Assembly (NCBI GenBank): GCA_964444955.1 | Contig: CAYUJB010000002.1 | Coordinates: 972 to 64,971, forward strand | Direction of reading: 5' to 3' | Source: an uncultured Candidatus Saccharibacteria bacterium | Lineage (GTDB): Bacteria > Patescibacteriota > Minisyncoccia > 2-02-FULL-40-12 > GWA2-44-9 | Length of the DNA stretch: 64,000 nucleotides | Shown: one piece after another, positions 1 to 64,000 of the stretch | Layout of the letters: each line of letters starts with the position of its first letter | How positions within the stretch are numbered: the first letter of the stretch is position 1 | Notes under the pieces: generated by a model | Database searches by the model: none | What the model was told of the DNA's origin: nothing | What the model saw: the letters and a program-made list of their open reading frames with translations, nothing else | Program-made: the position numbers and the translations under genes

Positions 1-411
1 GCCGGCCAGATCGCCGCGGCGGTCGCTCTGCACCGACGAGCTGCCCCCCTCCGTACCACCAGTGAGCTGGTGAGTCTCATCGAAGCAACAGTGCCACCCT
101 GGTACCGTCACCGAAAGATTCACTGCGCTACGAAAACATTTCAGGCGCTCCGTGTTGTTGTCAACGGCGAGCTTGAGAATGTGACAGCAGGAGTATCGGC
201 AGCGATACGAGTGCTGAAGCCTGGTGGACGATTATTGGTTATTTCATTTCAGGGGGCAGAAGACAAAATAGTTCGTGAGCTTTTCAAAAAAGCAGCAAAA
301 GAAGGTCTCATCGAGTGGGTTACGCGCAGTACCATCCGTCCCACGTGGGCGCAGACCAAGCAAAACCCTCGGGCACGAAGTGCAAAACTAAAAATTATTC
401 GAAAACTATGA
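1..411 (+). CDS. rsmH: 16S rRNA m4C1402 methyltransferase RsmH, C-terminal part; 5' end lies outside the window
   Basis: C-terminal motifs of the RsmH/MraW family (LLVISFQGAEDKIV... NPRARSAKL). It is followed by ftsL-like, ftsI and murF genes, as in the dcw cluster. Confidence 0.75.
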   Translation, partial: AGQIAAAVALHRRAAPLRTTSELVSLIEATVPPWYRHRKIHCATKTFQALRVVVNGELENVTAGVSAAIRVLKPGGRLLVISFQGAEDKIVRELFKKAAKEGLIEWVTRSTIRPTWAQTKQNPRARSAKLKIIRKL

Positions 412-716
412 AAACCGCAGCACCAACGCAGTCGCACACCGGCATCCGGAATTTCAATATGATTCTGCTCGCAGTTATGTGTGCCGCGCTCGTGGTCTAC
501 GTGGTTGCGGCAAATAGTCTCGCATCTCGCCAATGGCGCTTTTCGCAATCTCAAAGCAAACTTTCTGCGCTCCTGGAGCAGCGCAACACCATTGCAGATC
601 AACAAGCAGCGCTTGAAGATCGTGGGCGCCTTATGGAGCTTGCCATTCGATCTGGCATGGTCGGCGTTGGGGATGTCGTCTATTTGGTGCAAGAGGGAGC
701 TGTCGCAGCTCGCTAG
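408..716 (+). CDS. ftsL: FtsL-like cell-division protein (N-terminal TM helix plus coiled-coil); likely start MKTAAP
   Basis: Small bitopic protein between rsmH and ftsI. One hydrophobic helix (ILLAVMCAALVVYVVAA) then a heptad-like region. No strong sequence conservation is expected for this family. Confidence 0.45.
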   Translation: MKTAAPTQSHTGIRNFNMILLAVMCAALVVYVVAANSLASRQWRFSQSQSKLSALLEQRNTIADQQAALEDRGRLMELAIRSGMVGVGDVVYLVQEGAVAAR

Positions 717-779
717 CTATGCCGTCAAAAAACCGTCGGAGCGGTTTTTTGTTTTCCATAAACTTGGTATTGTACACTT

Positions 780-2498
780 GTGCAGAACAAGATTAACCTT
801 ACTCGTCTCACGGTTGGGCTTTTCGTTATGCTGGCTACGTTTGCCATAGTGGCATGGCGCATTTTCTATTTGAGTTGGTCACAGCACGCGTTATATACTC
901 AAACCTCGCAGGCACAGGCAGATGGCGTGAGTAATGTTCTGTTGCGGGGTAACGTCTATTTTTCAGACAAGATGGGGCAGGAGTATCTTGCTGCGACGAA
1001 TAAGAAATTTCCCGTCTTCCTTCTTACGCCGTCCGCTTTGGATCCTCAAATACGTGATGGCGAGCTTCGTGCGCTCGCATCTACATCTGGAGTAAGTATG
1101 GAAGCAATCACGAGAATTGCCGACTCGGGTGCGTCAGGCGCGCGCGTTGTGCTCAAAAAACTTACGGATGAACAAGTCATTTCGCTTAAGGCGCTGCGCA
1201 TCCGCGGCGTTAGTATTGGCTACGAAGCAGATCGCACGTATCCGTTGGGCACACTCGCCGCAGACGCGCTCGGCTTTTTGGGTTACACGGACGTAGGTCG
1301 CGCGGGCCAGTATGGAGTTGAGGCATCATATGACGATGTTCTTACTGGGCGCACCATCAAGTCCGCATCAAGTCGTTGGAATATATGGCGTACACTGCTT
1401 GATTGGTTCGGAGTAGCCGATACTACGGGTTCTGCGACAGAAGACGGCCCGCAGGATATCATTCTCACGATCGATAAAAATATTCAGGAATATGCACAAA
1501 CGGTACTGGATGCTGTTCTCAAGAAATATAGTGCAGCCTCGGGAACACTTGTCGTGCAGGAGCCGAATACCGGTCGTATTCTGGCGCTTGCGGATAGTCC
1601 TACATACGACCCAAATCGCTATGGCGGAGCGTCCTCATCCGTATTCGTAAACGGAGCGCTGACTCCATTTGAACCGGGCTCATCGTTCAAACCCTTTACC
1701 ATGGCGATGGGGCTAGAGACAGGAAGTGTTACCCCAACCACTACGTTTGATGATAGCGGCGACGTAATTATCGATGGCTACAACATCAAGAACTTCAATG
1801 AAGGACACTTCGGTGTTGTCACCATGACGCGCGTGCTCGAAAAAAGCATCAACACGGGTGTCATGTGGGTTGCTGAGCGTGTTGGCAATGCAAAGTTTTT
1901 GGATTTTGTCGTCAACATGGGATTCGGTCAGCAGACCGGCGTGGACTTGCCCGGCGAATCAAGTGGTAATATCAGCAACCTCTATACGGGACGCCGGATC
2001 AACTTTATGACAGCATCGTTTGGACAGGGAATTACCGTGACGCCTCTGCAGCTCATTACTGGCTACTCAGCAATTGCGAATGGTGGGCAGTTGATGCAGC
2101 CACGCATTGTCGATGCTGTTCGTGATGCACACGGCGTGGTGACGAAGCAGGAACCTAAGATCATCGGTACGCCATTCTCACTCAAGACTGCTGCTCAATT
2201 GCGCACGATGCTCACGTCAGTGGTGGACAATGGTTTCGACAAAGCACGCATCGCGCGGTACGATATCGCAGGGAAGACTGGAACGGCGCAGATCGCCAGT
2301 CCCAAGGGTGGATACCTCGACAACGAGTATAACCACAGCTTTGTGGGATTTGCACCAGCGAGTAACCCCAAATTTGTTATCCTTATTCGCATGGAGAAGC
2401 CACAGGGCATCACGTTTGCTGCTGATAGCTTGAGTCCGTCATTTCGCGATATGGCACTCTTTCTCATTAATTATCTCAATATCCCTCCGACACGATGA
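780..2498 (+). CDS. ftsI: Class B penicillin-binding protein / peptidoglycan D,D-transpeptidase FtsI
   Basis: N-terminal TM anchor and the transpeptidase motifs SSFKPFT (SxxK), SIN, KTGTAQ. GTG start. Overlaps murF by 4 nt. Confidence 0.85.
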   Translation: MQNKINLTRLTVGLFVMLATFAIVAWRIFYLSWSQHALYTQTSQAQADGVSNVLLRGNVYFSDKMGQEYLAATNKKFPVFLLTPSALDPQIRDGELRALASTSGVSMEAITRIADSGASGARVVLKKLTDEQVISLKALRIRGVSIGYEADRTYPLGTLAADALGFLGYTDVGRAGQYGVEASYDDVLTGRTIKSASSRWNIWRTLLDWFGVADTTGSATEDGPQDIILTIDKNIQEYAQTVLDAVLKKYSAASGTLVVQEPNTGRILALADSPTYDPNRYGGASSSVFVNGALTPFEPGSSFKPFTMAMGLETGSVTPTTTFDDSGDVIIDGYNIKNFNEGHFGVVTMTRVLEKSINTGVMWVAERVGNAKFLDFVVNMGFGQQTGVDLPGESSGNISNLYTGRRINFMTASFGQGITVTPLQLITGYSAIANGGQLMQPRIVDAVRDAHGVVTKQEPKIIGTPFSLKTAAQLRTMLTSVVDNGFDKARIARYDIAGKTGTAQIASPKGGYLDNEYNHSFVGFAPASNPKFVILIRMEKPQGITFAADSLSPSFRDMALFLINYLNIPPTR

Positions 2499-3787
2499 TG
2501 CTTGCACTACTCAAAATACAACTCCGTTGGCTCGCGCAGGCATATGTGCGTCGCTATCGCCCTATCATCGTTGCTGTTACCGGAAACGTGGGCAAGACTA
2601 CCACGAAAGAAGCGATCGCCGCGGTATTGGGCGCAAAGCACAGCGTCCGAAGTAGCGGCGGGAATTTGAACAATGATCTTGGCATACCATTGACGATCAT
2701 TGGTGAGTATTCGGATCGGTACTATCAGAGCGGGGGAACTGCATCATTCTGGCTCCATGTGCTCTGGCATGGTTTTGTCGGACTCTTCGCACATCGAAAC
2801 GAGTATCCTGAGGTTCTCGTCTTGGAGTTTGGTGCCGATAGGCCGGGGGATATCAAGCGTCTCACGGGTGACTATCCACCTCACGTTGCCGTCGTGACGC
2901 ACGTCGGGGACACGCCAGTGCATGTCGAGTTTTTTGCATCACCACGTGAGCTCGCTCGGGAGAAGGCGCATATTATTCAGCGCCTCACCGCGTCAGATGT
3001 TGCCGTGTTGGGTTCGGATGATCTCTCGGTGCTCGAAATGCGATCAGCGACCAAGGGTCGTGTGCGAACGTTTGGTTTGGGCGAGGGCGCGGATGTGCGC
3101 GTCACCAATTTTAGAACTCGAAGTGAAGGTGCGCGACCCTTAGGCGTTGCTTTTGATATTTCGGTAGACGGTAATACCATGCCAGTCGCAATCTCAGGAG
3201 CACTGGGTGTGGGTCTTGCCAATGCTGCCGCCGCTGCCGTCGCAGTGGGGACGTCATTGGGCGTGGGGTTGGCTGACGCCGTTCAGGCACTCGCGCGCAT
3301 GACACCGCCTGCTGGGAGGCTGCGTATTATTGAAGGTATTCGCAACACGATTGTTATCGATGACACGTACAATGCGTCGCCTGCTGCGATGCACGCGGCA
3401 CTCGACGCGGTGGGTGCACTGTCCGCGCCGCGCCGCGTGCTCATTCTCGGAGATATGCGTGAGTTGGGTGCCTATAGCGTGCAAGCGCATCAGGCCATTG
3501 GCAATCTCGCCGCCGAAGTTGCGCAGGTGCTGGTGTGTGTTGGTGAGAGCGGGCGATTCATTGCTGACGCCGCAGCAAATCAGATGCCTGCAGAGCACAT
3601 CCATCGAGCACCGGATGCACACGAGGCCGCCGCGATGGTGCAACAGCTCATTCGTCAGGGCGATCTCATTTTGGTGAAGGGATCACAAGGTATGCGCATG
3701 GAACGAATTGTGCAAGAAATTATGGCCCGCCCCGAGCAGGCCACTAAACTCCTCGTACGCCAAAGTGCACGATGGCTGGAGAAATAA
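2495..3787 (+). CDS. murF: UDP-N-acetylmuramoyl-tripeptide--D-alanyl-D-alanine ligase MurF
   Basis: Mur-ligase P-loop VTGNVGKTTTKE and the MurF hallmark IDDTYNASPAAM. Confidence 0.9.
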   Translation: MMLALLKIQLRWLAQAYVRRYRPIIVAVTGNVGKTTTKEAIAAVLGAKHSVRSSGGNLNNDLGIPLTIIGEYSDRYYQSGGTASFWLHVLWHGFVGLFAHRNEYPEVLVLEFGADRPGDIKRLTGDYPPHVAVVTHVGDTPVHVEFFASPRELAREKAHIIQRLTASDVAVLGSDDLSVLEMRSATKGRVRTFGLGEGADVRVTNFRTRSEGARPLGVAFDISVDGNTMPVAISGALGVGLANAAAAAVAVGTSLGVGLADAVQALARMTPPAGRLRIIEGIRNTIVIDDTYNASPAAMHAALDAVGALSAPRRVLILGDMRELGAYSVQAHQAIGNLAAEVAQVLVCVGESGRFIADAAANQMPAEHIHRAPDAHEAAAMVQQLIRQGDLILVKGSQGMRMERIVQEIMARPEQATKLLVRQSARWLEK

Positions 3788-3799
3788 AAAACGCCACCG

Positions 3800-4246
3800 C
3801 TACGGGTGGCGCTGCTGATCAAGCAGCATAATCGCACGATCGGCATCGACTTGCGATAGTCCAATATTCCACTGCGTATGAACGAGGCAATTTTCGTGCG
3901 GTGACACTTCGCTTTCATCGGCGTCATCAATCACGATGTAGCACGTCACCATACTGGCATTTTCATGGAGCCAAAGACTGATGCACTCTCCGCGAGTGGA
4001 GCCGTAATTCTTCGTAACACCCAGCACGACGTCGCCATCGATGCCTGCGTGACGAAAGTATCCTCGCAACACTTCCAGGGGCATGATGCGGCCGAGCGCC
4101 CCCGTGACTACAATCTTAGCGCCAGTGGATGCAAGGATCTCGCGCAAGCACGTGCTGGGAACCGCGTCGAATCCATCAATGCGTGTACGCGACGCTGTTT
4201 GACTTTTGTTCATGACACCATCGATATCCAGGAATATAATTTTCAA
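3800..4246 (-). CDS. HAD-superfamily hydrolase/phosphatase (putative)
   Basis: N-terminal motif I IIFLDIDGVMN (DxDG) and a later IVIDD motif. Specific family not resolved. Confidence 0.5.
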   Translation of the reverse strand: MKIIFLDIDGVMNKSQTASRTRIDGFDAVPSTCLREILASTGAKIVVTGALGRIMPLEVLRGYFRHAGIDGDVVLGVTKNYGSTRGECISLWLHENASMVTCYIVIDDADESEVSPHENCLVHTQWNIGLSQVDADRAIMLLDQQRHP

Positions 4247-4286
4247 TGTGCGCCTCCTTTGAGCTTCATCCTAGCATACTGAATGC

Positions 4287-4316
4287 CTTGTCGGAAATGG
4301 CTTTTCACGTTATACT
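4287..4316 (+). promoter_or_regulatory. sigma70-like promoter for tRNA-Glu (TTGTCG-17-TATACT)
   Basis: -35/-10 hexamers with a 17-nt spacer about 12 nt upstream of the tRNA 5' end. Confidence 0.4.
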
Positions 4317-4328
4317 GCGTACCTGAAT

Positions 4329-4403
4329 GGCCTTGTCGTCTAGCCCGGTCTAGGACACTAGATTCTCATTCTAGTAACACGGGTTCAAATCCCGTCGAGG
4401 CTA
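4329..4403 (+). tRNA. tRNA-Glu (anticodon CTC); CCA encoded at 4404-4406
   Basis: Manual cloverleaf: acceptor GGCCTTG/CGAGGCT (G1.U72 and U6.G67 wobbles), D-stem GTCT/GGAC, anticodon stem CTAGA/TCTAG, loop TTCTCAT, T-arm ACGGG-TTCAAAT-CCCGT. Matches the GTCTAG...GGACAC pattern of bacterial tRNA-Glu. Confidence 0.8.
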
Positions 4404-4450
4404 CCACGTTTGACAGAATGATAGGTATTTGCTAGGATATTCAGACATTT

Positions 4451-4768
4451 ATGCCGACATTCGCTGTAATCAAAACTGGAGGGAAGCAATACATTGTCCG
4501 CAAGGGCGATGTGGTGACCATCGAAAAGCTGGTTCACGATGGCAAAAAGGTCTCATTCGACCAGGTGCTTTTGATTGCCGATGAGAAGAAAGCAACTATC
4601 GGACAGCCGGTTATCAAAGGAGCCACCGTCTCTGCTTCGGTGCTCGAGGATGGCAAGGGCGAGAAAAAGATGGTCTTTCGCTACAAGGCCAAGACCCGCT
4701 CGAAGAAGAAGAAAGGTCATCGCCAGCCCTTCACGAAGGTGAAAATCGACTCCATCTCTGCCAAGTAA
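4451..4768 (+). CDS. rplU: 50S ribosomal protein L21
   Basis: MPTFAVIKTGGKQYIVRKGDVV... is the canonical L21 N-terminus. Own promoter TTGACA-17-TAGGAT at 4409-4437. Confidence 0.9.
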   Translation: MPTFAVIKTGGKQYIVRKGDVVTIEKLVHDGKKVSFDQVLLIADEKKATIGQPVIKGATVSASVLEDGKGEKKMVFRYKAKTRSKKKKGHRQPFTKVKIDSISAK

Positions 4769-4769
4769 A

Positions 4770-4795
4770 AAGAGCCCATCCGGGCTCTTTTGGTT
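4770..4795 (+). terminator. Rho-independent terminator after rplU
   Basis: GAGCCCATCCGGGCTC hairpin followed by TTTTGG. Confidence 0.7.
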
Positions 4796-4796
4796 A

Positions 4797-5283
4797 TTGA
4801 TGTTCCGCTCCCTTTCCCACTCTCCGACTCGTCAGTTCGCACAATGAGTGACAGCCTGTCCGCATCACAGGCGAAGCATCCGAATCTCCGCATTCCATCC
4901 CGCCTCTGGCGGGATGTCGGTGCTCCGGTCATGCGGATGCTCGCCGATGCGGACTACGACTGTCATCTGATATGTACTCACCCGCTGTACTATGACTCGC
5001 TTGGAGAGTGGGGAAGAGTCGCGTCGCATACACCCACCAACAAGTCGATGCGCATTCTTTTGGCTTAGGTATATCCTTTTTGAGCGACGGGTACCCGTGA
5101 CATCAATTGGCATAGTATGCGGGTTCGCACATATACAGCGACATTCGTTATCCAGGTCGCAGATAGCCGCATGACCGGAGCATAAAGCCGTAGGCGCCTG
5201 CGGAGATTCGGATATCGTATACCTGGATAGAATGTCGTTCGAATGCGAACTGACAAGTGAAGTTATGGGTAAACGGAGCGAGA
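4797..5283. repeat. Noncoding structured/repeat element, copy 1 (paralog of 60048-60430); candidate large ncRNA or MITE-like element
   Basis: No credible ORF. Three nested perfect long-range inverted pairs: 4831-4841/5244-5254 (11 bp), 4878-4892/5199-5213 (15 bp) and 4921-4936/5167-5182 (16 bp). Local hairpin CCCGCC-TCT-GGCGGG. Blocks 4871-4896 and 4915-4944 are 100% identical to the reverse complement of 60336-60361 and 60279-60308. Confidence 0.6.
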
Positions 5284-5883
5284 TTACTTCCTACTCTCCA
5301 GTGCATGCCGGAGCGTTATCTCGTCGGCGTATTCTAGGTGTGTGCCAGTGGCGAGGCCGCGGGCGAGACGGGTGGTGCGGATGCCGGGCGCTTTGTGAAA
5401 CAGGTCGCGCAGGTACATCGCCGTCATCTCGCCACTGGAGGTAGGATTGGTGGCGAGTACCAGCTCCACCGTGCCGGCCTGCTGAGCGATACGGTCCACG
5501 CGTTCGGCCAGCTCGCGAATACGAAGATGTTCGGGCCCAACGTTGTTGACTGGTGCTATCGAGCCGCCTAAGACATGGTAGAGGCCTTTCCAGAGACCTG
5601 AGCGCTCGACTGATTGGAGATCGGTGATCATCTCGACCACCATAATTGCCTTGGGGTCGCGTCGAGTGTCTCGGCACACAGTACAGAGTGTATCGTCGGA
5701 GACATTGAAGCACTCGGGACACTTGCGAACACGAGTCTTGAGCTCGCGAATGGCATTGCCGAGATCATCAAGTTCAGACTGGGGCTTATCTAAGAGTGCG
5801 AGCACCATACGGGAAGCAGCCCGCGGTCCAACACCGGGCAATTTTTGAAGGAGCTTGGCGATTGCAGCGAATACAGGGTCCAT
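5284..5883 (-). CDS. recR: Recombination protein RecR
   Basis: HhH motif, C4 zinc finger CPECFNVSDDTLCTVC and a Toprim region, all typical of RecR. Confidence 0.9.
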   Translation of the reverse strand: MDPVFAAIAKLLQKLPGVGPRAASRMVLALLDKPQSELDDLGNAIRELKTRVRKCPECFNVSDDTLCTVCRDTRRDPKAIMVVEMITDLQSVERSGLWKGLYHVLGGSIAPVNNVGPEHLRIRELAERVDRIAQQAGTVELVLATNPTSSGEMTAMYLRDLFHKAPGIRTTRLARGLATGTHLEYADEITLRHALESRK

Positions 5884-5886
5884 AGT

Positions 5887-7254
5887 TTAGAGGAAGTCGG
5901 AATCAGTGTGCACTGTGTCGACTTCGGAGAACTCGAGGTTCTCGGGGTTTATATGAAAATCGATATCACCGGTGGGACCGTTACGGTGCTTAGCAATCAT
6001 GAGTGTGGCGAGGTTGGCGCGGCCTTCTTCTTGTGCACGCTGAAAGTTGACCTTGTCATCGCGGTGAATAAACATCACCACATCGGCATCTTGCTCAATG
6101 GAACCCGAATCGCGAAGGTCCGATAGTCGCGGCCGCGCACCAATCTCTCGGTTTTCCACAGCACGGGAGAGCTGGGAGAGCGCAACCACGGGGATGTTGA
6201 GCTCTTTGGCGAGCCCCTTGAGGCCGCGCGAGATTTCTGTGACCTGCTGCACCGCAGAATCGTAGTTGCGTCGCGCGCTCATGAGCTGTAAGTAATCGAC
6301 AAACAGGATACCGAGGCCGTGCTCGGCCTTGAGGCGGCGTGCCATGGCGCGCATCTGCATTACATTGAGACCCGGCGTGTCATCGATGTAGATGGGCATC
6401 TCGCGCAGCGATGAGATGGCGTTGGTGATTTTGAGAAAATCATTGTACTCACCTTCGTGACTGAGCTTGCCGGTGCGCAACCGCCAGAGCGAAGCTTTTG
6501 CTTTTGCCGAAATCAAACGATCGACAACCTGATCCACGCTCATCTCAAGACTGAAAATACCGACCGGTACTTGCATTTCAGCGACGCGACGTGCGATGTC
6601 GATTGCAAAGGCTGTTTTACCCACCGACGGACGTGCGGCGAGAATGATGAGATCCGATTTTTGGAAACCACCAAGCGTCTGATCAAGTTTTACATGGTTC
6701 GTACCGATACCGCGCAAACGACCGTCGTCCTGAGTTTGGATACGATCCATCGCCCGATCGAGCTCACCGGAGAGCGACCCGAACTTGTTGCTCAGTGTTT
6801 TCTGCGTGACTGAGAATAGCTGCTGTTCAGCCTCCCCGAGAATCGCATCGATGTCCTCGTCTTCGCGATGTGCCAGCCCTTGGAGTTGGTGAGAAACATC
6901 CAAAAGATCGCGCAAACTCTTTTTGCGTTGGACGATGCGCGCGTAGGTTTGCACGTGCGCTGAAGTGGGCACCTCGCTGGCTAGTGCGGTCAGAAACGCC
7001 GAGCCACCGACGGCATCGAGTTGACCCTTGTCTTTCAAGCGCGTGCTTACCGATAAGATATCGATGTTCTCGCGACTCTCCCACAGATCGGTGAGTGCTG
7101 CCCAGATCATCTGGTGGCTTCGCTGGTAGAAGTGGTCCGCGGTCACCATATCCACCACGCGGTGAATCGCCTCACGGTCAGTGAGGAGCGAACCCAAAAG
7201 CGACTTCTCTGCTTCGAGGTTTTGCGGTGGTCCTTTGTCGGGGAGGGTGGTCAT
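5887..7254 (-). CDS. dnaB: Replicative DNA helicase DnaB
   Basis: N-terminal domain (PQNLEAEKSLLGSLL) and a RecA-like core with Walker A GKTAFAIDIA. Length 455 aa. Confidence 0.9.
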   Translation of the reverse strand: MTTLPDKGPPQNLEAEKSLLGSLLTDREAIHRVVDMVTADHFYQRSHQMIWAALTDLWESRENIDILSVSTRLKDKGQLDAVGGSAFLTALASEVPTSAHVQTYARIVQRKKSLRDLLDVSHQLQGLAHREDEDIDAILGEAEQQLFSVTQKTLSNKFGSLSGELDRAMDRIQTQDDGRLRGIGTNHVKLDQTLGGFQKSDLIILAARPSVGKTAFAIDIARRVAEMQVPVGIFSLEMSVDQVVDRLISAKAKASLWRLRTGKLSHEGEYNDFLKITNAISSLREMPIYIDDTPGLNVMQMRAMARRLKAEHGLGILFVDYLQLMSARRNYDSAVQQVTEISRGLKGLAKELNIPVVALSQLSRAVENREIGARPRLSDLRDSGSIEQDADVVMFIHRDDKVNFQRAQEEGRANLATLMIAKHRNGPTGDIDFHINPENLEFSEVDTVHTDSDFL

Positions 7255-7368
7255 GGGAGCGCGTATGCTTCACTAGTATCTGTGAAAGATTCTTCCTTCG
7301 CAACTCATCTGTGGAGTGACTGTGTAGAAGTAATGGGAAAGCGATGAGCGTAAAGCGTTTAGGGCACA

Positions 7369-7396
7369 TTGACGGTAGAAGTTGGAGTGGCATAAT
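7369..7396 (+). promoter_or_regulatory. sigma70-like promoter (TTGACG-16-CATAAT) for the three-gene small-protein operon
   Basis: Hexamers seen directly in the sequence. A Shine-Dalgarno AAGGAGG lies 4-5 nt before the ATG at 7423. Confidence 0.5.
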
Positions 7397-7422
7397 GCGA
7401 GAACCTTAACAAAGGAGGTAGT

Positions 7423-7911
7423 ATGAGCTCACCATATGGAGATGCCATGAACCTCGCAGCCCGAGGCATTCTGATTTCAAGCTTCTCCACTGAATTGCGA
7501 GGAGATGAAGATGAAGATCAAGATCGCGAACGCCTCGCACGTTTTGCTGCGCTGATGCTTGAAGAGGCGCGATCATGGGCGTATGCGCATGATTTCAGTG
7601 GCAGCAGGAAAGATATGCGCATCAAGGGCGATCGCTATGAGCTGCTTCAAGTCTATCAGGCGTTGTTTAGCGGTCGCTCCTACACGCAGTTGATGGCTGA
7701 TGAAGACAATCTGGCCCGATTCTTCCGCTTCACGCGCGACCGAAAGCAGATCGTAGATGTACTTCGCTCGCTGCGCCGCCTCCAACGAGGCAGGCCCATC
7801 ACCGTCCAAGCTCGCGATCGAGTTCTCGCAGTGTGCGATCTCGCGCAACCACTCATTCGTAATCTGTCTGCGGCCGCGCATCATTGGGAAATGAGCCAAG
7901 ACGATGACTAA
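7423..7911 (+). CDS. Hypothetical small Arg-rich protein with C-terminal oligo-Asp tail (ends QDDD); paralog 1 of 3
   Basis: Strong SD. The N-terminus SPYGDAMNLAARGILISSFSTELRG and the segment LRSLRRL...PITVQARDRVLAV align to the protein encoded at 7927-8343. Confidence 0.6.
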   Translation: MSSPYGDAMNLAARGILISSFSTELRGDEDEDQDRERLARFAALMLEEARSWAYAHDFSGSRKDMRIKGDRYELLQVYQALFSGRSYTQLMADEDNLARFFRFTRDRKQIVDVLRSLRRLQRGRPITVQARDRVLAVCDLAQPLIRNLSAAAHHWEMSQDDD

Positions 7912-7926
7912 TCAAAGGAGGTCGAT

Positions 7927-8343
7927 ATGCCGGTATACGGAGATCCGCTAACATTGCATGTGCAAGCGATGGTCTTTCTCAGTATTTCTGAAGCATTGAA
8001 GGGTACTGATAAGAGGAGATCCGCTCGATCAGCTGCTCGTGAAGCATTGCAGTATGTGCGTACGGCGATCATCCACGTAAGTATCTTAACGCGTCGCCGC
8101 AAGAGAATTCGAGAAAATCAAGAATTCTCTCTGATCGCGTGGTGTCACTTCAAATGCGATCCTCGCTTCAGAGACAAGAAAACTGTTCTCGCTCTCATGC
8201 GAACATTGCGGCGAATTCGAAAGGACCACCCGGTGACCGACAAAGCACGAGCAGCGGCTGTTGCGTTCTTCGATCGTCTGTCTGATGAATGCTCCACGAA
8301 GGGCACTTCATCGAGCATGACGATTGGCGAGTCCGATGACTAA
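7927..8343 (+). CDS. Hypothetical small Arg-rich protein with C-terminal Asp tail (ends ESDD); paralog 2 of 3
   Basis: SD AAGGAGG. PVYGDPLTLHVQAMVFLSISEALKG and MRTLRRIRKDHPVTDKARAAAVAF are similar to paralog 1. Confidence 0.6.
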   Translation: MPVYGDPLTLHVQAMVFLSISEALKGTDKRRSARSAAREALQYVRTAIIHVSILTRRRKRIRENQEFSLIAWCHFKCDPRFRDKKTVLALMRTLRRIRKDHPVTDKARAAAVAFFDRLSDECSTKGTSSSMTIGESDD

Positions 8344-8366
8344 CACCAAATACCAGGGAGGTATTT

Positions 8367-8690
8367 ATGAATCGATGTGAAGGCGGCGGCGAATTGAAGA
8401 ATTTGAGAATATCGACGGCATTTTCGCATATACACTCGAAAATACACCCGAAAGTACCGCTCTCTGATGCCGATCTCGACTACATTCGACGTCGCGTCGA
8501 GACTATTCGCAGAGACTGGCGGACTACCTCCGAGGCCGAGCGGTTTTTCACCGCTCTTGAAAGAATAGGAAGCCCGGGATTGCTGTCGGAGCAGCAGTAC
8601 GATGACATGGTGAAATTGTGCGATCGTTTCACGAACGAGTTCCTCGATCGGTATCGTGCCGGAGCCCGAACGCAAGACGATGACGACTAA
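8367..8690 (+). CDS. Hypothetical small protein with C-terminal oligo-Asp tail (ends QDDDD); possible third paralog
   Basis: SD AGGGAGG. Arg-rich helix IRRRVETIRRDWRTTSEAERFF and the Asp tail resemble the two upstream genes only weakly. Confidence 0.55.
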   Translation: MNRCEGGGELKNLRISTAFSHIHSKIHPKVPLSDADLDYIRRRVETIRRDWRTTSEAERFFTALERIGSPGLLSEQQYDDMVKLCDRFTNEFLDRYRAGARTQDDDD

Positions 8691-8696
8691 CGCTCT

Positions 8697-8725
8697 CATC
8701 CCGACCTCACGGTCGGGATTTTCTT
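8697..8725. terminator. Bidirectional hairpin terminator between the small-protein operon and cysS
   Basis: TCCCGACC-TCAC-GGTCGGGA followed by a T-run. Confidence 0.6.
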
Positions 8726-10116
8726 TATTTCTTCTTTGCGACGGGACCGTACGGGGTGTCGTCGATAGTCCAGCCTAGTTCTAAGAGTTGGGCGCGGAGG
8801 CGATCGGAAGTTTCCCAATCTTTGCGTTCACGAGCAGATTGGCGTTCGTCGAGGAGTTGTTCCACCTCGCGCGGCATGGCGATGGTACCTTCAGGAATGA
8901 TGCCGAAGATTTCGAATATCCATTGAAAAAAAGAGGTAAGTGCGGTTACTTCCTCGTGGGTGAGTGCGCCAGTGGCAAGCGCGCTGTTACTTGTGCGAAT
9001 GAGCTCGAACACAGCACCGAATGCAGCTGCGGTATTAAAATCATCATCCATCGCAGTTTCAACCTGCGTTCGTGCTGCGGCGACCGCATCGCCCAAACCG
9101 CTGGACGCTGCTGGTGGCACCACGAGGAGCTTTGCGAGAAGTTCTGCGATGCGTTGTGTCGCCGCGTTGGCAGCTGCGAGGTTCACGTCTGAATAGTCTA
9201 GTGGTGCGCGGTAGTGCGCAGATAAGAAGAAGAAACGTAGCGTGGCAGCGCTGTATTCCTCAAGGAGAACGTGGAGTGTGGCAAAGTTACCCATGCTTTT
9301 ACCCATGCGCTCAGCCTGTACCTGCAAAAAACCCGCATGCATCCAATATTTCACGAACGGTACCAATCCCGACGCCGCCTCTTGCTGCGCTATCTCGGCT
9401 TCGTGGTGGGGAAATTTGAGATCCATACCGCCACCATGGAGGTCGTACTGGGTGCCGAAGAGGTGCTCAGTAATTGCTGTGTCTTCGATGTGCCAACCGG
9501 GACGGCCATCGCCGAGCTGGGCATCCTGCCAGACGGGTTCGCCAGATTTCGAGAGTTTCCACACGCAGAAATCGCCTCGGTTGCGTTTTTTGTCGCTGTC
9601 GTCGATGCGCGATTGTGCATCATCAGCTTGTGCGCCCGTGCGTCCTGAGAGTTTGCCGTAATCAGGGAAGGATGTGAGATCAAAATACCAACCGTCGCCT
9701 TCGATGCGGTATACGCTTCCCTTAGCAATAAGTGTTTTGACCTGTGATATGACCTGGGGGATGTAGTCGGTAGCTCGCGCATACGTTGACACCGCATCAT
9801 TACCCAAGGCTGCCATGTCGGCACGGAATGCTTCTTCGAATTCTCGGGCGAAGGCGAGTGGTTCTTTGCCTACCTGCTGCGCGCGTTGAATAATCTTATC
9901 GTCGATGTCGGTGATGTTCTGAACATAAGTCACGGTGTAGCCGCGATAGCGGAGCCAGCGTGCGACAACATCAAAGATGGTAAACGTGCGGGCATTGCCG
10001 GCGTGAATACGGTCGTAGACCGTGGGACCACACACAAACATCTGCACCTGCGCATCAGTGCGCGGGAGAAATGCTTCGACTTTTCGCGTAAGCGAGTTGT
10101 AGAGTTGCAGTGCCAT
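8725..10116 (-). CDS. cysS: Cysteinyl-tRNA synthetase
   Basis: Class I HIGH-type motif (HAGNAR) and KMGKSMGN (KMSKS). The N-terminus VCGPTVYDRIHAGNAR is typical of CysRS. Confidence 0.9.
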   Translation of the reverse strand: MALQLYNSLTRKVEAFLPRTDAQVQMFVCGPTVYDRIHAGNARTFTIFDVVARWLRYRGYTVTYVQNITDIDDKIIQRAQQVGKEPLAFAREFEEAFRADMAALGNDAVSTYARATDYIPQVISQVKTLIAKGSVYRIEGDGWYFDLTSFPDYGKLSGRTGAQADDAQSRIDDSDKKRNRGDFCVWKLSKSGEPVWQDAQLGDGRPGWHIEDTAITEHLFGTQYDLHGGGMDLKFPHHEAEIAQQEAASGLVPFVKYWMHAGFLQVQAERMGKSMGNFATLHVLLEEYSAATLRFFFLSAHYRAPLDYSDVNLAAANAATQRIAELLAKLLVVPPAASSGLGDAVAAARTQVETAMDDDFNTAAAFGAVFELIRTSNSALATGALTHEEVTALTSFFQWIFEIFGIIPEGTIAMPREVEQLLDERQSARERKDWETSDRLRAQLLELGWTIDDTPYGPVAKKK

Positions 10117-10119
10117 ACT

Positions 10120-11391
10120 CTACGAAAGTACTATGAAGAATGCCCCTGTCAACATAAAGAATAAGGCAGCGACACCAAGCGAGTGTATGAGAGCGTGACT
10201 TCTGTGCGGCCCAACGATGTGCGGATTATTTGCCATATGAACGACGAGCATGATGAAGAATGGCGCAGCAATGCCGTTGAGGATCGCCGTCCAGTAGAGT
10301 GCCTGTAATGGTGTGATGCCGATGAACGGCAACAGAATCCCGATGCAGATGGACGCGATCATGACCAAGTAGAACTGTCGCGCTCGGTTGAAGGGCTTAT
10401 CAAGCGATGCTGGCCATCCCATAAGTTCGGCGACGACATATGCAGCTGATCCGGCCAGTACCGGTATTGCGAGGAGACCCGCCGCGACAAGGCCGATTGT
10501 AAAAAGCCACACCGCATAGTGACCCGCCAGAGGTTCGAGAGCCGCCGCGGCATCACGCAGCGTTTCAATGGAGCCGTTTTCTGTTCCGTAAAGCGTAGAC
10601 GCAGTTAATGCAATGATGAAGAAGGAAATTATATTAGAAACAACCATGCCGACTTTGATGTCGCGAGTAACTTCGGCGAGCTCTCCGCGATGATGTACGA
10701 TATGAAACTTGCAGACGCGCAGATGTGGTTGTTCTTGTCGTGTCTCTTCGGCTTCCTGACTTGCTTGCCAGAAAAACATATAGGGTGAGATGGTCGTTCC
10801 AAGCATCGCAAACATGAGAATTAAGAGATCCTTATCGGGTGCAACGGTGGGAATAAGCGTGTGAATAATCACGTTGCGCCAATCGACATCCACAAGAGCC
10901 AAAGCAAAGCCATAGACAAAAAGCGACATAGCAAACCACTTGAACAATCCCGCAATTTGGGAATAGCGCAGGAATATGACCATACCGATGACGACGAGTG
11001 CAGTGATAACGGCGAGAAGACGGACGTCGATGGGCACAATCAGATTAATCGCTCCCGCCATTCCGTAGATGTTGGCCCCTACGTTGAATGTGTTTACAAA
11101 CACGATCAAGAGCGCCACGGGAACGAGCACCCATACTGAGTAGTGGCGACGAATATTACCAGCGAGTCCGCAACCAGAAAGCTTACCGATTCGTGCACAC
11201 ATACTCTGAATGGCAATCATGAACGGCAGAACATAGAGCAGAAGCCAAAGCGGCATCGCACCATAACGAGCTCCCGCAATGGAATAGGTAGCAATACCAG
11301 AGGGATCATCGCCGGACACCCCCGTCACAAGACCAGGTCCGAGTGATTTCCAGAACTGCGCGATGCGTGTTCGGAGTTTCATGCGTAGCAC
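10120..11391 (-). CDS. mntH: NRAMP-family divalent metal (Mn2+/Fe2+) transporter
   Basis: GPGLVTGVSGDDPSGIATYSIAGARYG matches the NRAMP TM1 signature (GPG...DPGN...AGA). About 11 predicted TM helices. Confidence 0.7.
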   Translation of the reverse strand: MLRMKLRTRIAQFWKSLGPGLVTGVSGDDPSGIATYSIAGARYGAMPLWLLLYVLPFMIAIQSMCARIGKLSGCGLAGNIRRHYSVWVLVPVALLIVFVNTFNVGANIYGMAGAINLIVPIDVRLLAVITALVVIGMVIFLRYSQIAGLFKWFAMSLFVYGFALALVDVDWRNVIIHTLIPTVAPDKDLLILMFAMLGTTISPYMFFWQASQEAEETRQEQPHLRVCKFHIVHHRGELAEVTRDIKVGMVVSNIISFFIIALTASTLYGTENGSIETLRDAAAALEPLAGHYAVWLFTIGLVAAGLLAIPVLAGSAAYVVAELMGWPASLDKPFNRARQFYLVMIASICIGILLPFIGITPLQALYWTAILNGIAAPFFIMLVVHMANNPHIVGPHRSHALIHSLGVAALFFMLTGAFFIVLS

Positions 11392-11435
11392 TTAGTATAC
11401 CATCGAACGAGATTCTGCGTTATACTTCTGCAACT

Positions 11436-12149
11436 ATGAACGACATCACACTTCCTCTGACATTCGCTGCCGGCATCATTTCCTTTTTGTCGCCCTGCAT
11501 CCTGCCTATCGTTCCTGGTTTTTTGGCGTATCTCGCGGGTTCATCGGTGTCATCCGTAGGTGCAACGCGTCGCGAGACCTTTTTGAACGCGCTCTTTTTT
11601 GTGGTGGGCTTTTCTCTGGTGTTCGCAGCGCTGGGTGTACTTTTGCAGACGGTATTCTCATCGGTTGCGTATGATGCACGCATTTGGTTGTCGCGCGTGG
11701 GAGGATTAATCGTTCTATTTTTCGGACTCTACCTCGCGAAGATAATTTCGGTGCCATTTCTTGATCGTGGACACGTCTTTGCGGTTGGACAATCGCCGGG
11801 ACGGAGCCGCTATGTGACCTCGTTGCTTTTTGGAGCGGCATTCGCGGCAGGATGGACGCCTTGTGTTGGTGCGGTGTTGGGGGCGATTCTCACACTGGCG
11901 GTGACACAACCGGGCGCGGCGTTTGCGCTCATGCTCACGTACTCGCTGGGACTTGGGCTACCTTTCTTGCTCGTGGGACTGTTTGCAGCGAGTGTTCAGC
12001 CGCTTATCAATCGCTACGCAGCGGTATCGCGCTCCATAACGATTGCATTCGGCGTCGTGCTCGTGCTCTTGGGCATTTTGGTGTTCACGCAGCGTCTTGA
12101 TCGTGTGGCAAATTTTGAAATTCTCAATCGTATAATGTATCGTCAATGA
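11436..12149 (+). CDS. ccdA: Cytochrome c-type biogenesis / thiol-disulfide electron transporter CcdA (DsbD TM domain)
   Basis: FLSPCILPIVPGF motif. Six TM helices. Start taken at MNDITL. Overlaps the downstream thioredoxin-like gene by 4 nt. Confidence 0.8.
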   Translation: MNDITLPLTFAAGIISFLSPCILPIVPGFLAYLAGSSVSSVGATRRETFLNALFFVVGFSLVFAALGVLLQTVFSSVAYDARIWLSRVGGLIVLFFGLYLAKIISVPFLDRGHVFAVGQSPGRSRYVTSLLFGAAFAAGWTPCVGAVLGAILTLAVTQPGAAFALMLTYSLGLGLPFLLVGLFAASVQPLINRYAAVSRSITIAFGVVLVLLGILVFTQRLDRVANFEILNRIMYRQ

Positions 12150-13228
12150 ACACTCTGACGAAATATCTTGTCACTGTGCTTAGCATTGTTGCAGTGATTT
12201 GGTTGGTTGAGCGGTTCGTGCCAGCGACGACTTCGCTCGGTGAACGGGTAGCCAGTGATATCCCTGCATCTTCTGTGCAGCCAGCTCTCGAGAAAGAAGG
12301 GAAATATCCACGCGCTCAGGAATTCGTAAAGCCGGGGGAATTCATCAATGCTGAACCTTTCACGCTCGCCTCGCTGATTGGCAAAAAAGTGATTATTGTC
12401 GATTTCTGGACATACTCGTGCATTAATTGCCAGCGCACCCAACCCTACCTCAACGCATGGTATGAGAAATACAAAGACCAAGGGTTGGAAATTGTGGGCG
12501 TACATACCCCTGAATTCGATTTTGAAAAAGTAGCTGATAATGTGCGCGCTGCAGTGAAGCGGGAGGGGATTGTGTATCCGGTGGTGCAGGACAACGAATT
12601 CGGTACGTGGCGAGCATACCAAAACCAGTATTGGCCTCACAAATACCTTATCGATACCGATGGCTATATTGTCTACGATCAAGTCGGCGAAGGTGGTTAT
12701 GAAGAATTTGAAACACACGTTCAGCGGGCGCTCGCCGAACATATGGCTCGCGCGGGTGCTGGTGGCGAGGTGGCGAGTGGAACAGTGCGACCCGGTGATA
12801 TACAAGCCGTTGATTTTAGCAAGATTAAAACACCCGAAATATACCTTGGTGTATTTCGGAATGCACAGTATCTGGGTAATGGGACACCCAGCATCACGGG
12901 CACGCAAACGCTGAGTATGCCCGCTTCAAACACGCAGAAAAAGAACCTCGTGTACCTTGGTGGAACGTGGGAATTCTCTGATCAAGCGGTTCGCTGTGTA
13001 CGTGATTGCGTAGTGCGACTCGCGTACTCCGCACGGCAGGCCAATATTGTTGCAGGTTCACCAACCTCGCAGAGCATACGCGTCCGGCTTGATGGCAAGG
13101 ACGTGCAATCCGTCACCGTTCGAGCAGATACGCTCTATCACGTGATTGACCAGAATACCTACGGTGAACACACGCTCGAGCTTACGGTGCCAACCGGGTT
13201 ATCGTTATTCACCTTTACCTTTAGTTAA
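12146..13228 (+). CDS. resA: TlpA/ResA-like thiol:disulfide oxidoreductase (thioredoxin fold, CxxC) with a C-terminal extension
   Basis: VIIVDFWTYSCINCQRTQPYLNAWYEKYKDQGLEIVGVHTPEFDFEK is classic for TlpA/ResA. N-terminal TM anchor. Confidence 0.75.
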   Translation: MNTLTKYLVTVLSIVAVIWLVERFVPATTSLGERVASDIPASSVQPALEKEGKYPRAQEFVKPGEFINAEPFTLASLIGKKVIIVDFWTYSCINCQRTQPYLNAWYEKYKDQGLEIVGVHTPEFDFEKVADNVRAAVKREGIVYPVVQDNEFGTWRAYQNQYWPHKYLIDTDGYIVYDQVGEGGYEEFETHVQRALAEHMARAGAGGEVASGTVRPGDIQAVDFSKIKTPEIYLGVFRNAQYLGNGTPSITGTQTLSMPASNTQKKNLVYLGGTWEFSDQAVRCVRDCVVRLAYSARQANIVAGSPTSQSIRVRLDGKDVQSVTVRADTLYHVIDQNTYGEHTLELTVPTGLSLFTFTFS

Positions 13229-13232
13229 AAAA

Positions 13233-13266
13233 TAAACCCCCGAGATTGCTCTCAGGGGTGGGGCGG
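13233..13266. terminator. Hairpin terminator, copy 1 of a duplicated 30-nt terminator sequence
   Basis: AAACCCCCGAGATTGCTCTCAGGGGTGGGG with an A/T run. A near-identical copy lies at 13878-13912. Confidence 0.6.
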
Positions 13267-13267
13267 T

Positions 13268-13807
13268 CTACTCGCGCTCGAAGTGAAGCTCGGGGCAAGC
13301 CACTCCATCAACGACGCGAACATTCTTGAAGTCGCGGCTCATGAGCTCAATCAGCTGATTGGTGGCAAATTCGCCACGAATGAAGAACGGAATCGGTTGT
13401 ACGAATTTGCGCTCAGTAGGTCCCGTTGCCGCGCTCACCTTCATCTTTTCCACGAATTTTATGACATTCGCTTCTTCGATGACGCGGGAATCGTCGTTCA
13501 TCACCCCACCCTTTCGACTGAGAACACTGCCGAGCAGCATGTAGAGCGCAATAGCGCTCTCTCGGCGGAGTGCTATTTCTGTTTGGTGGAAGCCATCTTG
13601 GAAGCGAACGTCGCCACTGAAGCGCGCTTTGCCTCCTTTAGTTCTGCATTTTTTCGCAAGTTCTGAATCTTCTGGATGGTTGATGTCGATTACGATATCG
13701 GATTTTACTCGACTCGCATGTTCCATAACCGCAAACAATCGACCATCAGCGAATGTAAATGCAGGCCCCTCCAAGTCGATGGGAATTCTGGTCTTCTTTT
13801 TGGACAC
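13268..13807 (-). CDS. Hypothetical protein (179 aa); the C-terminal domain is paralogous to the protein at 13915-14181
   Basis: C-terminus IPFFIRGEFATNQLIELMSRDFKNVRVVDGVACPELHFERE resembles IPFTLQGNDAAIQRAMFFLADEFSDFQVGEHCEVPELRFRRK. Confidence 0.5.
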   Translation of the reverse strand: MSKKKTRIPIDLEGPAFTFADGRLFAVMEHASRVKSDIVIDINHPEDSELAKKCRTKGGKARFSGDVRFQDGFHQTEIALRRESAIALYMLLGSVLSRKGGVMNDDSRVIEEANVIKFVEKMKVSAATGPTERKFVQPIPFFIRGEFATNQLIELMSRDFKNVRVVDGVACPELHFERE

Positions 13808-13877
13808 GCTACCTCCTTGTTAAAGAAAAACACATCATATCACGAAATCAAAAATGCGTCAAACGCTCGCTGCGATG

Positions 13878-13912
13878 AAAAAACAAACCCCCGAGATTGC
13901 TCTCGGGGGTGG
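13878..13912. terminator. Hairpin terminator, copy 2 of the duplicated terminator sequence
   Basis: AAACCCCCGAGATTGCTCTCGGGGGTGGGG. Confidence 0.6.
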
Positions 13913-13914
13913 GG

Positions 13915-14181
13915 TTACTTGCGGCGGAAGCGAAGCTCCGGCACTTCGCAGTGTTCTCCCACCTGGAAGTCTGAGAACTCATCGGCGAGAAAGAACATGG
14001 CCCTCTGTATCGCTGCATCGTTGCCTTGCAGCGTGAAGGGGATCAGATGAGTCAATTCCCCGGTCTTACCAGATGCCTGCGTGCGCACGCGCTCAACGAA
14101 CGCCGATACGTTTCTGGCGACGAAATCGCTGAGAATGGGCGATCCGGCCGAATCCGGAAACAATCGCAACTGCTGAGTCAT
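13915..14181 (-). CDS. Hypothetical small protein (88 aa), paralog of the C-terminal domain of 13268-13807
   Basis: See the paralogy above. Same 3' terminator sequence. Confidence 0.5.
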   Translation of the reverse strand: MTQQLRLFPDSAGSPILSDFVARNVSAFVERVRTQASGKTGELTHLIPFTLQGNDAAIQRAMFFLADEFSDFQVGEHCEVPELRFRRK

Positions 14182-14267
14182 GACGCCTCCTTTTTGAAAA
14201 GTGCGTTATATTAATCATATCATGAAACTGATATAAAGTCAATCATACATAAAGCACCTGTGGACAA

Positions 14268-14294
14268 TTGGCACTCTTGACTCGCGAGTGCCAA
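14268..14294 (+). promoter_or_regulatory. CIRCE operator (TTGGCACTC-N9-GAGTGCCAA) overlapping the hrcA promoter (-35 TTGACT at 14277-14282, -10 TAGACT at 14301-14306)
   Basis: Perfect 9-bp inverted repeat with a 9-nt spacer. This is a variant of the CIRCE consensus TTAGCACTC-N9-GAGTGCTAA. It sits immediately upstream of hrcA-grpE-dnaK. Confidence 0.85.
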
Positions 14295-14315
14295 TTTTGC
14301 TAGACTGGCAGTGTC

Positions 14316-15077
14316 ATGACATTAGTGCTAACACCTCGACAATACGCGCTCCTGTGGCAGGTCATCGATCAGTATATCGAGACGGGAGAGCCAGTTTCAT
14401 CTAAGGCACTCGCCACCAGTGGCGCTTTTGAAGTGCGCTCGGCTACCATCCGCAATGAGTTAGCCGAGATGGAGCACGGTGGCTACCTGGAACAACTCCA
14501 CACGTCGGGTGGGCGTGTGCCCACAGCGAGGGCGTATCGTGCATACGTGAATGGGCTACTCGCCTCCGAGGGCGTGGCGATCGGGACTGCGGCTCGCCGT
14601 CGCATCGATGAGGCGCTCAACGAGATCGATACTGGCGACGCCGATGCTGTCAATCGCACCCTCGCTAAAGTCATCGGCAGCATCTCTCAGAATTTAGTAC
14701 TCGCCAACATGCGCTCGCGCCCGCAACCGCATACCGTCGGGCTCTCGGCGATGATTTTGTTTCCAGAATTTCAAGATGCGCAACGTTTTGCGGGGTTGGC
14801 GCAGTTCATTGATGAGTTCGAGGGTATCTTTGAGCATCTGCACCGCCAGCTGTGGGCGCGAGATGATGGCGAAGTGCAGGTTCGTATCGGTGCAGAGAAT
14901 CCCACACAGTACATACGCGATGAGACTATGATAGTCTCTCGCTACCGACTCCCGGGTGGCCACGAGGGTACACTGACACTGATCGGCCCAATGCGAATGG
15001 ATTACAGAAAGAATCTTGGCCTCATCACCTACGCCGCACAGATTGCCAATCGTATCGCAGATAACTATCACAAATAA
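14316..15077 (+). CDS. hrcA: Heat-inducible transcription repressor HrcA (short form, 253 aa)
   Basis: Winged-helix N-terminus (PVSSKALATSGAFEVRSATIRNELAEMEHGGYLEQLHTSGGRVPT) typical of HrcA. CIRCE lies upstream. Confidence 0.8.
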   Translation: MTLVLTPRQYALLWQVIDQYIETGEPVSSKALATSGAFEVRSATIRNELAEMEHGGYLEQLHTSGGRVPTARAYRAYVNGLLASEGVAIGTAARRRIDEALNEIDTGDADAVNRTLAKVIGSISQNLVLANMRSRPQPHTVGLSAMILFPEFQDAQRFAGLAQFIDEFEGIFEHLHRQLWARDDGEVQVRIGAENPTQYIRDETMIVSRYRLPGGHEGTLTLIGPMRMDYRKNLGLITYAAQIANRIADNYHK

Positions 15078-15079
15078 CC

Positions 15080-15541
15080 ATGGATGAACCAACACCACCA
15101 GCGCCCGTAGAAACTCCCCAGCCCGAGATGGTAGAGAAAGAAAAGTACATGCGGTTAGCAGCAGACTTTGAAAACTTCCGCCGACAGCAATTGCAAGCAG
15201 CCAGCGACATGGTGAAGTTTGCAAGCCAATCAGTTATCGCTGAGATGCTTGAGCTTGCGGATATGGTAGAAGCGGCTGTAGCTCATGCGCCTCCAGAAGT
15301 GCAATCCCAGGCAGCATGGTTTGCGGGTCTCCAGCACGTGGGGAAGCGATTCGGTGACGATATGAAGAAATACGGAGTTGAGCGGATTCAGACGGTGGGC
15401 ACACCATTTGATCCAGTGACGATGGAAGCAGTGAGTACCACGCCGGGAGGCACGAGCCACGAGGTGCAGTCAGAAGTTCAATCGGGATATCGAATGCATG
15501 AGCGAGTCATCCGTCCGGCACGAGTCATTTTGTACGAATAA
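15080..15541 (+). CDS. grpE: Nucleotide exchange factor GrpE
   Basis: [14 protein letters not shown] and a C-terminal beta domain. Sits in the dnaK operon. Confidence 0.85.
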
Positions 15542-15561
15542 GTAATAATTATTACAACCCT

Positions 15562-17445
15562 ATGAGCAACATACTTGGTATCGACTTAGGAACAACGAAT
15601 TCAGCAATGGCAGTGGTTGAAGGCGGCCAGCCGCGCATTCTCGAGAACGTCGAGGGTATTCGCACGACGCCGTCGGTGATTGCCGTGGGTAAAACAGGCG
15701 ATCGCTACGTCGGTGTCACTGCAAAGCGTCAGGCAGTTACGAACCCAACCAACACCCTCTACTCGGTGAAACGTCTGATTGGTCGTCGCTGGCAGGATGC
15801 AGAAGTGCAGCGTGACCTCAAGCTCTTGCCGTACGAAATCCGCAAAGGAGCAGGGGATTCAGTCGAGGTAAAGATGGGAGATAAGTGGTACAAGCCCGCG
15901 GAAATCTCCGCAATGGTGTTGGCCAAGCTCAAAGCAGATGCAGAGGCGAAGCTCGGCAAGAAGATCACCGAAGCCATCATCACAGTACCGGCGTACTTCG
16001 ATGACTCCCAACGCCAAGCCACCAAAGATGCTGGTGAGATTGCCGGATTGTCGGTGAAGCGCGTGATCAATGAGCCCACCGCGGCCGCACTCGCCTATGG
16101 CTTCAACAAGAAAAAGGACGAAAAGATTGTTGTCTATGACTTTGGTGGTGGAACATTTGATATCTCGGTGCTCGAGGTGTCAGCGGATACCATTGAGGTA
16201 AAAGCGACCGGTGGCGACACGCATTTGGGTGGTGACGACATCGACCAGCACATTATCGATTTCTTGGTCACTGAATTTAAGAAGTCGCAGGGTGTTGATA
16301 TTTCCAAAGACACACTCGCGCTGCAGCGATTGAAAGATGCAGCTGAAAAGGCAAAGCACGAGCTCTCGACGACAACTCAGACTGAAATCAACATCCCGTT
16401 CCTTACCGCAGATGCATCGGGTCCCAAGCACTTCGGGATGACATTTACCCGAGCGCAGCTGGAGGCGCTCACCAAAGAACTTATTGATCGCTCGATCGAG
16501 CTCACCAAGAAGGCCGTCTCGGATGCAGGACTGCAGTTTTCCGACATCAACGAAGTCGTGATGGTCGGTGGTCAGACGCGCATGCCGGCGATCATTGAGG
16601 CGGTCAAAGCGTTGTTCGGCAAAGAGCCACACCGCGATATCAACCCCGATGAAGTTGTTGCTCTGGGGGCCGCACTCCAAGGCGCCATCATGCAGGGTGA
16701 TGTGCACGACGTGTTGCTCTTGGATGTGACGCCACTCTCACTCTCTATCGAGACGATGGGCAATGTCGCCACGCCGATGATTGAGAAAAACACCACGGTG
16801 CCGACTAGCAAGACGCAGACGTTCAGTACCGCAGCCGACAACCAACCATCGGTGACGATTCGTATCGCACAAGGTGAGCGACCCATGTTCCCCGACAACA
16901 AGCTCTTGGGCGAGTTCAATCTCGACGGTATTCCGCCAGCTCCTCGAGGCATTCCCCAGATTGAGGTGAGCTTTGATATCGATGCTAATGGCATCTTGCA
17001 TGTGAAAGCGAAAGATAAGGGCACGAGCAAAGAACACTCCATTCGTATCGAGGGCTCGTCCGGTCTCACCAAGGAAGAAAAAGAGCGCATGATTCGCGAA
17101 GCAGCCGATCACGCTGCCGAAGATGCGAAGAAGAAAGAATCTGCAGAAGTCCGCAACAGCGCCGAGACGCTGGTCTGGACGACAGAAAAAATGATTGCCG
17201 ACAACAAGGGCAAACTCAAAGACGAGGATGTTAAAGATCTCGAGGCAAAGATTGCCGAAGTTAAAACCGCTGTGCAGTCTGGCGATCAGGACAAAATGAA
17301 GTCGACCTCGGAAGCGTTGGGTAAAGCAGCGCAGACCGTGGGCGCTGCGATGTACAAAGCACAGGAAGCCGCCGGCGCGCCAGCTGAGGGACAGCCAGCA
17401 GCGCAGGAGGCCACCGAAGCAAAGCCAGAGGAAAAGAAAGAGTAG
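15562..17445 (+). CDS. dnaK: Chaperone DnaK (Hsp70)
   Basis: Full-length Hsp70 with [18 protein letters not shown] and the DVTPLSLGIET-type region. Confidence 0.95.
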
Positions 17446-17448
17446 TCT

Positions 17449-18270
17449 GTGTGGTACACTGTACTCATGCAAAGCGCATCGATAAAGCGAATCGTAATCA
17501 TCTGTGCCGTGGCTCTCACGGCGACGCTGGTGTGGGCTACCGCAAAGCCGTGGCTTGAGAATCCACTTCGATTTTCGGGATACGCAATTCTTTTGTGGCC
17601 ATCGCTCGCGTTGGTGTTGGCATCGGCAGTCGCGGGGTTAGCGTGGATGATGCTCGATAGTAAGACGGATCGCTTCGCAGCAATACTTGCGTCGTGGGCT
17701 TCGTTTGTTATCTTCTGGAGTCCCGACATCTGGTATGTCTCGATGCTGCCCCTGTTTGCTCTGTTGTGGCATCTATCGGCAACGCGTATTCGCGATGATC
17801 TGAGTGATCGCCACACCATTCGCATTCGCACCTCGCTGGGCGCGGGGCTGACACCGCTCATGCTGGGGACATTTCTGATGCTCTCGCTCGGATTCTACCT
17901 CTTGCCGGCGTACCACAACGTGGGAGCATCTGAAGTGAGTGTCGGTTTGCAAGGACAGCTCACCGACGCGTACGACAACCCGCTCGTGGTGGCGCAGCTC
18001 AATCAGCTGCCGCCTTCGATGCGTGCGCAGGTGAAAGCCGATCTGAGCAAGAATGTCGATGCGTACGTGAAGCGCTTCCTGGGCCCCTTGGACGCCTATG
18101 TGCCACCACTGTTGGCATTCGCACTGTTTCTGGTACTCTGGTCTGTCCTCTTTATCTATCGTGAGCTGGCCATTTGGTTTGGACTCCTTCTGTTCCGAGG
18201 GCTGGTCGCAAGTGGATTCGTGCGCATCGTTGAAAAAGACGTCAAAGCCGAGACCCTCTCACTCGTGTAA
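17449..18270 (+). CDS. Hypothetical polytopic membrane protein inserted between dnaK and dnaJ
   Basis: Six or more hydrophobic helices. No recognisable motif. Starts 4 nt after the dnaK stop. Confidence 0.5.
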   Translation: MWYTVLMQSASIKRIVIICAVALTATLVWATAKPWLENPLRFSGYAILLWPSLALVLASAVAGLAWMMLDSKTDRFAAILASWASFVIFWSPDIWYVSMLPLFALLWHLSATRIRDDLSDRHTIRIRTSLGAGLTPLMLGTFLMLSLGFYLLPAYHNVGASEVSVGLQGQLTDAYDNPLVVAQLNQLPPSMRAQVKADLSKNVDAYVKRFLGPLDAYVPPLLAFALFLVLWSVLFIYRELAIWFGLLLFRGLVASGFVRIVEKDVKAETLSLV

Positions 18271-18276
18271 GCAATT

Positions 18277-19038
18277 ATGACTGATCCCTATACAATACTT
18301 GGCGTAAAGCCCGGCGCTTCTGCTGACGAAATCAAGAAAGCGTATCGGAAGCTCGCCCATCAACACCATCCCGATAAAAAGGGTGGTAATGAAGCGCGCT
18401 TCAAAGAGGTCAACGAGGCGTACCAAATCCTCTCAGATCCCGACAAGAAGGCGCGCTATGATCGCTATGGCGATGCTGGCCAGCAGGCGGGTGGATTTGG
18501 TGGCGGCGGATTCCAGGATGCGCACTTCGATTTCGGGGGCGCAGGCGGTGGATTCGAAAATATTTTCGATATGTTTTCGGGCATGTCGGGCGGCGCATCG
18601 CGTAGCAGACCCGAGAAAGGCGAGGATCTTCATTTAAATATTTCAGTTGAGAGCAAAGATTTCGGCAAAAAGAAAGTCTACGAATTCGAAGCATTTCACT
18701 CTTGCAACGAGTGCGACGGCAGCGGCGCGAAAGATGCGAATTTTAGAACGTGTAGCGAGTGTGGTGGGCAGGGGCGTGTCCAGCGTGCGGTGCGCACGCC
18801 ATTTGGTACGTTTGCCCAGGCCGCGGTCTGCACCACGTGCAGTGGCGATGGCCAGATGCCAGAGCAGGTATGCGGTGTCTGCAGCGGCACTGGTCGCAGC
18901 AAGGCCAAACGCACGCTTGAGGTGCACATCCCCAAAGACATCCCCGACAACTATCTCATCGCATTCCCTATGGCCGGTAACGCCGGTCTCCAAGGCGTCC
19001 CCGCTGGTGATCTCCTTGTCACGATTCGTAGAAAATAA
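18277..19038 (+). CDS. dnaJ: DnaJ-like co-chaperone, truncated architecture (J domain, G/F region, four CxxCxGxG zinc fingers; C-terminal substrate-binding domains largely absent)
   Basis: HPD motif (HQHHPDKK), Gly/Phe-rich stretch, CNECDGSG / CSECGGQG / CTTCSGDG / CGVCSGTG. Only 253 aa, against about 375 for canonical DnaJ. Confidence 0.8.
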
Positions 19039-19039
19039 G

Positions 19040-19072
19040 AAAAAGCCCCCCGCCGATGGCGGGGGGTTGTGC
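19040..19072. terminator. Bidirectional rho-independent terminator (GCCCCCCGCC-GATG-GCGGGGGGT)
   Basis: 10-bp GC stem flanked by an A-run and a T-run on opposite strands. Confidence 0.7.
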
Positions 19073-19077
19073 GGTGG

Positions 19078-19425
19078 TCATGCTTGCTCATCCCAAAGGT
19101 GCGCCATGCGCCAGACCGCCAGTTGATCAAACCCGAGCTGGTAGTACAGCGCCCACACTTCGCGGGGCGTGGCACACAGCTTGTACCAGTTGGCCGCAAC
19201 AGACGGATCGGAAATATTGATCGGTTCACGGAAGTTTCCGTCGGGCGTCATCCCGAATCGTGCCAAGGCGATTGACCGATTATCCACAAACCACTCGCGC
19301 TGATCGAATTTCGGTTCCGCTCCTCGCAGGAAAAGAATTACTCGATCTGCGTCGATGTCCGGCAGGTGCACACTCACAAAGAGGGCGCGTTGCACAAAAG
19401 TGCCCGACGCTTCCATTCTTGCCAT
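19078..19425 (-). CDS. Hypothetical protein (start set at MARMEASG to avoid overlap with efp)
   Basis: ORF of 116-133 aa with no recognisable motif. Confidence 0.4.
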   Translation of the reverse strand: MARMEASGTFVQRALFVSVHLPDIDADRVILFLRGAEPKFDQREWFVDNRSIALARFGMTPDGNFREPINISDPSVAANWYKLCATPREVWALYYQLGFDQLAVWRMAHLWDEQA

Positions 19426-19453
19426 TTCTACTCCTTCGTTGGTAGGGTACGAA

Positions 19454-20020
19454 CTATTTAGCGCGCTCCACGTACTCACCGGTTTCGGTGTTGACGATAA
19501 TATCGTCGCCTTCGTTCACAAACAGAGGGACGTTGAGAGTCGCACCTGTGTCGATTTTAACCTGCTTGGTGCCGCCGGTGGCTGTGTCACCGCGAATACC
19601 AGGGGGTGCCTCAACCACCTTGAACTGCATCTTGATCGGTAGCGAGATGTTGATGACGTCGCCATTCCAGTTGAGCGACTCGAGGATGGTGTTCGGTTTC
19701 AAAAACAGCGCGCTATCGCCAACGAGTTCGCTGCTCAATTCAAAACGATCGGAAGCATCCTTCGGATTCACAAACATAAACTTGTCGCGATGTGCGTACA
19801 AGAACTTCACTTCTTTGCGCTCCACGTCGGCCTCTTCAAAAAAGTCTGACTGGGCGAGATTGCGCTCGAGCACCTTGCCGTTGAGCAGGTTGCGCATGCG
19901 TGTCTGCACCACGGGACGACGCTGTTGCATCTTAAGGTGGTGTGTCTCCAGCACGATATACGGCGCGTCTTCGTAGATGAAATACGTTTTTGGCTTGAGA
20001 TCGTTTACTCCAAGTGACAT
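19454..20020 (-). CDS. efp: Elongation factor P
   Basis: 188 aa with the three-domain EF-P pattern (KPKTYFIYEDAPYIVLE... VNEGDDIIVNTETGEYVERAK). Confidence 0.9.
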   Translation of the reverse strand: MSLGVNDLKPKTYFIYEDAPYIVLETHHLKMQQRRPVVQTRMRNLLNGKVLERNLAQSDFFEEADVERKEVKFLYAHRDKFMFVNPKDASDRFELSSELVGDSALFLKPNTILESLNWNGDVINISLPIKMQFKVVEAPPGIRGDTATGGTKQVKIDTGATLNVPLFVNEGDDIIVNTETGEYVERAK

Positions 20021-20097
20021 GGGTATGAGATTAATTTGACGTTTGATTCTAGCAGAAATCGAGGCCTACGTCCAGAGAAGTTACGCCGCTCAATCGA

Positions 20098-20865
20098 CTA
20101 TGCCCTCCGGAAGGGGAGGGTGCAGGCGAAGAGGAGACCGCCGGCTAAGATGACCAGTGGACCAGGCGAGATGCCGTATATACTCGATGCAAGAATACCA
20201 GCGAAGGCAGCAAATGCACCAAACAGTGCTGAGAGCAGCGAATATTGTGCCAACGATGGCGAGATGTTGCGCGCGGCTGCTGCCGGAATGATCACCAGTG
20301 AGCCGGTCAGGAGTGTGCCCGCGATGCGAAGTCCCAACGCGACGACGAGTGCAACGAGAAGAAGAAAGAGCAGCTCTGAGCGTGCAACTGAAAATCCCGA
20401 TGCTGTGGCCAGGTCTCGAGAAATCATATCAATCATGAGCGTTGGGCGAATGCGACGAACGATTCCGATGAGTGCGGTAACGGCCAAGAGAATAACGATC
20501 ACTTCGGATACGGAAACGTTGCTGATGCTTCCGAAGAGCGCCTCCAGGAGTTCAGGTTCCGGGGTAATGAGAATACCGATGGCAAGTGCGAGGGTAAAAA
20601 AGATTCCTACCAGTGTCTCTGATGGAAGCGAGGTGTGCTGTCCTAACCACCAGATTCCCACAACCGCAATAAGAAGCGCCGCGAATGCTCCAATGAAGGG
20701 ATCAACAGAAAGCAAGAGCGCTATGGCGATACCTGGAAGTGCTACGTGTGACAGTGCATCGCCCACCAGTGACATGCGACGCAATACCATGAGCGAGCCA
20801 AGATATCCCGAACCAAGCCCGATGGCGGCACCTGCGATGAGTTGAAGTACGAGTGGGTCAATCAT
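20098..20865 (-). CDS. znuB: ABC-3 family metal (Zn/Mn) ABC transporter permease
   Basis: MIDPLVLQLIAGAAIGLGSGYLGSLMVLRRMSLVGDALSHVALPGIA is typical of ZnuB/MntB-type permeases. Start set at MIDPLV, an 8-nt overlap with the ATPase gene. Confidence 0.8.
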   Translation of the reverse strand: MIDPLVLQLIAGAAIGLGSGYLGSLMVLRRMSLVGDALSHVALPGIAIALLLSVDPFIGAFAALLIAVVGIWWLGQHTSLPSETLVGIFFTLALAIGILITPEPELLEALFGSISNVSVSEVIVILLAVTALIGIVRRIRPTLMIDMISRDLATASGFSVARSELLFLLLVALVVALGLRIAGTLLTGSLVIIPAAAARNISPSLAQYSLLSALFGAFAAFAGILASSIYGISPGPLVILAGGLLFACTLPFRRA

Positions 20866-21571
20866 GGTGGCGATGTGAGTAAACCGATACGTGCTCACCA
20901 TAGAGTGTCGCGAGAGCGTGGGAGTCGAGTACTTCTGAGGGCACGCCCTGGCACGTGAGTGTCTTGTTGATGCACAGTACGGTGTCGGCATGCGCGAAGA
21001 CGACGTGTAGATCGTGGGAAATCAGAATCATAGTGAGTCCGCGCTTCTTTTTGATGCTGTCCAAGAGACTGTAAATATTTTGCTGACCAGCGATATCGAT
21101 GCCCGAGGTCGGCTCGTCAAAGAGCAGCACATCAGGATTATCGACAATAGACCACGCAATAAGCACGCGTTGCAGTTGGCCACCCGAAAGAAGTCCGAGT
21201 GGTCGATGGAGAATAGCGTTTGCATTGGCAGCGGCATCAGTGAGCCCCACGTCTTCGAGTACGTGCGCGACGCGTGATCCTCGCGCTTTTTTGAGTGCAA
21301 AAAACTCGCTCACGGTAAGGGGCAGCGAGCGCTCAACGCTCACGGTTTGTGGCACGTATGCCATCCGAATACCTGGTTTCCATGTAATGGCTCCCTGGAA
21401 GGGAATCAGACCAAGCAATGCTCGTAACAGCGTGCTCTTGCCCGAACCGTTGGGTCCCAAAATTGCGACGGTCGTGCCGCGCTCAATTGAAAACGAAATG
21501 CGCTCGAGAATGGCGCGTCCATCGAATGCTACACGTAAATCTTCTACCGCGAGTAGGTGCTGATCCTCCAT
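20858..21571 (-). CDS. znuC: Metal ABC transporter ATP-binding protein (ZnuC-like)
   Basis: Walker A GPNGSGKST, ABC signature LSGGQLQR, Walker B LLLFDEP. Confidence 0.85.
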   Translation of the reverse strand: MEDQHLLAVEDLRVAFDGRAILERISFSIERGTTVAILGPNGSGKSTLLRALLGLIPFQGAITWKPGIRMAYVPQTVSVERSLPLTVSEFFALKKARGSRVAHVLEDVGLTDAAANANAILHRPLGLLSGGQLQRVLIAWSIVDNPDVLLFDEPTSGIDIAGQQNIYSLLDSIKKKRGLTMILISHDLHVVFAHADTVLCINKTLTCQGVPSEVLDSHALATLYGEHVSVYSHRHHD

Positions 21572-22497
21572 TAGACAAGCATACCATCCGCGAGTGACGG
21601 GTGTCCACGCAAAAACGTTGCGATGTCTTGCTGGGTCGAGCCCTCAAGCTGCACACGCTCGAGTACCAGACTCCCCGCACCGCATGCAACGATGAGGGCG
21701 TCACCATCACGGTGTACGCCTCCAGGTGCGGCGGCGTCACGATCCTGCGCGTGTGCTCGGAATATGTTCAGCGTCTTACCCTCCCACGTGGTCCATGTGC
21801 CGGGGTTGGTGCCCAGTGCGCGGATGCGATTGACGATTGCGTGTGCAGATTGCGACCAATCAATGCGACCATCTTCACGGGTGAATTTTTTGGTGAAGGT
21901 CGCTTTGCTGTCATCCTGGGCAACCGGGGAGCACGAACCATTCAGGTAGGCGGGTAGGGTAGAAAGTAAGAGCTGGGCGCCCACACGCGCAATCTCCACT
22001 TCACACTCAGGGGTGGTTGCAGTGCCGGGTATGTTCCAGGGCGAAGTGGCTAAGACGGGTCCGTGGTCCTGCTCGGTGTCCAAAAGCATAATGCTCACGC
22101 CGGTGGTGGTCTGGCCATCGAGAATTGCCGATGGGATAGGAGACGGTCCTCGGTACGCTGGCAGGAGCGAGGGGTGGATGTTCAGCCATCCCTTAGGAAC
22201 GCTTGTCAAAAGGCGCTCAGGTATGAGCTTCCCATAGGCCACAACGACGCACAGGGACGCTCCCAAGGCCTCAAATTGACCCCAGAACGCATCATCTTTG
22301 AGGGTTGAGGGCTTAAGCACTTGGATGCCCAAACGCTCGGCCTCAAGAGCAACAGGCGACGGGGTGAGAATACGCTTGCGCCCCTGGGGTTTATCGGGTG
22401 CAGTGACGACCGCTACGGGGCGGTAGGAAGAGTCGGCAAGTGCCTGCAGCGCCGGCACCGCAAACGCTGGGGTTCCAAAAAAGACGATATTTGACAT
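21571..22497 (-). CDS. fmt: Methionyl-tRNA formyltransferase
   Basis: IVFFGTPAFAVPAL... an HPSLLPAYRG motif and the C-terminal Fmt domain. Confidence 0.9.
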   Translation of the reverse strand: MSNIVFFGTPAFAVPALQALADSSYRPVAVVTAPDKPQGRKRILTPSPVALEAERLGIQVLKPSTLKDDAFWGQFEALGASLCVVVAYGKLIPERLLTSVPKGWLNIHPSLLPAYRGPSPIPSAILDGQTTTGVSIMLLDTEQDHGPVLATSPWNIPGTATTPECEVEIARVGAQLLLSTLPAYLNGSCSPVAQDDSKATFTKKFTREDGRIDWSQSAHAIVNRIRALGTNPGTWTTWEGKTLNIFRAHAQDRDAAAPGGVHRDGDALIVACGAGSLVLERVQLEGSTQQDIATFLRGHPSLADGMLV

Positions 22498-22565
22498 TAT
22501 GTATGAAATATGCTATACTTAAATCTGAAGCGCTCTTGCTTCCCATACTAGGTCAGGAGGCCTGT

Positions 22566-22775
22566 ATGCACAAGTTCTTCCAGTTCCTTCGAGTGGAGGC
22601 TGATCGCCTCTTGACGGTGACGGGAATGATGCTAATGGTCATTTCCGGCATCGAGTACGTCTACTACCCGATCCAAAATTGGTGGGTATTCTTGACTGGG
22701 CTGATGGGGGTCGTCGCTGGCTTCATGCTGATGATCTGGCGCGACAGCATGCGGTTCCCGGAAGTGAAGAAGTAA
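22566..22775 (+). CDS. Hypothetical small two-TM membrane protein (about 69 aa)
   Basis: SD AGGAGG 7 nt before the ATG. Two hydrophobic helices. Followed by a clean terminator. Confidence 0.4.
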   Translation: MHKFFQFLRVEADRLLTVTGMMLMVISGIEYVYYPIQNWWVFLTGLMGVVAGFMLMIWRDSMRFPEVKK

Positions 22776-22792
22776 CGATCACGTCCGGCTCA

Positions 22793-22830
22793 GCCCCCTG
22801 AAACATGGGGGCTTTGTTTTTTACGCTTAC
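22793..22830 (+). terminator. Rho-independent terminator (GCCCCC-TGAAACAT-GGGGGC followed by TTTGTTTTTT)
   Basis: Seen directly in the sequence. Confidence 0.6.
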
Positions 22831-23300
22831 CCCTTAACGCTTTTGCTTGCGCTTTTGTTCTTGATAGTTGTCCCGTACAGATGATCCGTCTCATGCTGCA
22901 GCACGCGAGCGAGCATACCTCGTGCACGAAATTTGACCCGCTCGCCATTACCATCGAGTGCTTTAAACATTATCTTCTTGGCACGTGTGATCTGGACCCA
23001 GAAACCAGGAATTGAGAGGCACCCTTCTTCGAGCTCATCGCGTTCGATGCCGTACTCGGTGATTTCGGGATTTGCATACACTGACGGTACGCCGTGTTCG
23101 GTGGCCAGTTTTTCATCGATAACAAACAGCGCTTCGGGTCGCCCCACCTGATTGGCAGCAAGACCGATGCCGTTATTGGCGAGCATTGCCGCTTTCATGT
23201 CAGTTGCAAGCGACTCAAACAATCCTGCCTTAAGATCTTGGGTGGGTATTTTTTTGGCGCGTGTTGCCAACAATGGATGGGGGACGTGAGTAAGCTCCAT
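22827..23300 (-). CDS. def: Peptide deformylase
   Basis: GIGLAANQVG, EGCLSIPG and HETDHL metal-binding motifs. Confidence 0.9.
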   Translation of the reverse strand: MELTHVPHPLLATRAKKIPTQDLKAGLFESLATDMKAAMLANNGIGLAANQVGRPEALFVIDEKLATEHGVPSVYANPEITEYGIERDELEEGCLSIPGFWVQITRAKKIMFKALDGNGERVKFRARGMLARVLQHETDHLYGTTIKNKSASKSVKG

Positions 23301-23314
23301 ACAAATGTATTATG

Positions 23315-25222
23315 TCATGAGATGGTGCGTGGGTCAACGTCGATATTCCATCCTTCGGGCACGTACTGGAGCAGCTCCGAGAGGCGCGAAGAGGGGAGTG
23401 TGCTCTTGAGGATAATAGTTTGCGTCCATCGTCCCCCAGTTCGTTCGGTGAGGGTCGGCGCAGGACCCAGGATGCGGGTGCCCGCAGCCTTAAGGTGGGC
23501 AATTGCGCGGGTGATGCGATCAGCGGCGATAGCTGCGGCGCGCGCCGCAGCGCCTTTATCACGATGAGTAAAGCTGATTTTGATGATGCGCGAGTACGGT
23601 GGCCAGCGAAGACTGCGGCGATGCGCGAGCTCAAGCGTATAAAACTCTTTCCATTGGCGATTCACGATATAGGGAGCTAAGCCGTCGTCTTGGTAGGTCT
23701 GAAGAATCATGCGTTCGGGTTTGAAGTCGGCTAGTTTTTCCAGTTGGAGCAAGAGCCGCTCCTGCGTGCGGTAGTCGGGGTTGGTGGCAAGCATGTCTAA
23801 ATGCGGGACGATGATGGTGCCGAACGCTCGCGAATAGCGATAGCTGTTAATCATACTCGTGGCCACAAGTATGGGGTGTTCCATTGCGTCGAAGGTTGCC
23901 ACTGTGCGCACGGCGTCCTCGGGCGTAAGAATGAGATCTGAGTCGAGAATGGGAATGGAGAGTTTTGGATATCCGAATCGGTCGAGAGTAGTATTGATTG
24001 CTTCCACGAGTTTTTGACTTCCCGGAGTCCCCGACGGCTTGAGTGCCCCTGCTTTGCAGGTCGGGCACTGTTTCGGGACGGTGCGAAAGGCGCCGCAGTG
24101 GTAGCAAACCAGCATGTCTTCGCTGGTGCGATGCCAGCGAAGTGGTATCTCGCACGTCGCGCAAGGGATGGGAGTCGTGCACCGCGAGCAGCGTGCAACC
24201 GTCGCGTAGCCACGACGCGCGGAAAACAGGAGCAATGACTTCTTATGCTCGTAGGCGTCCAAGATTGCATCTTGAGCAGCGCGACCAAAGAGTGTGCGCT
24301 GGCCAGCTTGTTGCTCTGATTCTGCCGTCGAGAGCGTGATTGCCGGCCAATACGGTTTTTCATCATGCACCGCGAGGGTAGCCGATTGTGTGAAGTGGTA
24401 CTGGACGGTGCTCATCGCGGGAGTCAGCCATGTAATGCGCGCTCCGTGGAGCGTGGCCAGTTGCCGCGCCACATCGGACGCATTGATACGCGGCGCACTC
24501 TCGCTTTTATACACTTCGTTGAGTGGGTCTTCTACGATCACCTGCGTGAGTGCAGTCCACGGCAAAAAAAGAGCACTCCGTGTCCCTACAACGGTGGTGA
24601 TGGTGCCACTGAGAACTCCTCGATAGAGCGTTCGATACTCGGTCGCTTTGAGCCCCGTGTGTACACAGTGTGCTTGTGGACCGATCAAACGGGTGAGAGT
24701 TTCTGCGAGAAGTCGGTCGGGTACGAGGATAAGTGTTTGCCCGTTTGCATTGCTGACCAGTTTGCGAAGTATCGCTAGCGCGGTTTCAGGTTGAGTCACG
24801 TACATGATTCCCTCGAGAGGTGCCGCTCGTTGCAGCGCCACCGCTGCACTGTGGTCGGTCAACGACCCGCGCTTGCCAATAAACGCAGGCGCCACGGCAT
24901 TGAGTGCAGTTGCGAGCGAGCATGCATACTGCGTCGATATCCATCGAGCGAGCTCTAGTTGTCCCGCTGTGAGTTGTGGCGCCTCTGATACGACATCTCG
25001 TAATTTCTTGAGTGCAAAAGATGACTTCTTAAGCGACAGCTTGCTGCTGCGGATGTCCTGGCAATCCAATACAATTGCCAGGATCGTGCGCTTACCGATG
25101 GGAGCGTGCACCAAACTGCCGCGGACGAGAGACTCCGACCAAAAGTAATCCAATACCGCCGGTGCATGAGCTGGAAGTCGGGTCAGTGGTATCACGCGGA
25201 CGGTATACATACTGGTATTCAA
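23315..25222 (-). CDS. priA: Primosomal protein N' (PriA helicase), compact form
   Basis: Helicase core plus the characteristic Cys-rich zinc-binding insert (CSRCTTPIPCATCEIPL... CYHCGAFRTVPKQCPTCK). Confidence 0.8.
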   Translation of the reverse strand: MNTSMYTVRVIPLTRLPAHAPAVLDYFWSESLVRGSLVHAPIGKRTILAIVLDCQDIRSSKLSLKKSSFALKKLRDVVSEAPQLTAGQLELARWISTQYACSLATALNAVAPAFIGKRGSLTDHSAAVALQRAAPLEGIMYVTQPETALAILRKLVSNANGQTLILVPDRLLAETLTRLIGPQAHCVHTGLKATEYRTLYRGVLSGTITTVVGTRSALFLPWTALTQVIVEDPLNEVYKSESAPRINASDVARQLATLHGARITWLTPAMSTVQYHFTQSATLAVHDEKPYWPAITLSTAESEQQAGQRTLFGRAAQDAILDAYEHKKSLLLFSARRGYATVARCSRCTTPIPCATCEIPLRWHRTSEDMLVCYHCGAFRTVPKQCPTCKAGALKPSGTPGSQKLVEAINTTLDRFGYPKLSIPILDSDLILTPEDAVRTVATFDAMEHPILVATSMINSYRYSRAFGTIIVPHLDMLATNPDYRTQERLLLQLEKLADFKPERMILQTYQDDGLAPYIVNRQWKEFYTLELAHRRSLRWPPYSRIIKISFTHRDKGAAARAAAIAADRITRAIAHLKAAGTRILGPAPTLTERTGGRWTQTIILKSTLPSSRLSELLQYVPEGWNIDVDPRTIS

Positions 25223-25305
25223 TCATATCCACCGCCATATGCACGCCTATTGACTCTATCGAATAAAAGACATATAATTAATCTCTTCATTGAAAAGGAG
25301 TTCCT

Positions 25306-25773
25306 GTGACGTTCCAGAATACTTTGGTCCGTATTTCCGATTTCGCCATGCCAGGAGACCATGGTCCGCGCCAGCGTGCAACATGGGTGGTGGTGCCACC
25401 ACCTTCTGGGTATACCGATGAACCCACCTACTTCATTCAAGTTACGAAGAGAGATGGCAATGATCGACTACTCGGTATCCATTTCTCAGTGCCAGGCCCT
25501 CCTTCAGAAATCGAAGAAGTTCTCGTGGAGCGGGAAGTTGATACAGGTTTTTGGCTTGCAGCCGACTACCTCTCTAAGCTGTCCTCTGAACGAAAGCGAA
25601 TCCTCGCGCTCCTCCAGAGAGATACGTTTCTGGAAAAGGAACGCGACGCTCTTATTTTCTTTCGAGGCGATCGAGAGTTAGTGCACACTGCCGAACTCAT
25701 GAGTCTGATTGATCGGCTTCATACCGCGCTCCCTGAGCGGCACCTCGGGAGACCGGTTCATTTTCTAGACTAG
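25306..25773 (+). CDS. Hypothetical protein (155 aa)
   Basis: GTG start after a GGAG SD. No recognisable motif. Followed by a terminator. Confidence 0.45.
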   Translation: MTFQNTLVRISDFAMPGDHGPRQRATWVVVPPPSGYTDEPTYFIQVTKRDGNDRLLGIHFSVPGPPSEIEEVLVEREVDTGFWLAADYLSKLSSERKRILALLQRDTFLEKERDALIFFRGDRELVHTAELMSLIDRLHTALPERHLGRPVHFLD

Positions 25774-25797
25774 GAAACTTGTCCGTCGCACGTCCCA

Positions 25798-25826
25798 AAG
25801 GAGCCTCTGTGAGGCTCCTTTTTCAT
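25798..25826 (+). terminator. Rho-independent terminator (GGAGCCTC-TGT-GAGGCTCC followed by TTTTT)
   Basis: Seen directly in the sequence. Confidence 0.6.
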
Positions 25827-25853
25827 TCCCTAAAATGCTGGTATGCTAGATAC

Positions 25854-27149
25854 ATGACTGTCAAAGTACGTATTGCGCCGTCGCCGACGGGAAATCTGCA
25901 TATTGGGACTGCACGAACGGCACTTTTTAATTGGCTATTTGCTCGCCATCACGGTGGGCAGTTTATCGTGCGCATTGAGGACACTGATGTGGAACGCTCG
26001 AAAAAGGAATTTGAAGCTAATATTGTCGAAGGTTTGCATTGGCTCGGACTGGATTGGGATAATACTGAATTAATTCGGCAATCAGAACGCTTGCCGGTAT
26101 ATCGCGCGCGTCTGGAAAAGATGCTCGAAGAGGGGACTGCGGTGTGGCGTGAGTATTCCGCAGAGGAAAAAGCGGGGATGATTGCTATCGGAAAAGCGGT
26201 GCGCGATCAGGTGATTGTTTTGGTTGACCAGAGCGCTCCAGAGCGCGAGATTGCTTTTGACGACATCATTCGCGGGCGCGTCGCGGTGCTCGCAAAGAAT
26301 GTGGGGCAGATCGTGCTCGCCAAAGATCTCGATACACCATTGTATAATTTCGCCGTCGTCGTTGATGACCTGGATATGGAAATTACCCACGTCATTCGTG
26401 GCGAGGACCACATCTCCAATACTCCCAAGCAGCTGCTCATCTACGAAGCATTGCACGCAACGCCGCCACAGTTTGCACACTTGCCCCTCATCTTGGGGCA
26501 AGACCGCAGCAAGATGTCGAAGCGTCACGGCGCTACCAATATTGAGGAATACCAAAAAGATTATCTCCCGGAAGCACTCCTCTCCTTTATGGGGCAGTTG
26601 GGATACACGTATGATCAAGAGCTACTGGATAAAGACGCAATGTCCGTGCAGTTTGATTTGGGTCGCGTGCACAAATCCGGCGCGATTTTCGATGTAGTTA
26701 AGCTCAACTGGACCAACGCGCAATATATCAAGAGACTTGCACCTGCAGCATTCAAAGAGCTCGTCGGCAAGCCAGATCTTACCGATGCGGCGGTGGCGAT
26801 TATGACGGAGCGCTTGGAGCGCCTGACTGATATCGAGCAGTTTTGCTATTTATGGAAGCGACCTGAGTACGAAGCGGCGCTTTTACTCTGGAAAGAGGAT
26901 GACGCGTCCCGCGCTCGTCGCGCGCTTGAAAAGTGCCGCGCACTCATGGCCGACGCGATTGCCACCGGCGAGCAACTTGATGCCCTTGCTGTATCAGATT
27001 TTGATGGAAAGAAGGGGAGTGTGTACTGGCCACTTCGCACTGCCCTATCCGGGCAGCAACATAGTGCCGCGCCCTTGGACATCGCCGCGGCAATTGGCAT
27101 ACCTGAAACGATCGCCCGCATTGATGCGGCGATTGCTAAACTAGCATGA
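25854..27149 (+). CDS. gltX: Glutamyl-tRNA synthetase
   Basis: PSPTGNLHIGTARTAL (HIGH) and KMSKRHG (KMSKS). Start set at MTVKVR. Confidence 0.9.
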   Translation: MTVKVRIAPSPTGNLHIGTARTALFNWLFARHHGGQFIVRIEDTDVERSKKEFEANIVEGLHWLGLDWDNTELIRQSERLPVYRARLEKMLEEGTAVWREYSAEEKAGMIAIGKAVRDQVIVLVDQSAPEREIAFDDIIRGRVAVLAKNVGQIVLAKDLDTPLYNFAVVVDDLDMEITHVIRGEDHISNTPKQLLIYEALHATPPQFAHLPLILGQDRSKMSKRHGATNIEEYQKDYLPEALLSFMGQLGYTYDQELLDKDAMSVQFDLGRVHKSGAIFDVVKLNWTNAQYIKRLAPAAFKELVGKPDLTDAAVAIMTERLERLTDIEQFCYLWKRPEYEAALLLWKEDDASRARRALEKCRALMADAIATGEQLDALAVSDFDGKKGSVYWPLRTALSGQQHSAAPLDIAAAIGIPETIARIDAAIAKLA

Positions 27150-28396
27150 GGTGGATGGTGGCGGTGAGTCTGATTGTGGGCTCGCTTCTTTTCGGGTCGC
27201 TCGGTCACGCGCAAACAACCGAAGAGGCACGAATGTCGGAGCTACAGGCACAGATTAATGCGCTCGAGCAGGAGGCGGCGGCGAAGCGCGCGATTATCGC
27301 CACAACGCACGAGCAACAGGACTCGCTCAAAAAGGCTATCTCTCTGATTCAGAATCAGATCGCCGCGGTGCAAACAGAGTTGACCGCTACGGGAGTAAAA
27401 ATCAGTAAGACGAAATTGGAGATTACATCTGTCGAAGATCAAATCCGTGCAAAGCGCGACGAGATGAGCCGTAAGCGCGAGACCATTGGGCGCATGGTGT
27501 TTTTTCTGGATCGTACCGATCAGGGTAGTGTGATTGCGAATTTATTTAAATACGAAAATCTCTCTGAGTTCGTGGGCCAGGTGCATGACTTGAGTCGGGT
27601 GCAGAACGAGATTCTTACGCTTATCGAAGACATCAAAGAGGTCAAAACGGCGCTTGAGAAAGACAAAAATTCACTTGAGCAAAAACAAGGTGAACTTGAG
27701 GAGCTCAGTGAGCAGGCCGCGCAACGTGCCAATCAACTCGCGGGTGTGAAGGGTGAAAAAACACGTGTGCTCTCGGCCACCAGGGGGCAAGAAGCAACCT
27801 ACCAAAAACAACTTGCGCAGATTGAGGAGCAAAAATCCACGTACTTCAAGGAGCTCAAGGAACTGGAGCTCAAGATTATTTCGGGCGGACTCTTTATCGT
27901 ACACATCACTGCTACTTCGGTGCCATCGAAAGCAAAACTGTTTACTGCACCCGAAGAACGTACCTATATCACACAGGGCTACGGCTGTACGAAGTATGCG
28001 CGGTGCAATAACCGGCGCGGTCCCTACGGGGGTGCTCCGCACAATGGCGTGGATTATTCGGCGGGATTCGGGAGCCCTATCAAAGCAATTGGCGATGGCA
28101 AAATTGTCGCTAACGGAGTTAATAATAGTGGTTGGGGCAACTGGATAGCCATTGCGCATACCAACAACATGGTTTCGCTATATGGGCACATGAGTTCCTT
28201 TGCCAACGTGAGTGTGGGCACCGTGGTCACCGGTGGTCAGGTCATCGGCTATGAGGGTAAAACAGGAGCGGCAACGGGATCGCATCTTCACCTTTCACTC
28301 TACAAGGATTTCTTCACGTACATCAAAGACTCCAGCGGTCAGTTGAACTTCAACTATTTTGAAGGCACACTCAATCCCCTCAATTACATGCAGTAG
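27146..28396 (+). CDS. M23-family peptidoglycan endopeptidase with N-terminal coiled-coil (EnvC-like)
   Basis: Signal peptide or TM, long coiled-coil, and a C-terminal LytM domain with HNGVDY...HLHLSL motifs. Confidence 0.8.
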   Translation: MRWMVAVSLIVGSLLFGSLGHAQTTEEARMSELQAQINALEQEAAAKRAIIATTHEQQDSLKKAISLIQNQIAAVQTELTATGVKISKTKLEITSVEDQIRAKRDEMSRKRETIGRMVFFLDRTDQGSVIANLFKYENLSEFVGQVHDLSRVQNEILTLIEDIKEVKTALEKDKNSLEQKQGELEELSEQAAQRANQLAGVKGEKTRVLSATRGQEATYQKQLAQIEEQKSTYFKELKELELKIISGGLFIVHITATSVPSKAKLFTAPEERTYITQGYGCTKYARCNNRRGPYGGAPHNGVDYSAGFGSPIKAIGDGKIVANGVNNSGWGNWIAIAHTNNMVSLYGHMSSFANVSVGTVVTGGQVIGYEGKTGAATGSHLHLSLYKDFFTYIKDSSGQLNFNYFEGTLNPLNYMQ

Positions 28397-28839
28397 ATGG
28401 TGGCATGACTGAAAATGGGGGAGTAGGCGCCGTGGTGACAGATATTACGAAACGGAAAGTTACGACAGGTGTGCATTCGTTTCGCATCCGAAGGCTACGG
28501 GTCAGTGAAGAGCAAAAAATCGCGCGTTTGTATTTCTGAAAATTTGATCTCCGAGGGGGGTCATTTTGAAATCGAAGACGGATCTCACGCATCTGATCTG
28601 CATCGAAAGAGAGGATGAGCGTATGGGACGTATGCACGCCAAAAAAGATCAAAAAGCACATTTTCCTCAAAGTCTAAAACATCGTTTTTTGAGCATATGC
28701 GGGGGATTAGCTGTAGGTGTAACGACGCATAATCTACATTGTACGACGTTATGTAACCACCAAGAACCACTCCCCCCGTAAGCAAATCGGCCCGGGTGAG
28801 TGGTCTTGCTCTTAAGCTCCACACGCGTACACTACTTCT

Positions 28840-29511
28840 ATGTCACGAGTCGTCATCGATATCGAAACCGTCGGAGTCGAGTTCTCTACTCTCGACCCTC
28901 AGGCGCAGGAGTACCTTTTGAAGGGCGCTCGTACTGACCAGGAGCGCGACGCGGTGCCAGAGACATTAAGCTTCTCACCGCTGACGGGTCAAGTTGTTGC
29001 CATTGCGCTTCTCAATCCTGATACCGCCAAGGGAGCCGTCTATTACCAAACTCCGGGTCAATCTCCAACCGAATTCGACGAAGCGGGTGTGACGTATGCA
29101 TCGGGTACCGAATCTGAAATTCTCGCAAAGTTTTGGCGTACGATGGGATTCTACGATCAGTACGTCACGTTCAATGGTCGCTCATTCGACTGCCCGTTCC
29201 TAATGGTGCGTTCGGCTATCAACAAGATCAAACCATCGAAAAATCTCGTACCGTATCGCTACGGCGATGAGCATATCGATCTCTTTGATCGCCTAGGGTT
29301 TTTCGGCGCGGTACGGCGTACCATGAGTCTTCACATGTGGTGTCAGGCGTTCGGCATTCGCTCCAGCAAGACCGGGGGTATCAACGGCTACGAAGTCCCC
29401 CACTATTTCCGCGAAGGCAAGTACCTTGATATTGCTCGGTACTGTTTCGATGATATCCGCGCTACGGCTGAACTCTTCGCCTATTGGAATGCCTATATCA
29501 ATATCCGCTAG
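28840..29511 (+). CDS. RNase H-like 3'-5' exonuclease (PolB-exonuclease-related, YprB-like)
   Basis: DEDD-type motifs VIDIETVG ... FNGRSFDCPFL ... YCFDD. Confidence 0.7.
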   Translation: MSRVVIDIETVGVEFSTLDPQAQEYLLKGARTDQERDAVPETLSFSPLTGQVVAIALLNPDTAKGAVYYQTPGQSPTEFDEAGVTYASGTESEILAKFWRTMGFYDQYVTFNGRSFDCPFLMVRSAINKIKPSKNLVPYRYGDEHIDLFDRLGFFGAVRRTMSLHMWCQAFGIRSSKTGGINGYEVPHYFREGKYLDIARYCFDDIRATAELFAYWNAYINIR

Positions 29512-29512
29512 C

Positions 29513-30259
29513 ATGGAGTATGCGTCTCTCGAAGAATTTCGCGACCGTGCCGGCTATGTCATCGATGACATTTGGTATGCACGTGTTACGTCCATCGTAT
29601 CTATAAAGTCTAAACCGGCTCTTTTGCGATACTACGGTGGCATGAAGAGTTTTAAGGCAGCAGACGATGCCAAAGAGGCCAGTGCACGCGAGGGTACGAT
29701 GGTGCACGAAGCTGTCGCCGCTATTGCCGCTGGTCGCCACGACGTGGCGGTTGATCCCCTGGTTCGTCCCTCGGTGGACGCCTTCACAGAGTTTTTACGA
29801 AATAACGATGTGCAGCCGCTTCTTATCGAAGAGCGGGTATCGCATCCACATCACGGGTATGCTGGTACCGTTGATATGGTTGCAAAAATTAACGGTGTTG
29901 TTGGCGTTTTGGACATCAAAACGAGTCGGCGCATCTACCGTGATTTTGGGCTCCAAACAGCCGCCTATGTTCACGCAGTGGCTCAGCGATCTGATATCAT
30001 GACCCCAACCACGAGTTGGGTGCTGAGACTCGATCAATGCCGAACCTGCGAGCTGTGCGGCGTCTCACTGCGTACCAAGGGCGGCACGTTTCGGGTAAGC
30101 GCCGGAGGCAGAGGCTGCACGCATCGGTGGCTCCCCATGCATGGCCTTTTTGAATTTGAGGAGCTGCCTGATACTGAACACAACTTCCAGGCATTCCTTG
30201 CGTCAAAGACGCTTTGGGAATGGGAGCATCGCGATTTCATCGCTCAGATTCCTCGATAG
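29513..30259 (+). CDS. PD-(D/E)XK family nuclease (RecB/Cas4-like) with C-terminal Cys cluster
   Basis: GTVDMV...VLDIKTS (D...DxK) core. C-terminal CRTCELCG...C may be an Fe-S or Zn site. Start set at MEYASL. Confidence 0.7.
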   Translation: MEYASLEEFRDRAGYVIDDIWYARVTSIVSIKSKPALLRYYGGMKSFKAADDAKEASAREGTMVHEAVAAIAAGRHDVAVDPLVRPSVDAFTEFLRNNDVQPLLIEERVSHPHHGYAGTVDMVAKINGVVGVLDIKTSRRIYRDFGLQTAAYVHAVAQRSDIMTPTTSWVLRLDQCRTCELCGVSLRTKGGTFRVSAGGRGCTHRWLPMHGLFEFEELPDTEHNFQAFLASKTLWEWEHRDFIAQIPR

Positions 30260-30265
30260 CATCGC

Positions 30266-30700
30266 CTATGGATTACAGTTGCCAGCAAGCGTATAGCCCG
30301 CAGCTTGGGCATCCTGGGCGGTGGGGAACCAGATACGATTCGCTTCCTTTATGCGCTGTCCACTTGAGCACCAGCTAAAATGATATTTCTTGCTCGAAGA
30401 CGTTTTTGACGCCACAACTCGGATATCGTCGTGCGGTGGCCTCTGAGTTCCCGAAGCACTTCCCTGCCCCGGCACGGGCGTATGCGAAACAATGGAGTCT
30501 CGTACCTTCAGGATAGCCGACGATTGTGCGGGATTGCCCCCACGTTGGGCGTGGAGGAGGCCGAGATTGTATGTAGACCAGGATATCAACGATAGCACCA
30601 AAAGGCGCCATAGGGCCTCCTGGCGTCGTTTGACGAACTCCCCTATTCTTGCTATGATGGTCTTCACGTGTGACAGTGACATCCCCACTGTTATACTCAT
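30266..30700 (-). CDS. Membrane-anchored protein with C-terminal Ada-like Zn-binding domain
   Basis: N-terminal TM helix. The C-terminus YHFSWCSSGQRIKEANRIWFPTAQDAQAAGYTLAGNC resembles the Ada N-terminal zinc-binding fold. Confidence 0.5.
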   Translation of the reverse strand: MSITVGMSLSHVKTIIARIGEFVKRRQEALWRLLVLSLISWSTYNLGLLHAQRGGNPAQSSAILKVRDSIVSHTPVPGQGSASGTQRPPHDDIRVVASKTSSSKKYHFSWCSSGQRIKEANRIWFPTAQDAQAAGYTLAGNCNP

Positions 30701-30729
30701 ATACCAGATTCATTTAACCAAGCCAATCC

Positions 30730-31008
30730 ATGGCACATACCAAAGCTATAGGCTCTACGCAGCTCGGACGAGACAGTCGCCCGCAGTATCGTGGAGTTAA
30801 AATTCATGATGGTCAGAAGGTCATTGTCGGCAACATTATCGTCCGCCAAACGGGCAGTACGGTAGTTGCGGGTGATGGCGTCCGCACCGGCTCTGATTAC
30901 ACCCTCTACGCCGTTCGCGACGGCATCGTTCGCTTTACCACCAAGAATAAGAACTCGTTTAATGGCTCGCGTCGAGCCGTCAAGATAGTTTCAGTCGTCG
31001 CGATGTAG
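30730..31008 (+). CDS. rpmA: 50S ribosomal protein L27
   Basis: MAHTKAIGSTQLGRDSRPQYRGVKIHDGQKV is the canonical L27 sequence. Confidence 0.9.
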   Translation: MAHTKAIGSTQLGRDSRPQYRGVKIHDGQKVIVGNIIVRQTGSTVVAGDGVRTGSDYTLYAVRDGIVRFTTKNKNSFNGSRRAVKIVSVVAM

Positions 31009-31012
31009 TATC

Positions 31013-31045
31013 AAAAAACTCCCTGTCGGGGAGTTTTTTGATACT
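31013..31045. terminator. Bidirectional terminator (AAAAAACTCCC-TGTC-GGGGAGTTTTTT) between rpmA and rplI
   Basis: Seen directly in the sequence. Confidence 0.7.
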
Positions 31046-31048
31046 CCA

Positions 31049-31501
31049 CTACGCTGGTGTTGCCGTGATCACCAGAGTAACGTCGGTACTCAGCGCATTC
31101 CCAAGGTTCACATGGATGATGTGCGTACCTACCGTTTTGAGTTGATCATCAGCTTCGATTGCTTCGTCGGTAATATGAACACCTGATAACGCACTCAAGC
31201 GCAAAGCAACTTCATCTTTGGAGATGCTTGAAAACAGTTTACCCTTGGGACTCGCCTTTCCCTGAAGACTTAGTATTGTGCCTCCAAGTACATCAGCGGC
31301 TCGTTGCGCTTCTTGGCGTTCAAGCGATGCCACCGCAAGTTTCTTTTGGCGCAGAAGACTCACGTCCTTAATATTGCCTACGCTTGCTGGCCCCGCTAAC
31401 TCGCGGGGAATTAGAAAGTTACGAGCGTAGCCGTCGTTGACGTCTTTGACGTCCCCAATTTTCCCGATCCCCTTCACGTTGGTGAGGAATATGACTTTCA
31501 T
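31049..31501 (-). CDS. rplI: 50S ribosomal protein L9
   Basis: [32 protein letters not shown]. Confidence 0.85.
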
Positions 31502-31511
31502 GGCGGCGTTG

Positions 31512-32753
31512 TTATTTCTTGCGAACAACTTCGATGGCAGTATCCAGCTGTGGGTCCTTGCCCGGCTCTCCGTAGAGCCATCCCTTATCTTTGAACTCGT
31601 TCGGATTCATGACGCTCGGGACGGATGGTTCGATGCCTGTTGCAGAAATGTTTACGCCATTGGGTGTGTACCATTTTGCAATGGTGACCTTGAGTGAGGA
31701 GCCGTTATAGAAGTCTTCAACCTGCTGCACCGATCCTTTACCGAATGATTTTTCTCCGATCAATTCGATACCGCGAACGTCATGGAGAGCGCCCGCAAGG
31801 ATCTCAGCGGCCGATGCTGATCCGCCGTTCATCAGGAGCACTGTGGGCATCTTTGCGAGCTGCCCTTTTCCTGATGTGCGCAGCTCTGTAATTGTACCGT
31901 CGCTGAAATGCTCAGATACCACGAGGCTGTTATTCTTGAGAAGCCATCCCGAGATGTTCACTGCCGAATCAAGGAGGCCTCCTGGGTTATTACGTACATC
32001 AATAATGAGACGCTGTGCGCCAGCCGTACTAAGCTCTTGGACAGCAGTAATAAACTCAGCATCCACATTGGCATTAAACGAACTGATTTCGAGGTAAGCA
32101 ATATTATTGTCCAGCATCTTCCATTCAACTGCGTGTATCTTGATGGTGTCGCGGACAATTGAAACGTCGAAGGTACCTTCTTTGCCTGAACGGTAAAGTG
32201 ACAGTTGGACCGTTGTTCCTTTCTTGCCACGGATGTGATTTACCGCTTCTTCAACTGTCCAGCCATCCGTGACGATGCCGTCGATTTTGACCACCACATC
32301 CCCTGCCATAACACCTGCCCGCATTGCTGGGGAGTCTTTGATAGGCGAGATAACAGTGACGACATTGTCGCGCATACCGATCTCCATACCCACGCCTGAA
32401 AATTCTCCCGTGACCTGTTCTTGGAACTTCTTGCTGGTTACCGGTTCAAAAAATACCGTGTAAGGATCCCCTGTTGCCGCTACCATGCCAGAGATTGCTC
32501 CATAGACGAGTTTTTGGGTATCAAGTTTTGTCTTGTCTACGTAACGCTCATGAAGCTTGTCCCAGACCTGCCAAAATAGTTTGAAATCGACTGCTGAGCT
32601 CTTTCCATCATCCTTGTTGATGACTTGCTGGATGATGGCGTCGACGGCTTGTGAATTCTGGTGCTTGAAGTATTCAAAACCCAACGCAAAACCGCCGCTT
32701 ACAGCGACTATCAATCCGACGATTCCGAGAAGCCGACTACGCCGGTGAGTCAT
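31512..32753 (-). CDS. ctpA: Carboxyl-terminal processing protease (S41 family, PDZ domain)
   Basis: PDZ region, S41 catalytic region ([12 protein letters not shown]... [17 protein letters not shown]). Start set at MTHRRS, giving an ATGA overlap with the upstream GT2 gene. Confidence 0.85.
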
Positions 32754-33598
32754 AAAGCGAACAGTTTCTGTTGAAGTTGCTGTAGCCGCGCCGGACGTTT
32801 CCCCGAAAGGCCGTGTTTCTGAAAGTAACGGATCGCGTCGTTCAAGTGCCATCGTGTTTGTTGTTTAAAGAATACATCGAAAATGCCAAAACGGCCTTTT
32901 GATTCCCGCTGATGGTAGTGGTACATGCGCACTGTAGGTACGTACACTACCGCCAATCCATTTTCCCAGAAGCGATGAGCCCAGTCAACTTCACTCAGAT
33001 AGAGAAAAAACTGTTCGTCCATGTATCCGACGCGTTCGAGCATCGCGCGCGTCGTCATGAGCGCTGACCCCATGAGCCAATCGGTAGTACAGGGAGTTGT
33101 AACATCCATATCACGCATCAAAAAGCGCCTGATGTGATGACGCATGAACGGAATGGGAATGCGTCGTGCCAACATGGTGAGCGGCGTATAGAATCGGAAA
33201 CAGGACTCTTGCCGCGTATCATCAAAATTCAGTAGACCCGGCCCTACGAGCCCCGTGGCGGGATGATCGCGTAGGTACGCCGCAAGTGCCTCAATGGTCC
33301 CAGGTAACACGACGATGTCAGGATTGAGGATGAGCAAATACTCTCCTGTGGCACGGCGTAGTCCCTCGTTGACTCCGCGAGTGTACCCAGTGTTTTCGGC
33401 GAATGGAACGAGTATGAGTCGTTCGAAGAGATTTTTGCAATCATGATGAACAACGTTTCGGGTCTCTGGCGTGCTCGCCGAATCAACCACGATTATTTCG
33501 TGGGAGATGGAGGAATCGAGAACCCGCGCCAATGAGGTAAGTGCCAGACGCAGTAATGGTGGGTTTTTGAAATTGACGATAATGACGGAGAGCGTCAT
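32750..33598 (-). CDS. Family 2 glycosyltransferase
   Basis: LSVIIVNFKNPPLL... VVDSAS... DxD-type GT-A fold motifs. Confidence 0.75.
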   Translation of the reverse strand: MTLSVIIVNFKNPPLLRLALTSLARVLDSSISHEIIVVDSASTPETRNVVHHDCKNLFERLILVPFAENTGYTRGVNEGLRRATGEYLLILNPDIVVLPGTIEALAAYLRDHPATGLVGPGLLNFDDTRQESCFRFYTPLTMLARRIPIPFMRHHIRRFLMRDMDVTTPCTTDWLMGSALMTTRAMLERVGYMDEQFFLYLSEVDWAHRFWENGLAVVYVPTVRMYHYHQRESKGRFGIFDVFFKQQTRWHLNDAIRYFQKHGLSGKRPARLQQLQQKLFAL

Positions 33599-34683
33599 GG
33601 CGTTGGTGATGGCGTGAGCGTAGAGGCAGAAGGAGATGTCAGTGCGGCCGCTGGTGTGGGCAAAACAGGTGAGTCCTGCAATACCGTTTGCAGGAACCGA
33701 TGTATGTGGGCGAGCGTTCCGTCCCGTGGAAGAAGCTGATAGATGCCGCTCACCTTGGTTTCGTAGAGTATGTTTTCTGTGGTCAATTGATATCGCTTGA
33801 TGTGGTTAAGCTTGTCCTGTTGCGCCATCAGATCCTTGAGCGTTCCGAGGTCAAAAATATTGAGATCCGTTTCAATATGTTTTCGAATGGTCGTGATAAT
33901 TTCGAGTGCCTTGAGTGGATCGCTGGTGAGCGAAAGTGCGGCAACCTTTTCTTTGATTGCGAGAAGCACCTGCATTTGGCGCCGGGAGCGATCAAAATCA
34001 CTCGTGGTATACCTACTTCGAGCATAATAGAGTGCCTGCTCACCGGTCAGAGTGCTTGTACCAACAGGGAGTGAGAATTCATATCCCCATTGTTGGGTTT
34101 CATGAAATGGTTTGTCCAGGGTTATCGTGATGCCTCCCAGTGTATCCACCACGGAAAGGAATGCATCAAAATCGGCAACTACAATATTGTCGATGGCTAC
34201 GCCGAGTATGCGACTAAAAATCTTCTTACTACCAGAAATCCCATAATGTGCATACGCCGCATTTATCTTTTCGGTGCGGTCATCGGTAATGCGTACCGTG
34301 AGGTCGCGCGGGATGGATACCAGGGACGCCCGGCCAGTTTTGGTATCCATGGAAAAAAGGAGAATCGTATCGGTGAGGAGTCCCCCGTTCTCAATATCAT
34401 CTCTGCCGCGAATACCGAGCACTAAAATATCGAGCCGATTCTTATCGTTTTCGGGCATCGTGTATTCGGGGTCCTTCGCAAGGGGGATCTGTTCGGGTTC
34501 CGTTGCGTTGCCGCTTACTCCTTGGGCAATACGATTCACCACCGATATGGTTGCGTTGCCCACATGCTCGACTGCAAAGCTTCCAGCGTATACGACGAGG
34601 AACAACGTCACTAGCCACATGCCAGTGCGGAGCCGCGAGCGTTTCGGGTGGTTGGGTACGGGAAGATAATCCAGTGATGTCAT
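33595..34683 (-). CDS. LytR-CpsA-Psr (LCP) family cell-wall polymer transferase
   Basis: N-terminal TM, then LVLGIRGRDD...LLTDTILLFSMD...SIPRDL core. Confidence 0.8.
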   Translation of the reverse strand: MTSLDYLPVPNHPKRSRLRTGMWLVTLFLVVYAGSFAVEHVGNATISVVNRIAQGVSGNATEPEQIPLAKDPEYTMPENDKNRLDILVLGIRGRDDIENGGLLTDTILLFSMDTKTGRASLVSIPRDLTVRITDDRTEKINAAYAHYGISGSKKIFSRILGVAIDNIVVADFDAFLSVVDTLGGITITLDKPFHETQQWGYEFSLPVGTSTLTGEQALYYARSRYTTSDFDRSRRQMQVLLAIKEKVAALSLTSDPLKALEIITTIRKHIETDLNIFDLGTLKDLMAQQDKLNHIKRYQLTTENILYETKVSGIYQLLPRDGTLAHIHRFLQTVLQDSPVLPTPAAALTSPSASTLTPSPTP

Positions 34684-35714
34684 GATAGTAACGTATAGAT
34701 CTGCGAGGCGGATGTTCGCGCGCGCTTCATCACGAGGCGATGCAGTCGAACCATCCGGGGTAGAAGCTGTATGAATCTTCCCACCTCTCGTATAACAGAG
34801 GGCTCAAAGAGAAGTGTGTATCCCAGTACTGCGAGTTCGCGCAGTACGATGCGGGGAAGGTCTCTCAGAATGTTAATAATAGCATCATTTTTGATAATTG
34901 TAAACCGAACGTTAGACCAGTCGAGACGACGTTTTTGAAGACTGATGAGTCGACGTCGAGAGAGGTTTCCAAGCTGCCCGATGATGGGTGTAGATGCAAT
35001 GATCTTGGTTGTAGAACGATCGTGCCATGCGATGGCTGTGGGAACATAAATCTGCCGAAATCCAAAAACCCGCATACGCCACGCAAGATCGAGATCGTCT
35101 CCATATCCCAGTGACCCGACTCGGTATGCGGGATCCACGAGCCAACCATCGATGCGAGATTGCTCGAGGGCAGATCTTCGAAAGAGTGGCGCAGCTCCTT
35201 CGACAGCAAGCAATTCCAACTCATTGTCATATTGTCCCCTGTCTTCTTCGCCTTGTCCTCGATTCGTCACGCGACGTGAGTGGCTAACCTGAAAGCCTGT
35301 CGTATCAATCCGATTGGATTTGTGTACCTGATCGTTGCTTACTTCCATTTGAAGAACCTTAACTTGGATTGCTCCGATGGAGGTGTCACGCTGGAGTGCG
35401 GCGACGGCTTCGGCGGCACAGCGTGAATCCATAATGACATCGGTTAAAAGCATGACATAGGTACCCTCAGTCTGGGGAAGCGTTTGCTCGAAGCCAATCC
35501 ACGGACCCACATTTTCTGATGACAAAATAAGTCGTATCGAAGGATAATCGCGCACGATACTTGCCGTTGCATCGGTTGATGCGTTATCACGAACAATTAC
35601 TTCTATGGGGGTATACGATTGTTGTTGTACTGCATCCAAAACAGGTCGCAGCCAGTGGGCGCCGTTGTGCACGACCAGTACAATACTAAGGAGTGGGTTG
35701 GTTTGTTCGTGCAT
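34680..35714 (-). CDS. Family 2 glycosyltransferase
   Basis: LSIVLVVHNGAHWL... VIVRDNASTDAT. Confidence 0.75.
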   Translation of the reverse strand: MHEQTNPLLSIVLVVHNGAHWLRPVLDAVQQQSYTPIEVIVRDNASTDATASIVRDYPSIRLILSSENVGPWIGFEQTLPQTEGTYVMLLTDVIMDSRCAAEAVAALQRDTSIGAIQVKVLQMEVSNDQVHKSNRIDTTGFQVSHSRRVTNRGQGEEDRGQYDNELELLAVEGAAPLFRRSALEQSRIDGWLVDPAYRVGSLGYGDDLDLAWRMRVFGFRQIYVPTAIAWHDRSTTKIIASTPIIGQLGNLSRRRLISLQKRRLDWSNVRFTIIKNDAIINILRDLPRIVLRELAVLGYTLLFEPSVIREVGRFIQLLPRMVRLHRLVMKRARTSASQIYTLLS

Positions 35715-37266
35715 GGCTCCAAATTAGTGCGGCAGCAAACCCATATGCCAGGAATGCGCGCTCATCAAAGAGTGCCGCATCGGTAAGAAGATAGGCATAT
35801 ATCCATGGCAGGAAAAGGAGCGAGGCCCCCGCATACACCATCCCCACCCCGCTCGCTGCACGAAACCAAGTCCACGCGGCACCAAGAAGACTTCCTAGGA
35901 GAATAATAAATTCTAAACCAGCCGGTATCCCCATCTCAGATGCCACGTGAAGGTAGGCGTTGTGTGCGGTAGACCCCGCTTTTGCTAAAGCTATATTCTG
36001 ATTGAGCACGACAGGAAAGTTGCCGATTCCAACTCCTAAAAGAGGATGGTTGCGGATGGAGCCCGCAGTGGATTTCCAAATCTCGATGCGCAGAGAGTTG
36101 GATGTTTCTCCGAAGTCGAGAATGGATCGCACGCGGTTTCCAAGAATTCCCAAATCACCTTTTCGAATCAAAAACTGTGGTGAAATAAAAATTGGCCACG
36201 CTATCGCGAAGAGCATGAAAAATATCGCGAGGTGGAGTGTGAGATAGCTAAAGAGTGATCGTCGAGCTATATCCACGCTGAGGTGCTTAAGAAGAAAGAT
36301 GCCGAGTATCGCTAGACCTACTACGCCGACACTTGCCGCCCATATACCTCGCGTACCGCTCAGAATTGCAATCAGGAATGCCAAGGGAACCCATACGATG
36401 GCCATACGCGCACGAGTGGTAGCCATAGCGCGCAGCCCCCGCTGTGCTACCGCAAGTATGGGGTCAAGCGACAACGCCAAAAGGGCGGGCATCCCCAGTA
36501 GTACATAGATGGGAAACGTATGAGAATCGGGAAAAAGCGAAAACACGCGCAACGACAACTGGGGACCATAATAGGCTAACCAGGTATTTCCAAGATTCAC
36601 AGCGATATATGACCATTGCGTGCCGAATTGCCTTAGCTGAATCCCCTCCCCCCAGAGGCGCATAAACTGGTATACGTCTATGAAGTAGGTGGATGCGAGC
36701 TGGAGGTATCCCACTGCCACCACGATAATGGTGGAGAGTCCGATCGCTCGTATGACCTGTTCTGCTGTGAGCGATCCACGACGCAACAGGACCCAGAGTA
36801 CCATGGGTGCCATGGAAAGATTTATAAAATAGATAATGCGAATTATGCCCGTTTTAATAAAAAGTGCGCCCAACAGCGAAAGAACAGCAAGTGCGAGGAG
36901 TATGGCTAGTCGTCGGGTGACCGGATGTGATTTAAGCCATGCGCTCGGCTGGGCGCGGGCGAGCTTCCAGGTGGTCGCTAATTCTTGTTGCGTTCGGCGT
37001 TGCCGTACGAGGAGGAGAATAAGGAGGAGCGCAAGTGGTCGCCACATATTGAAGTTATCGAACGAGGTGGTCAGGGGGAGGGCGAGGAAAAGTGGCACAG
37101 CTCGTATAAAAAATAGAACACCGTCTTCAAGAGGAGCTCGTATCATCCACAACATCAAAAATATCGTAGCAACAAGCGCAGTGCTTCGGGGCAGAATGTC
37201 CAATACAATGGCTACAAAAAGAGTGAGGTAGCCGCTAAAAACACGATTAAGGGTAAGGTAGTTCAT
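35686..37266 (-). CDS. O-antigen ligase / Wzy-like polytopic membrane protein
   Basis: More than ten TM helices and a Wzy_C-like region (TAHNAYLHVASEMGIPAGLEFIILL). Start set at MNYLTL (ATGA overlap). Confidence 0.65.
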   Translation of the reverse strand: MNYLTLNRVFSGYLTLFVAIVLDILPRSTALVATIFLMLWMIRAPLEDGVLFFIRAVPLFLALPLTTSFDNFNMWRPLALLLILLLVRQRRTQQELATTWKLARAQPSAWLKSHPVTRRLAILLALAVLSLLGALFIKTGIIRIIYFINLSMAPMVLWVLLRRGSLTAEQVIRAIGLSTIIVVAVGYLQLASTYFIDVYQFMRLWGEGIQLRQFGTQWSYIAVNLGNTWLAYYGPQLSLRVFSLFPDSHTFPIYVLLGMPALLALSLDPILAVAQRGLRAMATTRARMAIVWVPLAFLIAILSGTRGIWAASVGVVGLAILGIFLLKHLSVDIARRSLFSYLTLHLAIFFMLFAIAWPIFISPQFLIRKGDLGILGNRVRSILDFGETSNSLRIEIWKSTAGSIRNHPLLGVGIGNFPVVLNQNIALAKAGSTAHNAYLHVASEMGIPAGLEFIILLGSLLGAAWTWFRAASGVGMVYAGASLLFLPWIYAYLLTDAALFDERAFLAYGFAAALIWSHARTNQPTP

Positions 37267-39239
37267 GCGATGTCGTCGATACTGTGAAGCATACGCTTCG
37301 CGTGTGCCTCCCAAGTATACCGCGAGACTATGGATTGGGATGCATGGATAATTGCTTGGCGCTGCTGCGTGTCGGCGAGGCCACGCTCCAATGCCGCTGC
37401 AAGTGATACCGGTGAAGCATCGGGAGTATAAAATGCGTGATCGCCAAAGATTTCTCGATGCACTGGCGTGTCCATCAGTACTGACGGTACACCATACGAG
37501 AGCGCTTCGAGCGGCGGGAGCCCGAACGCCTCCATATCGGATACGTACACAAAGAGTTTTGCACCTCGGTACGCTGCAGCAAGCTCCTCATCAGTAAGTC
37601 GCTCCGAACGTTTGATTGCTGTGCGACCAAGCTCGGCATTGGTGCGTGCAATAAGCTCATCAATCTGGGGCGGTTGGTACTTATCGGGTCCTACGGCGAG
37701 CAATGTCAGGATTGGGTGGTGGCGTGTAATCTGTCCGAAGGCAAGGATCGTCTCGCGGAGGTGACGACGTGGAAGCCCCTGTCCTACATAGAGAACATAC
37801 TCACCGGAACGCGCCGCTCCGGCGAGTGATGGCGCAACAGCGAGCTCGTTGACGAAAATGCGCTCCTTGCGGATACCAAACAACTTAGCAACGCGCTCTG
37901 CGGAGGCGTGCGTGATCGCCATGATACGAGTCGCTCGCGTTGCTGCCCAGGTGGCAAAAATGCCGTATGCCAATCGGTAGCGGATTGGTAAATCGTGGCC
38001 ACGAATTTCATGCCACACATCTTCGGTGAGCATCACGATGCTCTTGCCACGAAAAAGCAGCGGCAGCATATAATTGCTAATAATAGTGACCACGGGGCGA
38101 TCAATCCAGAGACGAATGGGAAAGAAAACAAAGAAATACAGCGAAAAAGAATTAGGCCACCATCGAAACGGCCGCACGAGTGTCGCCCGCACATTGGTGT
38201 GCGCTATCCATGGCTCGTCGGGAATGTGCGATTTAAAATATGCCACGACTTCATACTGCGCACGCACCTCGGGTAGCTGAGTAAATTCCGTAAGAAACCC
38301 CCGAATCTGTCGCGCCACACCCCATGATGCATCCTCGAGTGACTCGCACTCGATAGCAATGCTCGGTCGAGTGCGAATTCTTCCCATGCTACCCAGCACT
38401 CCATCTCGTATACCCGCTATGAGTGCACGGCTTTGGGCGTGTTCAAGTCCCAAAAAAAGCTTGATGACTTGCTTGAACGCAATCCATGCGAGCACCACTG
38501 GCAAAAGCACGCGCGCTGTCAGTGGCGCATGCGCACGATTGAAGTAGATTGCATTTCTGATGTGGTAGCGCAGTAAGATTGGTGAGCCCAGCGACGTGGT
38601 TGAGCGCGATACAGCGTGGTCAATTGTCGGGAATGCGAGGTGTACAATCGGAAATTGTGCACGCCGTGCGCGCAGCGAAAAATCGGCATCCTCGAAGTAG
38701 AGAAAGTAGGACTCATCAAGATAGCCGCTACGAGCAAATACTTCACGATGCACGATGAGTGCGGCTCCGATGACATACGTGGCATGCTCGCGGGATACCG
38801 GTCGATACAGGTGTGGTAGCGAGGTTGCGTTCCAGGTAATGCATCCCGCATAAGCAGTCTTGCCTCTCTCGTTGATTGGCACTCCCACCACTGCCGGCGG
38901 ATGCGACGTTAACTGTGAGCGTAAGTCTCCTACAAAAGAAGGCGTCACCGTCGTATCGTTGTTGATGAGTGCTACCCAGTCCGCGCCGTGTTCGAGCGCG
39001 CGCTTGATGCCCAGGTTATTGCCGCCAGAAAAACCGCGATTCTGGGGCGAGGAAATGACGGTGAGTACGCGGGTATAACTGGCCGTATATGCCATCAGCT
39101 GTTGTTGATATACAGGCTCGCTGTCATTGTCGATCACAATGCAGTCGAACTGATCGTCGGTTTGCGAGCGAAGTGAATCCAAAAACCGAATCGTGTCTTC
39201 GGTACTATTATAGTTGATGGTAACTAGCGTAAGTTTCAT
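37263..39239 (-). CDS. Two-domain glycosyltransferase (N-terminal GT2 fused to C-terminal GT4-like domain)
   Basis: N-terminus LVTINYNSTEDT...IVIDNDSEP (GT-A). C-terminus EAFGLPPLEALSYGVPSV (GT-B GT4 motif). Confidence 0.7.
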   Translation of the reverse strand: MKLTLVTINYNSTEDTIRFLDSLRSQTDDQFDCIVIDNDSEPVYQQQLMAYTASYTRVLTVISSPQNRGFSGGNNLGIKRALEHGADWVALINNDTTVTPSFVGDLRSQLTSHPPAVVGVPINERGKTAYAGCITWNATSLPHLYRPVSREHATYVIGAALIVHREVFARSGYLDESYFLYFEDADFSLRARRAQFPIVHLAFPTIDHAVSRSTTSLGSPILLRYHIRNAIYFNRAHAPLTARVLLPVVLAWIAFKQVIKLFLGLEHAQSRALIAGIRDGVLGSMGRIRTRPSIAIECESLEDASWGVARQIRGFLTEFTQLPEVRAQYEVVAYFKSHIPDEPWIAHTNVRATLVRPFRWWPNSFSLYFFVFFPIRLWIDRPVVTIISNYMLPLLFRGKSIVMLTEDVWHEIRGHDLPIRYRLAYGIFATWAATRATRIMAITHASAERVAKLFGIRKERIFVNELAVAPSLAGAARSGEYVLYVGQGLPRRHLRETILAFGQITRHHPILTLLAVGPDKYQPPQIDELIARTNAELGRTAIKRSERLTDEELAAAYRGAKLFVYVSDMEAFGLPPLEALSYGVPSVLMDTPVHREIFGDHAFYTPDASPVSLAAALERGLADTQQRQAIIHASQSIVSRYTWEAHAKRMLHSIDDIA

Positions 39240-40309
39240 GACGGTAACTCGACAATAGCCTTCATTCGTCGAGCAAATTGTTCTTCACCATACTGACTGG
39301 CATGGTTCGTTATGTGAGACGCGTCATATGAGGAAAGGCCAGCAGTGATACGCTTCACGCCATCCGCTATCGCCTCTGGAATAGCATCGTCAAAAAATTC
39401 GCCAGTGATTCCCTCAAGTACCGTCTCGGTCGCACCACCACGGCGAAGCGCGAGTACCGGCTTGCCATGCGACATCGCCTCAACTGCAGTAAGTCCCCAA
39501 TCCTCTTCATTGGGAACAATAAGCGCAGTGCAACGATCATAGAGACCATCAAGCTGAGCATCGGTAACGCGCCCGACAAATACGATATTTGTCTGTGAGC
39601 GCCGCTGTAGCTGTCGGAAAAGTGTACCCTCCCCAACAATGACCAGGCGGCAACGTAGCTTGGCGAATGCGTCGATAACTATCTCGAGATCTTTATGCGC
39701 GATGAGACGCCCAACCACAAGATAGTATGCATCGGCGGGGACGCGCGTATAGTCAGGCGTGGCGTGGGCTCGCATGGGTGGGGGTACGACGATAGATGAT
39801 CGATGATAGTACTTCGTGATACGTGCCGCGGTTGTGTTGGATATTGCCAGCAAATGATCAGGTCGTTGGGCGGCAGCGAGATCCCACGAGCGCAGAAGAT
39901 GCCGATAGACATGTGATAGTATGCCGGTGCGTTGGTAGCGATGCGCACGATCCCAAATACTGCGAGTGGGGCTATAGCAATAAGACAGATGCCGCGTGTC
40001 GGGTCGAACAATGATTCCTTTGGAAAAAACGACCGACGAAGAAATGACCGTATCAAACGCAGAAAAATCAAAGGTCTCTATTGCTGATGGCATGAGCGGC
40101 GCCAAGAGCGGATAGTACCGCCAAGCTCCCGGGAGACGCTGTAGTCGTGACGGTCGAATGGTCGCGTTCGGGAGGAGGCGACGAACTGTCTCTGGCTGGT
40201 ACAGTAGCGTGAAGATGGGCGCATCAGGCCACAACCGATGCAAACTTTGAAGAACGCGCTCCGCACCCCCCTCATATATAATCCAATCGTGAACGAGTGC
40301 TATACGCAT
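39236..40309 (-). CDS. Family 4 (GT-B) glycosyltransferase
   Basis: EDWGLTAVEAMSHGKPVLALRRGGATETV. Confidence 0.8.
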   Translation of the reverse strand: MRIALVHDWIIYEGGAERVLQSLHRLWPDAPIFTLLYQPETVRRLLPNATIRPSRLQRLPGAWRYYPLLAPLMPSAIETFDFSAFDTVISSSVVFSKGIIVRPDTRHLSYCYSPTRSIWDRAHRYQRTGILSHVYRHLLRSWDLAAAQRPDHLLAISNTTAARITKYYHRSSIVVPPPMRAHATPDYTRVPADAYYLVVGRLIAHKDLEIVIDAFAKLRCRLVIVGEGTLFRQLQRRSQTNIVFVGRVTDAQLDGLYDRCTALIVPNEEDWGLTAVEAMSHGKPVLALRRGGATETVLEGITGEFFDDAIPEAIADGVKRITAGLSSYDASHITNHASQYGEEQFARRMKAIVELPS

Positions 40310-41317
40310 CTACGAACGCTTCGCAATTACATTCTTTTTATACACCTCTAAGTTTTCAAGCACCTTTCCCGTACCTCGTGCAACGCAGAAGAGTGGATCA
40401 TCAGCGATGCGCGCCGGTACACCCGTTACTTTCGTGATAAGCTCGTCGATATTTCGCAGCAGCGCCCCGCCACCCGAAATAACGATGCCGCGATCCATAA
40501 TATCAGAGCAGAGCTCAGGAGGAGTGACCTCGAGCACGCCCTTGATAATTTGAATGATCTCTCGCAAGTGCTCGCTCAGCGCTTCCGTCACCTCGTTGCT
40601 GGTAATCTGTATAGTTTTAGGAAGTCCAGTCGTGAGGTCACGACCCTTAATGTTGAGCGAATCCTCGTGCGCGCCGCGGAGTGCACTTCCGAGATTAATC
40701 TTGATTAGTTCCGCGGTACGTTCTCCGATGGCAAGCCCATGCTTCTTTTTCACATATTCCACAATCGCCAGATCAAACTTCACGCCACCCACACGAACTG
40801 ATTGTGCCGACACGATGCCGCCGAGAGAAATCACCGCCAATTCAGTGGTACCGCCACCGATATTAAGAATCATGTTGCCTATCGGACTATTGATGGGTAT
40901 TTGAGCGCCGATGGCTGCTAGCACGGGTTCCTTCACTAAAAAAACTGCCTTGGCGCCGGCTGCCAATGTGCACTCTATGACCGCGCGCTTTTCAGCACTG
41001 GTGATGCCCGCAGGCACCGAAACGAGAACCTCAGGTTTCATAAAATGAAACACGCCGCTAGCCCGCTTGATAAAATAACTCAGCATTGCACCCGTCACCC
41101 GGTAGTCCGCAACGGCGCCATCGATCAGAGGTCGGACAATGGTAATGCTATCGGGTGCTCTCCCGATCATATCTTTAGCTGCATTACCAACGGCAAGAAT
41201 ACGATTGTCGAGTACCGAAACGGCGACCACGGATGGCTCATTGATGACAATCCCCTTCTTGGGCGTGTAGACTACGGTATTGGTGGTTCCTAGGTCAATA
41301 CCTATCTTTCTGGACAT
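40310..41317 (-). CDS. mreB: Rod-shape determining actin homolog MreB
   Basis: [13 protein letters not shown]... actin-fold phosphate-1 and phosphate-2 motifs. Start set at MSRKIG. Confidence 0.85.
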   Translation of the reverse strand: MSRKIGIDLGTTNTVVYTPKKGIVINEPSVVAVSVLDNRILAVGNAAKDMIGRAPDSITIVRPLIDGAVADYRVTGAMLSYFIKRASGVFHFMKPEVLVSVPAGITSAEKRAVIECTLAAGAKAVFLVKEPVLAAIGAQIPINSPIGNMILNIGGGTTELAVISLGGIVSAQSVRVGGVKFDLAIVEYVKKKHGLAIGERTAELIKINLGSALRGAHEDSLNIKGRDLTTGLPKTIQITSNEVTEALSEHLREIIQIIKGVLEVTPPELCSDIMDRGIVISGGGALLRNIDELITKVTGVPARIADDPLFCVARGTGKVLENLEVYKKNVIAKRS

Positions 41318-41352
41318 AGCCCTGAATATCGCATAATTACTACTGTATTTCA

Positions 41353-42168
41353 ATGCGCGGGTACGGTATACTTGAGGGGATGCAAAAACGAAATCGCCGG
41401 GCTCTATTTTGGCTAGCCGTCGTCACGTTTATTTTTGCTTCGTGGGTGGTCATTCGCTACGCCCAAGGGTACGCGTATGATTTTAGCGCAGGCAAATTTG
41501 TTCGTACGGGAGCGATTGCTGTTACCGTAAACACCGACGCCCAGCTTTTCATAGACGATGCAAAAACTGGCGGCACCTCATTTCTTGGTAATCGCGCCGG
41601 ACAAGAAGGATTGCTACCTGGAAGTTACGCGCTTCGGGTTGCTCGTGATGGATACACCAGTTGGCATAAAACTGTCATCGTCGAAGAGGGCAAGCTCATC
41701 GATTTTCCTCACGTGCTAATTCTGCCGACTGATGACGCAGACCTTCTCGCGCTTAAAGCCGAAGCATCCAGATCTCTCAGCAACAGCGCCGCGCTCGCTG
41801 CAACAGCTTCAAAATCAAAGTTGTTGCGTGTCGGTGACTTTCAACTCGACGAGGCGCACCTTTTGGACATGCGACCCGCATCTCCGTCACTCGTTGCGGA
41901 CCGTGTCTTGGGTTTCTCTGTTACCGACGATTCCAGCCGGCTTCTGTGGTGGAGCCGTAACGAGATCTGGGTGTTGTGGCTCAATAATACTGACCAACAA
42001 CCCTACCGCTCCGAGGGCGAGCGCCAAGCTATTACTCGTCTCTCGGTACCGATTATACGTGCTGCATGGTTTCGTGATCATGAGCATATCGTCATTGATG
42101 TGGGCAACGAGAGCTACCGCATACTTGAGACGGATGGGCGCGGTGGCACTAATATCATCAAGCTCTAG
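41353..42168 (+). CDS. Hypothetical membrane-anchored protein with PEGA-like domain
   Basis: N-terminal TM. PGSYALRVARDGYTSWHKTVIVEEGK resembles PEGA beta-sandwich repeats. Confidence 0.5.
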   Translation: MRGYGILEGMQKRNRRALFWLAVVTFIFASWVVIRYAQGYAYDFSAGKFVRTGAIAVTVNTDAQLFIDDAKTGGTSFLGNRAGQEGLLPGSYALRVARDGYTSWHKTVIVEEGKLIDFPHVLILPTDDADLLALKAEASRSLSNSAALAATASKSKLLRVGDFQLDEAHLLDMRPASPSLVADRVLGFSVTDDSSRLLWWSRNEIWVLWLNNTDQQPYRSEGERQAITRLSVPIIRAAWFRDHEHIVIDVGNESYRILETDGRGGTNIIKL

Positions 42169-42210
42169 CGCTCGCACGTGGTATACTAAAGAGGAGCATC
42201 GTCTCGCACT

Positions 42211-43272
42211 ATGAACTACGCTGCGACGCTTCATCGTCTCCTGGCTTCTGCGCTGCATGAGGGTGCAAGTGATCTTCATATTGCAGTAGGGCGACAACCA
42301 ACGCTCCGTATCGCGGGCGTACTTTCGGTTCTCGGTGAAGAAGATGTTGTGACATCTGAAATTGCTCATGGACTTATCACTGAACTCATTCCAAAAGAGC
42401 GCCTCGAACAGTTCTTGCGCGAACGTCAACTCGATTTTGCCTTCGAGCTTTCCGATAACACTCGCTTTCGAGTCAACGCGTACTTCCAACAGAATAGCTG
42501 GGCTGCGGCGCTCCGCCTTATTCCCAACAAGATCCGCACCATCGATGAATTGGGGTTGCCAGCGGTACTGCATGATTTTACAAAACTTACCCAGGGTTTT
42601 GTGCTTATGGTTGGCCCGGCCGGTCACGGCAAATCTACCACGACAGCGGCGATCCTTAATGAAATTAACCTGCTTCGTACCGCGCATATTATCACTATCG
42701 AAGATCCGATCGAGTATATCTTCGGTCAAGGACGTGGCATTGTCTCGCAACGGGAAGTGGGAAGTGACACGCCATCGTTTGCGGACGGTCTGCGAACAGT
42801 ACTCCGCCAGGATCCCGACGTTCTCATGGTGGGTGAAATGCGCGACGCAGATTCTATCGCAGCGGCAATGACCGCCGCTGAAACCGGACATCTTGTATTC
42901 TCTACACTGCATACCAATTCGGCAGCGCAGACCATCGATCGCATCATCGATTCCTTCCCTCCACAGCAGCAACAGCAGGTCATCACGCAAGTCGCGACCA
43001 CGCTCGTTGCGATTGTGTCGGAACGTCTTGTCCCGCGAATCGATGGTGGTCGCGTTCCTGCTCTGGAGATCATGATCACCAATCCCGCGATCCGTAATCT
43101 TGTCCGAGAACGCAAAATCTTTTCCATTGATTCTGTTATTCAAATGGGCGCTACTGAACACATGATAACGCTGGATCAATCGCTCGCGGGATTGGTGAAA
43201 GCAAAACAAATCACACCCGAAACAGCAAAACTGTTTTCGCTCAATCCAGCGGAGCTTGAGAGACTTCTCTAG
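42211..43272 (+). CDS. pilT: Type IV pilus retraction ATPase PilT/PilU family
   Basis: Walker A GPAGHGKSTT, Asp box, Walker B, and the His box of secretion ATPases. Confidence 0.85.
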   Translation: MNYAATLHRLLASALHEGASDLHIAVGRQPTLRIAGVLSVLGEEDVVTSEIAHGLITELIPKERLEQFLRERQLDFAFELSDNTRFRVNAYFQQNSWAAALRLIPNKIRTIDELGLPAVLHDFTKLTQGFVLMVGPAGHGKSTTTAAILNEINLLRTAHIITIEDPIEYIFGQGRGIVSQREVGSDTPSFADGLRTVLRQDPDVLMVGEMRDADSIAAAMTAAETGHLVFSTLHTNSAAQTIDRIIDSFPPQQQQQVITQVATTLVAIVSERLVPRIDGGRVPALEIMITNPAIRNLVRERKIFSIDSVIQMGATEHMITLDQSLAGLVKAKQITPETAKLFSLNPAELERLL

Positions 43273-43669
43273 CGCCTTGCAGTGTCACAATGGGAATACT
43301 GCGGAGTTGTGCGCGTAGTGAGTAGGCATGCGGTATAAGGGATGTCAGAAGTTCCCAGAAGGCCCGTGAGTGGTTCAGGTGCACGGTGTGGCATAGCTCA
43401 TGGAGCACTATATAATCAGCAAGCTCCGGCGTGAGTCCAACCAGGCGCCAATTGAAATTGAGGTTCTTCTTTGAGCTACAACTTCCCCACGAGCCACGCG
43501 TGTTTTTGATTCGAACTTGACCGTACGCAAACGGATGGATTGCTGTCCAGTGCGCCAAGCGAGCGTACACCAAACTACGGGCGTTCTCTTTGTGCTGGCG
43601 ATACAGACCCACGCCGGATTGCTTCCGGCGTGGGTGTCTTCGTTTCACGATAAATCCAAACAGTCGCAC
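43241..43669 (-). CDS. YgjP-like (DUF45) zinc metallohydrolase, apparently N-terminally short
   Basis: WGSCS...YIVLHELCHTVHLNHSRAFWELL (HExxH). Convergent 32-nt overlap with the pilT 3' end. Confidence 0.6.
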   Translation of the reverse strand: MRLFGFIVKRRHPRRKQSGVGLYRQHKENARSLVYARLAHWTAIHPFAYGQVRIKNTRGSWGSCSSKKNLNFNWRLVGLTPELADYIVLHELCHTVHLNHSRAFWELLTSLIPHAYSLRAQLRSIPIVTLQGAREVSQAPLD

Positions 43670-43739
43670 CCTTACTTCTTTGCTTTCTTGGGCTTGCGTG
43701 TCTCGCGCTTTTGCGATTGATGTCCTTTTGCCATAGAGC

Positions 43740-44282
43740 TTAGTTAGTTTTTACCAGTTTCCCATCTTGCACCTTCAGTAGTACAGATGTTCCAACGGAA
43801 GGAAGCACAGAGAACGGCTCGCCATCGCGACGCACTGCATAGTTTACGATGAGTGAGCCATCACGATACTCCGTCGACTGTGGCGCAATGCGATCTCCGA
43901 GCAAGTATGGCTGTGTGGTGTGCGTGCCACCCCTATCTACGGCGAGTGCAGCAACCACGATATAGAAGATACCAGAACCGCCGTTGTTTTGCGTCATCAA
44001 GAATGCGGAGTCCTGCTTGCCATCGCCATCGAAGTCGCCAACGACTCCATTGCCGAAAATGCGCGTAGTAGTTATATCGCTGGAACCCATCCCTCCCTGC
44101 ATGACTGAGATGCCATCAACGAGCTTCACGTCCTGTCCAGCGATACGATAGGTCGCATTGCGATAATCCTCTACAACAGGCGCTTCATCACTAGTGCGTT
44201 TGTCGACGACGTACACTTTGTACAAGCTGCCGACGATCACAACGATGAGCAGTACCGCGAGTGTCCAGAGGTATTTTTTCAT
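43740..44282 (-). CDS. Hypothetical exported protein
   Basis: Signal-peptide-like N-terminus MKKYLWTLAVLLIVVIVGS. No motif. Confidence 0.45.
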   Translation of the reverse strand: MKKYLWTLAVLLIVVIVGSLYKVYVVDKRTSDEAPVVEDYRNATYRIAGQDVKLVDGISVMQGGMGSSDITTTRIFGNGVVGDFDGDGKQDSAFLMTQNNGGSGIFYIVVAALAVDRGGTHTTQPYLLGDRIAPQSTEYRDGSLIVNYAVRRDGEPFSVLPSVGTSVLLKVQDGKLVKTN

Positions 44283-44305
44283 AGTTCTTCTAGTATACAC
44301 GATGA

Positions 44306-44506
44306 CTAACGACTACGCATCCCCTGTTTGAGCCACCACCCGATCAAATAGATCGCAGCGACAGCGAAAATGACCACGACCGTAGTCAGGTGGATGTAGA
44401 AGAACACAAAATACGATACTCCCAGGATCACTCCGAGTGATATCAGGCACACCTTAACAATCGCTACCTGCCACCACGCGAGTGTCACCGGTTTAAATAT
44501 TCTCAT
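44306..44506 (-). CDS. Hypothetical small membrane protein (66 aa)
   Basis: Two hydrophobic helices. Weak evidence only. Confidence 0.3.
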   Translation of the reverse strand: MRIFKPVTLAWWQVAIVKVCLISLGVILGVSYFVFFYIHLTTVVVIFAVAAIYLIGWWLKQGMRSR

Positions 44507-44511
44507 TAGTT

Positions 44512-45081
44512 CTACTCAGTAGGAGACGGAGTCGCGGTCACTCTTGCTGCGGCGAAAGCAGTATCACGAGCTGTCTCGCAGGTTGCGAGGGTGGCTGTAT
44601 AAGCGCCCTTAGCGGTTTGGAGTGCGCTCTTAGCGGACGCCTCCGCAGACGCCATGGAAGCCTTGCTAGCGGCTTGTGCGGCGGTCATGGTGGCCGAGTA
44701 GGTGTCCTTTGCGGACTTAACGAGCGCCTCATCACCCTTGGCTGCGACGACGGCGTTTCTACGAATTTGGTTGGCAGCTTTCTTTGCGTCACTCAGCGTT
44801 ACCTTCGCGGTTTTGCGGGCGTCGTTAAGCGACTGGCGAGTCCCACGTTCTGCGGTCTGTAGTGTGCGCTTGGCATCATTACGACATATTGCGAATGCCT
44901 TCTTGGCGATAGAAACGCGAACTTCCTTTGGCATGTTGTTTTCGATGCGAAGCTCTTGGCGTTCTGTTTTCTTCGTTCCTACCTCAACGCTCTTCTCACT
45001 ATCATTTCGTGCTGCACTCACAGGAAGCGTCACCGCCAGCGAGAATCCGACTATTGATGCCACGAGAATATATTTGTTCAT
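44512..45081 (-). CDS. Hypothetical exported Ala/Lys-rich helical protein
   Basis: Signal peptide (ASIVGFSLAVTLPVSAA) followed by a low-complexity A/K-rich coiled region. Confidence 0.45.
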   Translation of the reverse strand: MNKYILVASIVGFSLAVTLPVSAARNDSEKSVEVGTKKTERQELRIENNMPKEVRVSIAKKAFAICRNDAKRTLQTAERGTRQSLNDARKTAKVTLSDAKKAANQIRRNAVVAAKGDEALVKSAKDTYSATMTAAQAASKASMASAEASAKSALQTAKGAYTATLATCETARDTAFAAARVTATPSPTE

Positions 45082-45137
45082 ATGGTCATACTACCACAAC
45101 CACCCCGAGAGGGGTGGTTGGTAATGTCCACAGCGTG

Positions 45138-45716
45138 CTAGCGTTTTGCCCAGCGTGGACCCTTGCGCGATTTCTTGAGACCAGGCATCTTGCGTTCCAC
45201 CTTGCGAGAATCGCGAGTGAGGAATCCTGCCTTCTTGAGCTTCTTGCGGAAGTTGGCATCGAACAACTCGAGTGTACGAGAAATACCGTGCCGGACTGCA
45301 TCGGCCTGGCCAGAAATTCCCCCGCCATTTACAAGTACAGTAACCTTGAAGCGCGAGAGCGACTTGAGGCGGCGCAGTGGTGTTTCCACGCGCATCACGA
45401 GGTTCTTATCCAAAAAGTAGTCCGTGTAGTCTTTCCCGTTGATGGTCATCAATGCACTATCTTCGGTGATCTTATCGCCTGCCTTGCGAGTCATAAGACG
45501 CACGCGTGCCACGGAACGCTTTCGGCGGCCGACAGATTCATAGTATTTCTCACGTGCACCTTCGGCGAGCTCTTCGAGCACGAGCGGTGCAGTTTCAATG
45601 TCATCATCCTCACGAGAAACGGTGTCCACAAATGTGGTGGGCATGATCATAGCCGGCTCAGGTGCGGACTTGTGTGCGGTGCGGGATCCAGATTTTGATG
45701 CGGTCTTCGGTGGCAT
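45138..45716 (-). CDS. rpsI: 30S ribosomal protein S9 with N-terminal extension of about 60 aa
   Basis: C-terminal core YYESVGRRKRSVARV...KSRKGPRWAKR. Start set at MPPKTA. Confidence 0.85.
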   Translation of the reverse strand: MPPKTASKSGSRTAHKSAPEPAMIMPTTFVDTVSREDDDIETAPLVLEELAEGAREKYYESVGRRKRSVARVRLMTRKAGDKITEDSALMTINGKDYTDYFLDKNLVMRVETPLRRLKSLSRFKVTVLVNGGGISGQADAVRHGISRTLELFDANFRKKLKKAGFLTRDSRKVERKMPGLKKSRKGPRWAKR

Positions 45717-45717
45717 A

Positions 45718-46074
45718 TTATTTAACAATAATGTGGTTGAGTAAAATATCGCGCTGACGATTTTCGGGAAGCATGCCACGTACTACTTTGCGTAGCACTT
45801 GCACCTTGTTGCGTGCCCAGGCCTCTTCCAGGGTGCGCTCTTTGAGTCCACCCGGAAAACCTGAGTGTCGGTAGTAGACTTTGGAAGCTGCCTTCGTGCC
45901 CTTGAAGACAATGCCCTCAAGATTATGCACAACAACCTGCACGTCGGGAATAATATTGGGAGTCCAGTCAGGAGTATCTTTGCCGCGCAACGCCATAGCA
46001 ATCTTGGTTGCCATGCGACCGAGAGACTGGTTGGTTGCGTCAATTTCGATGACTTTCATCGGTTTAGGAAACAA
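45718..46074 (-). CDS. rplM: 50S ribosomal protein L13
   Basis: MKVIEIDATNQSLGRMATKIAMALRGK. Confidence 0.9.
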   Translation of the reverse strand: MFPKPMKVIEIDATNQSLGRMATKIAMALRGKDTPDWTPNIIPDVQVVVHNLEGIVFKGTKAASKVYYRHSGFPGGLKERTLEEAWARNKVQVLRKVVRGMLPENRQRDILLNHIIVK

Positions 46075-46411
46075 ATTCTACAATTGCTACCGGAGAACCA
46101 TCCGAACCACGACGACCAAGTTTGATGACACGCGTGTAGCCACCCGCACGATCAGTAAACTTTGGAGCAATTTCCTTTGACAACTTAGCTGCAGCATCGG
46201 CACCCACAGAACGCAAGAGTAAGCGGCGGGAAGCGAGTGTGCCGCGCTTGGCTTGCGTGACCGCTTTATCAGCAATCGTCTTGAGAGTTTTAGCGCGCGC
46301 CGTCGTGGTTTTGATTTTGCCGTGCGCAACAAGCGCAGTCAACAGGCCCTTCAGAAAGGCTTTGCGTTGCTGCATCTCTCGTCCGAATGTGCGCTTGTTA
46401 CCTCGTTTCAT
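46064..46411 (-). CDS. rplQ: 50S ribosomal protein L17
   Basis: RKAFLKGLLTALVAHGKIKTT..ARAKTL. Confidence 0.9.
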   Translation of the reverse strand: MKRGNKRTFGREMQQRKAFLKGLLTALVAHGKIKTTTARAKTLKTIADKAVTQAKRGTLASRRLLLRSVGADAAAKLSKEIAPKFTDRAGGYTRVIKLGRRGSDGSPVAIVEFVS

Positions 46412-46451
46412 AAGTGTCCAATGATATCACGATTGACTCGATTCGTCCAGG

Positions 46452-47186
46452 TTACTCTTTCTTGGCTTTCTTTGCCTTCTTGACTGGCTTTTCTTCTGCA
46501 TCAGGCACTGCGATTGCAGCGACCAAGCTAAAATGGTCAGCCAAGATCTGTCCGGCCTCTTTCATGGCTTGCTCGGGTTGAATAGAGCCGTCGGTATCGA
46601 CTTCCATGGTGACACGATTGAAGTCAATGCGCTGTCCAACACGAACGTCGTCGATGGTGAAGTTCACCATGCGGACTGGTGAGAATGCTGCATCCACAGC
46701 AATGACACCGATGGGAAGCTTTTCTTTCTGACGAGTCTCGACGGCAACATACCCGCGACCCTTGGAGACGGTAAACTCAATTTCAAGTTCGGTCTTCTTA
46801 TCAGTGATGGTGCAGATTTTCTGCTCTGGGTTGACGAGCTCTACATCGGACGTGAGCTGGATGTCTTCACCGGTGACTTCGCGCTCGCCCTTCACTTTGA
46901 GAATTAAGATAACTGGCTCAGCGGAAAAGCTGCGGAAGCGAAGACGCTTGAGGTTGAGCAACACTTCGATGACATCCTGCTGCACGCCGGCAATCGCGCC
47001 GAACTCGTGTTCAACACCGTGGATCTTGATGGACGTGATCGCTGCACCCTCAAGGGAGGACAAAAGCACACGACGCAATGGGTTTGCAATCGTCGCGCCA
47101 TAGCCAGGCATCAGCGGACCAATTTCAAAAACGGCTTTAGTACCCTCTTTCTTCACTAACTTGATTTCTTCGGGGAGCTGGATCAT
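46452..47186 (-). CDS. rpoA: DNA-directed RNA polymerase alpha subunit, N-terminal domain only (no alpha-CTD; ends in a Lys-rich tail)
   Basis: 244 aa. The dimerisation/assembly alpha-NTD is clear. The sequence ends AIAVPDAEEKPVKKAKKAKKE with no HhH-containing CTD. Confidence 0.85.
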   Translation of the reverse strand: MIQLPEEIKLVKKEGTKAVFEIGPLMPGYGATIANPLRRVLLSSLEGAAITSIKIHGVEHEFGAIAGVQQDVIEVLLNLKRLRFRSFSAEPVILILKVKGEREVTGEDIQLTSDVELVNPEQKICTITDKKTELEIEFTVSKGRGYVAVETRQKEKLPIGVIAVDAAFSPVRMVNFTIDDVRVGQRIDFNRVTMEVDTDGSIQPEQAMKEAGQILADHFSLVAAIAVPDAEEKPVKKAKKAKKE

Positions 47187-47274
47187 ACGATTCGCCTACG
47201 TGTGACTGGCGGGACGAGGTTGAGGAGGTTACTGGTCGGTATCTCGTCGAGCAAGCTGCACGGCTGCGTATTAA

Positions 47275-47919
47275 TTAACGTGAATAGTATTCGATAATGG
47301 CTTGCAAGTCCCCTGTCTGGATACCGCTCTCCTCAACCGTGGGGCTCGCTTTAACGGTACCGGTAAGTGCCTTCTTATCAAGCTCCAGCCACGCCGGTGG
47401 CGTAAACGCCTCCATCCAGCGAGGTAGCAAGGTGGCAAAGTAGGGGGACAATTTGGAAGCTTCGCGAACGCCGATAACATCACCAACACGCACCACGATC
47501 GACGGCGTCTTGGCGCGCTTGCCGTTGAGTGTGATGTGTCCGTGGCCAACAACCTGACGAGCCTGATCGCGTGACTGTGCCAACCCCATGCGGAAAGCAA
47601 CATTATCCAAGCGGGTCTCGAGACTGCGGATAACGGCGATATAGGGCGACTCGCGCTTGGCATTCTCGAGTGCGCGCTTTACATAGGTCTTAAATGGCTT
47701 CTCTAAGAGACGATACACGTTACGCACCTTCTGCTTGGAACGAAGCTGCGTGCCGTATTCCGAAAGTTTGCGTGGGCGACGACCGCTGCCGTGCTGTCCT
47801 GGTGGAAATGGCCGACGAAGAACTGCTGACTTGGGTGAATTAGAGCGCTCGCCTTTGAGGCCGAGGCTCTCGCCCAGTCGTCGTTCGATTTTTCCGCGTG
47901 GTCCTGTATAGCGTGCCAT
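47275..47919 (-). CDS. rpsD: 30S ribosomal protein S4
   Basis: MARYTGPRGKIERRLG. Confidence 0.9.
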   Translation of the reverse strand: MARYTGPRGKIERRLGESLGLKGERSNSPKSAVLRRPFPPGQHGSGRRPRKLSEYGTQLRSKQKVRNVYRLLEKPFKTYVKRALENAKRESPYIAVIRSLETRLDNVAFRMGLAQSRDQARQVVGHGHITLNGKRAKTPSIVVRVGDVIGVREASKLSPYFATLLPRWMEAFTPPAWLELDKKALTGTVKASPTVEESGIQTGDLQAIIEYYSR

Positions 47920-47938
47920 AGGAGTGGGTAGTGCGTAA

Positions 47939-48427
47939 TTAGATGCGGCGTGGCTTCGGTGACTTTACTCCGTTGTGAGGCACCGGGGTCTTATCCATAA
48001 TCGAAGAAACATTGAGTCCGGTGCCGGCAATACCACGCACCGCTGCTTCACGTGCGGGACCAACACCTTTGACGACGATGCGTACATTCATAAGGCCGAA
48101 GCGCTTGGACTTCTCTACGGCATCCTTTGCAACGAGGTTAGCTGCATACGGTGTTGATTTCTTGGAGCCTTTAAATCCGAGCAAGCCGGCGCTGGAAAAG
48201 GTCAGCACATTGCCGCCCAAATCGCTGATTGCGATAAGCGTGTTGTTGTATGAAATGTTGATGTTGACGACGCCGTTGAGCACCTGCTTCTTGGTGCTTT
48301 TCTTGCCGGCTGTGGCGAGTTCCGTAGGTGCCTCAATAGACGCAGCTACAGATGCTTCGGTGGCCTCAGATTTTTCTTTGACAGCCTTAGGTGCCGCCAC
48401 TTTCTTTTTCTTGAGTTCGTCAGTCAT
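47939..48427 (-). CDS. rpsK: 30S ribosomal protein S11 with Lys-rich N-terminal extension
   Basis: Core GVVNINISYNNTLIAISDLGGNVL...VVKGVGPAREAAVRG. Start set at MTDELKK. Confidence 0.85.
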   Translation of the reverse strand: MTDELKKKKVAAPKAVKEKSEATEASVAASIEAPTELATAGKKSTKKQVLNGVVNINISYNNTLIAISDLGGNVLTFSSAGLLGFKGSKKSTPYAANLVAKDAVEKSKRFGLMNVRIVVKGVGPAREAAVRGIAGTGLNVSSIMDKTPVPHNGVKSPKPRRI

Positions 48428-48434
48428 CGGAGTA

Positions 48435-48818
48435 TCAAGTCTTGCCCTCTGCTTTGGTACGGCCAGAACCCATCGTGCGGCGAACATTGCCACGGGTAGT
48501 ACGGCTATTGGTCTTCGAACGACCGTGCACGGGAAGGCGGCGGGAGAGACGAGAACCCTTCCAGGTGCCCGTTTCTTTCTGGTGCTTCTGGTTCGTGCCG
48601 ACTTCTTTGCGGAGATCCCCCTCGATCTTATATGCGCGTTCGATTATTTTTTGAATCTTACCCAACTCCTCACCGGAAAGCTCAGACGCTTTCTTGTCAG
48701 GATCGATGCCAGCACTCTTGAGGATCACCGCTGCAGTCGTTGGTCCAATACCATACAGGTATGGTAACGAAAAGAGGATTTTTTTGTTGTCGGGAATTGT
48801 TACACCGAAAATGCGTGG
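48435..48818 (-). CDS. rpsM: 30S ribosomal protein S13
   Basis: MPRIFGVTIPDNKKILFSLPYLYGIG. Confidence 0.9.
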   Translation of the reverse strand, partial: PRIFGVTIPDNKKILFSLPYLYGIGPTTAAVILKSAGIDPDKKASELSGEELGKIQKIIERAYKIEGDLRKEVGTNQKHQKETGTWKGSRLSRRLPVHGRSKTNSRTTRGNVRRTMGSGRTKAEGKT

Positions 48819-48837
48819 CATGGTTCGTTTGAGTGAG

Positions 48838-48951
48838 TTATCCCTGACGCTGCTTGTGCTTTGCAATCTTGCACACGCAATACAAACGCTTTTTGCGTCG
48901 TACGAGTTTGCAGTTCTTACACATTGGTTTTACAGAAGCTTGTACTTTCAT
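48838..48951 (-). CDS. rpmJ: 50S ribosomal protein L36
   Basis: [37 protein letters not shown] (37 aa). Confidence 0.85.
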
Positions 48952-48979
48952 CTTACAAAAAAAGACGCTGCAACTACGT

Positions 48980-49228
48980 TTAGTTGCGGTAGACGATTCT
49001 TCCACGTCCTCGGTCGGGAGAAAGCTCAATCGAAACCTTGTCGCCTACCATCACTTTGATGTGGCGCAAGCGCATACGCCCGGCCAAGTAAGCCAGCACG
49101 ATAGTGCCGTCCTCAAGCTGGACATTGAACGTGGTATCGGGTAACGCCTCTATCACGCTGCCTATGACTTTTTGCTTTTTCTGGTCGATCAAGGGTGCTG
49201 TAGACTGCTTCGAGGGTGCCTCGGGCAC
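48980..49228 (-). CDS. infA: Translation initiation factor IF-1
   Basis: S1-like OB fold [31 protein letters not shown]...[15 protein letters not shown]. Confidence 0.85.
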
Positions 49229-49280
49229 ACCTCAGAAAGCCAATATATACTATCAGATGAGCGTTTTGGTGTCAACGACG

Positions 49281-51278
49281 CTAAGGAGTGGAGGTCGGAT
49301 AGACAACCTGAATGTCGATTTTGCTGGTTTTTGCGGGTACTGAACGCACCCAAAACGGGGACAACGTGACTGTGGCGGATTCAACGCCTTCGCGATTATG
49401 GAAGAAATCGCGAACACCGACTGAGCTTTTGCCTGCTATATCCCTGCGTATTGCATCAATGTCGATGGGTGCATATCCTTTCCCGGTGATGCCGACCGTG
49501 AAGGCGAGCGTTCCCAGATCGGATTTGAAGGTGATATCGGTGTATGTGAGCTTATGCTGATCAACCAGCACAACCTGTCGATCTTTTTTTAACATCGTGC
49601 GTGCAATGAGCTCATGTAAATCAGCGGTACGAAATGCGATTGTTTTGAGTGTCGCAGTGACCGTTACTTTTACCTCGCTGGCGGGGTTATCAACGAGCGC
49701 CGAGCTGGTAACATCAGAGATTACTGGAGCGTCCGCGTTGAGCACCATGAAATCTGCTCCTTGAGCCGTAATAGCGGTAGCGACTTGATCCTTTGCAAGC
49801 TGAATTGCTGCAGTCTTGGCGGCGTCATAATCAGCCTGCGTCACAATAACGGAAGGTCCAGATGCCCCGCCAGACATGGGAGCATCAGAAATGCCGTAGA
49901 ATGTCTGCACCTTATTGGTGTCCCCTTTTTCTTTGAAAGCCACAATAATAAAACGCCCAGCCGGAACGTTGTACTCAGTGCCGGGGGCGTCAGCTATGAC
50001 ATCAACAGTAATCTTACCCGCAACAGTCTTGCCTGCGTTCGTGGAACTGCCGGGTACTGTCACCGACTGCAGCGTACGGAATATCTTGCCGTCGCTGGTA
50101 CCAAATCGTGTGTTCGTAACCAAAGCTTGCGGCGAAGATGAGTACTCATTATAGACAGTGATTTTGCCACGAGCTTTGGAGGCAACATCGCGCTTCCCCG
50201 TAGCAGCTACAGTGTGTTCAGTCGTTTTGGTCACCTCGACAAGCTGCCCAGGAATTTTTCCAAATGCATCATCAATAGCGCTCACCGCATCCGATGCTTG
50301 CACCGAGATTTCGGTGTCGACTGCCGAGCTGGTCGGCGTGAGCGCAACGCGCGCTTTGCCGGTCATGAGATACACAACGCCCGCAAGCACAATAATCGCC
50401 GCGAGAAGTATCATACCCGCCATACGCTTCGGAGCAGAGCCAGAAGTTGCGCTACGTGTTGCGCGGCGGAAAAGTGAGGGTTCAGTGGAGTGAGTGGCAT
50501 CTTTAGCCTTCATGCCACGCCAAACGGTATCGATATAGTCCGAACCAGCTGCGAGAGCGGCATCTTCTGAGGATAGTCCGCGCTGAACAGGCACAGGAGC
50601 TGCTCGTTCGGACTTTGACGCAGGAGTGAGGGTACGGGCTGGAGCACCGATGCGCACACCATCAACATCGCTCGCCTTGGGCACCCGTCGCGCGCCTGCT
50701 TTGGGAGCAGCGGCAAGGGTAGCTACAGCTCGAGCACCCGAAGATCCGATCAAATCTGCATCATCACCCACCGTAAGGTCCGATTCTTTTGGTTCATCGG
50801 CGAGACCGTCACCATCTTCATCCACGCGGTTACCCTCGTCATCCAGGATACGCATATTGCGTAGTGGCTCATCGTCGTTGGACTCTTGCGGATCAGAGCC
50901 CTGTGTTTGGTCCGATGTGAGTGGCACATCACCAAGATCTGCGCCGTCATCCATATCAGGAATACTGAAATCAGTAGGGATTGCCGATCGCGCAAGTGTC
51001 GCCGTTTTCTTAGCTGTTTTACTTGCACCAGATGCCATAACGGTAAAACCAAACTTACGCGCTAACAGGGCTGTTTGAGGATTTGCAGTGAGAACCGAAA
51101 CTACCTTGCCGCCCTGTTGAGCTTCAGACGCAAACGCCGCGAAATGATCTTCGTGGCGAAAGAGCTTGCCTACGCGAGGCAGGACCAGGATAACCTCCAC
51201 TGCCGACGTCTTTTGAAATAGCTCAAGAATGTCGTTGAATGAATCATCCTTGAGGACATTAATAATTTTGACGCTCAT
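49281..51278 (-). CDS. Hypothetical 665-aa membrane protein (N-terminal cytoplasmic domain, acidic disordered linker, single TM, large C-terminal extracytoplasmic domain)
   Basis: TM segment MAGMILLAAIIVLAGVVYLMTG. D/E/G-rich low-complexity region at residues 100-280. No catalytic motifs. Confidence 0.55.
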   Translation of the reverse strand: MSVKIINVLKDDSFNDILELFQKTSAVEVILVLPRVGKLFRHEDHFAAFASEAQQGGKVVSVLTANPQTALLARKFGFTVMASGASKTAKKTATLARSAIPTDFSIPDMDDGADLGDVPLTSDQTQGSDPQESNDDEPLRNMRILDDEGNRVDEDGDGLADEPKESDLTVGDDADLIGSSGARAVATLAAAPKAGARRVPKASDVDGVRIGAPARTLTPASKSERAAPVPVQRGLSSEDAALAAGSDYIDTVWRGMKAKDATHSTEPSLFRRATRSATSGSAPKRMAGMILLAAIIVLAGVVYLMTGKARVALTPTSSAVDTEISVQASDAVSAIDDAFGKIPGQLVEVTKTTEHTVAATGKRDVASKARGKITVYNEYSSSPQALVTNTRFGTSDGKIFRTLQSVTVPGSSTNAGKTVAGKITVDVIADAPGTEYNVPAGRFIIVAFKEKGDTNKVQTFYGISDAPMSGGASGPSVIVTQADYDAAKTAAIQLAKDQVATAITAQGADFMVLNADAPVISDVTSSALVDNPASEVKVTVTATLKTIAFRTADLHELIARTMLKKDRQVVLVDQHKLTYTDITFKSDLGTLAFTVGITGKGYAPIDIDAIRRDIAGKSSVGVRDFFHNREGVESATVTLSPFWVRSVPAKTSKIDIQVVYPTSTP

Positions 51279-51317
51279 CGAGTTGGCGAATAGTTCCGCT
51301 CCAAGTATAGCACAACG

Positions 51318-54314
51318 TCATCGCTTTTCCATCAACGATCGTAGTGGACAGTAGGCGCAATCGGAATCTCCGCATCGTGCGTTCCAAAAAGCGAGCGATC
51401 GGATTTCTTCGGCAACACGTATAATTTCTGATTCCAGCGTGGCAACCGATTCCGGCGTGATATCGAATTTCTCGCGATGATACTTTCCGCGAAGATCCGG
51501 CTCGACAAAATCGATAACGCCTTCGCGCATACGGTATTTTCCGTCTTGGTAGCGATCTAGTAGAAGCTTATAGAAGGTAAGTTGCCGCAGGTAATTGCCG
51601 TCGCCGTCTTTCACATCGCCTGTGATTTGATTGCGCGATTTTGGCTTGCCTGTTTTGTAATCGACCACGAGTACCGCACCCGTGGCATCGAGGAGTTCGA
51701 CTTTGTCGATTTTACCGTTGATGAGAATGCCATTAGCAAGCTCCACTGCAGGAACTTTGAGCTGGTTGAAAATGTTGACATGCCACTCGGTGTGGTACTG
51801 ATCATAGTATCCCTGAAGCGCGGTGCGCCCGCGCGTAAGCGCCGCATCGAGATCTTGTTGCTGGAGCGGCTGATGTCGAATAAATGTCTCAAACAACTCG
51901 ACCAATGATTCGCGAGTTCCACGCTGTCCCTCTTTGAATCGATTGAAATACTCCTCTAGGGCGCGATCGACAGCATTTCCATACATCAGCGCGAAGGCAG
52001 GTGCTTCGGGTATGCGAATCAAATTAGTATAGAAGTATCGCCACGGACAGGTGAGATAATTATTGAGCGCAGTAACCGAGAGTCCGTGGTGATTGAAAAG
52101 TTCATTGAGATACTCGCGATCAGTCGCCTGCGGTATTTGCGCTGGCGCGGGTGCGTATCGCAGCGAGCTTTCGCGAAGCCAAGACTCCTCGAGCGCAGCA
52201 GTGTCGACGCGCAGCTGCACATCGGGACGTATATCCAAAAGGTAGGCAGTGGGAAGCTGCTCATTGCCGCGCTGATCACGCAGCGAATACGCGATCACGA
52301 CCTCTCGGCGCGCGCGGGTCAGCGCAACATAAAAAAGATTGCGTTCGTCGTCATCGAACGCGTCCGCTGCAAGCGTTGATTGCGTCTTCAGAAAGAGCGC
52401 CGGAGGAAGCTTGAGCAGTTCCCGTCGCTGTCGCTTCCCCCATCGCGCATCGATGGCATCGATGATGTAGACGTAATCAAATTCAAGCCCCTTGCTCTTG
52501 TGCGCGGTCATGACGCGTACACGTCCTGGCAACGGCATGCCGGTTACCGTCGATAGCGCGATGCCATGACTTCGCAAAAAATCGAGATGATCTGTAAATG
52601 CTGCAAGAGTGAGCGTGCGTTCGCGCTGCACACGCGAACGAATCATGTCGTATAGTGTGTGGAGACGATCGAGTGCATCAAGTGCATTCTCGTCACGCAT
52701 CATCTCCGCTAATAACCCCGATTCGCGCACGATCGCCTCAAGCGCAGCGGCTGCGGCAGGCTGTTGCGTTGCGGTTGCCCAGGAGCGAAGGAGTGCGGAT
52801 ACTTCCTGAAGACGCAGTGCACCATCGATCCCCGCTTCGTGCATCAAGGCAGTAGACCGTATCACGTCATAGGGGTTGCGCCCCGTTTTACAAAACACTG
52901 TGAGCTTGTAGACATCGAGCGGGTCGACTCCCAACGCGGGTGCGTGCAGTGCAATCAACAGTGGCCCCGCACTACCGTAGTTGCGGAGTGCATCGAGTAT
53001 GCGCACCAATTGATGGAGATACGGATCGGAAAAGATATCTTGCTGGGTGGAAAGCGTGAATGGAATTGCAAGCTTACGTAAAAACTCAGATACCGCAACT
53101 GCATCGCTGTTGTCGCGCGCAAGCACCGCAATTGACTCGGGACGCGCGCCCGCAGCAAGTCGATCCTGAATGTGTCGCGCCACACTCCAGTACTGAACGT
53201 CGGGCGAGCTGAGTGCCATTACGCTAACAGGAGTATCTGCGTGGCCGGATCGCGCTGCCAACGCCCCACCAGCACTTGAACGCACCCCTTCGGCAGCGGT
53301 AAGGATGAGCTGGCTGGAACGATAGTTGTCTTCGAGCGTGATCAGCTTCACTGAGGGGTAGAGTTTTTGAAAGTAGTGAAAATTCTCCAGTGACGCTCCT
53401 TGAAAACGATAGATGGCTTGCTTCTCATCGCCGACCACAAAGAGATTGGGAGTTTCCCAAAAACGCGCCAAGAGTTCTACGATGCGATTTTGAGTATTGT
53501 TGGTATCTTGGTGCTCATCAACCAGAATGTACTGATGCTGCTCTTGTAATATGAGCCGGAGCGTCTCGTCGGTTTCGAGAACACGCGCCACCTCCATAAT
53601 CATGTCGTTGTAATCAAACAGACGTTGCGCGCGCAGAGTAGATTGATACTGCGTATACACGAGTGCGAGCTCTCGGAGCTTTTTGGCCTGCTTCAGACGC
53701 TCTTCGTACACACCCTTTACCTTTCCTTTATGCGGACCTTTTTCATGCTCGAGATCCTCGGCGCTCATGACAGCACGCTCCTCGCGTTGGGCATAGGCAA
53801 CAAGCGCATCGGCGGTGACACCCTCGCGTTTGAGCGTGGATACGGCGTGAATAAGAACCCTGAGATAGAGATCCGGAGCGTTGACCGGCCGCAAGTATTC
53901 GAAAAGGTTTGCGGGATCATTGATACGCTCTTGGAGCATCACCGCTTGATCGTCATCTGAAATAAGTGTCGCGCCCGCCAGTGCACCCAGCGACTCAGGG
54001 TAGTCTCGGATAATGCCATTGCAAAACGAATGAAACGTCGTAATCATGACGCGATACGCGTCGGTGCCAATGATGGCAGCCAACCGAGCGCGCATCTCGG
54101 AAGCGCCCGATTCGGTAAATGTAAGGGCTAAAATCGCCTCGGGAGGCGTATCGGTCGCCGTGAGAATTTTGGCGATACGAAGGGTGAGAATATTGGTCTT
54201 ACCCGTGCCTGGGCCAGCAACCACCATGACAGGGCCGTCGATGGCATCGACCGCCTCTTTTTGGCGAGGATTGAGTGCCGCGTAGAGTCTAGTAAATTCG
54301 TTCGTCATTTTCAC
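51318..54314 (-). CDS. UvrD/PcrA-like superfamily-1 helicase fused to C-terminal PD-(D/E)XK (RecB-type) nuclease domain (AddA-like)
   Basis: Walker A GPGTGKTN and UvrD motifs. C-terminus VLVVDYKTGKPKS (DYK nuclease motif) plus CGDSDCAYCP Cys cluster. Confidence 0.8.
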   Translation of the reverse strand: MKMTNEFTRLYAALNPRQKEAVDAIDGPVMVVAGPGTGKTNILTLRIAKILTATDTPPEAILALTFTESGASEMRARLAAIIGTDAYRVMITTFHSFCNGIIRDYPESLGALAGATLISDDDQAVMLQERINDPANLFEYLRPVNAPDLYLRVLIHAVSTLKREGVTADALVAYAQREERAVMSAEDLEHEKGPHKGKVKGVYEERLKQAKKLRELALVYTQYQSTLRAQRLFDYNDMIMEVARVLETDETLRLILQEQHQYILVDEHQDTNNTQNRIVELLARFWETPNLFVVGDEKQAIYRFQGASLENFHYFQKLYPSVKLITLEDNYRSSQLILTAAEGVRSSAGGALAARSGHADTPVSVMALSSPDVQYWSVARHIQDRLAAGARPESIAVLARDNSDAVAVSEFLRKLAIPFTLSTQQDIFSDPYLHQLVRILDALRNYGSAGPLLIALHAPALGVDPLDVYKLTVFCKTGRNPYDVIRSTALMHEAGIDGALRLQEVSALLRSWATATQQPAAAAALEAIVRESGLLAEMMRDENALDALDRLHTLYDMIRSRVQRERTLTLAAFTDHLDFLRSHGIALSTVTGMPLPGRVRVMTAHKSKGLEFDYVYIIDAIDARWGKRQRRELLKLPPALFLKTQSTLAADAFDDDERNLFYVALTRARREVVIAYSLRDQRGNEQLPTAYLLDIRPDVQLRVDTAALEESWLRESSLRYAPAPAQIPQATDREYLNELFNHHGLSVTALNNYLTCPWRYFYTNLIRIPEAPAFALMYGNAVDRALEEYFNRFKEGQRGTRESLVELFETFIRHQPLQQQDLDAALTRGRTALQGYYDQYHTEWHVNIFNQLKVPAVELANGILINGKIDKVELLDATGAVLVVDYKTGKPKSRNQITGDVKDGDGNYLRQLTFYKLLLDRYQDGKYRMREGVIDFVEPDLRGKYHREKFDITPESVATLESEIIRVAEEIRSLAFWNARCGDSDCAYCPLRSLMEKR

Positions 54315-54659
54315 ATCGATATCATAGCTGATTCAAAAGGTACTGGACAGAGACAATCCTCAAGTGTAGAGTGAGACCTTGGGGAACGTTAACCTCAACC
54401 ACTACGTTCACGCTACTCTGAAGTTCTTTCTATCCAAGGAAGTGCTCGTTATGCAGAAGCTAACCGCAACCACCTCCAACGCTCACCGCGTTGATACTGC
54501 GCTCGCATCACCCGTATCGGGGTGTGAACCGGGTCTCGCCCGGCATATACGAGCCCCCTCCCTCGCTCAGAACGATCACGAAGGTGAAGCTCTCCCCACC
54601 GACACGGACGCATCGCGTAAGCGATTGCATCTGGACCCTCGCCTCTCCTGAACGCACAA

Positions 54660-54690
54660 CCCGGCACTTCAAGTGCCGGGTTTTATTATA
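54660..54690 (+). terminator. Rho-independent terminator (CCCGGCACTT-CAAG-TGCCGGG followed by TTTTATTAT) ending a plus-strand transcript of unknown function
   Basis: Seen directly in the sequence. Confidence 0.7.
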
Positions 54691-55636
54691 GATTGCTTAT
54701 GACAGCTTTCACGTCCGCTGCGGTGCGGCACTCCATGAGTTGCGCGCGCAAGTGTGCAGCGCCAGACCAACCTGAGGCGTACACCTTGTAGAATTTCTTC
54801 ATGAGATCAAACGATTTGATGCCATTCCACTGTGCGACCCACGCAGCGGTGTGGTGGAGTAAGAGCGTCAGACGCTGCTGAGGGGTAATCGCTTCCGGAT
54901 CAATACTGGCATCAAAAAGCCAGGGGTTGTGAAATATCCCCCGCCCAACCATATAGCCGTCTACGCCGTGCTCTTGGGCGAGCAGCGCACCTTGTACGCC
55001 TGAGATAACATCGCCATTGCCCACACACAGCACACCAGCATCGTGTGCCATCGCAGCCGCGCGACCGATGAAATCCCAGTGCGCAGGAACTTTGCTCATT
55101 TCTTTGACCGTACGCCCGTGCACAATAAGAACATCGGGTTTGGCATCAAGTACCGCGCCAATCCAACCATCCATCTCGTCGGTCGAGTAGGTGCCCAATC
55201 GCGTTTTTACAGCCACCGGTAAGCCTGCTGCGCCCTCGCGTATCGCCGCAATCAGTTCTTGAGCAAGAGGAGGAGTTTTGATCAGTCCAGCTCCTGCGCC
55301 CTGCTTCATCACACCACGATCGGGGCATCCCATATTGATATCCACGCCATCAAATCCTAATTCTTTCGCAAGTGCTCCGGCAACGTACAGGTGCTCCGGT
55401 ACCGTTCCAAAAAACTGCGCCACGATGGGGTGGTCATCGTCGGAAAGCGCGAGATCCAGCATGAGTCGCTCGCGACCCGCCGATGCCAGGCCGTGAGCCG
55501 AGACGAACTCCGTATAAAAAACATCGGGACGACCACAGCTCGCCACAATAGACCGAAATGCTCGGTCAGTGACATCCGCCATCGGTGCTAACACCGAGAA
55601 TGGCTTTGCAAGTTTTCCCCAAAATCCATGCGTCAT
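54686..55636 (-). CDS. dus: tRNA-dihydrouridine synthase
   Basis: LAPMADVTDRAFR... TIM-barrel flavoenzyme motifs. Confidence 0.85.
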   Translation of the reverse strand: MTHGFWGKLAKPFSVLAPMADVTDRAFRSIVASCGRPDVFYTEFVSAHGLASAGRERLMLDLALSDDDHPIVAQFFGTVPEHLYVAGALAKELGFDGVDINMGCPDRGVMKQGAGAGLIKTPPLAQELIAAIREGAAGLPVAVKTRLGTYSTDEMDGWIGAVLDAKPDVLIVHGRTVKEMSKVPAHWDFIGRAAAMAHDAGVLCVGNGDVISGVQGALLAQEHGVDGYMVGRGIFHNPWLFDASIDPEAITPQQRLTLLLHHTAAWVAQWNGIKSFDLMKKFYKVYASGWSGAAHLRAQLMECRTAADVKAVISNL

Positions 55637-57393
55637 GAAATCACCGCTTTGATGCGACGCACGCCTGACGAGATGGCTTCCTCTTTGATTATCTTAAACG
55701 TACCAATAGTTCCTGTGTGTTCCACATGGGGACCGCCGCAAAATTCTCGACTTACAACCTCTCCTGTCGCGGAATCTTGAATGGTATACACCGAGACCGT
55801 ATCGCCGTACTTTTCACCAAATGCACCGAGCGCACCCAGCTCAAGCGCACGCTCCTTGGACATCATCTCGCGTGTCATCGGCAAATCACGAGCAACCCAA
55901 TCATTCACTAACTCTTCCACTGTTGCAATTTCCTGCGGCGTCATCTTGGCCGCGTGTGAAAAATCAAACCGCGTTCGCTCGGCATTAATATTACTTCCCT
56001 TCTGAATCACATGCGTACCCAGTACCTCGCGCAGCGCCTTATGCATCAGATGGGTTGCGGTATGGTAGCGCACCACGATGTCGGAGTGATCGGCAAGGCC
56101 TCCTTTGAATGTGCCCGCCGATGCGGTTCGCGAGAGATCTTTGTGGCGCGTGAACGCGTCCTCAAATGCACCACGATGAGGATTGAGACCCCGTGCATGT
56201 GCAAGCTCATAGGTGAGCTCCCAAGGAAAACCATACGTCTGATACAAGTTAAATGCCGCCTCGCCATCGACGACCTCCAATTTTTCAAATTCACGCAGAC
56301 CTTTTTCTAGCGTGGCGCTAAACTTTTCTTCTTCAGCACTAATAATCCTATGGATCAGCTCATCGTGTTGGGTAAGTTCGGGATAGGGCACGCTCATCTC
56401 ACCGATGAGCGTCTCGATGAATGGTCGATGCCATCCCGCATGCATGCCTAGCTGCCGACCAAACACCAGTGCGCGACGCATCAGACGACGGAGCACATAA
56501 CCGCGATCTTTGTTGGTCGGTTCAACACCATCAGTAATAATAAATGCTGCCGCACGCATGTGATCCGCGATAATACGGAGCATGCGCTCGCTATCGTTAT
56601 GCTGGATCGTCTGCTGCTGGCGAAGCACGTGCAGCAATGGCCTAAACAGTTCCGTTTCGTACACCGATGTAGCGCCCGTGAGTACGGTGAGTGTGCGTTC
56701 CAAACCCATACCCGTATCTACATTGGGTTTGGGTAAGAGCTCATAGGCGCCCTGCTCGGTCTTGCGGTACTGCATAAAGACATCGTTCCAAATCTCTACC
56801 CAGCGCGTGTCGGCTGAATCAAAGTGCACGGGGGCTGGTGTGGCATTGTCGATCCAATAAAACATCTCGGTATCAGGACCGCAGGGGCCGGTCTGCCCTG
56901 CAGGACCCCACCAGTTATTCTCACGTGGCAGAAATGCAATGCGCTCATCGGCTACACCGAGCGATTTCCAAATCGATGCCGACTCGTCATCCTTTGGCGC
57001 AGTCTCGTCGCCAGCAAAGCAACTAAACGCAAGTCGATCGAAGGGAATCCCTAACCATTGAGCTGACGTAAGAAACTCAAAGCTCCACCGAATGGCATCG
57101 TCTTTAAAATAATCTCCCAACGACCAATTGCCCAACATCTCAAAAAATGTCAGGTGAGTATCATCGCCCACCTCGTCGATATCGCCCGTGCGGATGCATT
57201 TTTGCACATTAGCGATTCGTGTGCCCGCAGGATGCGGCTCACCGAGCAGATACGGCACCAACGGATGCATGCCGGCCGTGGTGAAGAGCACCGTCGGATC
57301 GTTGACAGGCACTAACGGCGCCGAAGGAACCACCGCGTGGCCTTTGGTCTTGAAGAAATCGAGATACAGTTTTCGCAGCTCGCTATGCGTCAT
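55633..57393 (-). CDS. alaS: Alanyl-tRNA synthetase, short form (catalytic, tRNA-recognition and editing domains; no C-Ala domain)
   Basis: N-terminus FFKTKGHAVVPSAPLVP...FTTAGM. Editing-domain HTATHLMH...H motif. 586 aa. Confidence 0.85.
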   Translation of the reverse strand: MTHSELRKLYLDFFKTKGHAVVPSAPLVPVNDPTVLFTTAGMHPLVPYLLGEPHPAGTRIANVQKCIRTGDIDEVGDDTHLTFFEMLGNWSLGDYFKDDAIRWSFEFLTSAQWLGIPFDRLAFSCFAGDETAPKDDESASIWKSLGVADERIAFLPRENNWWGPAGQTGPCGPDTEMFYWIDNATPAPVHFDSADTRWVEIWNDVFMQYRKTEQGAYELLPKPNVDTGMGLERTLTVLTGATSVYETELFRPLLHVLRQQQTIQHNDSERMLRIIADHMRAAAFIITDGVEPTNKDRGYVLRRLMRRALVFGRQLGMHAGWHRPFIETLIGEMSVPYPELTQHDELIHRIISAEEEKFSATLEKGLREFEKLEVVDGEAAFNLYQTYGFPWELTYELAHARGLNPHRGAFEDAFTRHKDLSRTASAGTFKGGLADHSDIVVRYHTATHLMHKALREVLGTHVIQKGSNINAERTRFDFSHAAKMTPQEIATVEELVNDWVARDLPMTREMMSKERALELGALGAFGEKYGDTVSVYTIQDSATGEVVSREFCGGPHVEHTGTIGTFKIIKEEAISSGVRRIKAVIS

Positions 57394-57407
57394 GGTGCGT
57401 ATCGTAC

Positions 57408-57440
57408 AATAAAAAACTCCTTCCGGCTAGGGAAGGAGTG
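57408..57440 (-). terminator. Rho-independent terminator for the minus-strand gene 57456-57869
   Basis: CTCCTTCC-GGCTA-GGGAAGGAG with a T-run on the minus strand. Confidence 0.55.
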
Positions 57441-57455
57441 CGAGACTCGCACACA

Positions 57456-57869
57456 TCAGATACAATTACCGATCCCACTGGAGAGAAATGGATACGCTTC
57501 CGTTGGCTCACCGTATATCGCTCGGAAGCCAAGCAACACAGCCGCTTCGACTCTGTAGGTAGTACCCACGACTGCACACGTACTAACTCCCGGGTAAAAG
57601 ATCAAATTCTGAATTCGAACGCCTTTGTACCTGAATACCCGACCAGCAACAATATCAGTGCGCAGAGATCTCCCACGATCGCCACCGATCCACACAACGC
57701 CTGAAGCGGCGAGCTTTTCAACTTCCTGAGCGTCGTAGTAAGAATCCGGGCGCGACGCTTCCGGGTTTGCGGGAACGCGGTATTGCAGTAATAGTTTTTG
57801 CACTCGCTCGACCGTAGCGAACGGATTGAGCGCCAACCACCACAACCGAATCCAGTAGCCAATCGGCAT
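57456..57869 (-). CDS. Hypothetical protein (possibly DUF218/YdcF-like)
   Basis: Weak resemblance only (VVWIGGDRGRS ... GVSTCAVVGTTYRVEAAVLLGFRA). Confidence 0.4.
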   Translation of the reverse strand: MPIGYWIRLWWLALNPFATVERVQKLLLQYRVPANPEASRPDSYYDAQEVEKLAASGVVWIGGDRGRSLRTDIVAGRVFRYKGVRIQNLIFYPGVSTCAVVGTTYRVEAAVLLGFRAIYGEPTEAYPFLSSGIGNCI

Positions 57870-57902
57870 GTGAATTCTCCTTTCGGTTTTACTATAAGTT
57901 AA

Positions 57903-58202
57903 CTATTCCTTATGGTCAAGTCTATCGAGGCCGAGCATGTGGACGCCAAAATAGACAACAGCAGCAATAACAACGAAGTCGATAGTCACCGAAACAAAGT
58001 CGCCCCACTTGATTATTGCAGAGCCCAGTGTCCAGGTGGCGTCCTTGAGGTCGCCAACTTTGCTTAAGAAAATGCCGAGTATGGGGCTTACCAGATCGGT
58101 GACGATCGCACTCACAAACTTGGACACCGCACCACCAAGAATGAAACCGACAGCGAGACCCACGACGCCTTGTTTGCGAATGAATTGGAGAAATCCACTC
58201 AT
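57903..58202 (-). CDS. mscL: Large-conductance mechanosensitive channel MscL
   Basis: 99 aa. N-terminus FIRKQGVVGLAVGFILGGA... and two TM helices. Confidence 0.9.
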   Translation of the reverse strand: MSGFLQFIRKQGVVGLAVGFILGGAVSKFVSAIVTDLVSPILGIFLSKVGDLKDATWTLGSAIIKWGDFVSVTIDFVVIAAVVYFGVHMLGLDRLDHKE

Positions 58203-58337
58203 AAAAAATATTAACTATAGTACGACGCAACTATATCCCAAACCCAATGAACTGCAACAACCCAAAAGCCAATAGCCGAGCTAAAGACAGCCACCCACGC
58301 CCATACGAATTTCTTTTCGTCGTCCGATAGTGCCATG

Positions 58338-58802
58338 TTAGTGAATATACCAGTCGTACGGCGTAATGCCCGTCACGGTCTTGCCCGGTTCAACCGTGAT
58401 AACTATTTTGCCGTGGTCCTTGCACTCATACATGAGGCCGCAGGTGACATACTTCGTATAGTAGGCGCGATACTCGCCCAAGTCACTACCGATGGCACCC
58501 GGATCTTTGACCTTCGCCGAAACATAATATTGACCAGGAGCAACCTGCAGCGCCCATGCAGGAGCTGTAAGTTGGGGATCACCCGCCGGAACAACAACGC
58601 AAGTCTCAGCGCCACCAGAGACTGGCTCCGCGCAGACGATCTGCTCAGGAAGATACTCACTGGGATAGTTGGTCGAACCCTCGATGGTTCCGGTAGCTAT
58701 TGATGCAGGTTGAAGTTGTGTGCCCACAAACCAGGCAACAACAGAGATGATCACTACGCCGATAGAAACTTTGAGGGTGTATTTCAATAGCTCGGGAGTC
58801 AT
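58338..58802 (-). CDS. Hypothetical exported protein
   Basis: N-terminal TM or signal sequence. Cys-containing secreted domain. No motif. Confidence 0.45.
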   Translation of the reverse strand: MTPELLKYTLKVSIGVVIISVVAWFVGTQLQPASIATGTIEGSTNYPSEYLPEQIVCAEPVSGGAETCVVVPAGDPQLTAPAWALQVAPGQYYVSAKVKDPGAIGSDLGEYRAYYTKYVTCGLMYECKDHGKIVITVEPGKTVTGITPYDWYIH

Positions 58803-58854
58803 TGCGAATGTGTCAGAATTCTGTTATAATTTCCCAAGAAGCGCAAGTTGACAT

Positions 58855-58927
58855 GGGGACTATGGTGAAGCGGTTATCACAGCGCTCTGTGGCAGCGCGG
58901 TCACGGGTTCGATTCCCGTTAGTCCCC
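58855..58927 (+). tRNA. tRNA-His (anticodon GTG) with encoded G-1 pairing to C73
   Basis: Manual cloverleaf: G-1 plus acceptor GGGACTA/TAGTCCC, U8, D-stem GTGA/TCAC, anticodon stem GCGCT/AGCGC, loop CTGTGGC, 4-nt variable loop, T-arm ACGGG-TTCGATT-CCCGT, discriminator C. Confidence 0.8.
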
Positions 58928-58929
58928 CA

Positions 58930-59135
58930 CTCAAAAGAAAAACCTTCGCGAATGTGAGGGTTTTTCTTTTGCTCGGACTAACGGGAATCGAACTGGAGAG
59001 GGGTCGGGAGAGGTGCGCCTCTCCCGTGGTGGAAGTACTGAAACCGCATGGTTTCAGAAAGTGAGGGCGAGAATAGCCGAAGGCAATCGAGCCCGACACG
59101 CGTGAGATAGCGAAGCGTCCCGTTAGTCCCCCATG
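58930..59135. repeat. tRNA-His 3'-end-derived repeat segment: inverted 19-nt copy (58975-58993) and 16-nt direct copy (59118-59133) of the tRNA T-arm/acceptor flank a hairpin-rich insert of about 190 bp
   Basis: The direct repeat TCCCGTTAGTCCCCCA occurs at 58914-58929 and 59118-59133. GGACTAACGGGAATCGAAC is the reverse complement of tRNA positions 58907-58925. The interior has perfect hairpins CTGAAACC-GCAT-GGTTTCAG and CGGGAGAGG-TGCG-CCTCTCCCG. Confidence 0.5.
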
Positions 59136-59198
59136 AACAAAGACGTCCCCCATTGATGGGGCGTTTTTGTTCCTCTGGATGAGTAGCGGGAATCGATG

Positions 59199-60047
59199 CT
59201 ACTTTCCCAGCCAACGGGTGAAGATGCCTGTCGAGAGTAGACGACCACTCCGTTGCTGGAGACACAGCTGTCCGGCTTCCAGCTTCCCCGCGCGACCCTT
59301 AAGTGTGTCTTCGAGGAGATTGTGGATGGCGAGCTCAGAGGTATTGGTGGCGTACGCGTTGATGATGAGAAATTTTGCCTGCGGTGATAGGAGCGTCACA
59401 CAATCGCGCACCAACGCTGGCATTTGTTCGTTGAACTTCCAAATCTTTCCGGTCGGTGAATGTCCAAACGCGGGTGGGTCCATCACAATTCCCTCGTACT
59501 GAGCCCCCCGCTTCACTTCATTTTTTACAAACTTTGCAGCATCTTCGAGCATCCAACGGATAGAATCGACGGGAAGCTTGTTGAGATCTTGGTTTTCTTT
59601 CGCCCATCCAATCGCAGGTCGTGATGCGTCGACATGCGTGACGAATGAACCACGAATCGTCAGCCATGCCGTAGCCGCGCCTGTGTACGCAAAGAGATTG
59701 AGCACACGTGGTTTCTCCAGTCCCGCGAGCGCATCAGACATGAGCTTCCAGTGGGCTGCCTGCTCGGGGAAAACACCTGTGTGCTTAAAGTTCATAGGAC
59801 GTACTCGTAGCTTCATATCGTGAAACGCCATGTCCCACGATTCAGGAAGGGTTGTGCGCATCTGCCAGGCATCATCGCGAAAAATAGCATCTGCACCATC
59901 CCAGATTTCTTTGGGTTCACTGCGCGCCCAAATGGTCTGCGGATCGGGTCGCGCCAATACAAACTCGCCCCATCGCTCGAGGCGATACCCATCGCCCGAA
60001 TCGAGGAGCTGAAAATCGGAAAACTCTTTCGCACCATCCATGTACAT
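59199..60047 (-). CDS. Class I SAM-dependent rRNA (m5C) methyltransferase, RlmI/YccW-like
   Basis: LNLFAYTGAATAWL (SAM motif I) and DPPAFG motifs. The upstream 68 codons of the six-frame ORF fall in the repeat element and are Arg/Cys-rich, so the start is set at MYMDGAKE. Confidence 0.75.
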   Translation of the reverse strand: MYMDGAKEFSDFQLLDSGDGYRLERWGEFVLARPDPQTIWARSEPKEIWDGADAIFRDDAWQMRTTLPESWDMAFHDMKLRVRPMNFKHTGVFPEQAAHWKLMSDALAGLEKPRVLNLFAYTGAATAWLTIRGSFVTHVDASRPAIGWAKENQDLNKLPVDSIRWMLEDAAKFVKNEVKRGAQYEGIVMDPPAFGHSPTGKIWKFNEQMPALVRDCVTLLSPQAKFLIINAYATNTSELAIHNLLEDTLKGRAGKLEAGQLCLQQRSGRLLSTGIFTRWLGK

Positions 60048-60430
60048 AGCCCCTATACTACACGAGTACTTCCACCGACGCCACACTTCCAAATTCCGGC
60101 CGCTTCGGCACCCGCATCGGTCTCGCACACGCCTGCCTGCCGGCAGGCAGGGATGATGCCTTCGCCGATATCGGGTGCCTGCGCTGACATGGACCCGCTT
60201 GAGCGAGTCTTCCTCGTTTCCCAGCGAGCCATAGCATGCGACTTCGCACATGATAAGTCGCAGTCGTCGCCCGTAGCAGCGAGCATCCGCATGACCGGAG
60301 CACCGACAACGGCTAAGAAGGCCATCTTAGCCGTTGGAATGCGGAGATTCGGATGCTTCGCTTGCTGCGGGCAGACTGCAGCACCAATGCGAAGTGGCGA
60401 GTCGGGGAACGGGGAAGAGAGCGAGAGGCT
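60048..60430. repeat. Noncoding structured/repeat element, copy 2 (inverted, shorter paralog of 4797-5283)
   Basis: 60279-60308 and 60336-60361 are exact reverse complements of 4915-4944 and 4871-4896. The flanking sequence is about 70% identical to copy 1 read on the opposite strand. The variable hairpin ACGGCTAAG-N8-CTTAGCCGT replaces CCCGCC-TCT-GGCGGG. Confidence 0.6.
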
Positions 60431-62405
60431 AGTTTTCTTGGATCCCTAGCGCTTTCAGGAATGGCGCGTCGGATGGTTCGCGTCCTAAGAATGAACGGAC
60501 GAGATCAAGCGCGTCGCGCTGCGCGCCGGGTGCTAGCACCTGAGTCCTATAATCGGCGCCAACCTCGGGGCTCAGTGGATCGGGTGCAAATCGTGTGTAC
60601 ATATCCAGTGCATACACCTTGCTCCACAGGTAGCTGTAATAGCCGGCGTCATAATCGCTCATATGTCCCCACCCCGCCGGAAAGAGCGATGACTCGGGTA
60701 TCTCGATGGTTTCGAATTCGAGCTTCATGGCCCGATCTTGATCAGCGAGACCCTGCGCATCAACCGGTGCGTCGGTGGGTTGCGAGTGTATGCGCAAATC
60801 ATACAGCGCGCGAGACGCTTGCTGTAGGTAGTGCGTAGCATCCATATGGTGGCGCGCTGCAATAAGCGACTTCTGCATCTCATCGGGCATCGGAGCACCG
60901 GTTTGATAATGCGCGCTTAGACGAGCGAGCACGCGCGGATCCCACGCCCATTCTTCAAACAGCTGACTCAACGCCTCCACAAAATCGAGTGGCACACCAA
61001 AACCATTCTGACGTTGCCACTTTCCCGATGAAAGAAGCGCATGCATCACATGTCCAAATTCATGAAGCAGCGTCTCCACCTCATCATGCGCCAGAAGCGA
61101 CGGTGACTCAGATGTGTTCTTGGGAAAGTTGCATACGAGAGTTACAAATCCCTCCACTTGCTCACCATCACGTGTTGCGCGACCCAAAATCACAGGAAAG
61201 GCCGCCGCATGCCCATATTTTCCGCTACGTGGATAGAGATCGAGCGCGAAATGCCCACAATTGCGCTCACCATCAGTGACCTGGTAGAGCACCGCATCCT
61301 CATGCCAAAGCTTCGCGCCCTCCACTCGCGTAAATCGCACTCCCAGCACCTCCTGGTACATCCGGAGCATCCCTTCCACGACGTGTTGGAGGGGGAAATA
61401 CTCTTTCACCTTCTCCTCGTCGACACCAAAGCGCTCCCGCAAAAGCTTGTAGCTGAAGTACGCCATCTCATGGAAATGAATGGGTGCGCGCGTCGCAATC
61501 CCGCGATGCTTCTTCTTGGTCTCTATAAGCTCGATGAGCTCTGCACGTGCGGCGGGCGACAGTTTTCGCATGATGCGTTCAATAAATTCGGTTGCTGCGA
61601 TGCCGGTTTTGACCATGCGTGGCTCCGCTACATACTCAGCATGCGTCGCGTATCCCAAGAGTCGTGCGTTTGCCTGCCGCAACTCAATCATGCGCGCGAG
61701 GCGCTCGAGATTTTCGCGCCCTCCTTTGAGGAGATTTTTGGTGGCCAATTCGCGACGCGCTGCATCGTCGTCAGCCATGCGCAAAAACGGAAACAGGTCT
61801 GGATACTCGAGTGCCACACGATACTTTCCCCCCTCGCGTTTCAATCCCGCGATGTATCGCTCGGGAAGTCCGGCGAGCTGCTCACGCGTGACGACAATAC
61901 TATCCTCCCACTCGTTGATTGCGGACTCGAATTTCGTCTCCAATTGCTTGAGCTCAGTGATATTTGTCTTAAGTTGCGCAAAATCTGAATCCGAAAGAGC
62001 AAACCCCATTCGCCGCATGTCACGAAGGGTGTCTCGCATGAGCTTCTCGTCTGGACCATCCAAATGTTCACCACGCTCACTGAAGGCCTGCACTACATCC
62101 CACAGCCGTCGATCATACTCCATCGCGATGTTGGCCTCTTCAATCCGATGCACCGCAGCTTGTGCTGCCTCACGCACAACGCTATCGGGATGAACCGCCA
62201 AGAGCAAAGCAAGCTGCTGCTGCACATCAGAAAGAGCGTCTCCAGCATACTCAAGTGCCGCCATCGTATTTTCAAATGTGCGCTCCGCGGCCGAAATCGC
62301 AATGACAGCGTCCAGCGCAGAACGCTTGGCGGCTAACAGCGAAGTTACCGCGCCATCAAGTTCGCTCGGGGTGCGCCCAATCCAGGCTATATCGAGAGTG
62401 ATCAT
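60429..62405 (-). CDS. pepF: M3-family oligoendopeptidase (PepF/Dcp-like)
   Basis: HEFGHVMH zinc motif and a downstream E. 658 aa. Confidence 0.85.
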   Translation of the reverse strand: MITLDIAWIGRTPSELDGAVTSLLAAKRSALDAVIAISAAERTFENTMAALEYAGDALSDVQQQLALLLAVHPDSVVREAAQAAVHRIEEANIAMEYDRRLWDVVQAFSERGEHLDGPDEKLMRDTLRDMRRMGFALSDSDFAQLKTNITELKQLETKFESAINEWEDSIVVTREQLAGLPERYIAGLKREGGKYRVALEYPDLFPFLRMADDDAARRELATKNLLKGGRENLERLARMIELRQANARLLGYATHAEYVAEPRMVKTGIAATEFIERIMRKLSPAARAELIELIETKKKHRGIATRAPIHFHEMAYFSYKLLRERFGVDEEKVKEYFPLQHVVEGMLRMYQEVLGVRFTRVEGAKLWHEDAVLYQVTDGERNCGHFALDLYPRSGKYGHAAAFPVILGRATRDGEQVEGFVTLVCNFPKNTSESPSLLAHDEVETLLHEFGHVMHALLSSGKWQRQNGFGVPLDFVEALSQLFEEWAWDPRVLARLSAHYQTGAPMPDEMQKSLIAARHHMDATHYLQQASRALYDLRIHSQPTDAPVDAQGLADQDRAMKLEFETIEIPESSLFPAGWGHMSDYDAGYYSYLWSKVYALDMYTRFAPDPLSPEVGADYRTQVLAPGAQRDALDLVRSFLGREPSDAPFLKALGIQEN

Positions 62406-62443
62406 GTGCGCATACTATAGCATCCCCCACTCTCCCGCACTCA

Positions 62444-62471
62444 TTGACTATGGGCATATCGGTGATATAAT
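62444..62471 (+). promoter_or_regulatory. Textbook sigma70 promoter TTGACT-16-TATAAT
   Basis: Seen directly in the sequence, upstream of ORF 62525-62920. Confidence 0.55.
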
Positions 62472-62524
62472 ATGTTTGTCGTACATTTCCAACAACCAAA
62501 GAGAAAGAGGTAGCCCATGTTCCC

Positions 62525-62920
62525 ATGGATTCAGAAGTGCTGGACGCAGTGCCCGTTGATTTTCAACTGCCGCCTGGTTGCGAGCTCGAACCACTCCGCC
62601 CCGGTGAAAAGTTGCTCGGACCGCATCCGGAACATTCAACGGAATTTTTTCGAGCGGCGGCATACGATTACAAGCAGGCCCTGGAAGCGCTGGCCAAGCA
62701 CGAAGCTGCGGAGCCTCACGATGACAACTCGTGTGCTTCGTACCACGTCGCCGTTTACGATGCCGTGCGGCGCGGTAAACTCCTGATGGGAATCGTCGAT
62801 GAGATGACTCGAGACACATTTCAGCCCAAGGATGACGGAAAGCTGGCACTTCGCGCAGAAGGAGTGGCTGAGCTCCCGCCCCAGATCATTGGACGCGTAC
62901 TCGTTGCGCGCGTCGGATAG
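62525..62920 (+). CDS. Hypothetical protein (131 aa)
   Basis: Promoter plus SD (AGAGG) upstream and a clean terminator downstream. No motif. An alternative ATG lies at 62517 in another frame. Confidence 0.5.
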   Translation: MDSEVLDAVPVDFQLPPGCELEPLRPGEKLLGPHPEHSTEFFRAAAYDYKQALEALAKHEAAEPHDDNSCASYHVAVYDAVRRGKLLMGIVDEMTRDTFQPKDDGKLALRAEGVAELPPQIIGRVLVARVG

Positions 62921-62928
62921 TCGTCCCG

Positions 62929-62958
62929 GACCGGATGCTTCACCGCATCCGGTTTTTT
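62929..62958 (+). terminator. Rho-independent terminator (CCGGATGC-TTCACC-GCATCCGG followed by TTTTTT)
   Basis: Seen directly in the sequence. Confidence 0.7.
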
Positions 62959-62971
62959 GTACTTTCGTTTG

Positions 62972-63043
62972 TACCCTCGGGAGGAATCGAACCTCCATTA
63001 GCGGCTTAGAAGTCCGCAGTTTTATCCATTAAACTACAAGGGC
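62972..63043 (-). tRNA. tRNA-Arg (anticodon TCT)
   Basis: Manual fold of the reverse complement: acceptor GCCCTTG/CGAGGGT (G1.U72 and U6.G67), D-arm GTTT-AATGGATA-AAAC, anticodon stem GCGGA/GCCGC with one A.G mismatch, loop CTTCTAA, T-arm GGAGG-TTCGATT-CCTCC, discriminator A. Confidence 0.75.
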
Positions 63044-63112
63044 AAAAGTTATTTTACCACGGTTTAGTTGCTCTGGCGAATTTGGGGATGGCATGGTACA
63101 CTCTCTAAGCTC

Positions 63113-63183
63113 CGGGCCGTCGTATACCGGTAGTACACGTGTTTTGGGTACACGTTGACCCAGTTCGATTCTGGGCGGCCCGA
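63113..63183 (+). tRNA. tRNA-Pro (anticodon TGG)
   Basis: Acceptor CGGGCCG/CGGCCCG with C1-G72, which is characteristic of bacterial tRNA-Pro. Anticodon stem CGTGT/ACACG, loop TTTGGGT, T-arm CCCAG-TTCGATT-CTGGG, discriminator A. Confidence 0.75.
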
Positions 63184-63261
63184 CAATTTGGCGCTTTACG
63201 CTTTTTGTAAAACGCTCTACGCTTCTGCCTAGACCCTTTATAACTAAGGAGGCAAACTACC

Positions 63262-64000
63262 ATGATTCCCTTGTGGTATAGCGCGCTTGCTGGACTGTGG
63301 ATGTTCTTTGCAGCCTGCATGAGCATCGTGCTTGCCTTCATCGCTCTGAAGGTAGGCCTGCGACTATTCGTCAGCCACGGCATCCCTGCGCTTCGACGTC
63401 TGGATAAGCGCTTTCAGGATGCTTCACATCGTGCCTATCTATGGATCCACGTCCGTCGGTTTCGGTTTGTGTGTGCCAGCGTGGCACTCATAGTCGTGCC
63501 CGGCTTTTTGCTCGGTTTGTGGTTCTTCTACACCGACGACAGCGATACCCCTGATGTGATGCAAATGGTGCGTTACGCACCCGATCAAATCGGATACATC
63601 TACGACAGCAACGGCGAAATCATGATCGAGCTCGCCAAGGTATTCCGTAAGCCACTGCAGTACAACGAGCTTGGGCTTGCTATCGAGCAGGCTACCATTG
63701 CCGCGGAAGATAAAGACTTCTACGAGCATGATGGTATCCCCGTTACCTGCGTGCATCTGCCGATCATCGAACAGCAGACGTGTTGGTGGGCACCACTCTC
63801 ACTACCCTGGCGATGGATGGGCGGCAAAGGCGGTAGTACTATCACCATGCAACTCGTACGCAATCACTACCTGACTGCGCTGCTGCGTCAGGAGCGTACA
63901 AGTACTCTCGTTACCGACAATGCATTCACGCGTTTTGTGGCCACATACAAAGGCGCTCCCTGGGTCAACCGTTTGACCCGCAAGCTGCGCGAGATCAAAT
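63262..64000 (+). CDS. mrcA: Class A penicillin-binding protein (GT51 peptidoglycan glycosyltransferase domain), 5' part; continues past the window end
   Basis: SD AAGGAGG. N-terminal TM. GT51 motifs EDKDFYEHDGI, GGSTITMQLVRN, RKLREIK. No stop codon before position 64000, so it is absent from the ORF track. Confidence 0.8.
   Translation, partial: MIPLWYSALAGLWMFFAACMSIVLAFIALKVGLRLFVSHGIPALRRLDKRFQDASHRAYLWIHVRRFRFVCASVALIVVPGFLLGLWFFYTDDSDTPDVMQMVRYAPDQIGYIYDSNGEIMIELAKVFRKPLQYNELGLAIEQATIAAEDKDFYEHDGIPVTCVHLPIIEQQTCWWAPLSLPWRWMGGKGGSTITMQLVRNHYLTALLRQERTSTLVTDNAFTRFVATYKGAPWVNRLTRKLREIK

What the first reader, a model, noticed from the sequence alone, without database searches (positions are those of the whole stretch)
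4797..5283. Paralogous noncoding element with three nested perfect long-range helices, located where rpmA would normally follow rplU
The 487 nt between the rplU terminator and the recR stop has no credible ORF. It carries an internal inverted duplication that produces three perfectly complementary arm pairs in nested order, with asymmetric spacers and a hairpin-forming spacer between the second and third blocks. The pairs are 4831-4841 with 5244-5254 (11 bp), 4878-4892 with 5199-5213 (15 bp) and 4921-4936 with 5167-5182 (16 bp). A second, inverted copy of the element lies at 60048-60430. Background identity between the two copies is only about 70%, yet two blocks are 100% identical: 26 nt GCGAAGCATCCGAATCTCCGCATTCC and 30 nt TGTCGGTGCTCCGGTCATGCGGATGCTCGC. 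The hairpin between the blocks has been replaced by a different hairpin in copy 2 (CCCGCC-TCT-GGCGGG versus ACGGCTAAG-N8-CTTAGCCGT), which is a compensatory, structure-preserving change. This pattern, conserved blocks flanking a variable hairpin, fits either a family of structured RNAs or a MITE-like mobile element with composite terminal inverted repeats. Copy 2 lacks the partner arm, so the blocks are conserved for more than intramolecular pairing. In a gene-dense, small-genome context, two such elements of around 400 nt are conspicuous.
Basis: seen in the sequence. Interest (0 to 1): 0.8.

Follow-up and report, generated by a model that had tools for sequence, protein, structure and literature searches.

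The report
Mobile hairpin repeat, two inverted copies
The odd 487-base gap between rplU and recR is two head-to-head-inverted copies of a previously undescribed, roughly 215-base hairpin-forming repeat that has inserted itself at many intergenic sites in a small group of Patescibacteria (CPR) genomes; it is a new family of a familiar kind of small mobile DNA, although a function as RNA is not ruled out.

Summary
The three nested helices are not one fold. They arise because the spacer holds two convergent copies (4807-5020 +, 5062-5283 -) of one ~215-nt module, M1, and the arm pairs are M1's invariant core blocks. A third copy lies at 60184-60428 (-).

M1 is an end-to-end imperfect hairpin. It has an invariant asymmetric internal loop, a hypervariable perfect tip hairpin and stems that covary. 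I found 35 distinct copies in five Patescibacteria MAGs and several metagenomes, and no Rfam match.

Relatives with 80-92% identical flanking proteins have empty sites at both window loci, so every window copy is an insertion. rpmA lies 26 kb away and never follows rplU in this lineage.

Arm mismatches show no G·U excess (85 versus 93 A·C). No reading frame is conserved and no promoter was found. Other conserved modules (M2-M6) follow M1 in mosaic fashion.

Best reading: a new family of MITE/ERIC/BOX-like mosaic palindromic repeats. How it moves is unknown. A host-functional structured RNA remains possible (~0.25).

The parts
4768..4791 (.). Native bidirectional intrinsic terminator shared by rplU and recR (AAAAGAGCCC-ATCC-GGGCTCTTTT). 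It marks one edge of the insertion and is not part of the element.
   Evidence: (I8). The same hairpin sits directly between the recR and rplU stops in relatives L056 and L059.
4794..5283 (.). Inserted block of about 490 nt, absent from relatives. It holds two M1 copies tail to tail, with their 5' ends pointing outwards.
   Evidence: Empty sites in L055, L056, L057, L059 and L060, compared with the window sequence.
4807..5020 (+). M1 copy 1L, a rod-like hairpin. The closing helix is 4812-4825 with 5003-5016. The covariance-model hit runs 4807-5044 and includes the 3' tail.
   Evidence: Model R1: 166 bits, E = 7e-49. Closing helix (I5). Fold z = -6.75.
5062..5283 (-). M1 copy 1R, the most divergent of the three. 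It begins immediately after the recR stop codon.
   Evidence: Model R1: 150 bits, E = 4e-44. Alignment. Its own local hairpin is 5149-5180/5198-5229 (I1).
60184..60428 (-). M1 copy 2. It begins 0-2 nt after the TAG stop of the M3 peptidase gene.
   Evidence: Model R1: 177 bits, E = 4e-52. Sequence.
60085..60183 (-). Short form of a second module, M2, directly 3' of copy 2. It starts GTCAGCGCAG and ends CCGAAGCGG.
   Evidence: Alignment with the M2 of L012, L021, L046, L036 and L005. The empty-site comparison puts the end of the insertion near 60085.
4878..4892 (+). Invariant core block A (ATCCGAATCTCCGCA). The other copies are at 5199-5213 (-) and 60340-60354 (-).
   Evidence: It contains the first half of the search pattern (CGAATCTCCGC), so invariance at those bases is an ascertainment effect. 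Positions just outside the pattern are also invariant.
4921..4936 (+). Invariant core block B (TGCTCCGGTCATGCGG). The other copies are at 5167-5182 (-) and 60287-60302 (-).
   Evidence: alignments.
4897..4915 (+). Variable tip hairpin of copy 1L (ATCCCGCC-TCT-GGCGGGAT). The equivalents are 5187-5195 in 1R (3 bp plus a triloop) and 60308-60335 in copy 2.
   Evidence: Tips differ wholesale between otherwise ~88% identical copies.
60131..60152 (.). Perfect 20-nt palindrome CCTGCCTGCCGGCAGGCAGG nested inside the M2 part of copy 2. It is a separate small insertion, also found inside M1 copies elsewhere.

Best explanation
The region holds members of a new family of small, non-coding, hairpin-forming interspersed repeats. 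The head module, M1, is about 215-235 nt. It is often followed by one of several other conserved modules, M2 to M6.

Shown:
- M1 is multi-copy. With intact cores it has 8 copies in one MAG, 5 in another and 3 in this 64-kb window.
- It is confined to a narrow clade of Patescibacteria.
- It has no conserved ORF on either strand.
- It folds end to end into an imperfect hairpin kept by compensatory changes.
- It is present or absent at orthologous intergenic sites.
- At rplU/recR, two diverged members landed tail to tail between the recR stop codon and the shared terminator. That creates the three 'nested helices'.

Inferred:
- It spreads as DNA and is mobilised in trans.
- The invariant, asymmetric internal loop is CAUCCG-AAUCU-CCGCA opposite UGC(UCC)GG-UCAUG-CGGAUG, and it is only brought together in the folded single strand. 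I take it to be the recognition site of the mobilising protein, which would be a single-strand hairpin-binding transposase or recombinase rather than a double-strand TIR binder.
- The tip is a hot spot for turnover of perfect palindromes.
- Once inserted, the element is co-transcribed with its neighbours as a long RNA hairpin in 3' UTRs or within operons. That may alter mRNA processing or stability, as it does for ERIC, Correia and BOX elements.
For: Family and copy number: 17 genome loci in 5 MAGs and 31 metagenome stretches found with a core pattern. After removing duplicates and 2 chance hits, 35 distinct copies remain. There are exactly 3 copies in the window.

Insertion polymorphism:
- In relatives with RecR 86-92% identical, the recR stop is 18-33 nt from the rplU stop.
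- In relatives with the methyltransferase 80-83% identical, the peptidase-methyltransferase spacer is 17-63 nt, against 388 nt in the window.
- One of those relatives (Ga0163150_10000025) carries M1 at other sites.
- Sites differ between genomes that keep gene order (L002 versus L008).

The two copies in the spacer are only ~60% identical, so they are not a local duplication.

Structure: 91.8% of cells are paired, against 32-42% when the partners are slid. There are 215 double-change cells, against 68 in shuffles.

DNA-like rather than RNA-like signature: opposing-arm transitions give 85 G·U against 93 A·C. The 'antisense' strand folds better in 29 of 35 copies.

No promoter-like site lies in the elements.

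Mosaic build: M2-M6 occur only directly 3' of M1, and the same M2 subtype sits next to different M1 subtypes.

Nested palindrome insertions occur inside copies.

Literature: MITE-like repeats fold into long stem-loops, sit at the 3' ends of genes and are co-transcribed. BOX elements are modular (PMC3184786, PMC3049150).
Against: No transposase or parent IS was found next to any copy.

A target-site duplication could not be established. There is a possible TAA at the recR site, and the second site is ambiguous.

The conservation pattern is the reverse of a classical MITE. The centre is invariant, while the terminal helix covaries and differs between subfamilies.

Copies within a genome are old (61-92% identical) yet all keep the core and the pairing. 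This could equally mean host-level selection on each copy.

Two positions appear to be shared between two MAGs: downstream of a 240-aa gene and upstream of leuS, and upstream of a 190-208-aa gene. That fits either retention or hot spots.

Orientation is biased about 2:1 towards the sense of the upstream gene.

Core invariance is partly an ascertainment effect, because the search pattern required 22-24 of those bases.
Confidence: 0.6

Rival explanations
1. M1 is a host-functional structured RNA. It would be either a cis-acting 3'-UTR/operon element or a family of sibling small RNAs. The invariant internal loop would bind a protein, ligand or RNA, and the copies would be kept by selection. The insertions would be how a useful RNA module is distributed.
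For: Covariation is very strong, with invariant unpaired nucleotides. The three window copies are 61-72% identical overall yet identical in the core. The tip is a variable, always-paired hairpin, as in many riboswitches and ribozymes. In 22 of 35 copies the 5' end lies 3-38 nt after the stop of a co-oriented gene, so read-through transcription is likely. M2 has a multi-hairpin architecture.
Against: There is no G·U over A·C excess (85 versus 93). The opposite strand folds better in 29 of 35 copies. No promoter or U-tract terminator was found. About one third of copies in tandem spacers are antisense to both neighbours. Flanking genes are unrelated housekeeping genes. There is clear presence/absence among close relatives. 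Two copies sit where there is no downstream gene. No Rfam family matches.
Confidence: 0.25
2. The M1 centre is a folded single-strand recombination site, analogous to an integron attC or the CTX-phage attP hairpin. On this view P4 is the R-box analogue, the 5x5 loop is the unpaired central spacer, P5 with its 3-nt bulge is the L-box with extrahelical bases, and the tip is the variable terminal structure. A tyrosine recombinase would use it to move or shuffle adjacent DNA.
For: The core architecture matches the attC layout point for point. Spacing between the two cores varies from 16 to 37 nt, so only the folded form brings them together. Several copies lie in the same orientation on one contig in CAYHIK.
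Against: The R'/R'' consensus (GTTRRRY/RYYYAAC) is absent. There are no arrays of short promoterless cassettes. The genes between copies are housekeeping genes such as leuS, recR and dnaB. No integrase was seen in the flanks examined. The element extends about 70 nt beyond the core on each side, with its own conserved features.
Confidence: 0.08
3. The spacer is a lineage-specific junk inverted duplication created in place.
For: The region folds as one giant hairpin.
Against: The two arms are only ~60% identical outside the cores, and each is closer to copies in other genomes. The same module occurs singly at more than 30 other loci.
Confidence: 0.02
4. One of the overlapping ORFs (for example 4790-5068 +, 92 aa) encodes a small protein.
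For: ORFs of 82-92 aa overlap the element on both strands.
Against: Indels of 2, 9 and 14 nt separate the copies. The invariant core is read in different frames in different members, and one antisense frame stops after 4 codons in copy 1L (sequence). Substitutions are compensatory for pairing, not synonymous.
Confidence: 0.01

Closest known systems
MITE-like intergenic repeats of bacteria (ERIC/IRU of Enterobacteriaceae, Correia/CREE of Neisseria, RUP of pneumococcus)
   Same: Non-coding, 100-400 bp and multi-copy. The whole element is an imperfect palindrome that folds into a long stem-loop. It lies mostly at the 3' ends of genes or inside operons, and is present or absent at orthologous sites (PMC3184786; here).
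   Different: There is no sequence similarity to them. The termini covary and differ between subfamilies, while the centre is invariant. TA/TSD flanks are not demonstrated. There is a hypervariable perfect tip hairpin. The host phylum is different (Patescibacteria). No parent IS is known.
Mosaic repeats: pneumococcal/S. suis BOX elements (boxA-boxB(n)-boxC) and E. coli BIMEs
   Same: It is a composite of distinct conserved modules in fixed order. Here M1 is the head, followed by M2, M3, M4, M5 or M6, and modules are exchangeable between subtypes. Its length ranges from about 215 to about 450 nt, and it has predicted RNA stem-loops (PMC3049150; here).
   Different: The modules are much larger, about 100-230 nt against 45-50 nt. 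There is no tandem amplification of a middle module and no sequence relationship to BOX or BIME.
REPINs (REP doublets forming hairpins) mobilised by RAYT transposases
   Same: Two conserved ~20-nt sequences in inverted orientation are separated by a variable spacer. They act only as a hairpin, are intergenic and multi-copy, and would be mobilised in trans by a single-copy enzyme (PMC3116915, listed).
   Different: The individual cores are not themselves palindromic REP units. The element is three times longer, with further conserved features. No RAYT gene has been identified.
Integron attC sites / CTX attP folded single-strand sites
   Same: The centre has a similar layout: a paired box, an unpaired central spacer, a second box with extrahelical bases, and a variable terminal structure.
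   Different: There is no R'/R'' consensus, no cassette array and no adjacent integrase. The resemblance is from my own knowledge of attC architecture, and only the sequence motif was tested.

Membership tests
MITE (miniature inverted-repeat transposable element) | Small (<~400 bp), non-coding, multi-copy | tested here: met
   215-450 nt with no conserved frame. 35 distinct copies overall and 3 in the window.
MITE (miniature inverted-repeat transposable element) | Terminal inverted repeats | tested here: met
   The terminal helix P1 reaches the ends, for example CCCCGCCGC...GCGGCGGGG, and 4812-4825/5003-5016 in the window. The repeat sequence is not conserved between subfamilies.
MITE (miniature inverted-repeat transposable element) | Target-site duplication flanking the insertion | tested here: inconclusive
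   The recR site has TAA at both junctions. The peptidase site is ambiguous. The empty sites available are 8-20% diverged.
MITE (miniature inverted-repeat transposable element) | Evidence of mobility (filled versus empty orthologous sites) | tested here: met
   Both window loci are empty in relatives.
MITE (miniature inverted-repeat transposable element) | Cognate transposase or parent IS sharing the ends | not tested
   None was seen in the ~4-kb flanks of the copies.
REP/REPIN-RAYT | Each unit is a 20-35-nt imperfect palindrome, and a RAYT gene is present in the genome | tested here: not met
   Core blocks A and B are not self-complementary (sequence). The presence of RAYT was not testable.
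Integron attC | R''/R' core sites RYYYAAC...GTTRRRY, and arrays of cassettes next to intI | tested here: not met
   The core is CATCCG.../...CGGATG. Copies are dispersed among housekeeping genes.
Any Rfam 15 RNA family | Covariance-model score at or above the gathering threshold | tested here: not met
   Only tRNAs reach threshold in the window and in 8 loci. The best sub-threshold hits score 14-15 bits with E = 0.8-7.
Structured functional RNA (generic) | Compensatory base-pair changes that keep helices | tested here: met
   23 of 32 pairs have double changes, and no shuffle out of 500 reaches the observed score.
Structured functional RNA (generic) | Strand-specific signature (G·U tolerated, A·C avoided) and a defined transcript | tested here: not met
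   G·U 85 against A·C 93. No promoter was found. Transcripts are not testable with these tools.
Small protein gene | Reading frame conserved between copies | tested here: not met
   Frame-breaking indels are present and the core is read in different frames.

The most novel reading that the evidence does not exclude
M1 is not mere selfish DNA. It would be the conserved scaffold of a new class of mobile structured RNA in Patescibacteria. The scaffold is a ~215-nt rod whose invariant asymmetric internal loop is a catalytic, ligand-binding or protein-binding centre. It is fused to interchangeable structured 3' domains (M2-M6) and carries a rapidly exchanged tip hairpin. Hosts with ~1-Mb genomes would retain it because the RNA does something for them or for a partner enzyme.
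Probability: 0.2. Interest if true: 0.75.

Novelty: new member of a known kind. Interest (0 to 1): 0.45.

Why it matters
Patescibacteria have tiny, gene-dense genomes and are usually described as poor in mobile DNA. A repeat family that occupies up to ~0.5 kb per site therefore stands out. It carries a 45-nt core that stays identical while its stems are rewritten by compensatory changes, and it is assembled from exchangeable modules.

It gives a concrete handle on two things: how small non-autonomous elements move in these organisms, through a folded single-strand recognition site, and how they reshape 3' UTRs and operons. Here recR acquires a ~480-nt hairpin 3' UTR, and a peptidase-methyltransferase operon is split by 371 nt.

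Practically, the family can break assemblies and mislead annotation, because spurious ORFs of 80-900 aa start inside it. It would also make a useful strain marker.

Tried and rejected
- Rfam at gathering threshold on the window and 8 loci, and at E <= 10 on two elements: only tRNAs and noise.
- Coding potential on both strands: rejected. Frames are not conserved, and one antisense frame stops after 4 codons.
- The antisense strand carries a conserved GGAG-N6-ATG. I considered it as a start site and rejected it for the same reason.
- tRNA/tmRNA scan: nothing in the elements.
- A possible fourth copy at 51360 (1 mismatch to block A): it lies inside a gene, has no partner block, and the covariance model finds nothing there.
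- Viral contigs, phage records and plasmid records: no match.
- Intrinsic-terminator role for the tip hairpin: rejected, because only 2-3 U follow it and copy 2 sits inside an operon.
- 6S RNA, riboswitch leader, T-box, bridge RNA/omega RNA, retron ncRNA and DGR template were considered from memory. I set them aside because of copy number, the lack of an adjacent enzyme gene, unrelated flanking genes and insertion into a 3'-3' spacer.
- A shared 3'-terminal motif CGGAATTTGGA: found in only two elements, so probably chance.
- Target-site duplication and an exact 3' boundary: unresolved.
- Literature searches for such repeats or RNAs in Saccharibacteria/Patescibacteria returned nothing relevant.

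Full report
**Observation**

The 487 nt between rplU and recR are non-coding. rplU runs 4451-4768 (+) and matches Pfam L21p. recR runs 5284-5883 (-).

The repeat finder reproduces the three nested arm pairs:
- 4921-4936 with 5167-5182, 16 nt, 100% complementary.
- 4878-4892 with 5199-5213, 15 nt, 100%.
- 4827-4841 with 5244-5258, 15 nt, 93%.

The whole spacer folds as one giant hairpin far below shuffled controls, with z = -10.4 on the + strand and -12.8 on the - strand. The 26-nt and 30-nt blocks each occur exactly twice in the window, at 4871-4896/60336-60361 and 4915-4944/60279-60308, with none expected by chance. The two copies are 72% identical overall.

**What the spacer really contains**

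I aligned the left arm, the reverse complement of the right arm, and copy 2. The right arm is itself a third, more divergent copy of the same module. I call this module M1. A covariance model built from family members finds exactly three copies in the 64 kb:
- 4807-5044 (+), 166 bits.
- 5062-5278 (-), 150 bits.
- 60184-60422 (-), 177 bits.

The three perfect long-range helices are therefore the three most conserved blocks of M1. They are GTCAGTTCGCA, ATCCGAATCTCCGCA and TGCTCCGGTCATGCGG. They pair only because two copies lie in opposite orientation. Each copy also folds on its own. Copy 1L closes with 4812-4825/5003-5016 (I5, z = -6.75). Copy 1R has its own stem at 5149-5180/5198-5229 (I1).

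**The family**

I scanned one genome per GTDB species with the pattern CGAATCTCCGC-N12-42-CTCCGGTCATGCG. It gave 17 loci in five MAGs labelled Saccharibacteria, Yanofskybacteria or Patescibacteria: 8 in JBBTQV, 5 in CAYHIK, and 2, 2 and 1 in the others. A metagenome scan gave 31 more stretches, and viral contigs gave none. After removing duplicates and two chance hits, 35 distinct copies remain.

No Rfam 15 family matches, either at the gathering threshold or meaningfully at E <= 10. Phage and plasmid collections have nothing similar. Four literature searches found no description.

**Anatomy**

M1 is an end-to-end imperfect hairpin of about 215-235 nt. From the outside in, it consists of:
- A terminal helix P1, with a pyrimidine-rich 5' strand and a purine-rich 3' strand.
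- A second helix joining the 5' TTCGCA region to a 3' TGCGAA region.
- Helices P2 and P3.
- P4, CATCCG paired with CGGATG.
- An invariant 5x5 internal loop, AATCT opposite TCATG.
- P5, CCGCA paired with TGC(TCC)GG, which carries a 3-nt bulge.
- A tip hairpin.

The 3' arm carries an extra 15-20-nt bulge with consensus TGnCTCnCTGG.

On the model-based alignment, 91.8% of cells form standard pairs, against 32-42% when partners are slid by 1-3 columns. 23 of 32 pairs show double changes. There are 215 double-change cells against 68 in shuffles, and 0 of 500 shuffles reach that value.

The tip ranges from a 3-bp stem with a triloop to 14-bp perfect hairpins. It differs wholesale between copies that are otherwise about 88% identical. 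The same tip palindrome also turns up in different M1 backgrounds (L037 and L041).

**No coding**

Copies differ by indels of 2, 9 and 14 nt. The invariant core is read in different frames in different members, and one antisense frame ends after four codons in copy 1L. Long ORFs that start inside elements, such as an 820-aa ORF in L003 and a 906-aa ORF in L016, are read-through artefacts.

**Insertions, not ancient residents**

Relatives whose RecR is 92%, 89% and 86% identical keep the local gene order but have only 18-33 nt between the recR and rplU stops. These are L059, L056, L055, L057 and L060. The spacer there is essentially the shared bidirectional terminator. The model finds no M1 in those loci.

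In the window, about 490 nt lie between the recR TAA and that same terminator. The two copies in this block are only about 60% identical, and each is closer to copies in other genomes. So two already-diverged members arrived there. An in-place inverted duplication is excluded.

Copy 2 is also an insertion. The M3 peptidase and the SAM methyltransferase are 17, 36 or 63 nt apart in relatives with 80-83% identical methyltransferase (L063, L062, L064). In the window they are 388 nt apart, and the insert begins right after the peptidase stop. L062 comes from a contig that carries M1 at three other places. Insertion sites also differ between genomes that keep gene order (L002 versus L008).

rpmA is at 30730-31008 (+) in this window. 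It follows rplU in none of the relatives, so no gene is missing.

**More modules**

Directly 3' of M1, in the same orientation, several loci carry other conserved structured sequences:
- M2 is about 210 nt, starts GTCCGTCAGCGCAG and ends CGGAGCGG. It occurs in L012, L021, L046, L036 and L005, and as a short form at window 60085-60183.
- M3 occurs in L004, L014 and L022.
- M4 occurs in L008, L009 and L016.
- M5 occurs in L011 and L016.
- M6 occurs in L018 and L037.

The same M2 subtype follows different M1 subtypes, so the elements are mosaics. M2's 3' end (GGTGGCGGAGCGG) resembles the 3' strand of M1's terminal helix.

A perfect 20-nt palindrome, CCTGCCTGCCGGCAGGCAGG, is nested in several elements at different positions. 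One sits at window 60131-60152.

**DNA or RNA?**

For each copy I aligned the left arm against the reverse complement of the right arm. Transitions give 85 G·U-type and 93 A·C-type oppositions. Functional RNAs normally tolerate G·U and avoid A·C, so this symmetry is what a DNA-level palindrome would show.

The strand opposite to the one I call sense has the lower RNA folding energy in 29 of 35 copies, by 6.3 kcal/mol on average. No sigma-70-like promoter lies in the window elements. The only terminator-like sites found are the native rplU/recR terminator and a hairpin at 59965-59985 inside the methyltransferase gene.

Orientation is only mildly biased. In spacers between tandem genes there are about 14 sense and 7 antisense copies. 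In 22 of 35 copies the 5' end lies 3-38 nt after the stop of a co-oriented gene.

Against a classical double-strand TIR mechanism, the two core blocks are not reverse complements of each other. Only about 13 of 20 positions agree and the differences are invariant. Their spacing also varies from 16 to 37 nt. Whatever reads the core must therefore read the folded single strand.

**Interpretation**

The best-supported account is a new family of mosaic, palindromic, non-autonomous interspersed repeats. They are of the MITE/ERIC/Correia/BOX kind, whose members fold into long stem-loops, sit at the 3' ends of genes and are co-transcribed (PMC3184786; PMC3049150).

Several steps are shown: multi-copy, non-coding, hairpin maintained by compensatory change, presence/absence at orthologous sites, and modular build. 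Other steps are inferred: mobilisation in trans through the folded core, palindrome turnover at the tip, and effects on neighbouring mRNAs. In the window, recR gains a ~480-nt hairpin 3' UTR and an operon is split by 371 nt.

Some features do not fit a textbook MITE:
- The centre is invariant while the ends covary.
- There is no proven target duplication.
- There is no known transposase.
- Copies within a genome are old (61-92% identical) yet intact.
- Two positions look shared between two MAGs.

These keep a host-functional structured RNA alive as a rival, at about 0.25. An attC-like recombination-site reading gets about 0.08.

One caveat applies throughout. The invariance of 22-24 core bases is partly imposed by the search pattern.

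**Verdict**

The nested-helix architecture and the rpmA remark are artefacts of context. The family itself appears undescribed: a new member of a known kind, and of moderate interest.

Noticed in passing
window 60131-60152; L019 625-642 and 3415-3432; L042 5034-5051; variants in L029, L033, L035: A perfect 20-nt palindrome, CCTGCCTGCCGGCAGGCAGG, appears as a clean insertion at different positions inside M1 or M2 copies. One such site is between G and G of ATGCG|GATG. It also occurs once outside them. It looks like a separate tiny palindromic mobile or self-generated sequence.
   Followed up: partly
L012 2520-2760, L021 670-915 (-), L046 1236-1480, L036 860-1100, L005 2112-2360; window 60085-60183 (-): Module M2 is a ~210-nt conserved multi-hairpin sequence that always lies directly 3' of M1 and ends with the invariant CGGAGCGG. 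The window has a short form that lacks the central long hairpin. There is no Rfam match.
   Followed up: partly
L004/L014/L022 (M3), L008/L009/L016 (M4), L011/L016 (M5), L018/L037 (M6), all just 3' of M1: Four further conserved non-coding modules of 70-150 nt are shared between different genomes. In the loci fetched they occur only downstream of M1. In L046, a fragment of another M1 subtype's 3' end follows M2, which suggests nested insertion.
   Followed up: partly
window 30730-31008 (+): rpmA (L27, MAHTKAIGSTQLGRDS...) lies 26 kb from rplU. rplU is followed by convergent recR in all relatives examined, so the usual rplU-rpmA pairing is absent in this lineage.
   Followed up: yes
window 13227-13263 and 13878-13914: A 37-nt direct repeat, 95% identical and terminator-like (AAAAAATAAACCCCCGAGATTGCTCTCAGGGGTGGGG), flanks a single 179-aa gene on the minus strand (13268-13807).
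   Followed up: no
window ~38000-40000: Cumulative GC skew rises up to about 39 kb and then falls. This suggests a change of replication direction inside the window, possibly the terminus.
   Followed up: no
antisense strand of every M1 copy, e.g. window 4875-4892 (-) and 60340-60357 (+): The reverse complement of core block A reads GGAG-ATTCGG-ATG, a canonical Shine-Dalgarno sequence plus start codon. It opens no conserved ORF. It could create spurious translation starts when the element is transcribed antisense, which might explain the mild orientation bias.
   Followed up: partly
L015 573-812 / L016 5353-5568; L005 1876-2115 / L007 2293-2507: Two MAGs (JBBTQV, CAYHIK) carry M1 at what look like the same two gene positions: between a ~240-aa gene and leuS, and upstream of a ~190-208-aa gene. 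Yet each copy resembles the other copies of its own genome. This points to either insertion hot spots or concerted evolution.
   Followed up: partly

Follow-up and report, generated by a model that had tools for sequence, protein, structure and literature searches.

The locus studied here lies in a 64,000-nucleotide stretch of DNA (the window) from a reduced Patescibacteria (Parcubacteria) genome and consists of three consecutive plus-strand open reading frames, encoding proteins of 162, 138 and 107 residues (P1, P2 and P3), between dnaB and cysS (Table 1), just as an earlier note on this DNA had described them. P1, P2 and P3 form one promoter-to-terminator unit. Scans recovered both of the boundary signals that the note had read: TTGACG-16-CATAAT is the sole promoter-like site within positions 7000-9000, and the hairpin at 8698-8719 is the best terminator-like candidate. 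Near the array's upstream boundary lies a putative divergent dnaB promoter, both hexamers of which are invariant in an intergenic alignment of four loci; because it has 8/12 matches, under the scan threshold, we can only infer this promoter.

Table 1. Features of the array and its borders (positions in the window)
Feature	Position	Strand	Remarks
dnaB	5887-7254	-	upstream neighbour of the array
Putative divergent dnaB promoter TTGCGA-17-GATACT	7275-7303	-	read from the sequence; context of the array's upstream side
Sigma-70-type array promoter TTGACG-16-CATAAT with TG extension	7369-7396	+	promoter scan
5' leader with Shine-Dalgarno AAAGGAGGT	7398-7422	+	GGAGG at 7414-7418; conserved
P1 ORF	7423-7911	+	162 aa, end QDDD; tail codons 7897-7908
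P1-P2 spacer with Shine-Dalgarno AAAGGAGGT	7912-7926	+	GGAGG at 7917-7921
P2 ORF	7927-8343	+	138 aa, end ESDD; tail codons 8329-8340
P2-P3 spacer with Shine-Dalgarno GGGAGGT	8344-8366	+	Shine-Dalgarno at 8356-8362
P3 ORF	8367-8690	+	107 aa, end QDDDD; tail codons 8673-8687
Intrinsic terminator hairpin ATCCCGACC-TCAC-GGTCGGGAT and T-run	8698-8729	+	hairpin 8698-8719
cysS	8725-10116	-	downstream neighbour; stop (8725) convergent with the P3 stop (8690)

The expression signals of the array recur in related loci, which carry L numbers below. The -35 element of the array promoter, ATTGACGG, is also kept in L089 and L090, and L006 has an equivalent promoter (TTGACT-16-TACGAT). The leader and first nine codons of P1 are 92% identical at the nucleotide level to those of L096, whereas dnaB reaches only 79%. 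The note's claim of a Shine-Dalgarno at each gene holds (GGAGG, GGAGG and GGGAGGT), and strong ones at all three are exceptional, an SD-like motif being absent from 59 of the 67 window ORFs. A weak hairpin that would occlude the Shine-Dalgarno is predicted in the leader, where covariation support is absent, and an Rfam scan of array and leader gave no match. Homologous hairpins (ACATCCCGGC..GCCGGGATTTT) end the array in L087, L093, L094 and L096.

P1 and P2 are paralogs, as the note had held (BLASTP E 5e-9, 27% identity over 135 columns). Both match over their full length (P1 E 4e-49, P2 E 2.5e-58) an HMM built from 11 sequences of the superfamily that they form with Y, a small protein of related loci; this HMM covers a K-K-x-V-L..R-[TS]-L-R-R..G-x-P..R segment. 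The idea of a third paralog fails for P3, which shows no detectable relation to P1 or P2 by BLASTP (E 0.49 and 6) or hhalign (probability 7.9% and 0.3%) and scores at noise level on the 11-sequence HMM (E 28). Because P1 and P2 are demonstrable paralogs and P3 belongs to a separate family, there is no tandem triplication of the kind proposed before. A predicted four-helix bundle and a G-x-P turn before the last helix occur in both families but are too generic to be counted.

The bodies of the proteins are indeed rich in Arg (13-14%), but the earlier description of them as highly basic fits P2 (pI 10.2) and not P1 (pI 6.3) or P3 (pI 5.9), in both of which D+E roughly equals K+R. P2 carries an RRRKRIR patch, conserved as R(R/K)KR, together with an LMRTLRRIRK helix. 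Within an RxLRR-G-P segment resembling a helix-turn-helix, R118, P125 and R131 are nearly invariant, and the N-terminus of P1 (MSSPYGDAMNL) is conserved. The AF2 model of P1 (pLDDT 74.8, pTM 0.69) has seven helices, with residues 55-77 disordered; that of P3 (pLDDT 85.3, pTM 0.77) predicts a four-helix bundle with helices at 7-26, 34-50, 55-67 and 75-105. None of the three proteins has a transmembrane segment, and the models make P1 and P3 soluble all-alpha bundles.

By sequence, P1, P2 and P3 fall outside every known family, in keeping with the first reading of the locus. Searches of Pfam, NCBIfam, PHROGs and PADLOC with P1-P3, and of Pfam with Y and with X, another small protein of related loci, returned nothing above threshold; PDB sequence profiles gave no match for the P2 and P3 families, and Foldseek, including against BFVD, found no significant structural relative. 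The weak signals were a sub-threshold PADLOC match of P2 only to CARF_HEPN (E 0.0078) and Foldseek matches to HepT (7ae9/7ae8; probability 0.09-0.14, TM < 0.3). A literature search on acidic-tailed four-helix bundles found nothing.

Relatives are few and share one address. An exhaustive HMMER search of 1.84e9 representative proteins gave 7 genuine matches and a profile search of 5.8e9 clusters four further relatives; of these about ten relatives, every placeable one lies in the dnaB-cysS slot of about eight related genomes, within the core order recR-dnaB, slot, cysS-Nramp-hrcA-grpE-dnaK. The array genes adjoin dnaB divergently in every locus, and the cargo amounts to 0.8-1.9 kb with 2-4 small genes. 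The note had asked whether the triplet always stands next to dnaB: the location is constant, but the combination is not, the slot holding P1-P2-P3, P1-P3, P1-P2, P1-Y-P2, P1s-Y, X-P2-P3, X-P2 or X-P2a-P2b-P3 depending on the genome. In L087, each array gene has a separate promoter and terminator. Orthologs are 50-57% identical for P1 (L006, L089, L096), 51-58% for P2 (L087, L089, L092, L096) and 56-61% for P3 (L006, L087), and ORF lengths and motifs are maintained in about eight genomes. The slot genes come from at least three sequence families: the superfamily of P1, P2 and Y, the family of P3 and, in relatives, X. P1, P2 and P3 are separate, old orthologous groups, found in other combinations in other genomes.

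The array is restricted to a small group of Parcubacteria (Patescibacteria), at about the level of a family. No match was found by tblastn of P1, P2 and P3 on 80 other Parcubacteria dnaB loci, in JGI metagenome contigs queried with the P3 and P2 alignments, or in a family-pattern scan of genome contigs, and neither viral contigs scanned with the P3 alignment nor phage and plasmid records searched by tblastn with P3 only yielded a relative. The dnaB-cysS synteny also exists in close outgroups such as Yanofskybacteria, but there the slot is occupied by a transmembrane ORF unrelated to the array.

The oligo-aspartate C-termini are unusual. Among 878 background ORFs from the 80 other Parcubacteria loci, one (0.1%) ends in DD and none in DDD, and no window ORF of at least 90 aa other than the array genes has a DD end. 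The tail is retained in 5/5 P1, 3/3 P3 and 5/8 P2 proteins; orthologs end in QDDD(D) for P1 (L006, L089, L096), in G[DE][ST]DD for P2 (L087, L089, L092, L096) and in QDYDD (L006) or QDDDD (L087) for P3. A lack of tailed homologs had been named beforehand as what would count against the note's reading, and the reading survives on this point because relatives in related genomes retain Asp tails. The tail is nonetheless dispensable, since three P2 variants and every Y and X protein are without it. In the P1 and P3 models the Asp tip terminates the long last helix, and its position there, with lower pLDDT, suggests that it is exposed. Part of the conservation in P1 may reflect nucleotide constraint, because in L006, L090 and L096 the tail codons GAT GAC GAC contain the next gene's ATG; the W-E codons before them give an SD-like GGGAAG. 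Tails also occur where there is no such overlap (P1, P2 and P3 of the window; P2 of L096 and L089). The tails of P2 and P3 in L087 belong to a duplicated 3' segment.

The content of the slot differs sharply between genomes that are otherwise close. Between L087 and L092 the flanking proteins are 95% (CysS), 95% (Nramp) and 99% (HrcA) identical, with flank dS of 0.33-0.54, and intergenic DNA is 93-100% identical, whereas nucleotide identity in the coding bodies falls to 70-82% for X and 43-60% for P2, whose pS of 0.77 is saturated; the P2 body is 52% identical between genomes with 95-99% flanking-gene identity. Between L090 and L096, DnaB is 98% and Y 61% identical, and the P1 body is unalignable. 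DnaB is conserved at 94-98% while the small proteins vary freely, with a variable body between conserved termini, and pairwise P2 identities form a star-like matrix of 50-59% regardless of genome relatedness. The bodies are far more divergent than either the flanks or the nearly identical intergenic DNA, even at synonymous positions, and the variants must therefore be old lineages. This hypervariability rests on three genome pairs, some of them on short or low-coverage contigs, and L097 is full of frameshifts. Among the flanking genes, the window's CysS and the Nramp of L096 are outliers.

Within each type, dN/dS is 0.15-0.35, compared with 0.02-0.06 for DnaB and CysS, and pN is well under pS in all pairs compared; each cassette type is under purifying selection. 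Ratios under 1 are no direct evidence for positive selection, and dS is saturated in most pairs. In L087, P2 and P3 have a common 5'UTR, TCTGAAAGTGAGGTT, and also share about 50 nt comprising tail codons, 3'UTR and terminator; in the comparison of L087 with L092, the P3 cassette is missing exactly between the duplicated terminators. Gain, loss and swap of cassettes by recombination through these common 5'UTR and 3'-end/terminator sequences is the simplest explanation. Taken together, the sequence comparisons describe a clade-specific hypervariable cassette array in a fixed dnaB-cysS slot, which fits the note's suggestion of a diversity-driven function.

We propose, with a probability of roughly 0.35, that the whole is best explained as a hypervariable cassette array of cytoplasmic binding proteins engaged in biological conflict. 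P1, P2 and P3 would be binding modules in a conflict with a host, competitor or phage, where they would sense or neutralise foreign proteins that vary, for example phage proteins or the toxins of hosts or competitors. Specificity would come from the variable surface of the bundle, and the conserved N-terminal peptide and acidic tip would dock either on a conserved basic partner or on an invariant helix of the family itself, the Arg-rich RxLRR helix. Several results count against such a role. Neither within nor next to the slot does any locus carry a gene of a toxin, nuclease, recombinase, phage or other conflict system, Pfam and PADLOC gave no match to an immunity or defence family, and immunity proteins do not typically combine a conserved N-terminus with a conserved tail. 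Hosts are known to attack patescibacterial epibionts by Esx-secreted effectors (PMC13622651), work that we take as context only because it was done on Saccharibacteria.

Patescibacteria have tiny genomes in which a large share of genes is without known function, and a locus with strong expression signals and fast coding turnover is a good candidate for an interface with hosts, competitors or phages. Should the proteins be variable binders with a common Asp-tip docking, they would represent protein families not described before and offer a compact model for how a minimal genome diversifies by cassettes. Otherwise the locus contributes two orphan families that are well delimited and specific to one clade, with a structural hypothesis that is clear and open to testing.

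Among the alternatives, the one that keeps most ground, although we think it unlikely, is that these are lineage-specific nucleic-acid-binding or regulatory proteins whose Arg-rich helices bind DNA or RNA and whose Asp tip folds back to auto-inhibit or tune binding, as the acidic tails of HMGB1, the Hfq C-terminal tip, T4 gp32 and T7 gp2.5 do. The Arg content, the nearly invariant residues of the RxLRR-G-P segment, the high pI and conserved basic patch of P2, the strong expression signals and the probable exposure of the tail in the models are all consistent with this. P1 and P3, however, are net neutral to acidic, and no match to a helix-turn-helix or other DNA/RNA-binding family or fold was found. 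Variable copy number and 50% identity beside flanks at 95-99% are not expected of a housekeeping regulator, and the family is missing from sister lineages that share the synteny.

A bolder form of the conflict reading, which we offer as speculation, is that the slot represents a hitherto undescribed kind of intracellular recognition system in CPR bacteria, hypervariable and driven by recombination. Specificity against foreign proteins that keep changing would come from exchangeable four-helix-bundle cassettes, the invariant ends (N-terminal YGD peptide and poly-Asp tip) would couple all variants to one conserved cellular partner, and cassettes would be gained, lost and swapped through identical 'handles' in UTR and terminator.

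It is doubtful that the genes form a toxin-antitoxin or abortive-infection module, with P2 as a basic toxin and P1 or P3 as its neutral-to-acidic antitoxin, autoregulated from the common promoter. Small, tightly spaced genes behind one promoter, a strain-variable locus and the complementary charge of P2 (pI 10.2) and P1 or P3 (pI 6.3 and 5.9) would suit such a module, as would the weak HEPN-like PADLOC and Foldseek signals and an Rx4H motif (RTAIIH) in P2. Yet paralogy of P1 and P2 would be unusual for a toxin-antitoxin pair, there is no fixed pairing (P1-P3, P1-P2, X-P2 and P1s-Y all occur), and the L087 genes are individually promoted and terminated. The His of the Rx4H motif is Tyr in the P2 of L089, and the motif is not kept in P1-type proteins and lies in helix 2 instead of the last helix; Pfam, NCBIfam and PADLOC gave no toxin-antitoxin family match.

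Equally doubtful is export of the proteins as episymbiont effectors, with the N-terminal YGD..L or the acidic tip as secretion signal and the variable bundle meeting host targets. Conserved termini around a variable body, the hypervariable locus and the strong expression signals would all accord with export, and Patescibacteria for the most part live as epibionts and stand in conflict with their hosts (PMC13622651). Against this, the N-termini do not resemble signal peptides, transmembrane segments are lacking, and no secretion-system gene was found near the slot or among the window ORFs scanned. No other window protein carries the tail, and Y, X and three P2 variants do without it.

The earlier note's own suggestion, that the Asp tip mimics the SSB tail or DNA and docks onto OB-folds or DNA-binding clefts, be it on DnaB, SSB or a restriction enzyme, making the proteins replisome modulators or anti-restriction factors, now seems very unlikely. 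It draws on the conserved acidic C-terminal tips and on the position of the genes, adjoining and diverging from dnaB in every locus. The SSB-tail analogy founders on all-alpha models that show neither an OB fold nor a disordered linker and on a pure Asp tip that is without the hydrophobic end of SSB-Ct. The DNA-mimic analogy fares no better, with pI values of 5.9-10.2 unlike those of the globally acidic Ocr/ArdA, no Pfam or PHROG match, no phage or plasmid context, and no relative among phage and plasmid records or viral contigs searched with P3. Nothing was found to tie the proteins functionally to DnaB: the dnaB-cysS synteny is older than the genes, as seen in the outgroups, where a membrane ORF unrelated to them fills the slot, and DnaB is conserved while the small proteins vary. 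Since the slot content changes far faster than the genome, we favour the conflict-type role over this analogy. Least probable, and largely refuted, is that the ORFs are meaningless orphans or that the tail is kept solely for nucleotide-level reasons (overlapping start codon, terminator context): the start codons and SD-like W-E codons at P1 tails and the duplicated 3' segment of L087 would allow it, but pN well under pS in all pairs, ORF lengths and motifs maintained in about eight genomes, tails without overlap, confident AF2 folds and the 0.1% background of DD ends argue against it.

Comparison with known systems narrows the analogies further. A diversity-generating retroelement (DGR) target is rejected because there is no template repeat, no part of the array being repeated elsewhere in the 64 kb window; divergence also spans the whole coding bodies, and there is no reverse transcriptase among the genes called around the relatives' slots. 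The obligate two-gene pairing of a type II toxin-antitoxin operon is at odds with the varying slot contents. HEPN-MNT modules are helical bundles of similar size and gave the weak sub-threshold matches, but here there is no conserved Rx4-6H, no MNT partner and no constant pairing; a HEPN toxin is rejected because its motif is not conserved, RTAIIH occurring in P2 helix 2 only and being absent from most P1-type sequences.

SSB-Ct combines an OB fold, a disordered linker and an acidic tip with a hydrophobic end (D-D-D-I-P-F). The tails of SSB, T7 gp2.5 and T4 gp32 resemble those of the array in their short C-terminal Asp run and accompanying basic surfaces, and by this analogy the array tail could plausibly serve for docking or autoinhibition. 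Membership of the SSB-Ct type is another matter, since the array proteins are predicted helical bundles with no OB fold, linker or terminal hydrophobic residue (ends QDDD, ESDD and QDDDD) and no SSB match in Pfam. The DNA mimics Ocr and ArdA are globally very acidic (pI about 4) and encoded by phages or plasmids; they share with the array small size and acidic residues implicated in function, and differ from it in its pI (6.3, 10.2 and 5.9), its chromosomal context and the lack of a sequence or fold match in Pfam, PHROGs and BFVD Foldseek.

Closer likenesses lie elsewhere. Defence and other variable hotspots between core genes have conserved flanks, strain-specific cargo and recombination at their borders, as here, but they carry assorted systems, whereas this slot holds tiny helical proteins of the same few families with no enzymatic domains. 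The orphan immunity-gene arrays of polymorphic-toxin systems and the acquired interbacterial defence clusters (Ross et al. 2019, cited as ref. 12 in PMC13622651) differ from the array in that about eight loci here show no linked toxin or secretion gene, no Imm or PADLOC match and no recombinase or mobile element, and in the conserved N-terminal peptide and poly-Asp tip. What the array does share with them is considerable: tandem, small, soluble, often alpha-helical and highly diverged paralogs, with few or undetectable homologs, whose content and alleles vary between close strains at a fixed locus.

In the window, the three small genes P1, P2 and P3 lie on the plus strand between dnaB and cysS, and their boundaries, strong Shine-Dalgarno (SD) sites, promoter, terminator hairpin and oligo-aspartate ends are as the earlier note described them. 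The intergenic gaps of 15 and 23 nt are compatible with a single transcript. In a crude survey, an SD-like motif was absent upstream (-20 to -4) from 59 of 67 window ORFs and GGAGG preceded only P1 and P2, but P3, whose place in the survey was taken by an antisense ORF, also has GGAGG; the array genes, those filling the dnaB-cysS interval (the slot), are an exception in a window where SD motifs are rare. The dnaB leader is apparently very short and devoid of an SD, its inferred -10 element lying some 20 nt away from the ATG. No covariation supports a small hairpin that would occlude the SD in the conserved leader of the array, and Rfam gave no match to the array. The palindrome GAGAATTC..GAATTCTC (two EcoRI sites; 8102-8130), within the P2 coding region, is probably incidental.

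Features of the array and its flanking genes in the window
Feature	Position	Strand	Remarks
dnaB	5887-7254	-	one flank of the array; identified by Pfam
Promoter TTGACG-16-CATAAT, with TG extension	7369-7396	+	sole sigma-70-like site within 7000-9000
P1 SD, GGAGG	7414-7418	+	strong
P1	7423-7911	+	162 aa, ends QDDD
P2 SD, GGAGG	7917-7921	+	strong
P2	7927-8343	+	138 aa, ends ESDD
P3 SD, GGGAGGT	8356-8362	+	strong
P3	8367-8690	+	107 aa, ends QDDDD
Terminator-like hairpin plus T-run	8698-8719 (hairpin)	+	best such hairpin
cysS	8725-10116	-	other flank of the array; identified by Pfam

Elsewhere in the window, two intergenic inverted-repeat copies of roughly 100 nt (4868-4962 and 60261-60364; 90-97% complementary) lie 55 kb apart, the first inside some 480 nt of non-coding DNA (4800-5280) that separate a terminator from recR. 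The pair has no Rfam match and may represent either a repeated element of small size or two paralogous sRNAs. A 37-nt direct repeat (13227-13263 and 13878-13914; 95% identical, 651 nt apart) flanks small ORFs and is terminator-like, with a hairpin and an A-run. An envelope-glycan cluster adjoining mreB (33595-41317, 44512-45081, 49281-51278) encodes LytR_cpsA_psr, GT2, Wzy_C-like, GT2+GT1 fusion and GT1 proteins; the Pro/Thr/Ser-rich tips of several ORFs in or near it (TPSPTP, TNQPTP, TPSPTE, YPTSTP) may be a common C-terminal motif.

P1 and P2 align end to end (BLASTP E 5e-9, 27% identity) and are paralogs. Against P1 and P2, P3 gives BLASTP E values of 0.49 and 6, and hhalign probabilities are 7.9% for the P1/P2 family versus the P3 family and 0.3% for P2-type versus P3. 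An HMM of 11 P1, P2 and Y sequences (Y being a further slot gene of relatives) finds all members at E <1e-31 and scores P3 proteins as noise (E 19-28 among 6452 ORFs). AlphaFold models, built on alignments of only 9 and 2 sequences, show P1 as a helical bundle in which the insert 55-77 is disordered (pLDDT 74.8, pTM 0.69) and P3 as a clean four-helix bundle (pLDDT 85.3, pTM 0.77), a shared predicted topology that is too generic to prove common descent. Because sequence comparison detects no relation of P3 to P1/P2 and the fold is generic, the tandem triplication of three paralogs put forward in the earlier note is unsupported: the P1/P2 pairing stands, and P3 is not demonstrably a third paralog.

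That these proteins belong to no known family agrees with our searches, which found no family relatives in Pfam, NCBIfam, PHROGs, PADLOC or PDB profiles and no fold relatives by Foldseek against PDB and BFVD; HEPN, suggested by weak hints only, was rejected, the conserved Rx4-6H motif being absent. The window DnaB places the organism in Patescibacteria/Parcubacteria, with a best match of 59% to Candidatus Yanofskybacteria among GTDB species representatives. A word-indexed search of 5.8e9 clusters returned, for P1 and P3 each, the query and one relative only; an exhaustive HMMER run with a profile against 1.84e9 representatives gave 7 genuine matches, and four further members came from searching with a profile of 11 sequences. 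A search of 80 further Parcubacteria dnaB loci gave no relatives, nor did JGI metagenome contigs, viral contigs or, for P3 as sole query, records of phages and plasmids. The distribution of the family is extremely narrow. Two Yanofskybacteria loci keep the synteny Nramp-cysS-slot-dnaB, with a single membrane ORF in the slot (L007 5557-5838, L008 5461-5862) that is hydrophobic, 93 or 133 aa long, on the opposite strand and unrelated to P1-P3.

All relatives with readable flanks occupy the same slot (the 617-nt contig of locus L093 does not cover them). The slot holds P1-P2-P3 in the window, P1-P3 in L006, P1-P2 in L089, P1-Y-P2 on the 650-kb contig of L096, a short P1 and then Y in L090, X-P2-P3 in L087, X-P2 in L092 and X-P2a-P2b-P3 in L097, a census of about eight loci of which several are short or low-coverage and L097 has many frameshifts. 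Y is a full-length P1/P2 paralog ending in ..CRL; X is an unrelated basic protein of 95 aa. In L087 every slot gene has a separate promoter and terminator, P2 and P3 carry an identical 5'UTR (TCTGAAAGTGAGGTT), and about 50 nt that run from the tail codons through the 3'UTR into the terminator are common to both. In L092 the P3 cassette is missing, the gap falling exactly between the terminators duplicated in L087. The slot is a hypervariable cassette array built from two novel small-protein families, and recombination via conserved flanks is the simplest route for cassette gain, loss and replacement.

Between the close relatives L087 and L092, amino-acid identity is 95% for CysS and Nramp and 99% for HrcA, dS of the flanks is 0.33-0.54, and nucleotide identity is 90% over cysS and the more distant genes (L087 2694-6716). 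Identity is 70-82% in nucleotides (71% in amino acids) for the X body and 43-60% (52%) for the P2 body, where pS is 0.77, saturated. The intergenic DNA of the slot is 93-100% identical (L087 1325-1504 and 1775-1864), flanking genes differing at 26-39% of synonymous sites; this non-coding DNA is more conserved than neutral expectation, which a regulatory element could explain, as could a tract of recent recombination. L090 and L096 are 98% identical in DnaB and 94% in HrcA, yet only 61% in Y, and their P1 bodies are unalignable. The P1 leader and first nine codons are 92% identical between the window and L096, versus 79% for dnaB. Among P2 proteins, identities form a star-like matrix of 50-59% regardless of genome relatedness, with two tighter sub-lineages. 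Because synonymous sites are also saturated, we regard the slot variants as old lineages, not recent in-place change. A DGR was rejected, there being no template repeat within the 64 kb of the window.

Comparisons within a type give pN values far below pS and, where computable, a dN/dS of 0.15-0.35, dS being saturated in most comparisons; the value for DnaB and CysS is 0.02-0.06. By these measures the slot proteins are real and constrained. Mosaicism reaches past the slot: the window CysS shares 66% identity with that of each relative, those relatives being 79-95% identical to one another, and the window RecR, DnaB, HrcA and DnaK are 85-97% identical to those of L090 and L096. The L096 Nramp (L096 8261-9520) is a similar outlier at 63%. 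These outliers suggest gene replacement or recombination directly beside the slot.

A DD end occurs in 5/5 P1-type (QDDD, QDDDD, EDDDD), 3/3 P3-type (QDDDD, QDYDD) and 5/8 P2-type proteins (G[DE][ST]DD), in 0/3 Y and 0/3 X, and in 1/878 background ORFs (DDD, 0/878). Tail-less P2-type proteins end in ..SSRMA, found in two independent assemblies, or ..SRM[TK]IEQ, found in two distinct sequences. In both AlphaFold models the tail terminates a long last helix at lowered confidence. In three loci (L006 990-1010, L090 10318-10335, L096 5998-6013) the P1 tail codons GAT GAC GAC (GAC) TAG hold the start of the next gene, read ATG ACG AC.. (MTT..), and the preceding Trp-Glu codons give an SD-like GGGAAG; translational coupling is built into the tail there, and conservation of the P1 tail may therefore partly be a nucleotide-level constraint. 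Tails are also kept without overlap: P1, P2 and P3 of the window show this, as do the P2 genes of L089 and L096, and a protein-level role is a better reading than nucleotide constraint alone.

What occupies the locus is an array that recombines, is restricted to one clade and carries strong expression signals; its products are soluble helical-bundle proteins whose ends are conserved and whose bodies vary, under purifying selection within types. We tentatively propose, at a probability of about 0.35 for the mechanism as a whole, that these proteins are cytoplasmic binders that serve in a conflict, be it with hosts, with competitors or with phages. Specificity would come from the variable bundle surface; docking would fall to the Asp tip, possibly aided by the YGD peptide conserved at the N-terminus, and its target would be a basic, conserved surface, either on a partner or on the RxLRR helix of the family itself, which is invariant and rich in Arg. 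According to recent work, patescibacterial epibionts come under attack from their hosts by way of Esx effectors (PMC13622651), which lends the conflict reading ecological plausibility only.

It is unlikely that the slot encodes Arg-rich nucleic-acid binders with an autoinhibitory acidic tail. Arg content is 13-14% in each of P1-P3, so the Arg-rich body of the earlier note holds, but its highly basic body only for P2 (pI 10.2; P1 6.3, P3 5.9). A TA or Abi module, for which a compact array might speak and PADLOC gave nothing above threshold, is improbable, and we judge exported effectors similarly improbable for small proteins of which P1, P2 and P3 contain no TM-grade hydrophobic segment. The acidic tips had also evoked SSB tails or DNA mimics, an analogy we find very doubtful: SSB-Ct is rejected by the absence of an OB fold, linker and hydrophobic tip, and DNA mimicry by unfitting pI values (5.9-10.2) and the absence of a mobile-element context. 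Non-functional ORFs are scarcely credible given the selection within types.

The conflict-binder role is putative, in an array unusual for a minimal genome and restricted to a few uncultured genomes. Variable arrays of small proteins at hotspots between core genes are a known pattern; new here are the component families, which have no known relatives. Toxin, secretion and defence genes are unlinked in all loci, so membership of the immunity-array class is not established, but an orphan immunity-gene array or variable hotspot is the nearest known pattern to the slot array.

Follow-up and report, generated by a model that had tools for sequence, protein, structure and literature searches.

We tentatively propose, at a probability of roughly 0.45, that positions 58975-59133 of the DNA described below constitute a structured nucleic-acid element, about 160 nt long and functional, which most likely is a small noncoding RNA (ncRNA) derived from the 3′ half of the adjacent tRNA-His. 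This proposal draws on what is observed of the element's position and architecture, its conservation, the co-variation of its T-loop-like sequence with the tRNA, and the occurrence of a deletion allele. The predicted RNA would be closed by a 12-bp helix in which tRNA-His positions 60-71 (the 3′ strands of the T-stem and of the acceptor stem) pair with their complement. Inside this helix, three hairpins would branch from a junction that also has conserved single-stranded linkers. We regard the element as a lineage-restricted candidate for a new RNA or cassette, and literature searches returned no description of such an element in Patescibacteria (candidate phyla radiation, CPR).

The window, by which we mean the whole 64,000-nt stretch of DNA that was analyzed, is core chromosome of a Patescibacteria bacterium and among its products are DnaB, CysRS, GltX, MreB, ribosomal proteins, AlaRS, and MscL. 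Close homologs of the methyltransferase next to the element carry labels such as Patescibacteria group, Ca. Paceibacterota, Ca. Yanofskybacteria, or “Ca. Saccharibacteria.” The features of the locus are collected in Table 1.

Table 1. Features of the tRNA-His locus and of the structured element, in window coordinates
Feature	Position	Strand	Remarks
Promoter of tRNA-His, sigma-70 type	58802-58830	+	TTGCGA-17-TATAAT with upstream TG
tRNA-His(gtg)	58856-58928	+	G-1 encoded at 58855; ARAGORN; Rfam tRNA model, 60.9 bits
Direct repeat, copy 1	58914-58929	+	TCCCGTTAGTCCCCCA; tRNA positions 60-73 plus CA
Block missing from contig L002	58930-59133		204 bp, terminator A plus structured element; equivalent to 58914-59117 owing to the repeat
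Terminator hairpin A	58932-58971		A-tract, GC core, T-tract; bidirectional (readable on both strands)
Inverted copy of tRNA-His positions 53-71	58975-58993		GGACTAACGGGAATCGAAC; T-loop, 3′ strand of T-stem, 3′ strand of acceptor stem
Element interior	58994-59117		Folds; hairpins B, A, and 3 plus conserved unpaired linkers, including 59096-59117
Hairpin B	59005-59026		Perfect 9-bp stem, 59005-13/59018-26
Hairpin A	59038-59057		Perfect 8-bp stem, 59038-45/59050-57
Hairpin 3	59065-59095		Imperfect
Direct repeat, copy 2	59118-59133	+	59118-59129 is second strand of 12-bp closing helix, followed by CCCA
Hairpin B′	59135-59172		Terminator-like; plus-strand terminator at 59148-59161 plus T-run
Degenerate second inverted T-arm/acceptor-like copy	59176-59196		81% complementary to tRNA 3′ end
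Class I SAM-dependent methyltransferase	59199-60041	-	RlmI-like, PF10672; synteny anchor for locus comparison

Architecture of the tRNA-His locus

The genes that flank the tRNA-His gene and the element are convergent. The annotated neighbors of the element encode the methyltransferase, MscL, AlaRS, and an M3 peptidase, while two further neighbor proteins of 154 and 137 amino acids matched no Pfam family in a scan that included 57456-57869. The promoter of the tRNA-His gene is retained in L018, L020, and L021-L023.

The sequence TCCCGTTAGTCCCCCA occurs exactly twice in the 64 kb, and the two copies are alike at 16 of 16 nt, whereas the chance expectation for an exact 16-mer repeat is approximately 3e-5. 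The first-pass annotation had reported this recurrence of the tRNA end 204 bp downstream, and it had placed an inverted 19-nt copy of the T-arm and acceptor strand at 58975-58993; both descriptions are accurate. The inverted copy is 100% complementary to 58907-58925, and its first 12 nt constitute one strand of the closing helix. Because the inverted copy overlaps in content with the second direct repeat, a perfect 12-bp terminal inverted repeat results, in which 58975-58986 pairs with 59118-59129. These terminal repeats had likewise been recognized, although they are 1 bp longer than the 11 bp originally given. Only 188 bp and no gene lie between the direct repeats, and none of the other three tRNA genes of the window exhibits a repeat architecture of this kind.

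The perfect hairpins with stems of 9 and 8 bp had also been described correctly. In contrast, the GCC-UUCG-GGC tetraloop previously assigned to the minus strand does not exist as such. The minus strand reads GCCUUCGGC, a 9-nt sequence that can fold into a stem of 3 bp capped by a UUC triloop, or into UUCG closed by just one C-G pair. Comparison of its folding to that of shuffled sequences gives z-scores for the window element of -4.3 on the minus strand and -3.1 on the plus strand. Across the four loci known to carry the element, z-scores range from -2.6 to -7.1, and all are better than those of the shuffles.

The degenerate T-arm fragment GCGGGAATCGA noted earlier is real, but resides at 59186-59196 rather than at 59184-59194. 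It is part of a 16-nt copy of the inverted repeat (14 of 16 nt matching) that follows the second hairpin, B′. Thus, a unit composed of a tRNA 3′ end, a terminator-like hairpin, and an inverted T-arm copy is present twice in the window, at a spacing of 204-205 bp. The entire degenerate copy at 59176-59196 is probably a remnant of an older unit. A resemblance of this copy to the 3′ end of the element in the relative L026 is a judgment made by eye only.

A 12-codon plus-strand open reading frame (ORF) that runs across hairpin A was judged coincidental, given that 3 of its 12 residues differ in L018. Additional homology between the interior and tRNA-His (CGGGCTCGATTGCC compared to CGGGTTCGATTCCC, and a segment in the upstream region of L034) is not significant relative to shuffled sequences.

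Conservation in related lineages

Relatives were reached outward from homologs of the methyltransferase, and four carrier loci were compared: that of the window and those of L018, L026, and L034, which represent three additional lineages of Patescibacteria. In every carrier, the element lies just past the terminator of tRNA-His and has the same orientation. It is absent from 8 of 12 related lineages (L020, L021, L022/L025, L023, L027, L031, L032, and L033), whose tRNA-His genes are not accompanied by any second T-loop-like copy. The first-pass annotation had allowed that relatives might share the segment as a conserved RNA; some do carry it with structure-preserving changes, but most do not.

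The carriers fall into two subtypes. Subtype 1 consists of the window and L018, a 270-kb JGI contig whose methyltransferase is 83% identical to that of the window. L018 retains the arrangement of the window: A bidirectional terminator of unrelated sequence comes after tRNA-His, then the same inverted copy, next a homologous interior, and last a distal direct repeat of 15 nt, beyond which lies an extra partial copy of the tRNA 3′ end (TCCCGTTTACC). This copy and the one at 59176-59196 in the window indicate repeated recombination events at the locus, which weighs against the small-RNA proposal. Subtype 2 consists of L026 and L034, whose methyltransferases are 75-77% identical to that of the window and 90% identical to each other. 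Their elements are more divergent and lack both the long acceptor part and the distal direct repeat, and their closing pairs are ACGGG/CCCGU. The L026 contig holds another tRNA-flanked insertion, located at tRNA-Arg.

Both subtypes have in common the sequence (U)GUACGGGUCUCGCCYUC, two perfect hairpins at matching positions, and GGUUCGAUCCC(C)GUU ahead of a terminator. The sequence GUUCGAUYCCCGUU is present in all four loci, whereas the 12-bp helix of acceptor and T-stem sequence, together with CCCA, is kept only in the window and L018. A hairpin occupies the position of terminator A in each of the three relatives with a wholly different sequence, and past the element, each of the four loci has a terminator with U-tracts on either strand.

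The rate and distribution of changes argue for a maintained structure. Between the window and L018, identity at fourfold-degenerate sites of the methyltransferase is only 40%, which is near saturation (L026 and L034 are comparably saturated, at 41%), and the terminator hairpin between tRNA and element cannot be aligned between the same two loci. The element itself, over 159 aligned bases, shows 19 substitutions and a single indel of 8 nt (88% identical, with 85-88% for the interior), and changes about five times more slowly than synonymous sites. The changes affect 6 of 88 stem positions (7%), 6 of 52 positions in junctions and linkers (12%), and 7 of 19 positions in hairpin loops (37%). One stem pair switches from G-C to A-U by compensatory change, and the loop of hairpin A in L018 is the reverse complement of that in the window, equivalent to an inversion of the whole hairpin. 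Given this slow change against saturated synonymous sites, with stems intact and loops changing, the element is under purifying selection in four lineages as a maintained structure rather than a decaying scar.

A more drastic form of structure maintenance is seen in subtype 2. In L026 and L034, hairpins A and B are held between UCUCGCCYUC and GUUCGAUYCC, and the junction motifs are identical, yet the 8- to 10-bp stems are entirely different. Although these two lineages are nearer to each other in host genes than the window is to L018, they have no stem sequence in common, which would be odd for simple vertical evolution. The evidence from covariation is qualitative and comes from four sequences. 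When the four cores were aligned with MAFFT and passed to RNAalifold, the hairpins were out of register and no usable consensus emerged.

In addition, one base of the T-loop-like sequence tracks the resident tRNA-His in each lineage: The element carries GAUUCCCG in lineages whose tRNA has U, and GAUCCCCG in those whose tRNA has C. This pattern indicates that the adjacent gene and the element either undergo gene conversion or are selected to remain identical.

Filled and empty alleles in one population

Public assemblies were searched with the exact 154-amino acid neighbor protein, and contig L002 (ERR3094293) was among the matches. For 3595 nt, ending at position 58929, L002 matches the window with 100% identity; it then continues with TGAACAAAGACGTC, which corresponds to 59134-59147. 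Because this contig is identical to the window yet joins 58929 to 59134, the 204-bp block between these positions is present or absent within one population. In the empty allele, hairpin B′ directly follows the 3′ end of tRNA-His. An empty site, for which the first-pass annotation had proposed to look in related genomes, is therefore found in this strain as well as in the eight lineages without the element.

On their left side, the k-mers that span the L002 junction include a base specific to the tRNA, and on their right side they extend over 14 unique bases. Thus, the junction represents real reads and not an assembly path through the 16-nt repeat, although a library chimera may be an alternative source. 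Contigs of four other assemblies from the same population break at 58931, 58990, 59031, and 59084. These breaks lie in the block or at its edge, as expected if filled and empty alleles coexist. The circular junction of an excised block would read GCGAAGCG-TCCCGTTAGTCCCCCA-CTCAAAAG, and in reads a circle or a tandem junction would appear as ...GAGATAGCGAAGCG-TCCCGTTAGTCCCCCA-CTCAAAAGAAAAACC.

Searches for additional copies yielded no relatives of the element. The interior 20-mer GCCCGACACGCGTGAGATAG is absent from GTDB representative genomes and from IMG/VR, locus searches of IMG/VR based on the methyltransferase gave no match, and neither did blastn against phage records or a protein query with a spurious 97-amino acid ORF that crosses the element. 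A metagenome scan for GGACTAACGGG N100-130 CCCGTTAGTCC retrieved 12 contigs whose interiors are telomere-like or GGACTATC-type repeats and that contain no tRNA. A degenerate two-block pattern had 85 matches in IMG/VR, all of which are ordinary tRNA genes or chance occurrences.

Proposed function and competing interpretations

If the element is a small RNA, its transcript would either run convergent to tRNA-His and end at the bidirectional terminator that the two would share, directly beyond which the element sits, or be a trailer of the tRNA-His transcript. The features that point to a strand do not agree. Transcription from the minus strand is suggested by the shared bidirectional terminator, by the presence of the T-loop in the tRNA sense, and by the z-scores for the window (-4.3 compared to -3.1). 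The tRNA-His sense is suggested by the z-scores of L026 (-7.1 compared to -5.7) and L034 (-3.9 compared to -2.6), by tandem GA/GA next to the closing helix, by the 12-bp helix plus C-CCA of subtype 1, and by the sole detectable promoter. It is also favored by two base pairs of L034 that are G-U in this sense but would become A-C in the opposite one. No convincing sigma-70 promoter was found upstream of the element on the minus strand, and the promoter of tRNA-His is the only one detected on either strand.

The tRNA-like minihelix is envisaged to let tRNA-processing enzymes handle the candidate RNA, and there is a precedent for this possibility. Work on YrlA from M. smegmatis established that such tRNA-like RNAs can be substrates for RNase P and for the CCA-adding enzyme (PMC4201824). 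As in YrlA and tmRNA, the larger structured (candidate) RNA would incorporate an acceptor-like helix together with the T-loop sequence GUUCGAUYC. Unlike these RNAs, it has no self-contained T stem-loop, D-arm, or tag reading frame, and both of its ends are literal copies of the neighboring tRNA-His. Furthermore, in contrast to YrlA, no neighbor matched a Pfam family that would suggest a Ro60 gene. At E<=10, Rfam has no family on either strand over 58994-59117 or in L026, and its tRNA, tmRNA, and Y RNA models do not match over the element. An intron-containing tRNA and a permuted tmRNA were considered and rejected, given that they appear only as mutually inconsistent ARAGORN calls at the 80% threshold and as Rfam noise; the only tmRNA call is a low-threshold ARAGORN result in one of the four loci.

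The proposed RNA also offers an explanation for the repeats. When an RNA copies the T-loop, T-stem, and acceptor strand of a tRNA, its partner strand will read as a direct repeat, and no integrase is needed to create it. The 16-nt direct repeats bracket a cassette composed of terminator A and the element, and slippage or recombination between them would permit a precise loss that leaves tRNA-His intact. Exact loss of this type would account for the empty allele as well as for the scattered occurrence of the element in related lineages.

Elements flanked by att sites in tRNA 3′ ends, their gene-less derivatives (CIMEs), and the concept of accretion have been reviewed (PMC5704250), and the polymorphic block might instead be a miniature, nonautonomous cassette of this kind, moved by a tRNA-His-specific recombinase encoded elsewhere (on a phage, an integrative element, or the chromosome). 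We consider this, the main rival, doubtful. Like other elements that target tRNA genes, the block would then bring along a terminator and a tRNA 3′ end to replace the original one, and its conserved hairpins would function as recombination sites, as accessory sites, or as an att site folded from a single strand. As in attL/attR elements at tRNA sites, the repeat extends from the T-loop to the tRNA terminus and leaves the tRNA intact, a 100%-identical sister strain has the exact empty site, and both the window and L018 contain, distal to the block, decayed copies of the tRNA end such as tandem accretion would leave. The patchy distribution, the insertion at tRNA-Arg of L026, and the likeness between the sequence past repeat 2 and the terminator native to tRNA-His in the empty lineage L023 are likewise in keeping with this view. 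However, unlike those elements, the block holds 188 bp between its repeats with no integrase or other gene, has a conserved multihairpin interior and an exact inverted copy of the tRNA end, and lacks the distal repeat in two of four homologs (L026 and L034). The absence of an integrase from the window, reported in the first-pass annotation, holds: No recombinase domain was detected by Pfam in 40 of its ORFs, nor among the neighbors inspected. There is one copy per locus and it always occupies the same locus, with none in IMG/VR or in phage records. Moreover, the terminator is saturated with divergence between the window and L018 while the interior remains 85-88% identical, which indicates that the block did not recently move as a unit, and deletion between short repeats accounts for the empty allele without any enzyme. 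The idea of a folded single-strand recombination site is purely speculative. Integron attC and CTX-phi attP are imperfect palindromes whose stem rebuilds a duplex copy of the target site around a variable structured center, with structure conserved and sequence poorly conserved, and the element is similar in these respects. Nevertheless, its GTTAGTC does not fit the attC core GTTRRRY, and no integron integrase or Xer context is known at the locus. A related notion, in which a tiny gene-less cassette of a previously undescribed kind, addressed to the tRNA, would use its closing helix both as a tRNA-mimicking handle for the RNA and as homology for entry and exit at the tRNA-His 3′ end, with no recombinase of its own encoded, is in our estimation unlikely. 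Function as an RNA and recombinational mobility may, however, be compatible in one cassette.

It is quite unlikely that the element is a cis-acting part of the tRNA-His unit, expressed from the plus strand by read-through of terminator A as a 3′ external-transcribed-spacer RNA or as a processing or insulating structure. Its 5′ 19 nt would be antisense to the tRNA 3′ half, the 12-bp minihelix plus C-CCA could be cut by RNase P, and the transcript would end at hairpin B′. This arrangement fits the invariable location of the element downstream of tRNA-His in constant relative orientation, the strong tRNA-His promoter as the only one detected, and the good plus-strand terminator after the element in the window. 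It also fits the retention of the 12-bp helix and CCCA in the window and L018, and the better folding of subtype 2 in the tRNA-His sense (ACGGG/CCCGU, tandem GA/GA, UCG/CGA, and the G-U pairs of L034). However, a strong terminator separates tRNA and element in all four loci, L018 and L034 have no plus-strand terminator after the element, the minihelix-CCA feature is missing from L026 and L034, and the convergent neighbors leave no downstream gene to regulate. We judge it highly improbable that the segment is a nonfunctional by-product, be it a decaying att scar, a tRNA-His pseudogene fragment, or chance palindromes between convergent genes. The lack of a match to known RNA families, the lack of a promoter, the absence from most relatives, and the merely inconsistent pseudocloverleaves from relaxed ARAGORN searches would agree with such an origin. 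Nonetheless, the pattern of conservation largely refutes it: Loops are nearly saturated while stems are intact, the element evolves about fivefold below the synonymous rate, hairpins with replaced stems are retained at fixed positions, and the interior does not significantly resemble tRNA-His outside the ends. Scarcely credible is a tRNA-derived miniature inverted-repeat transposable element (MITE) mobilized by a transposase in trans. As with MITEs, the segment is about 155 bp long and hairpin-rich, with perfect 12-bp terminal inverted repeats (100% complementary) around a 131-bp interior, and it is polymorphic for presence. Unlike MITEs, it is a single copy in the 64 kb at a fixed locus, the same in all carriers, without a target-site duplication (the inverted repeats are flanked by GCTC and CCCA). 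In addition, the borders disagree, with the polymorphic block at 58930-59133 and the inverted-repeat block at 58975-59129, and the 16-nt direct repeat overlaps the right inverted repeat but is 45 nt from the left one. The interior 20-mer has no counterpart in the databases searched, and the 12 metagenome matches consist of repeats and interiors that bear no relation to those of the element.

Among the interpretations offered in the first-pass annotation, which are partly supported overall, a structured RNA with a tRNA-like minihelix end fits best by virtue of its conservation, even though no promoter of its own was found. The footprint of an excised or decayed element survives only as an excisable cassette, given that the empty site is real but the segment is conserved in three other lineages and is not a decaying scar. 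The MITE interpretation fails.

Patescibacteria have very small genomes and few described regulatory RNAs. If the element is merely a lineage-restricted small RNA, it would be of moderate, specialist interest. If the cassette can move, no smaller integrative unit that targets a tRNA would be known, and it would serve as a pointer to recombinases that are active in these organisms. The locus would also offer a clean natural example of how short tRNA-end repeats lead to precise gain or loss of DNA within one population, and a conserved structured element that is built from a tRNA gene and co-evolves with it would add a new family of tRNA-derived RNAs.

Hairpin A and sequences flanking the element

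Hairpin A is part of the hairpin-rich element downstream of tRNA-His. In the window its loop reads GCAT, and in L018, a contig that carries the subtype 1 element, it reads ATGC. These loops are exact reverse complements of each other and the stems are identical, which indicates that the entire hairpin was inverted in one event.

A hairpin and a degenerate inverted T-arm copy are kept even in the "empty" allele that lacks the element, where they adjoin tRNA-His. Read on the minus strand, this region shows AUCGAUUCCCGCUACUCAUCCAGAGGA with the hairpin, and it resembles by eye only the 3′ end of the element in L026 (a subtype 2 carrier), which shows GGUUCGAUCCCCGUUCAGCAUCUCCAGGA with a terminator. 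This resemblance suggests that the region is a leftover of an older unit.

In L018, the tRNA 3′ end is partially copied a third time, as TCCCGTTTACCTC; this copy is located immediately after direct repeat 2 (the second copy of the tRNA-His 3′ end) and just ahead of the stop codon of the flanking methyltransferase gene.

Features in the window and in related contigs
Feature	Contig	Coordinates	Strand or orientation
Region without a long ORF	window	4790-5280	
665-aa protein, adjoining a UvrD/PD-(D/E)XK helicase-nuclease gene	window	49281-51278	-
Hairpin A loop	window	59046-59049	
Hairpin and degenerate inverted T-arm copy	window	59134-59201	
Third partial tRNA 3′-end copy	L018	1880-1905	minus orientation of window
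tRNA-Arg(tct), membrane-protein ORF (~140 aa), second tRNA-Arg-like copy	L026	2536-3150	

Other loci in the window

A short gene and then its terminator are followed by about 490 nucleotides without a long ORF, for which the best Rfam match reaches only E = 0.84. The 665-aa protein gave no match in a Pfam search at E ≤ 0.001, and a weak Baseplate_J match is present in its precomputed annotation.

tRNA gene surroundings among relatives

Two independent Logan contigs (those of P0013) encode a methyltransferase that shares 83% identity with its L018 counterpart. Each contig stops 86 nucleotides past the methyltransferase stop codon, and the assembly break is of the same type as that at the window's element. 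Another carrier, in which alleles are mixed, may be present there.

In L026, the membrane-protein ORF lies after tRNA-Arg(tct) and before the second tRNA-Arg-like copy, which is nearly complete (79-81% identical) and has an anticodon loop of 6 nucleotides. This locus is an insertion of gene size with tRNA copies on both sides, in the same clade.

tRNA-His and the methyltransferase gene are on the same strand in L031 and L032, two relatives without the element, and are convergent in all other relatives. The genes between them vary, and include those for DHO dehydrogenase, a 30-aa membrane peptide, and DksA/TraR-like proteins. The surroundings of tRNA-His are a hot spot of rearrangement in this clade.
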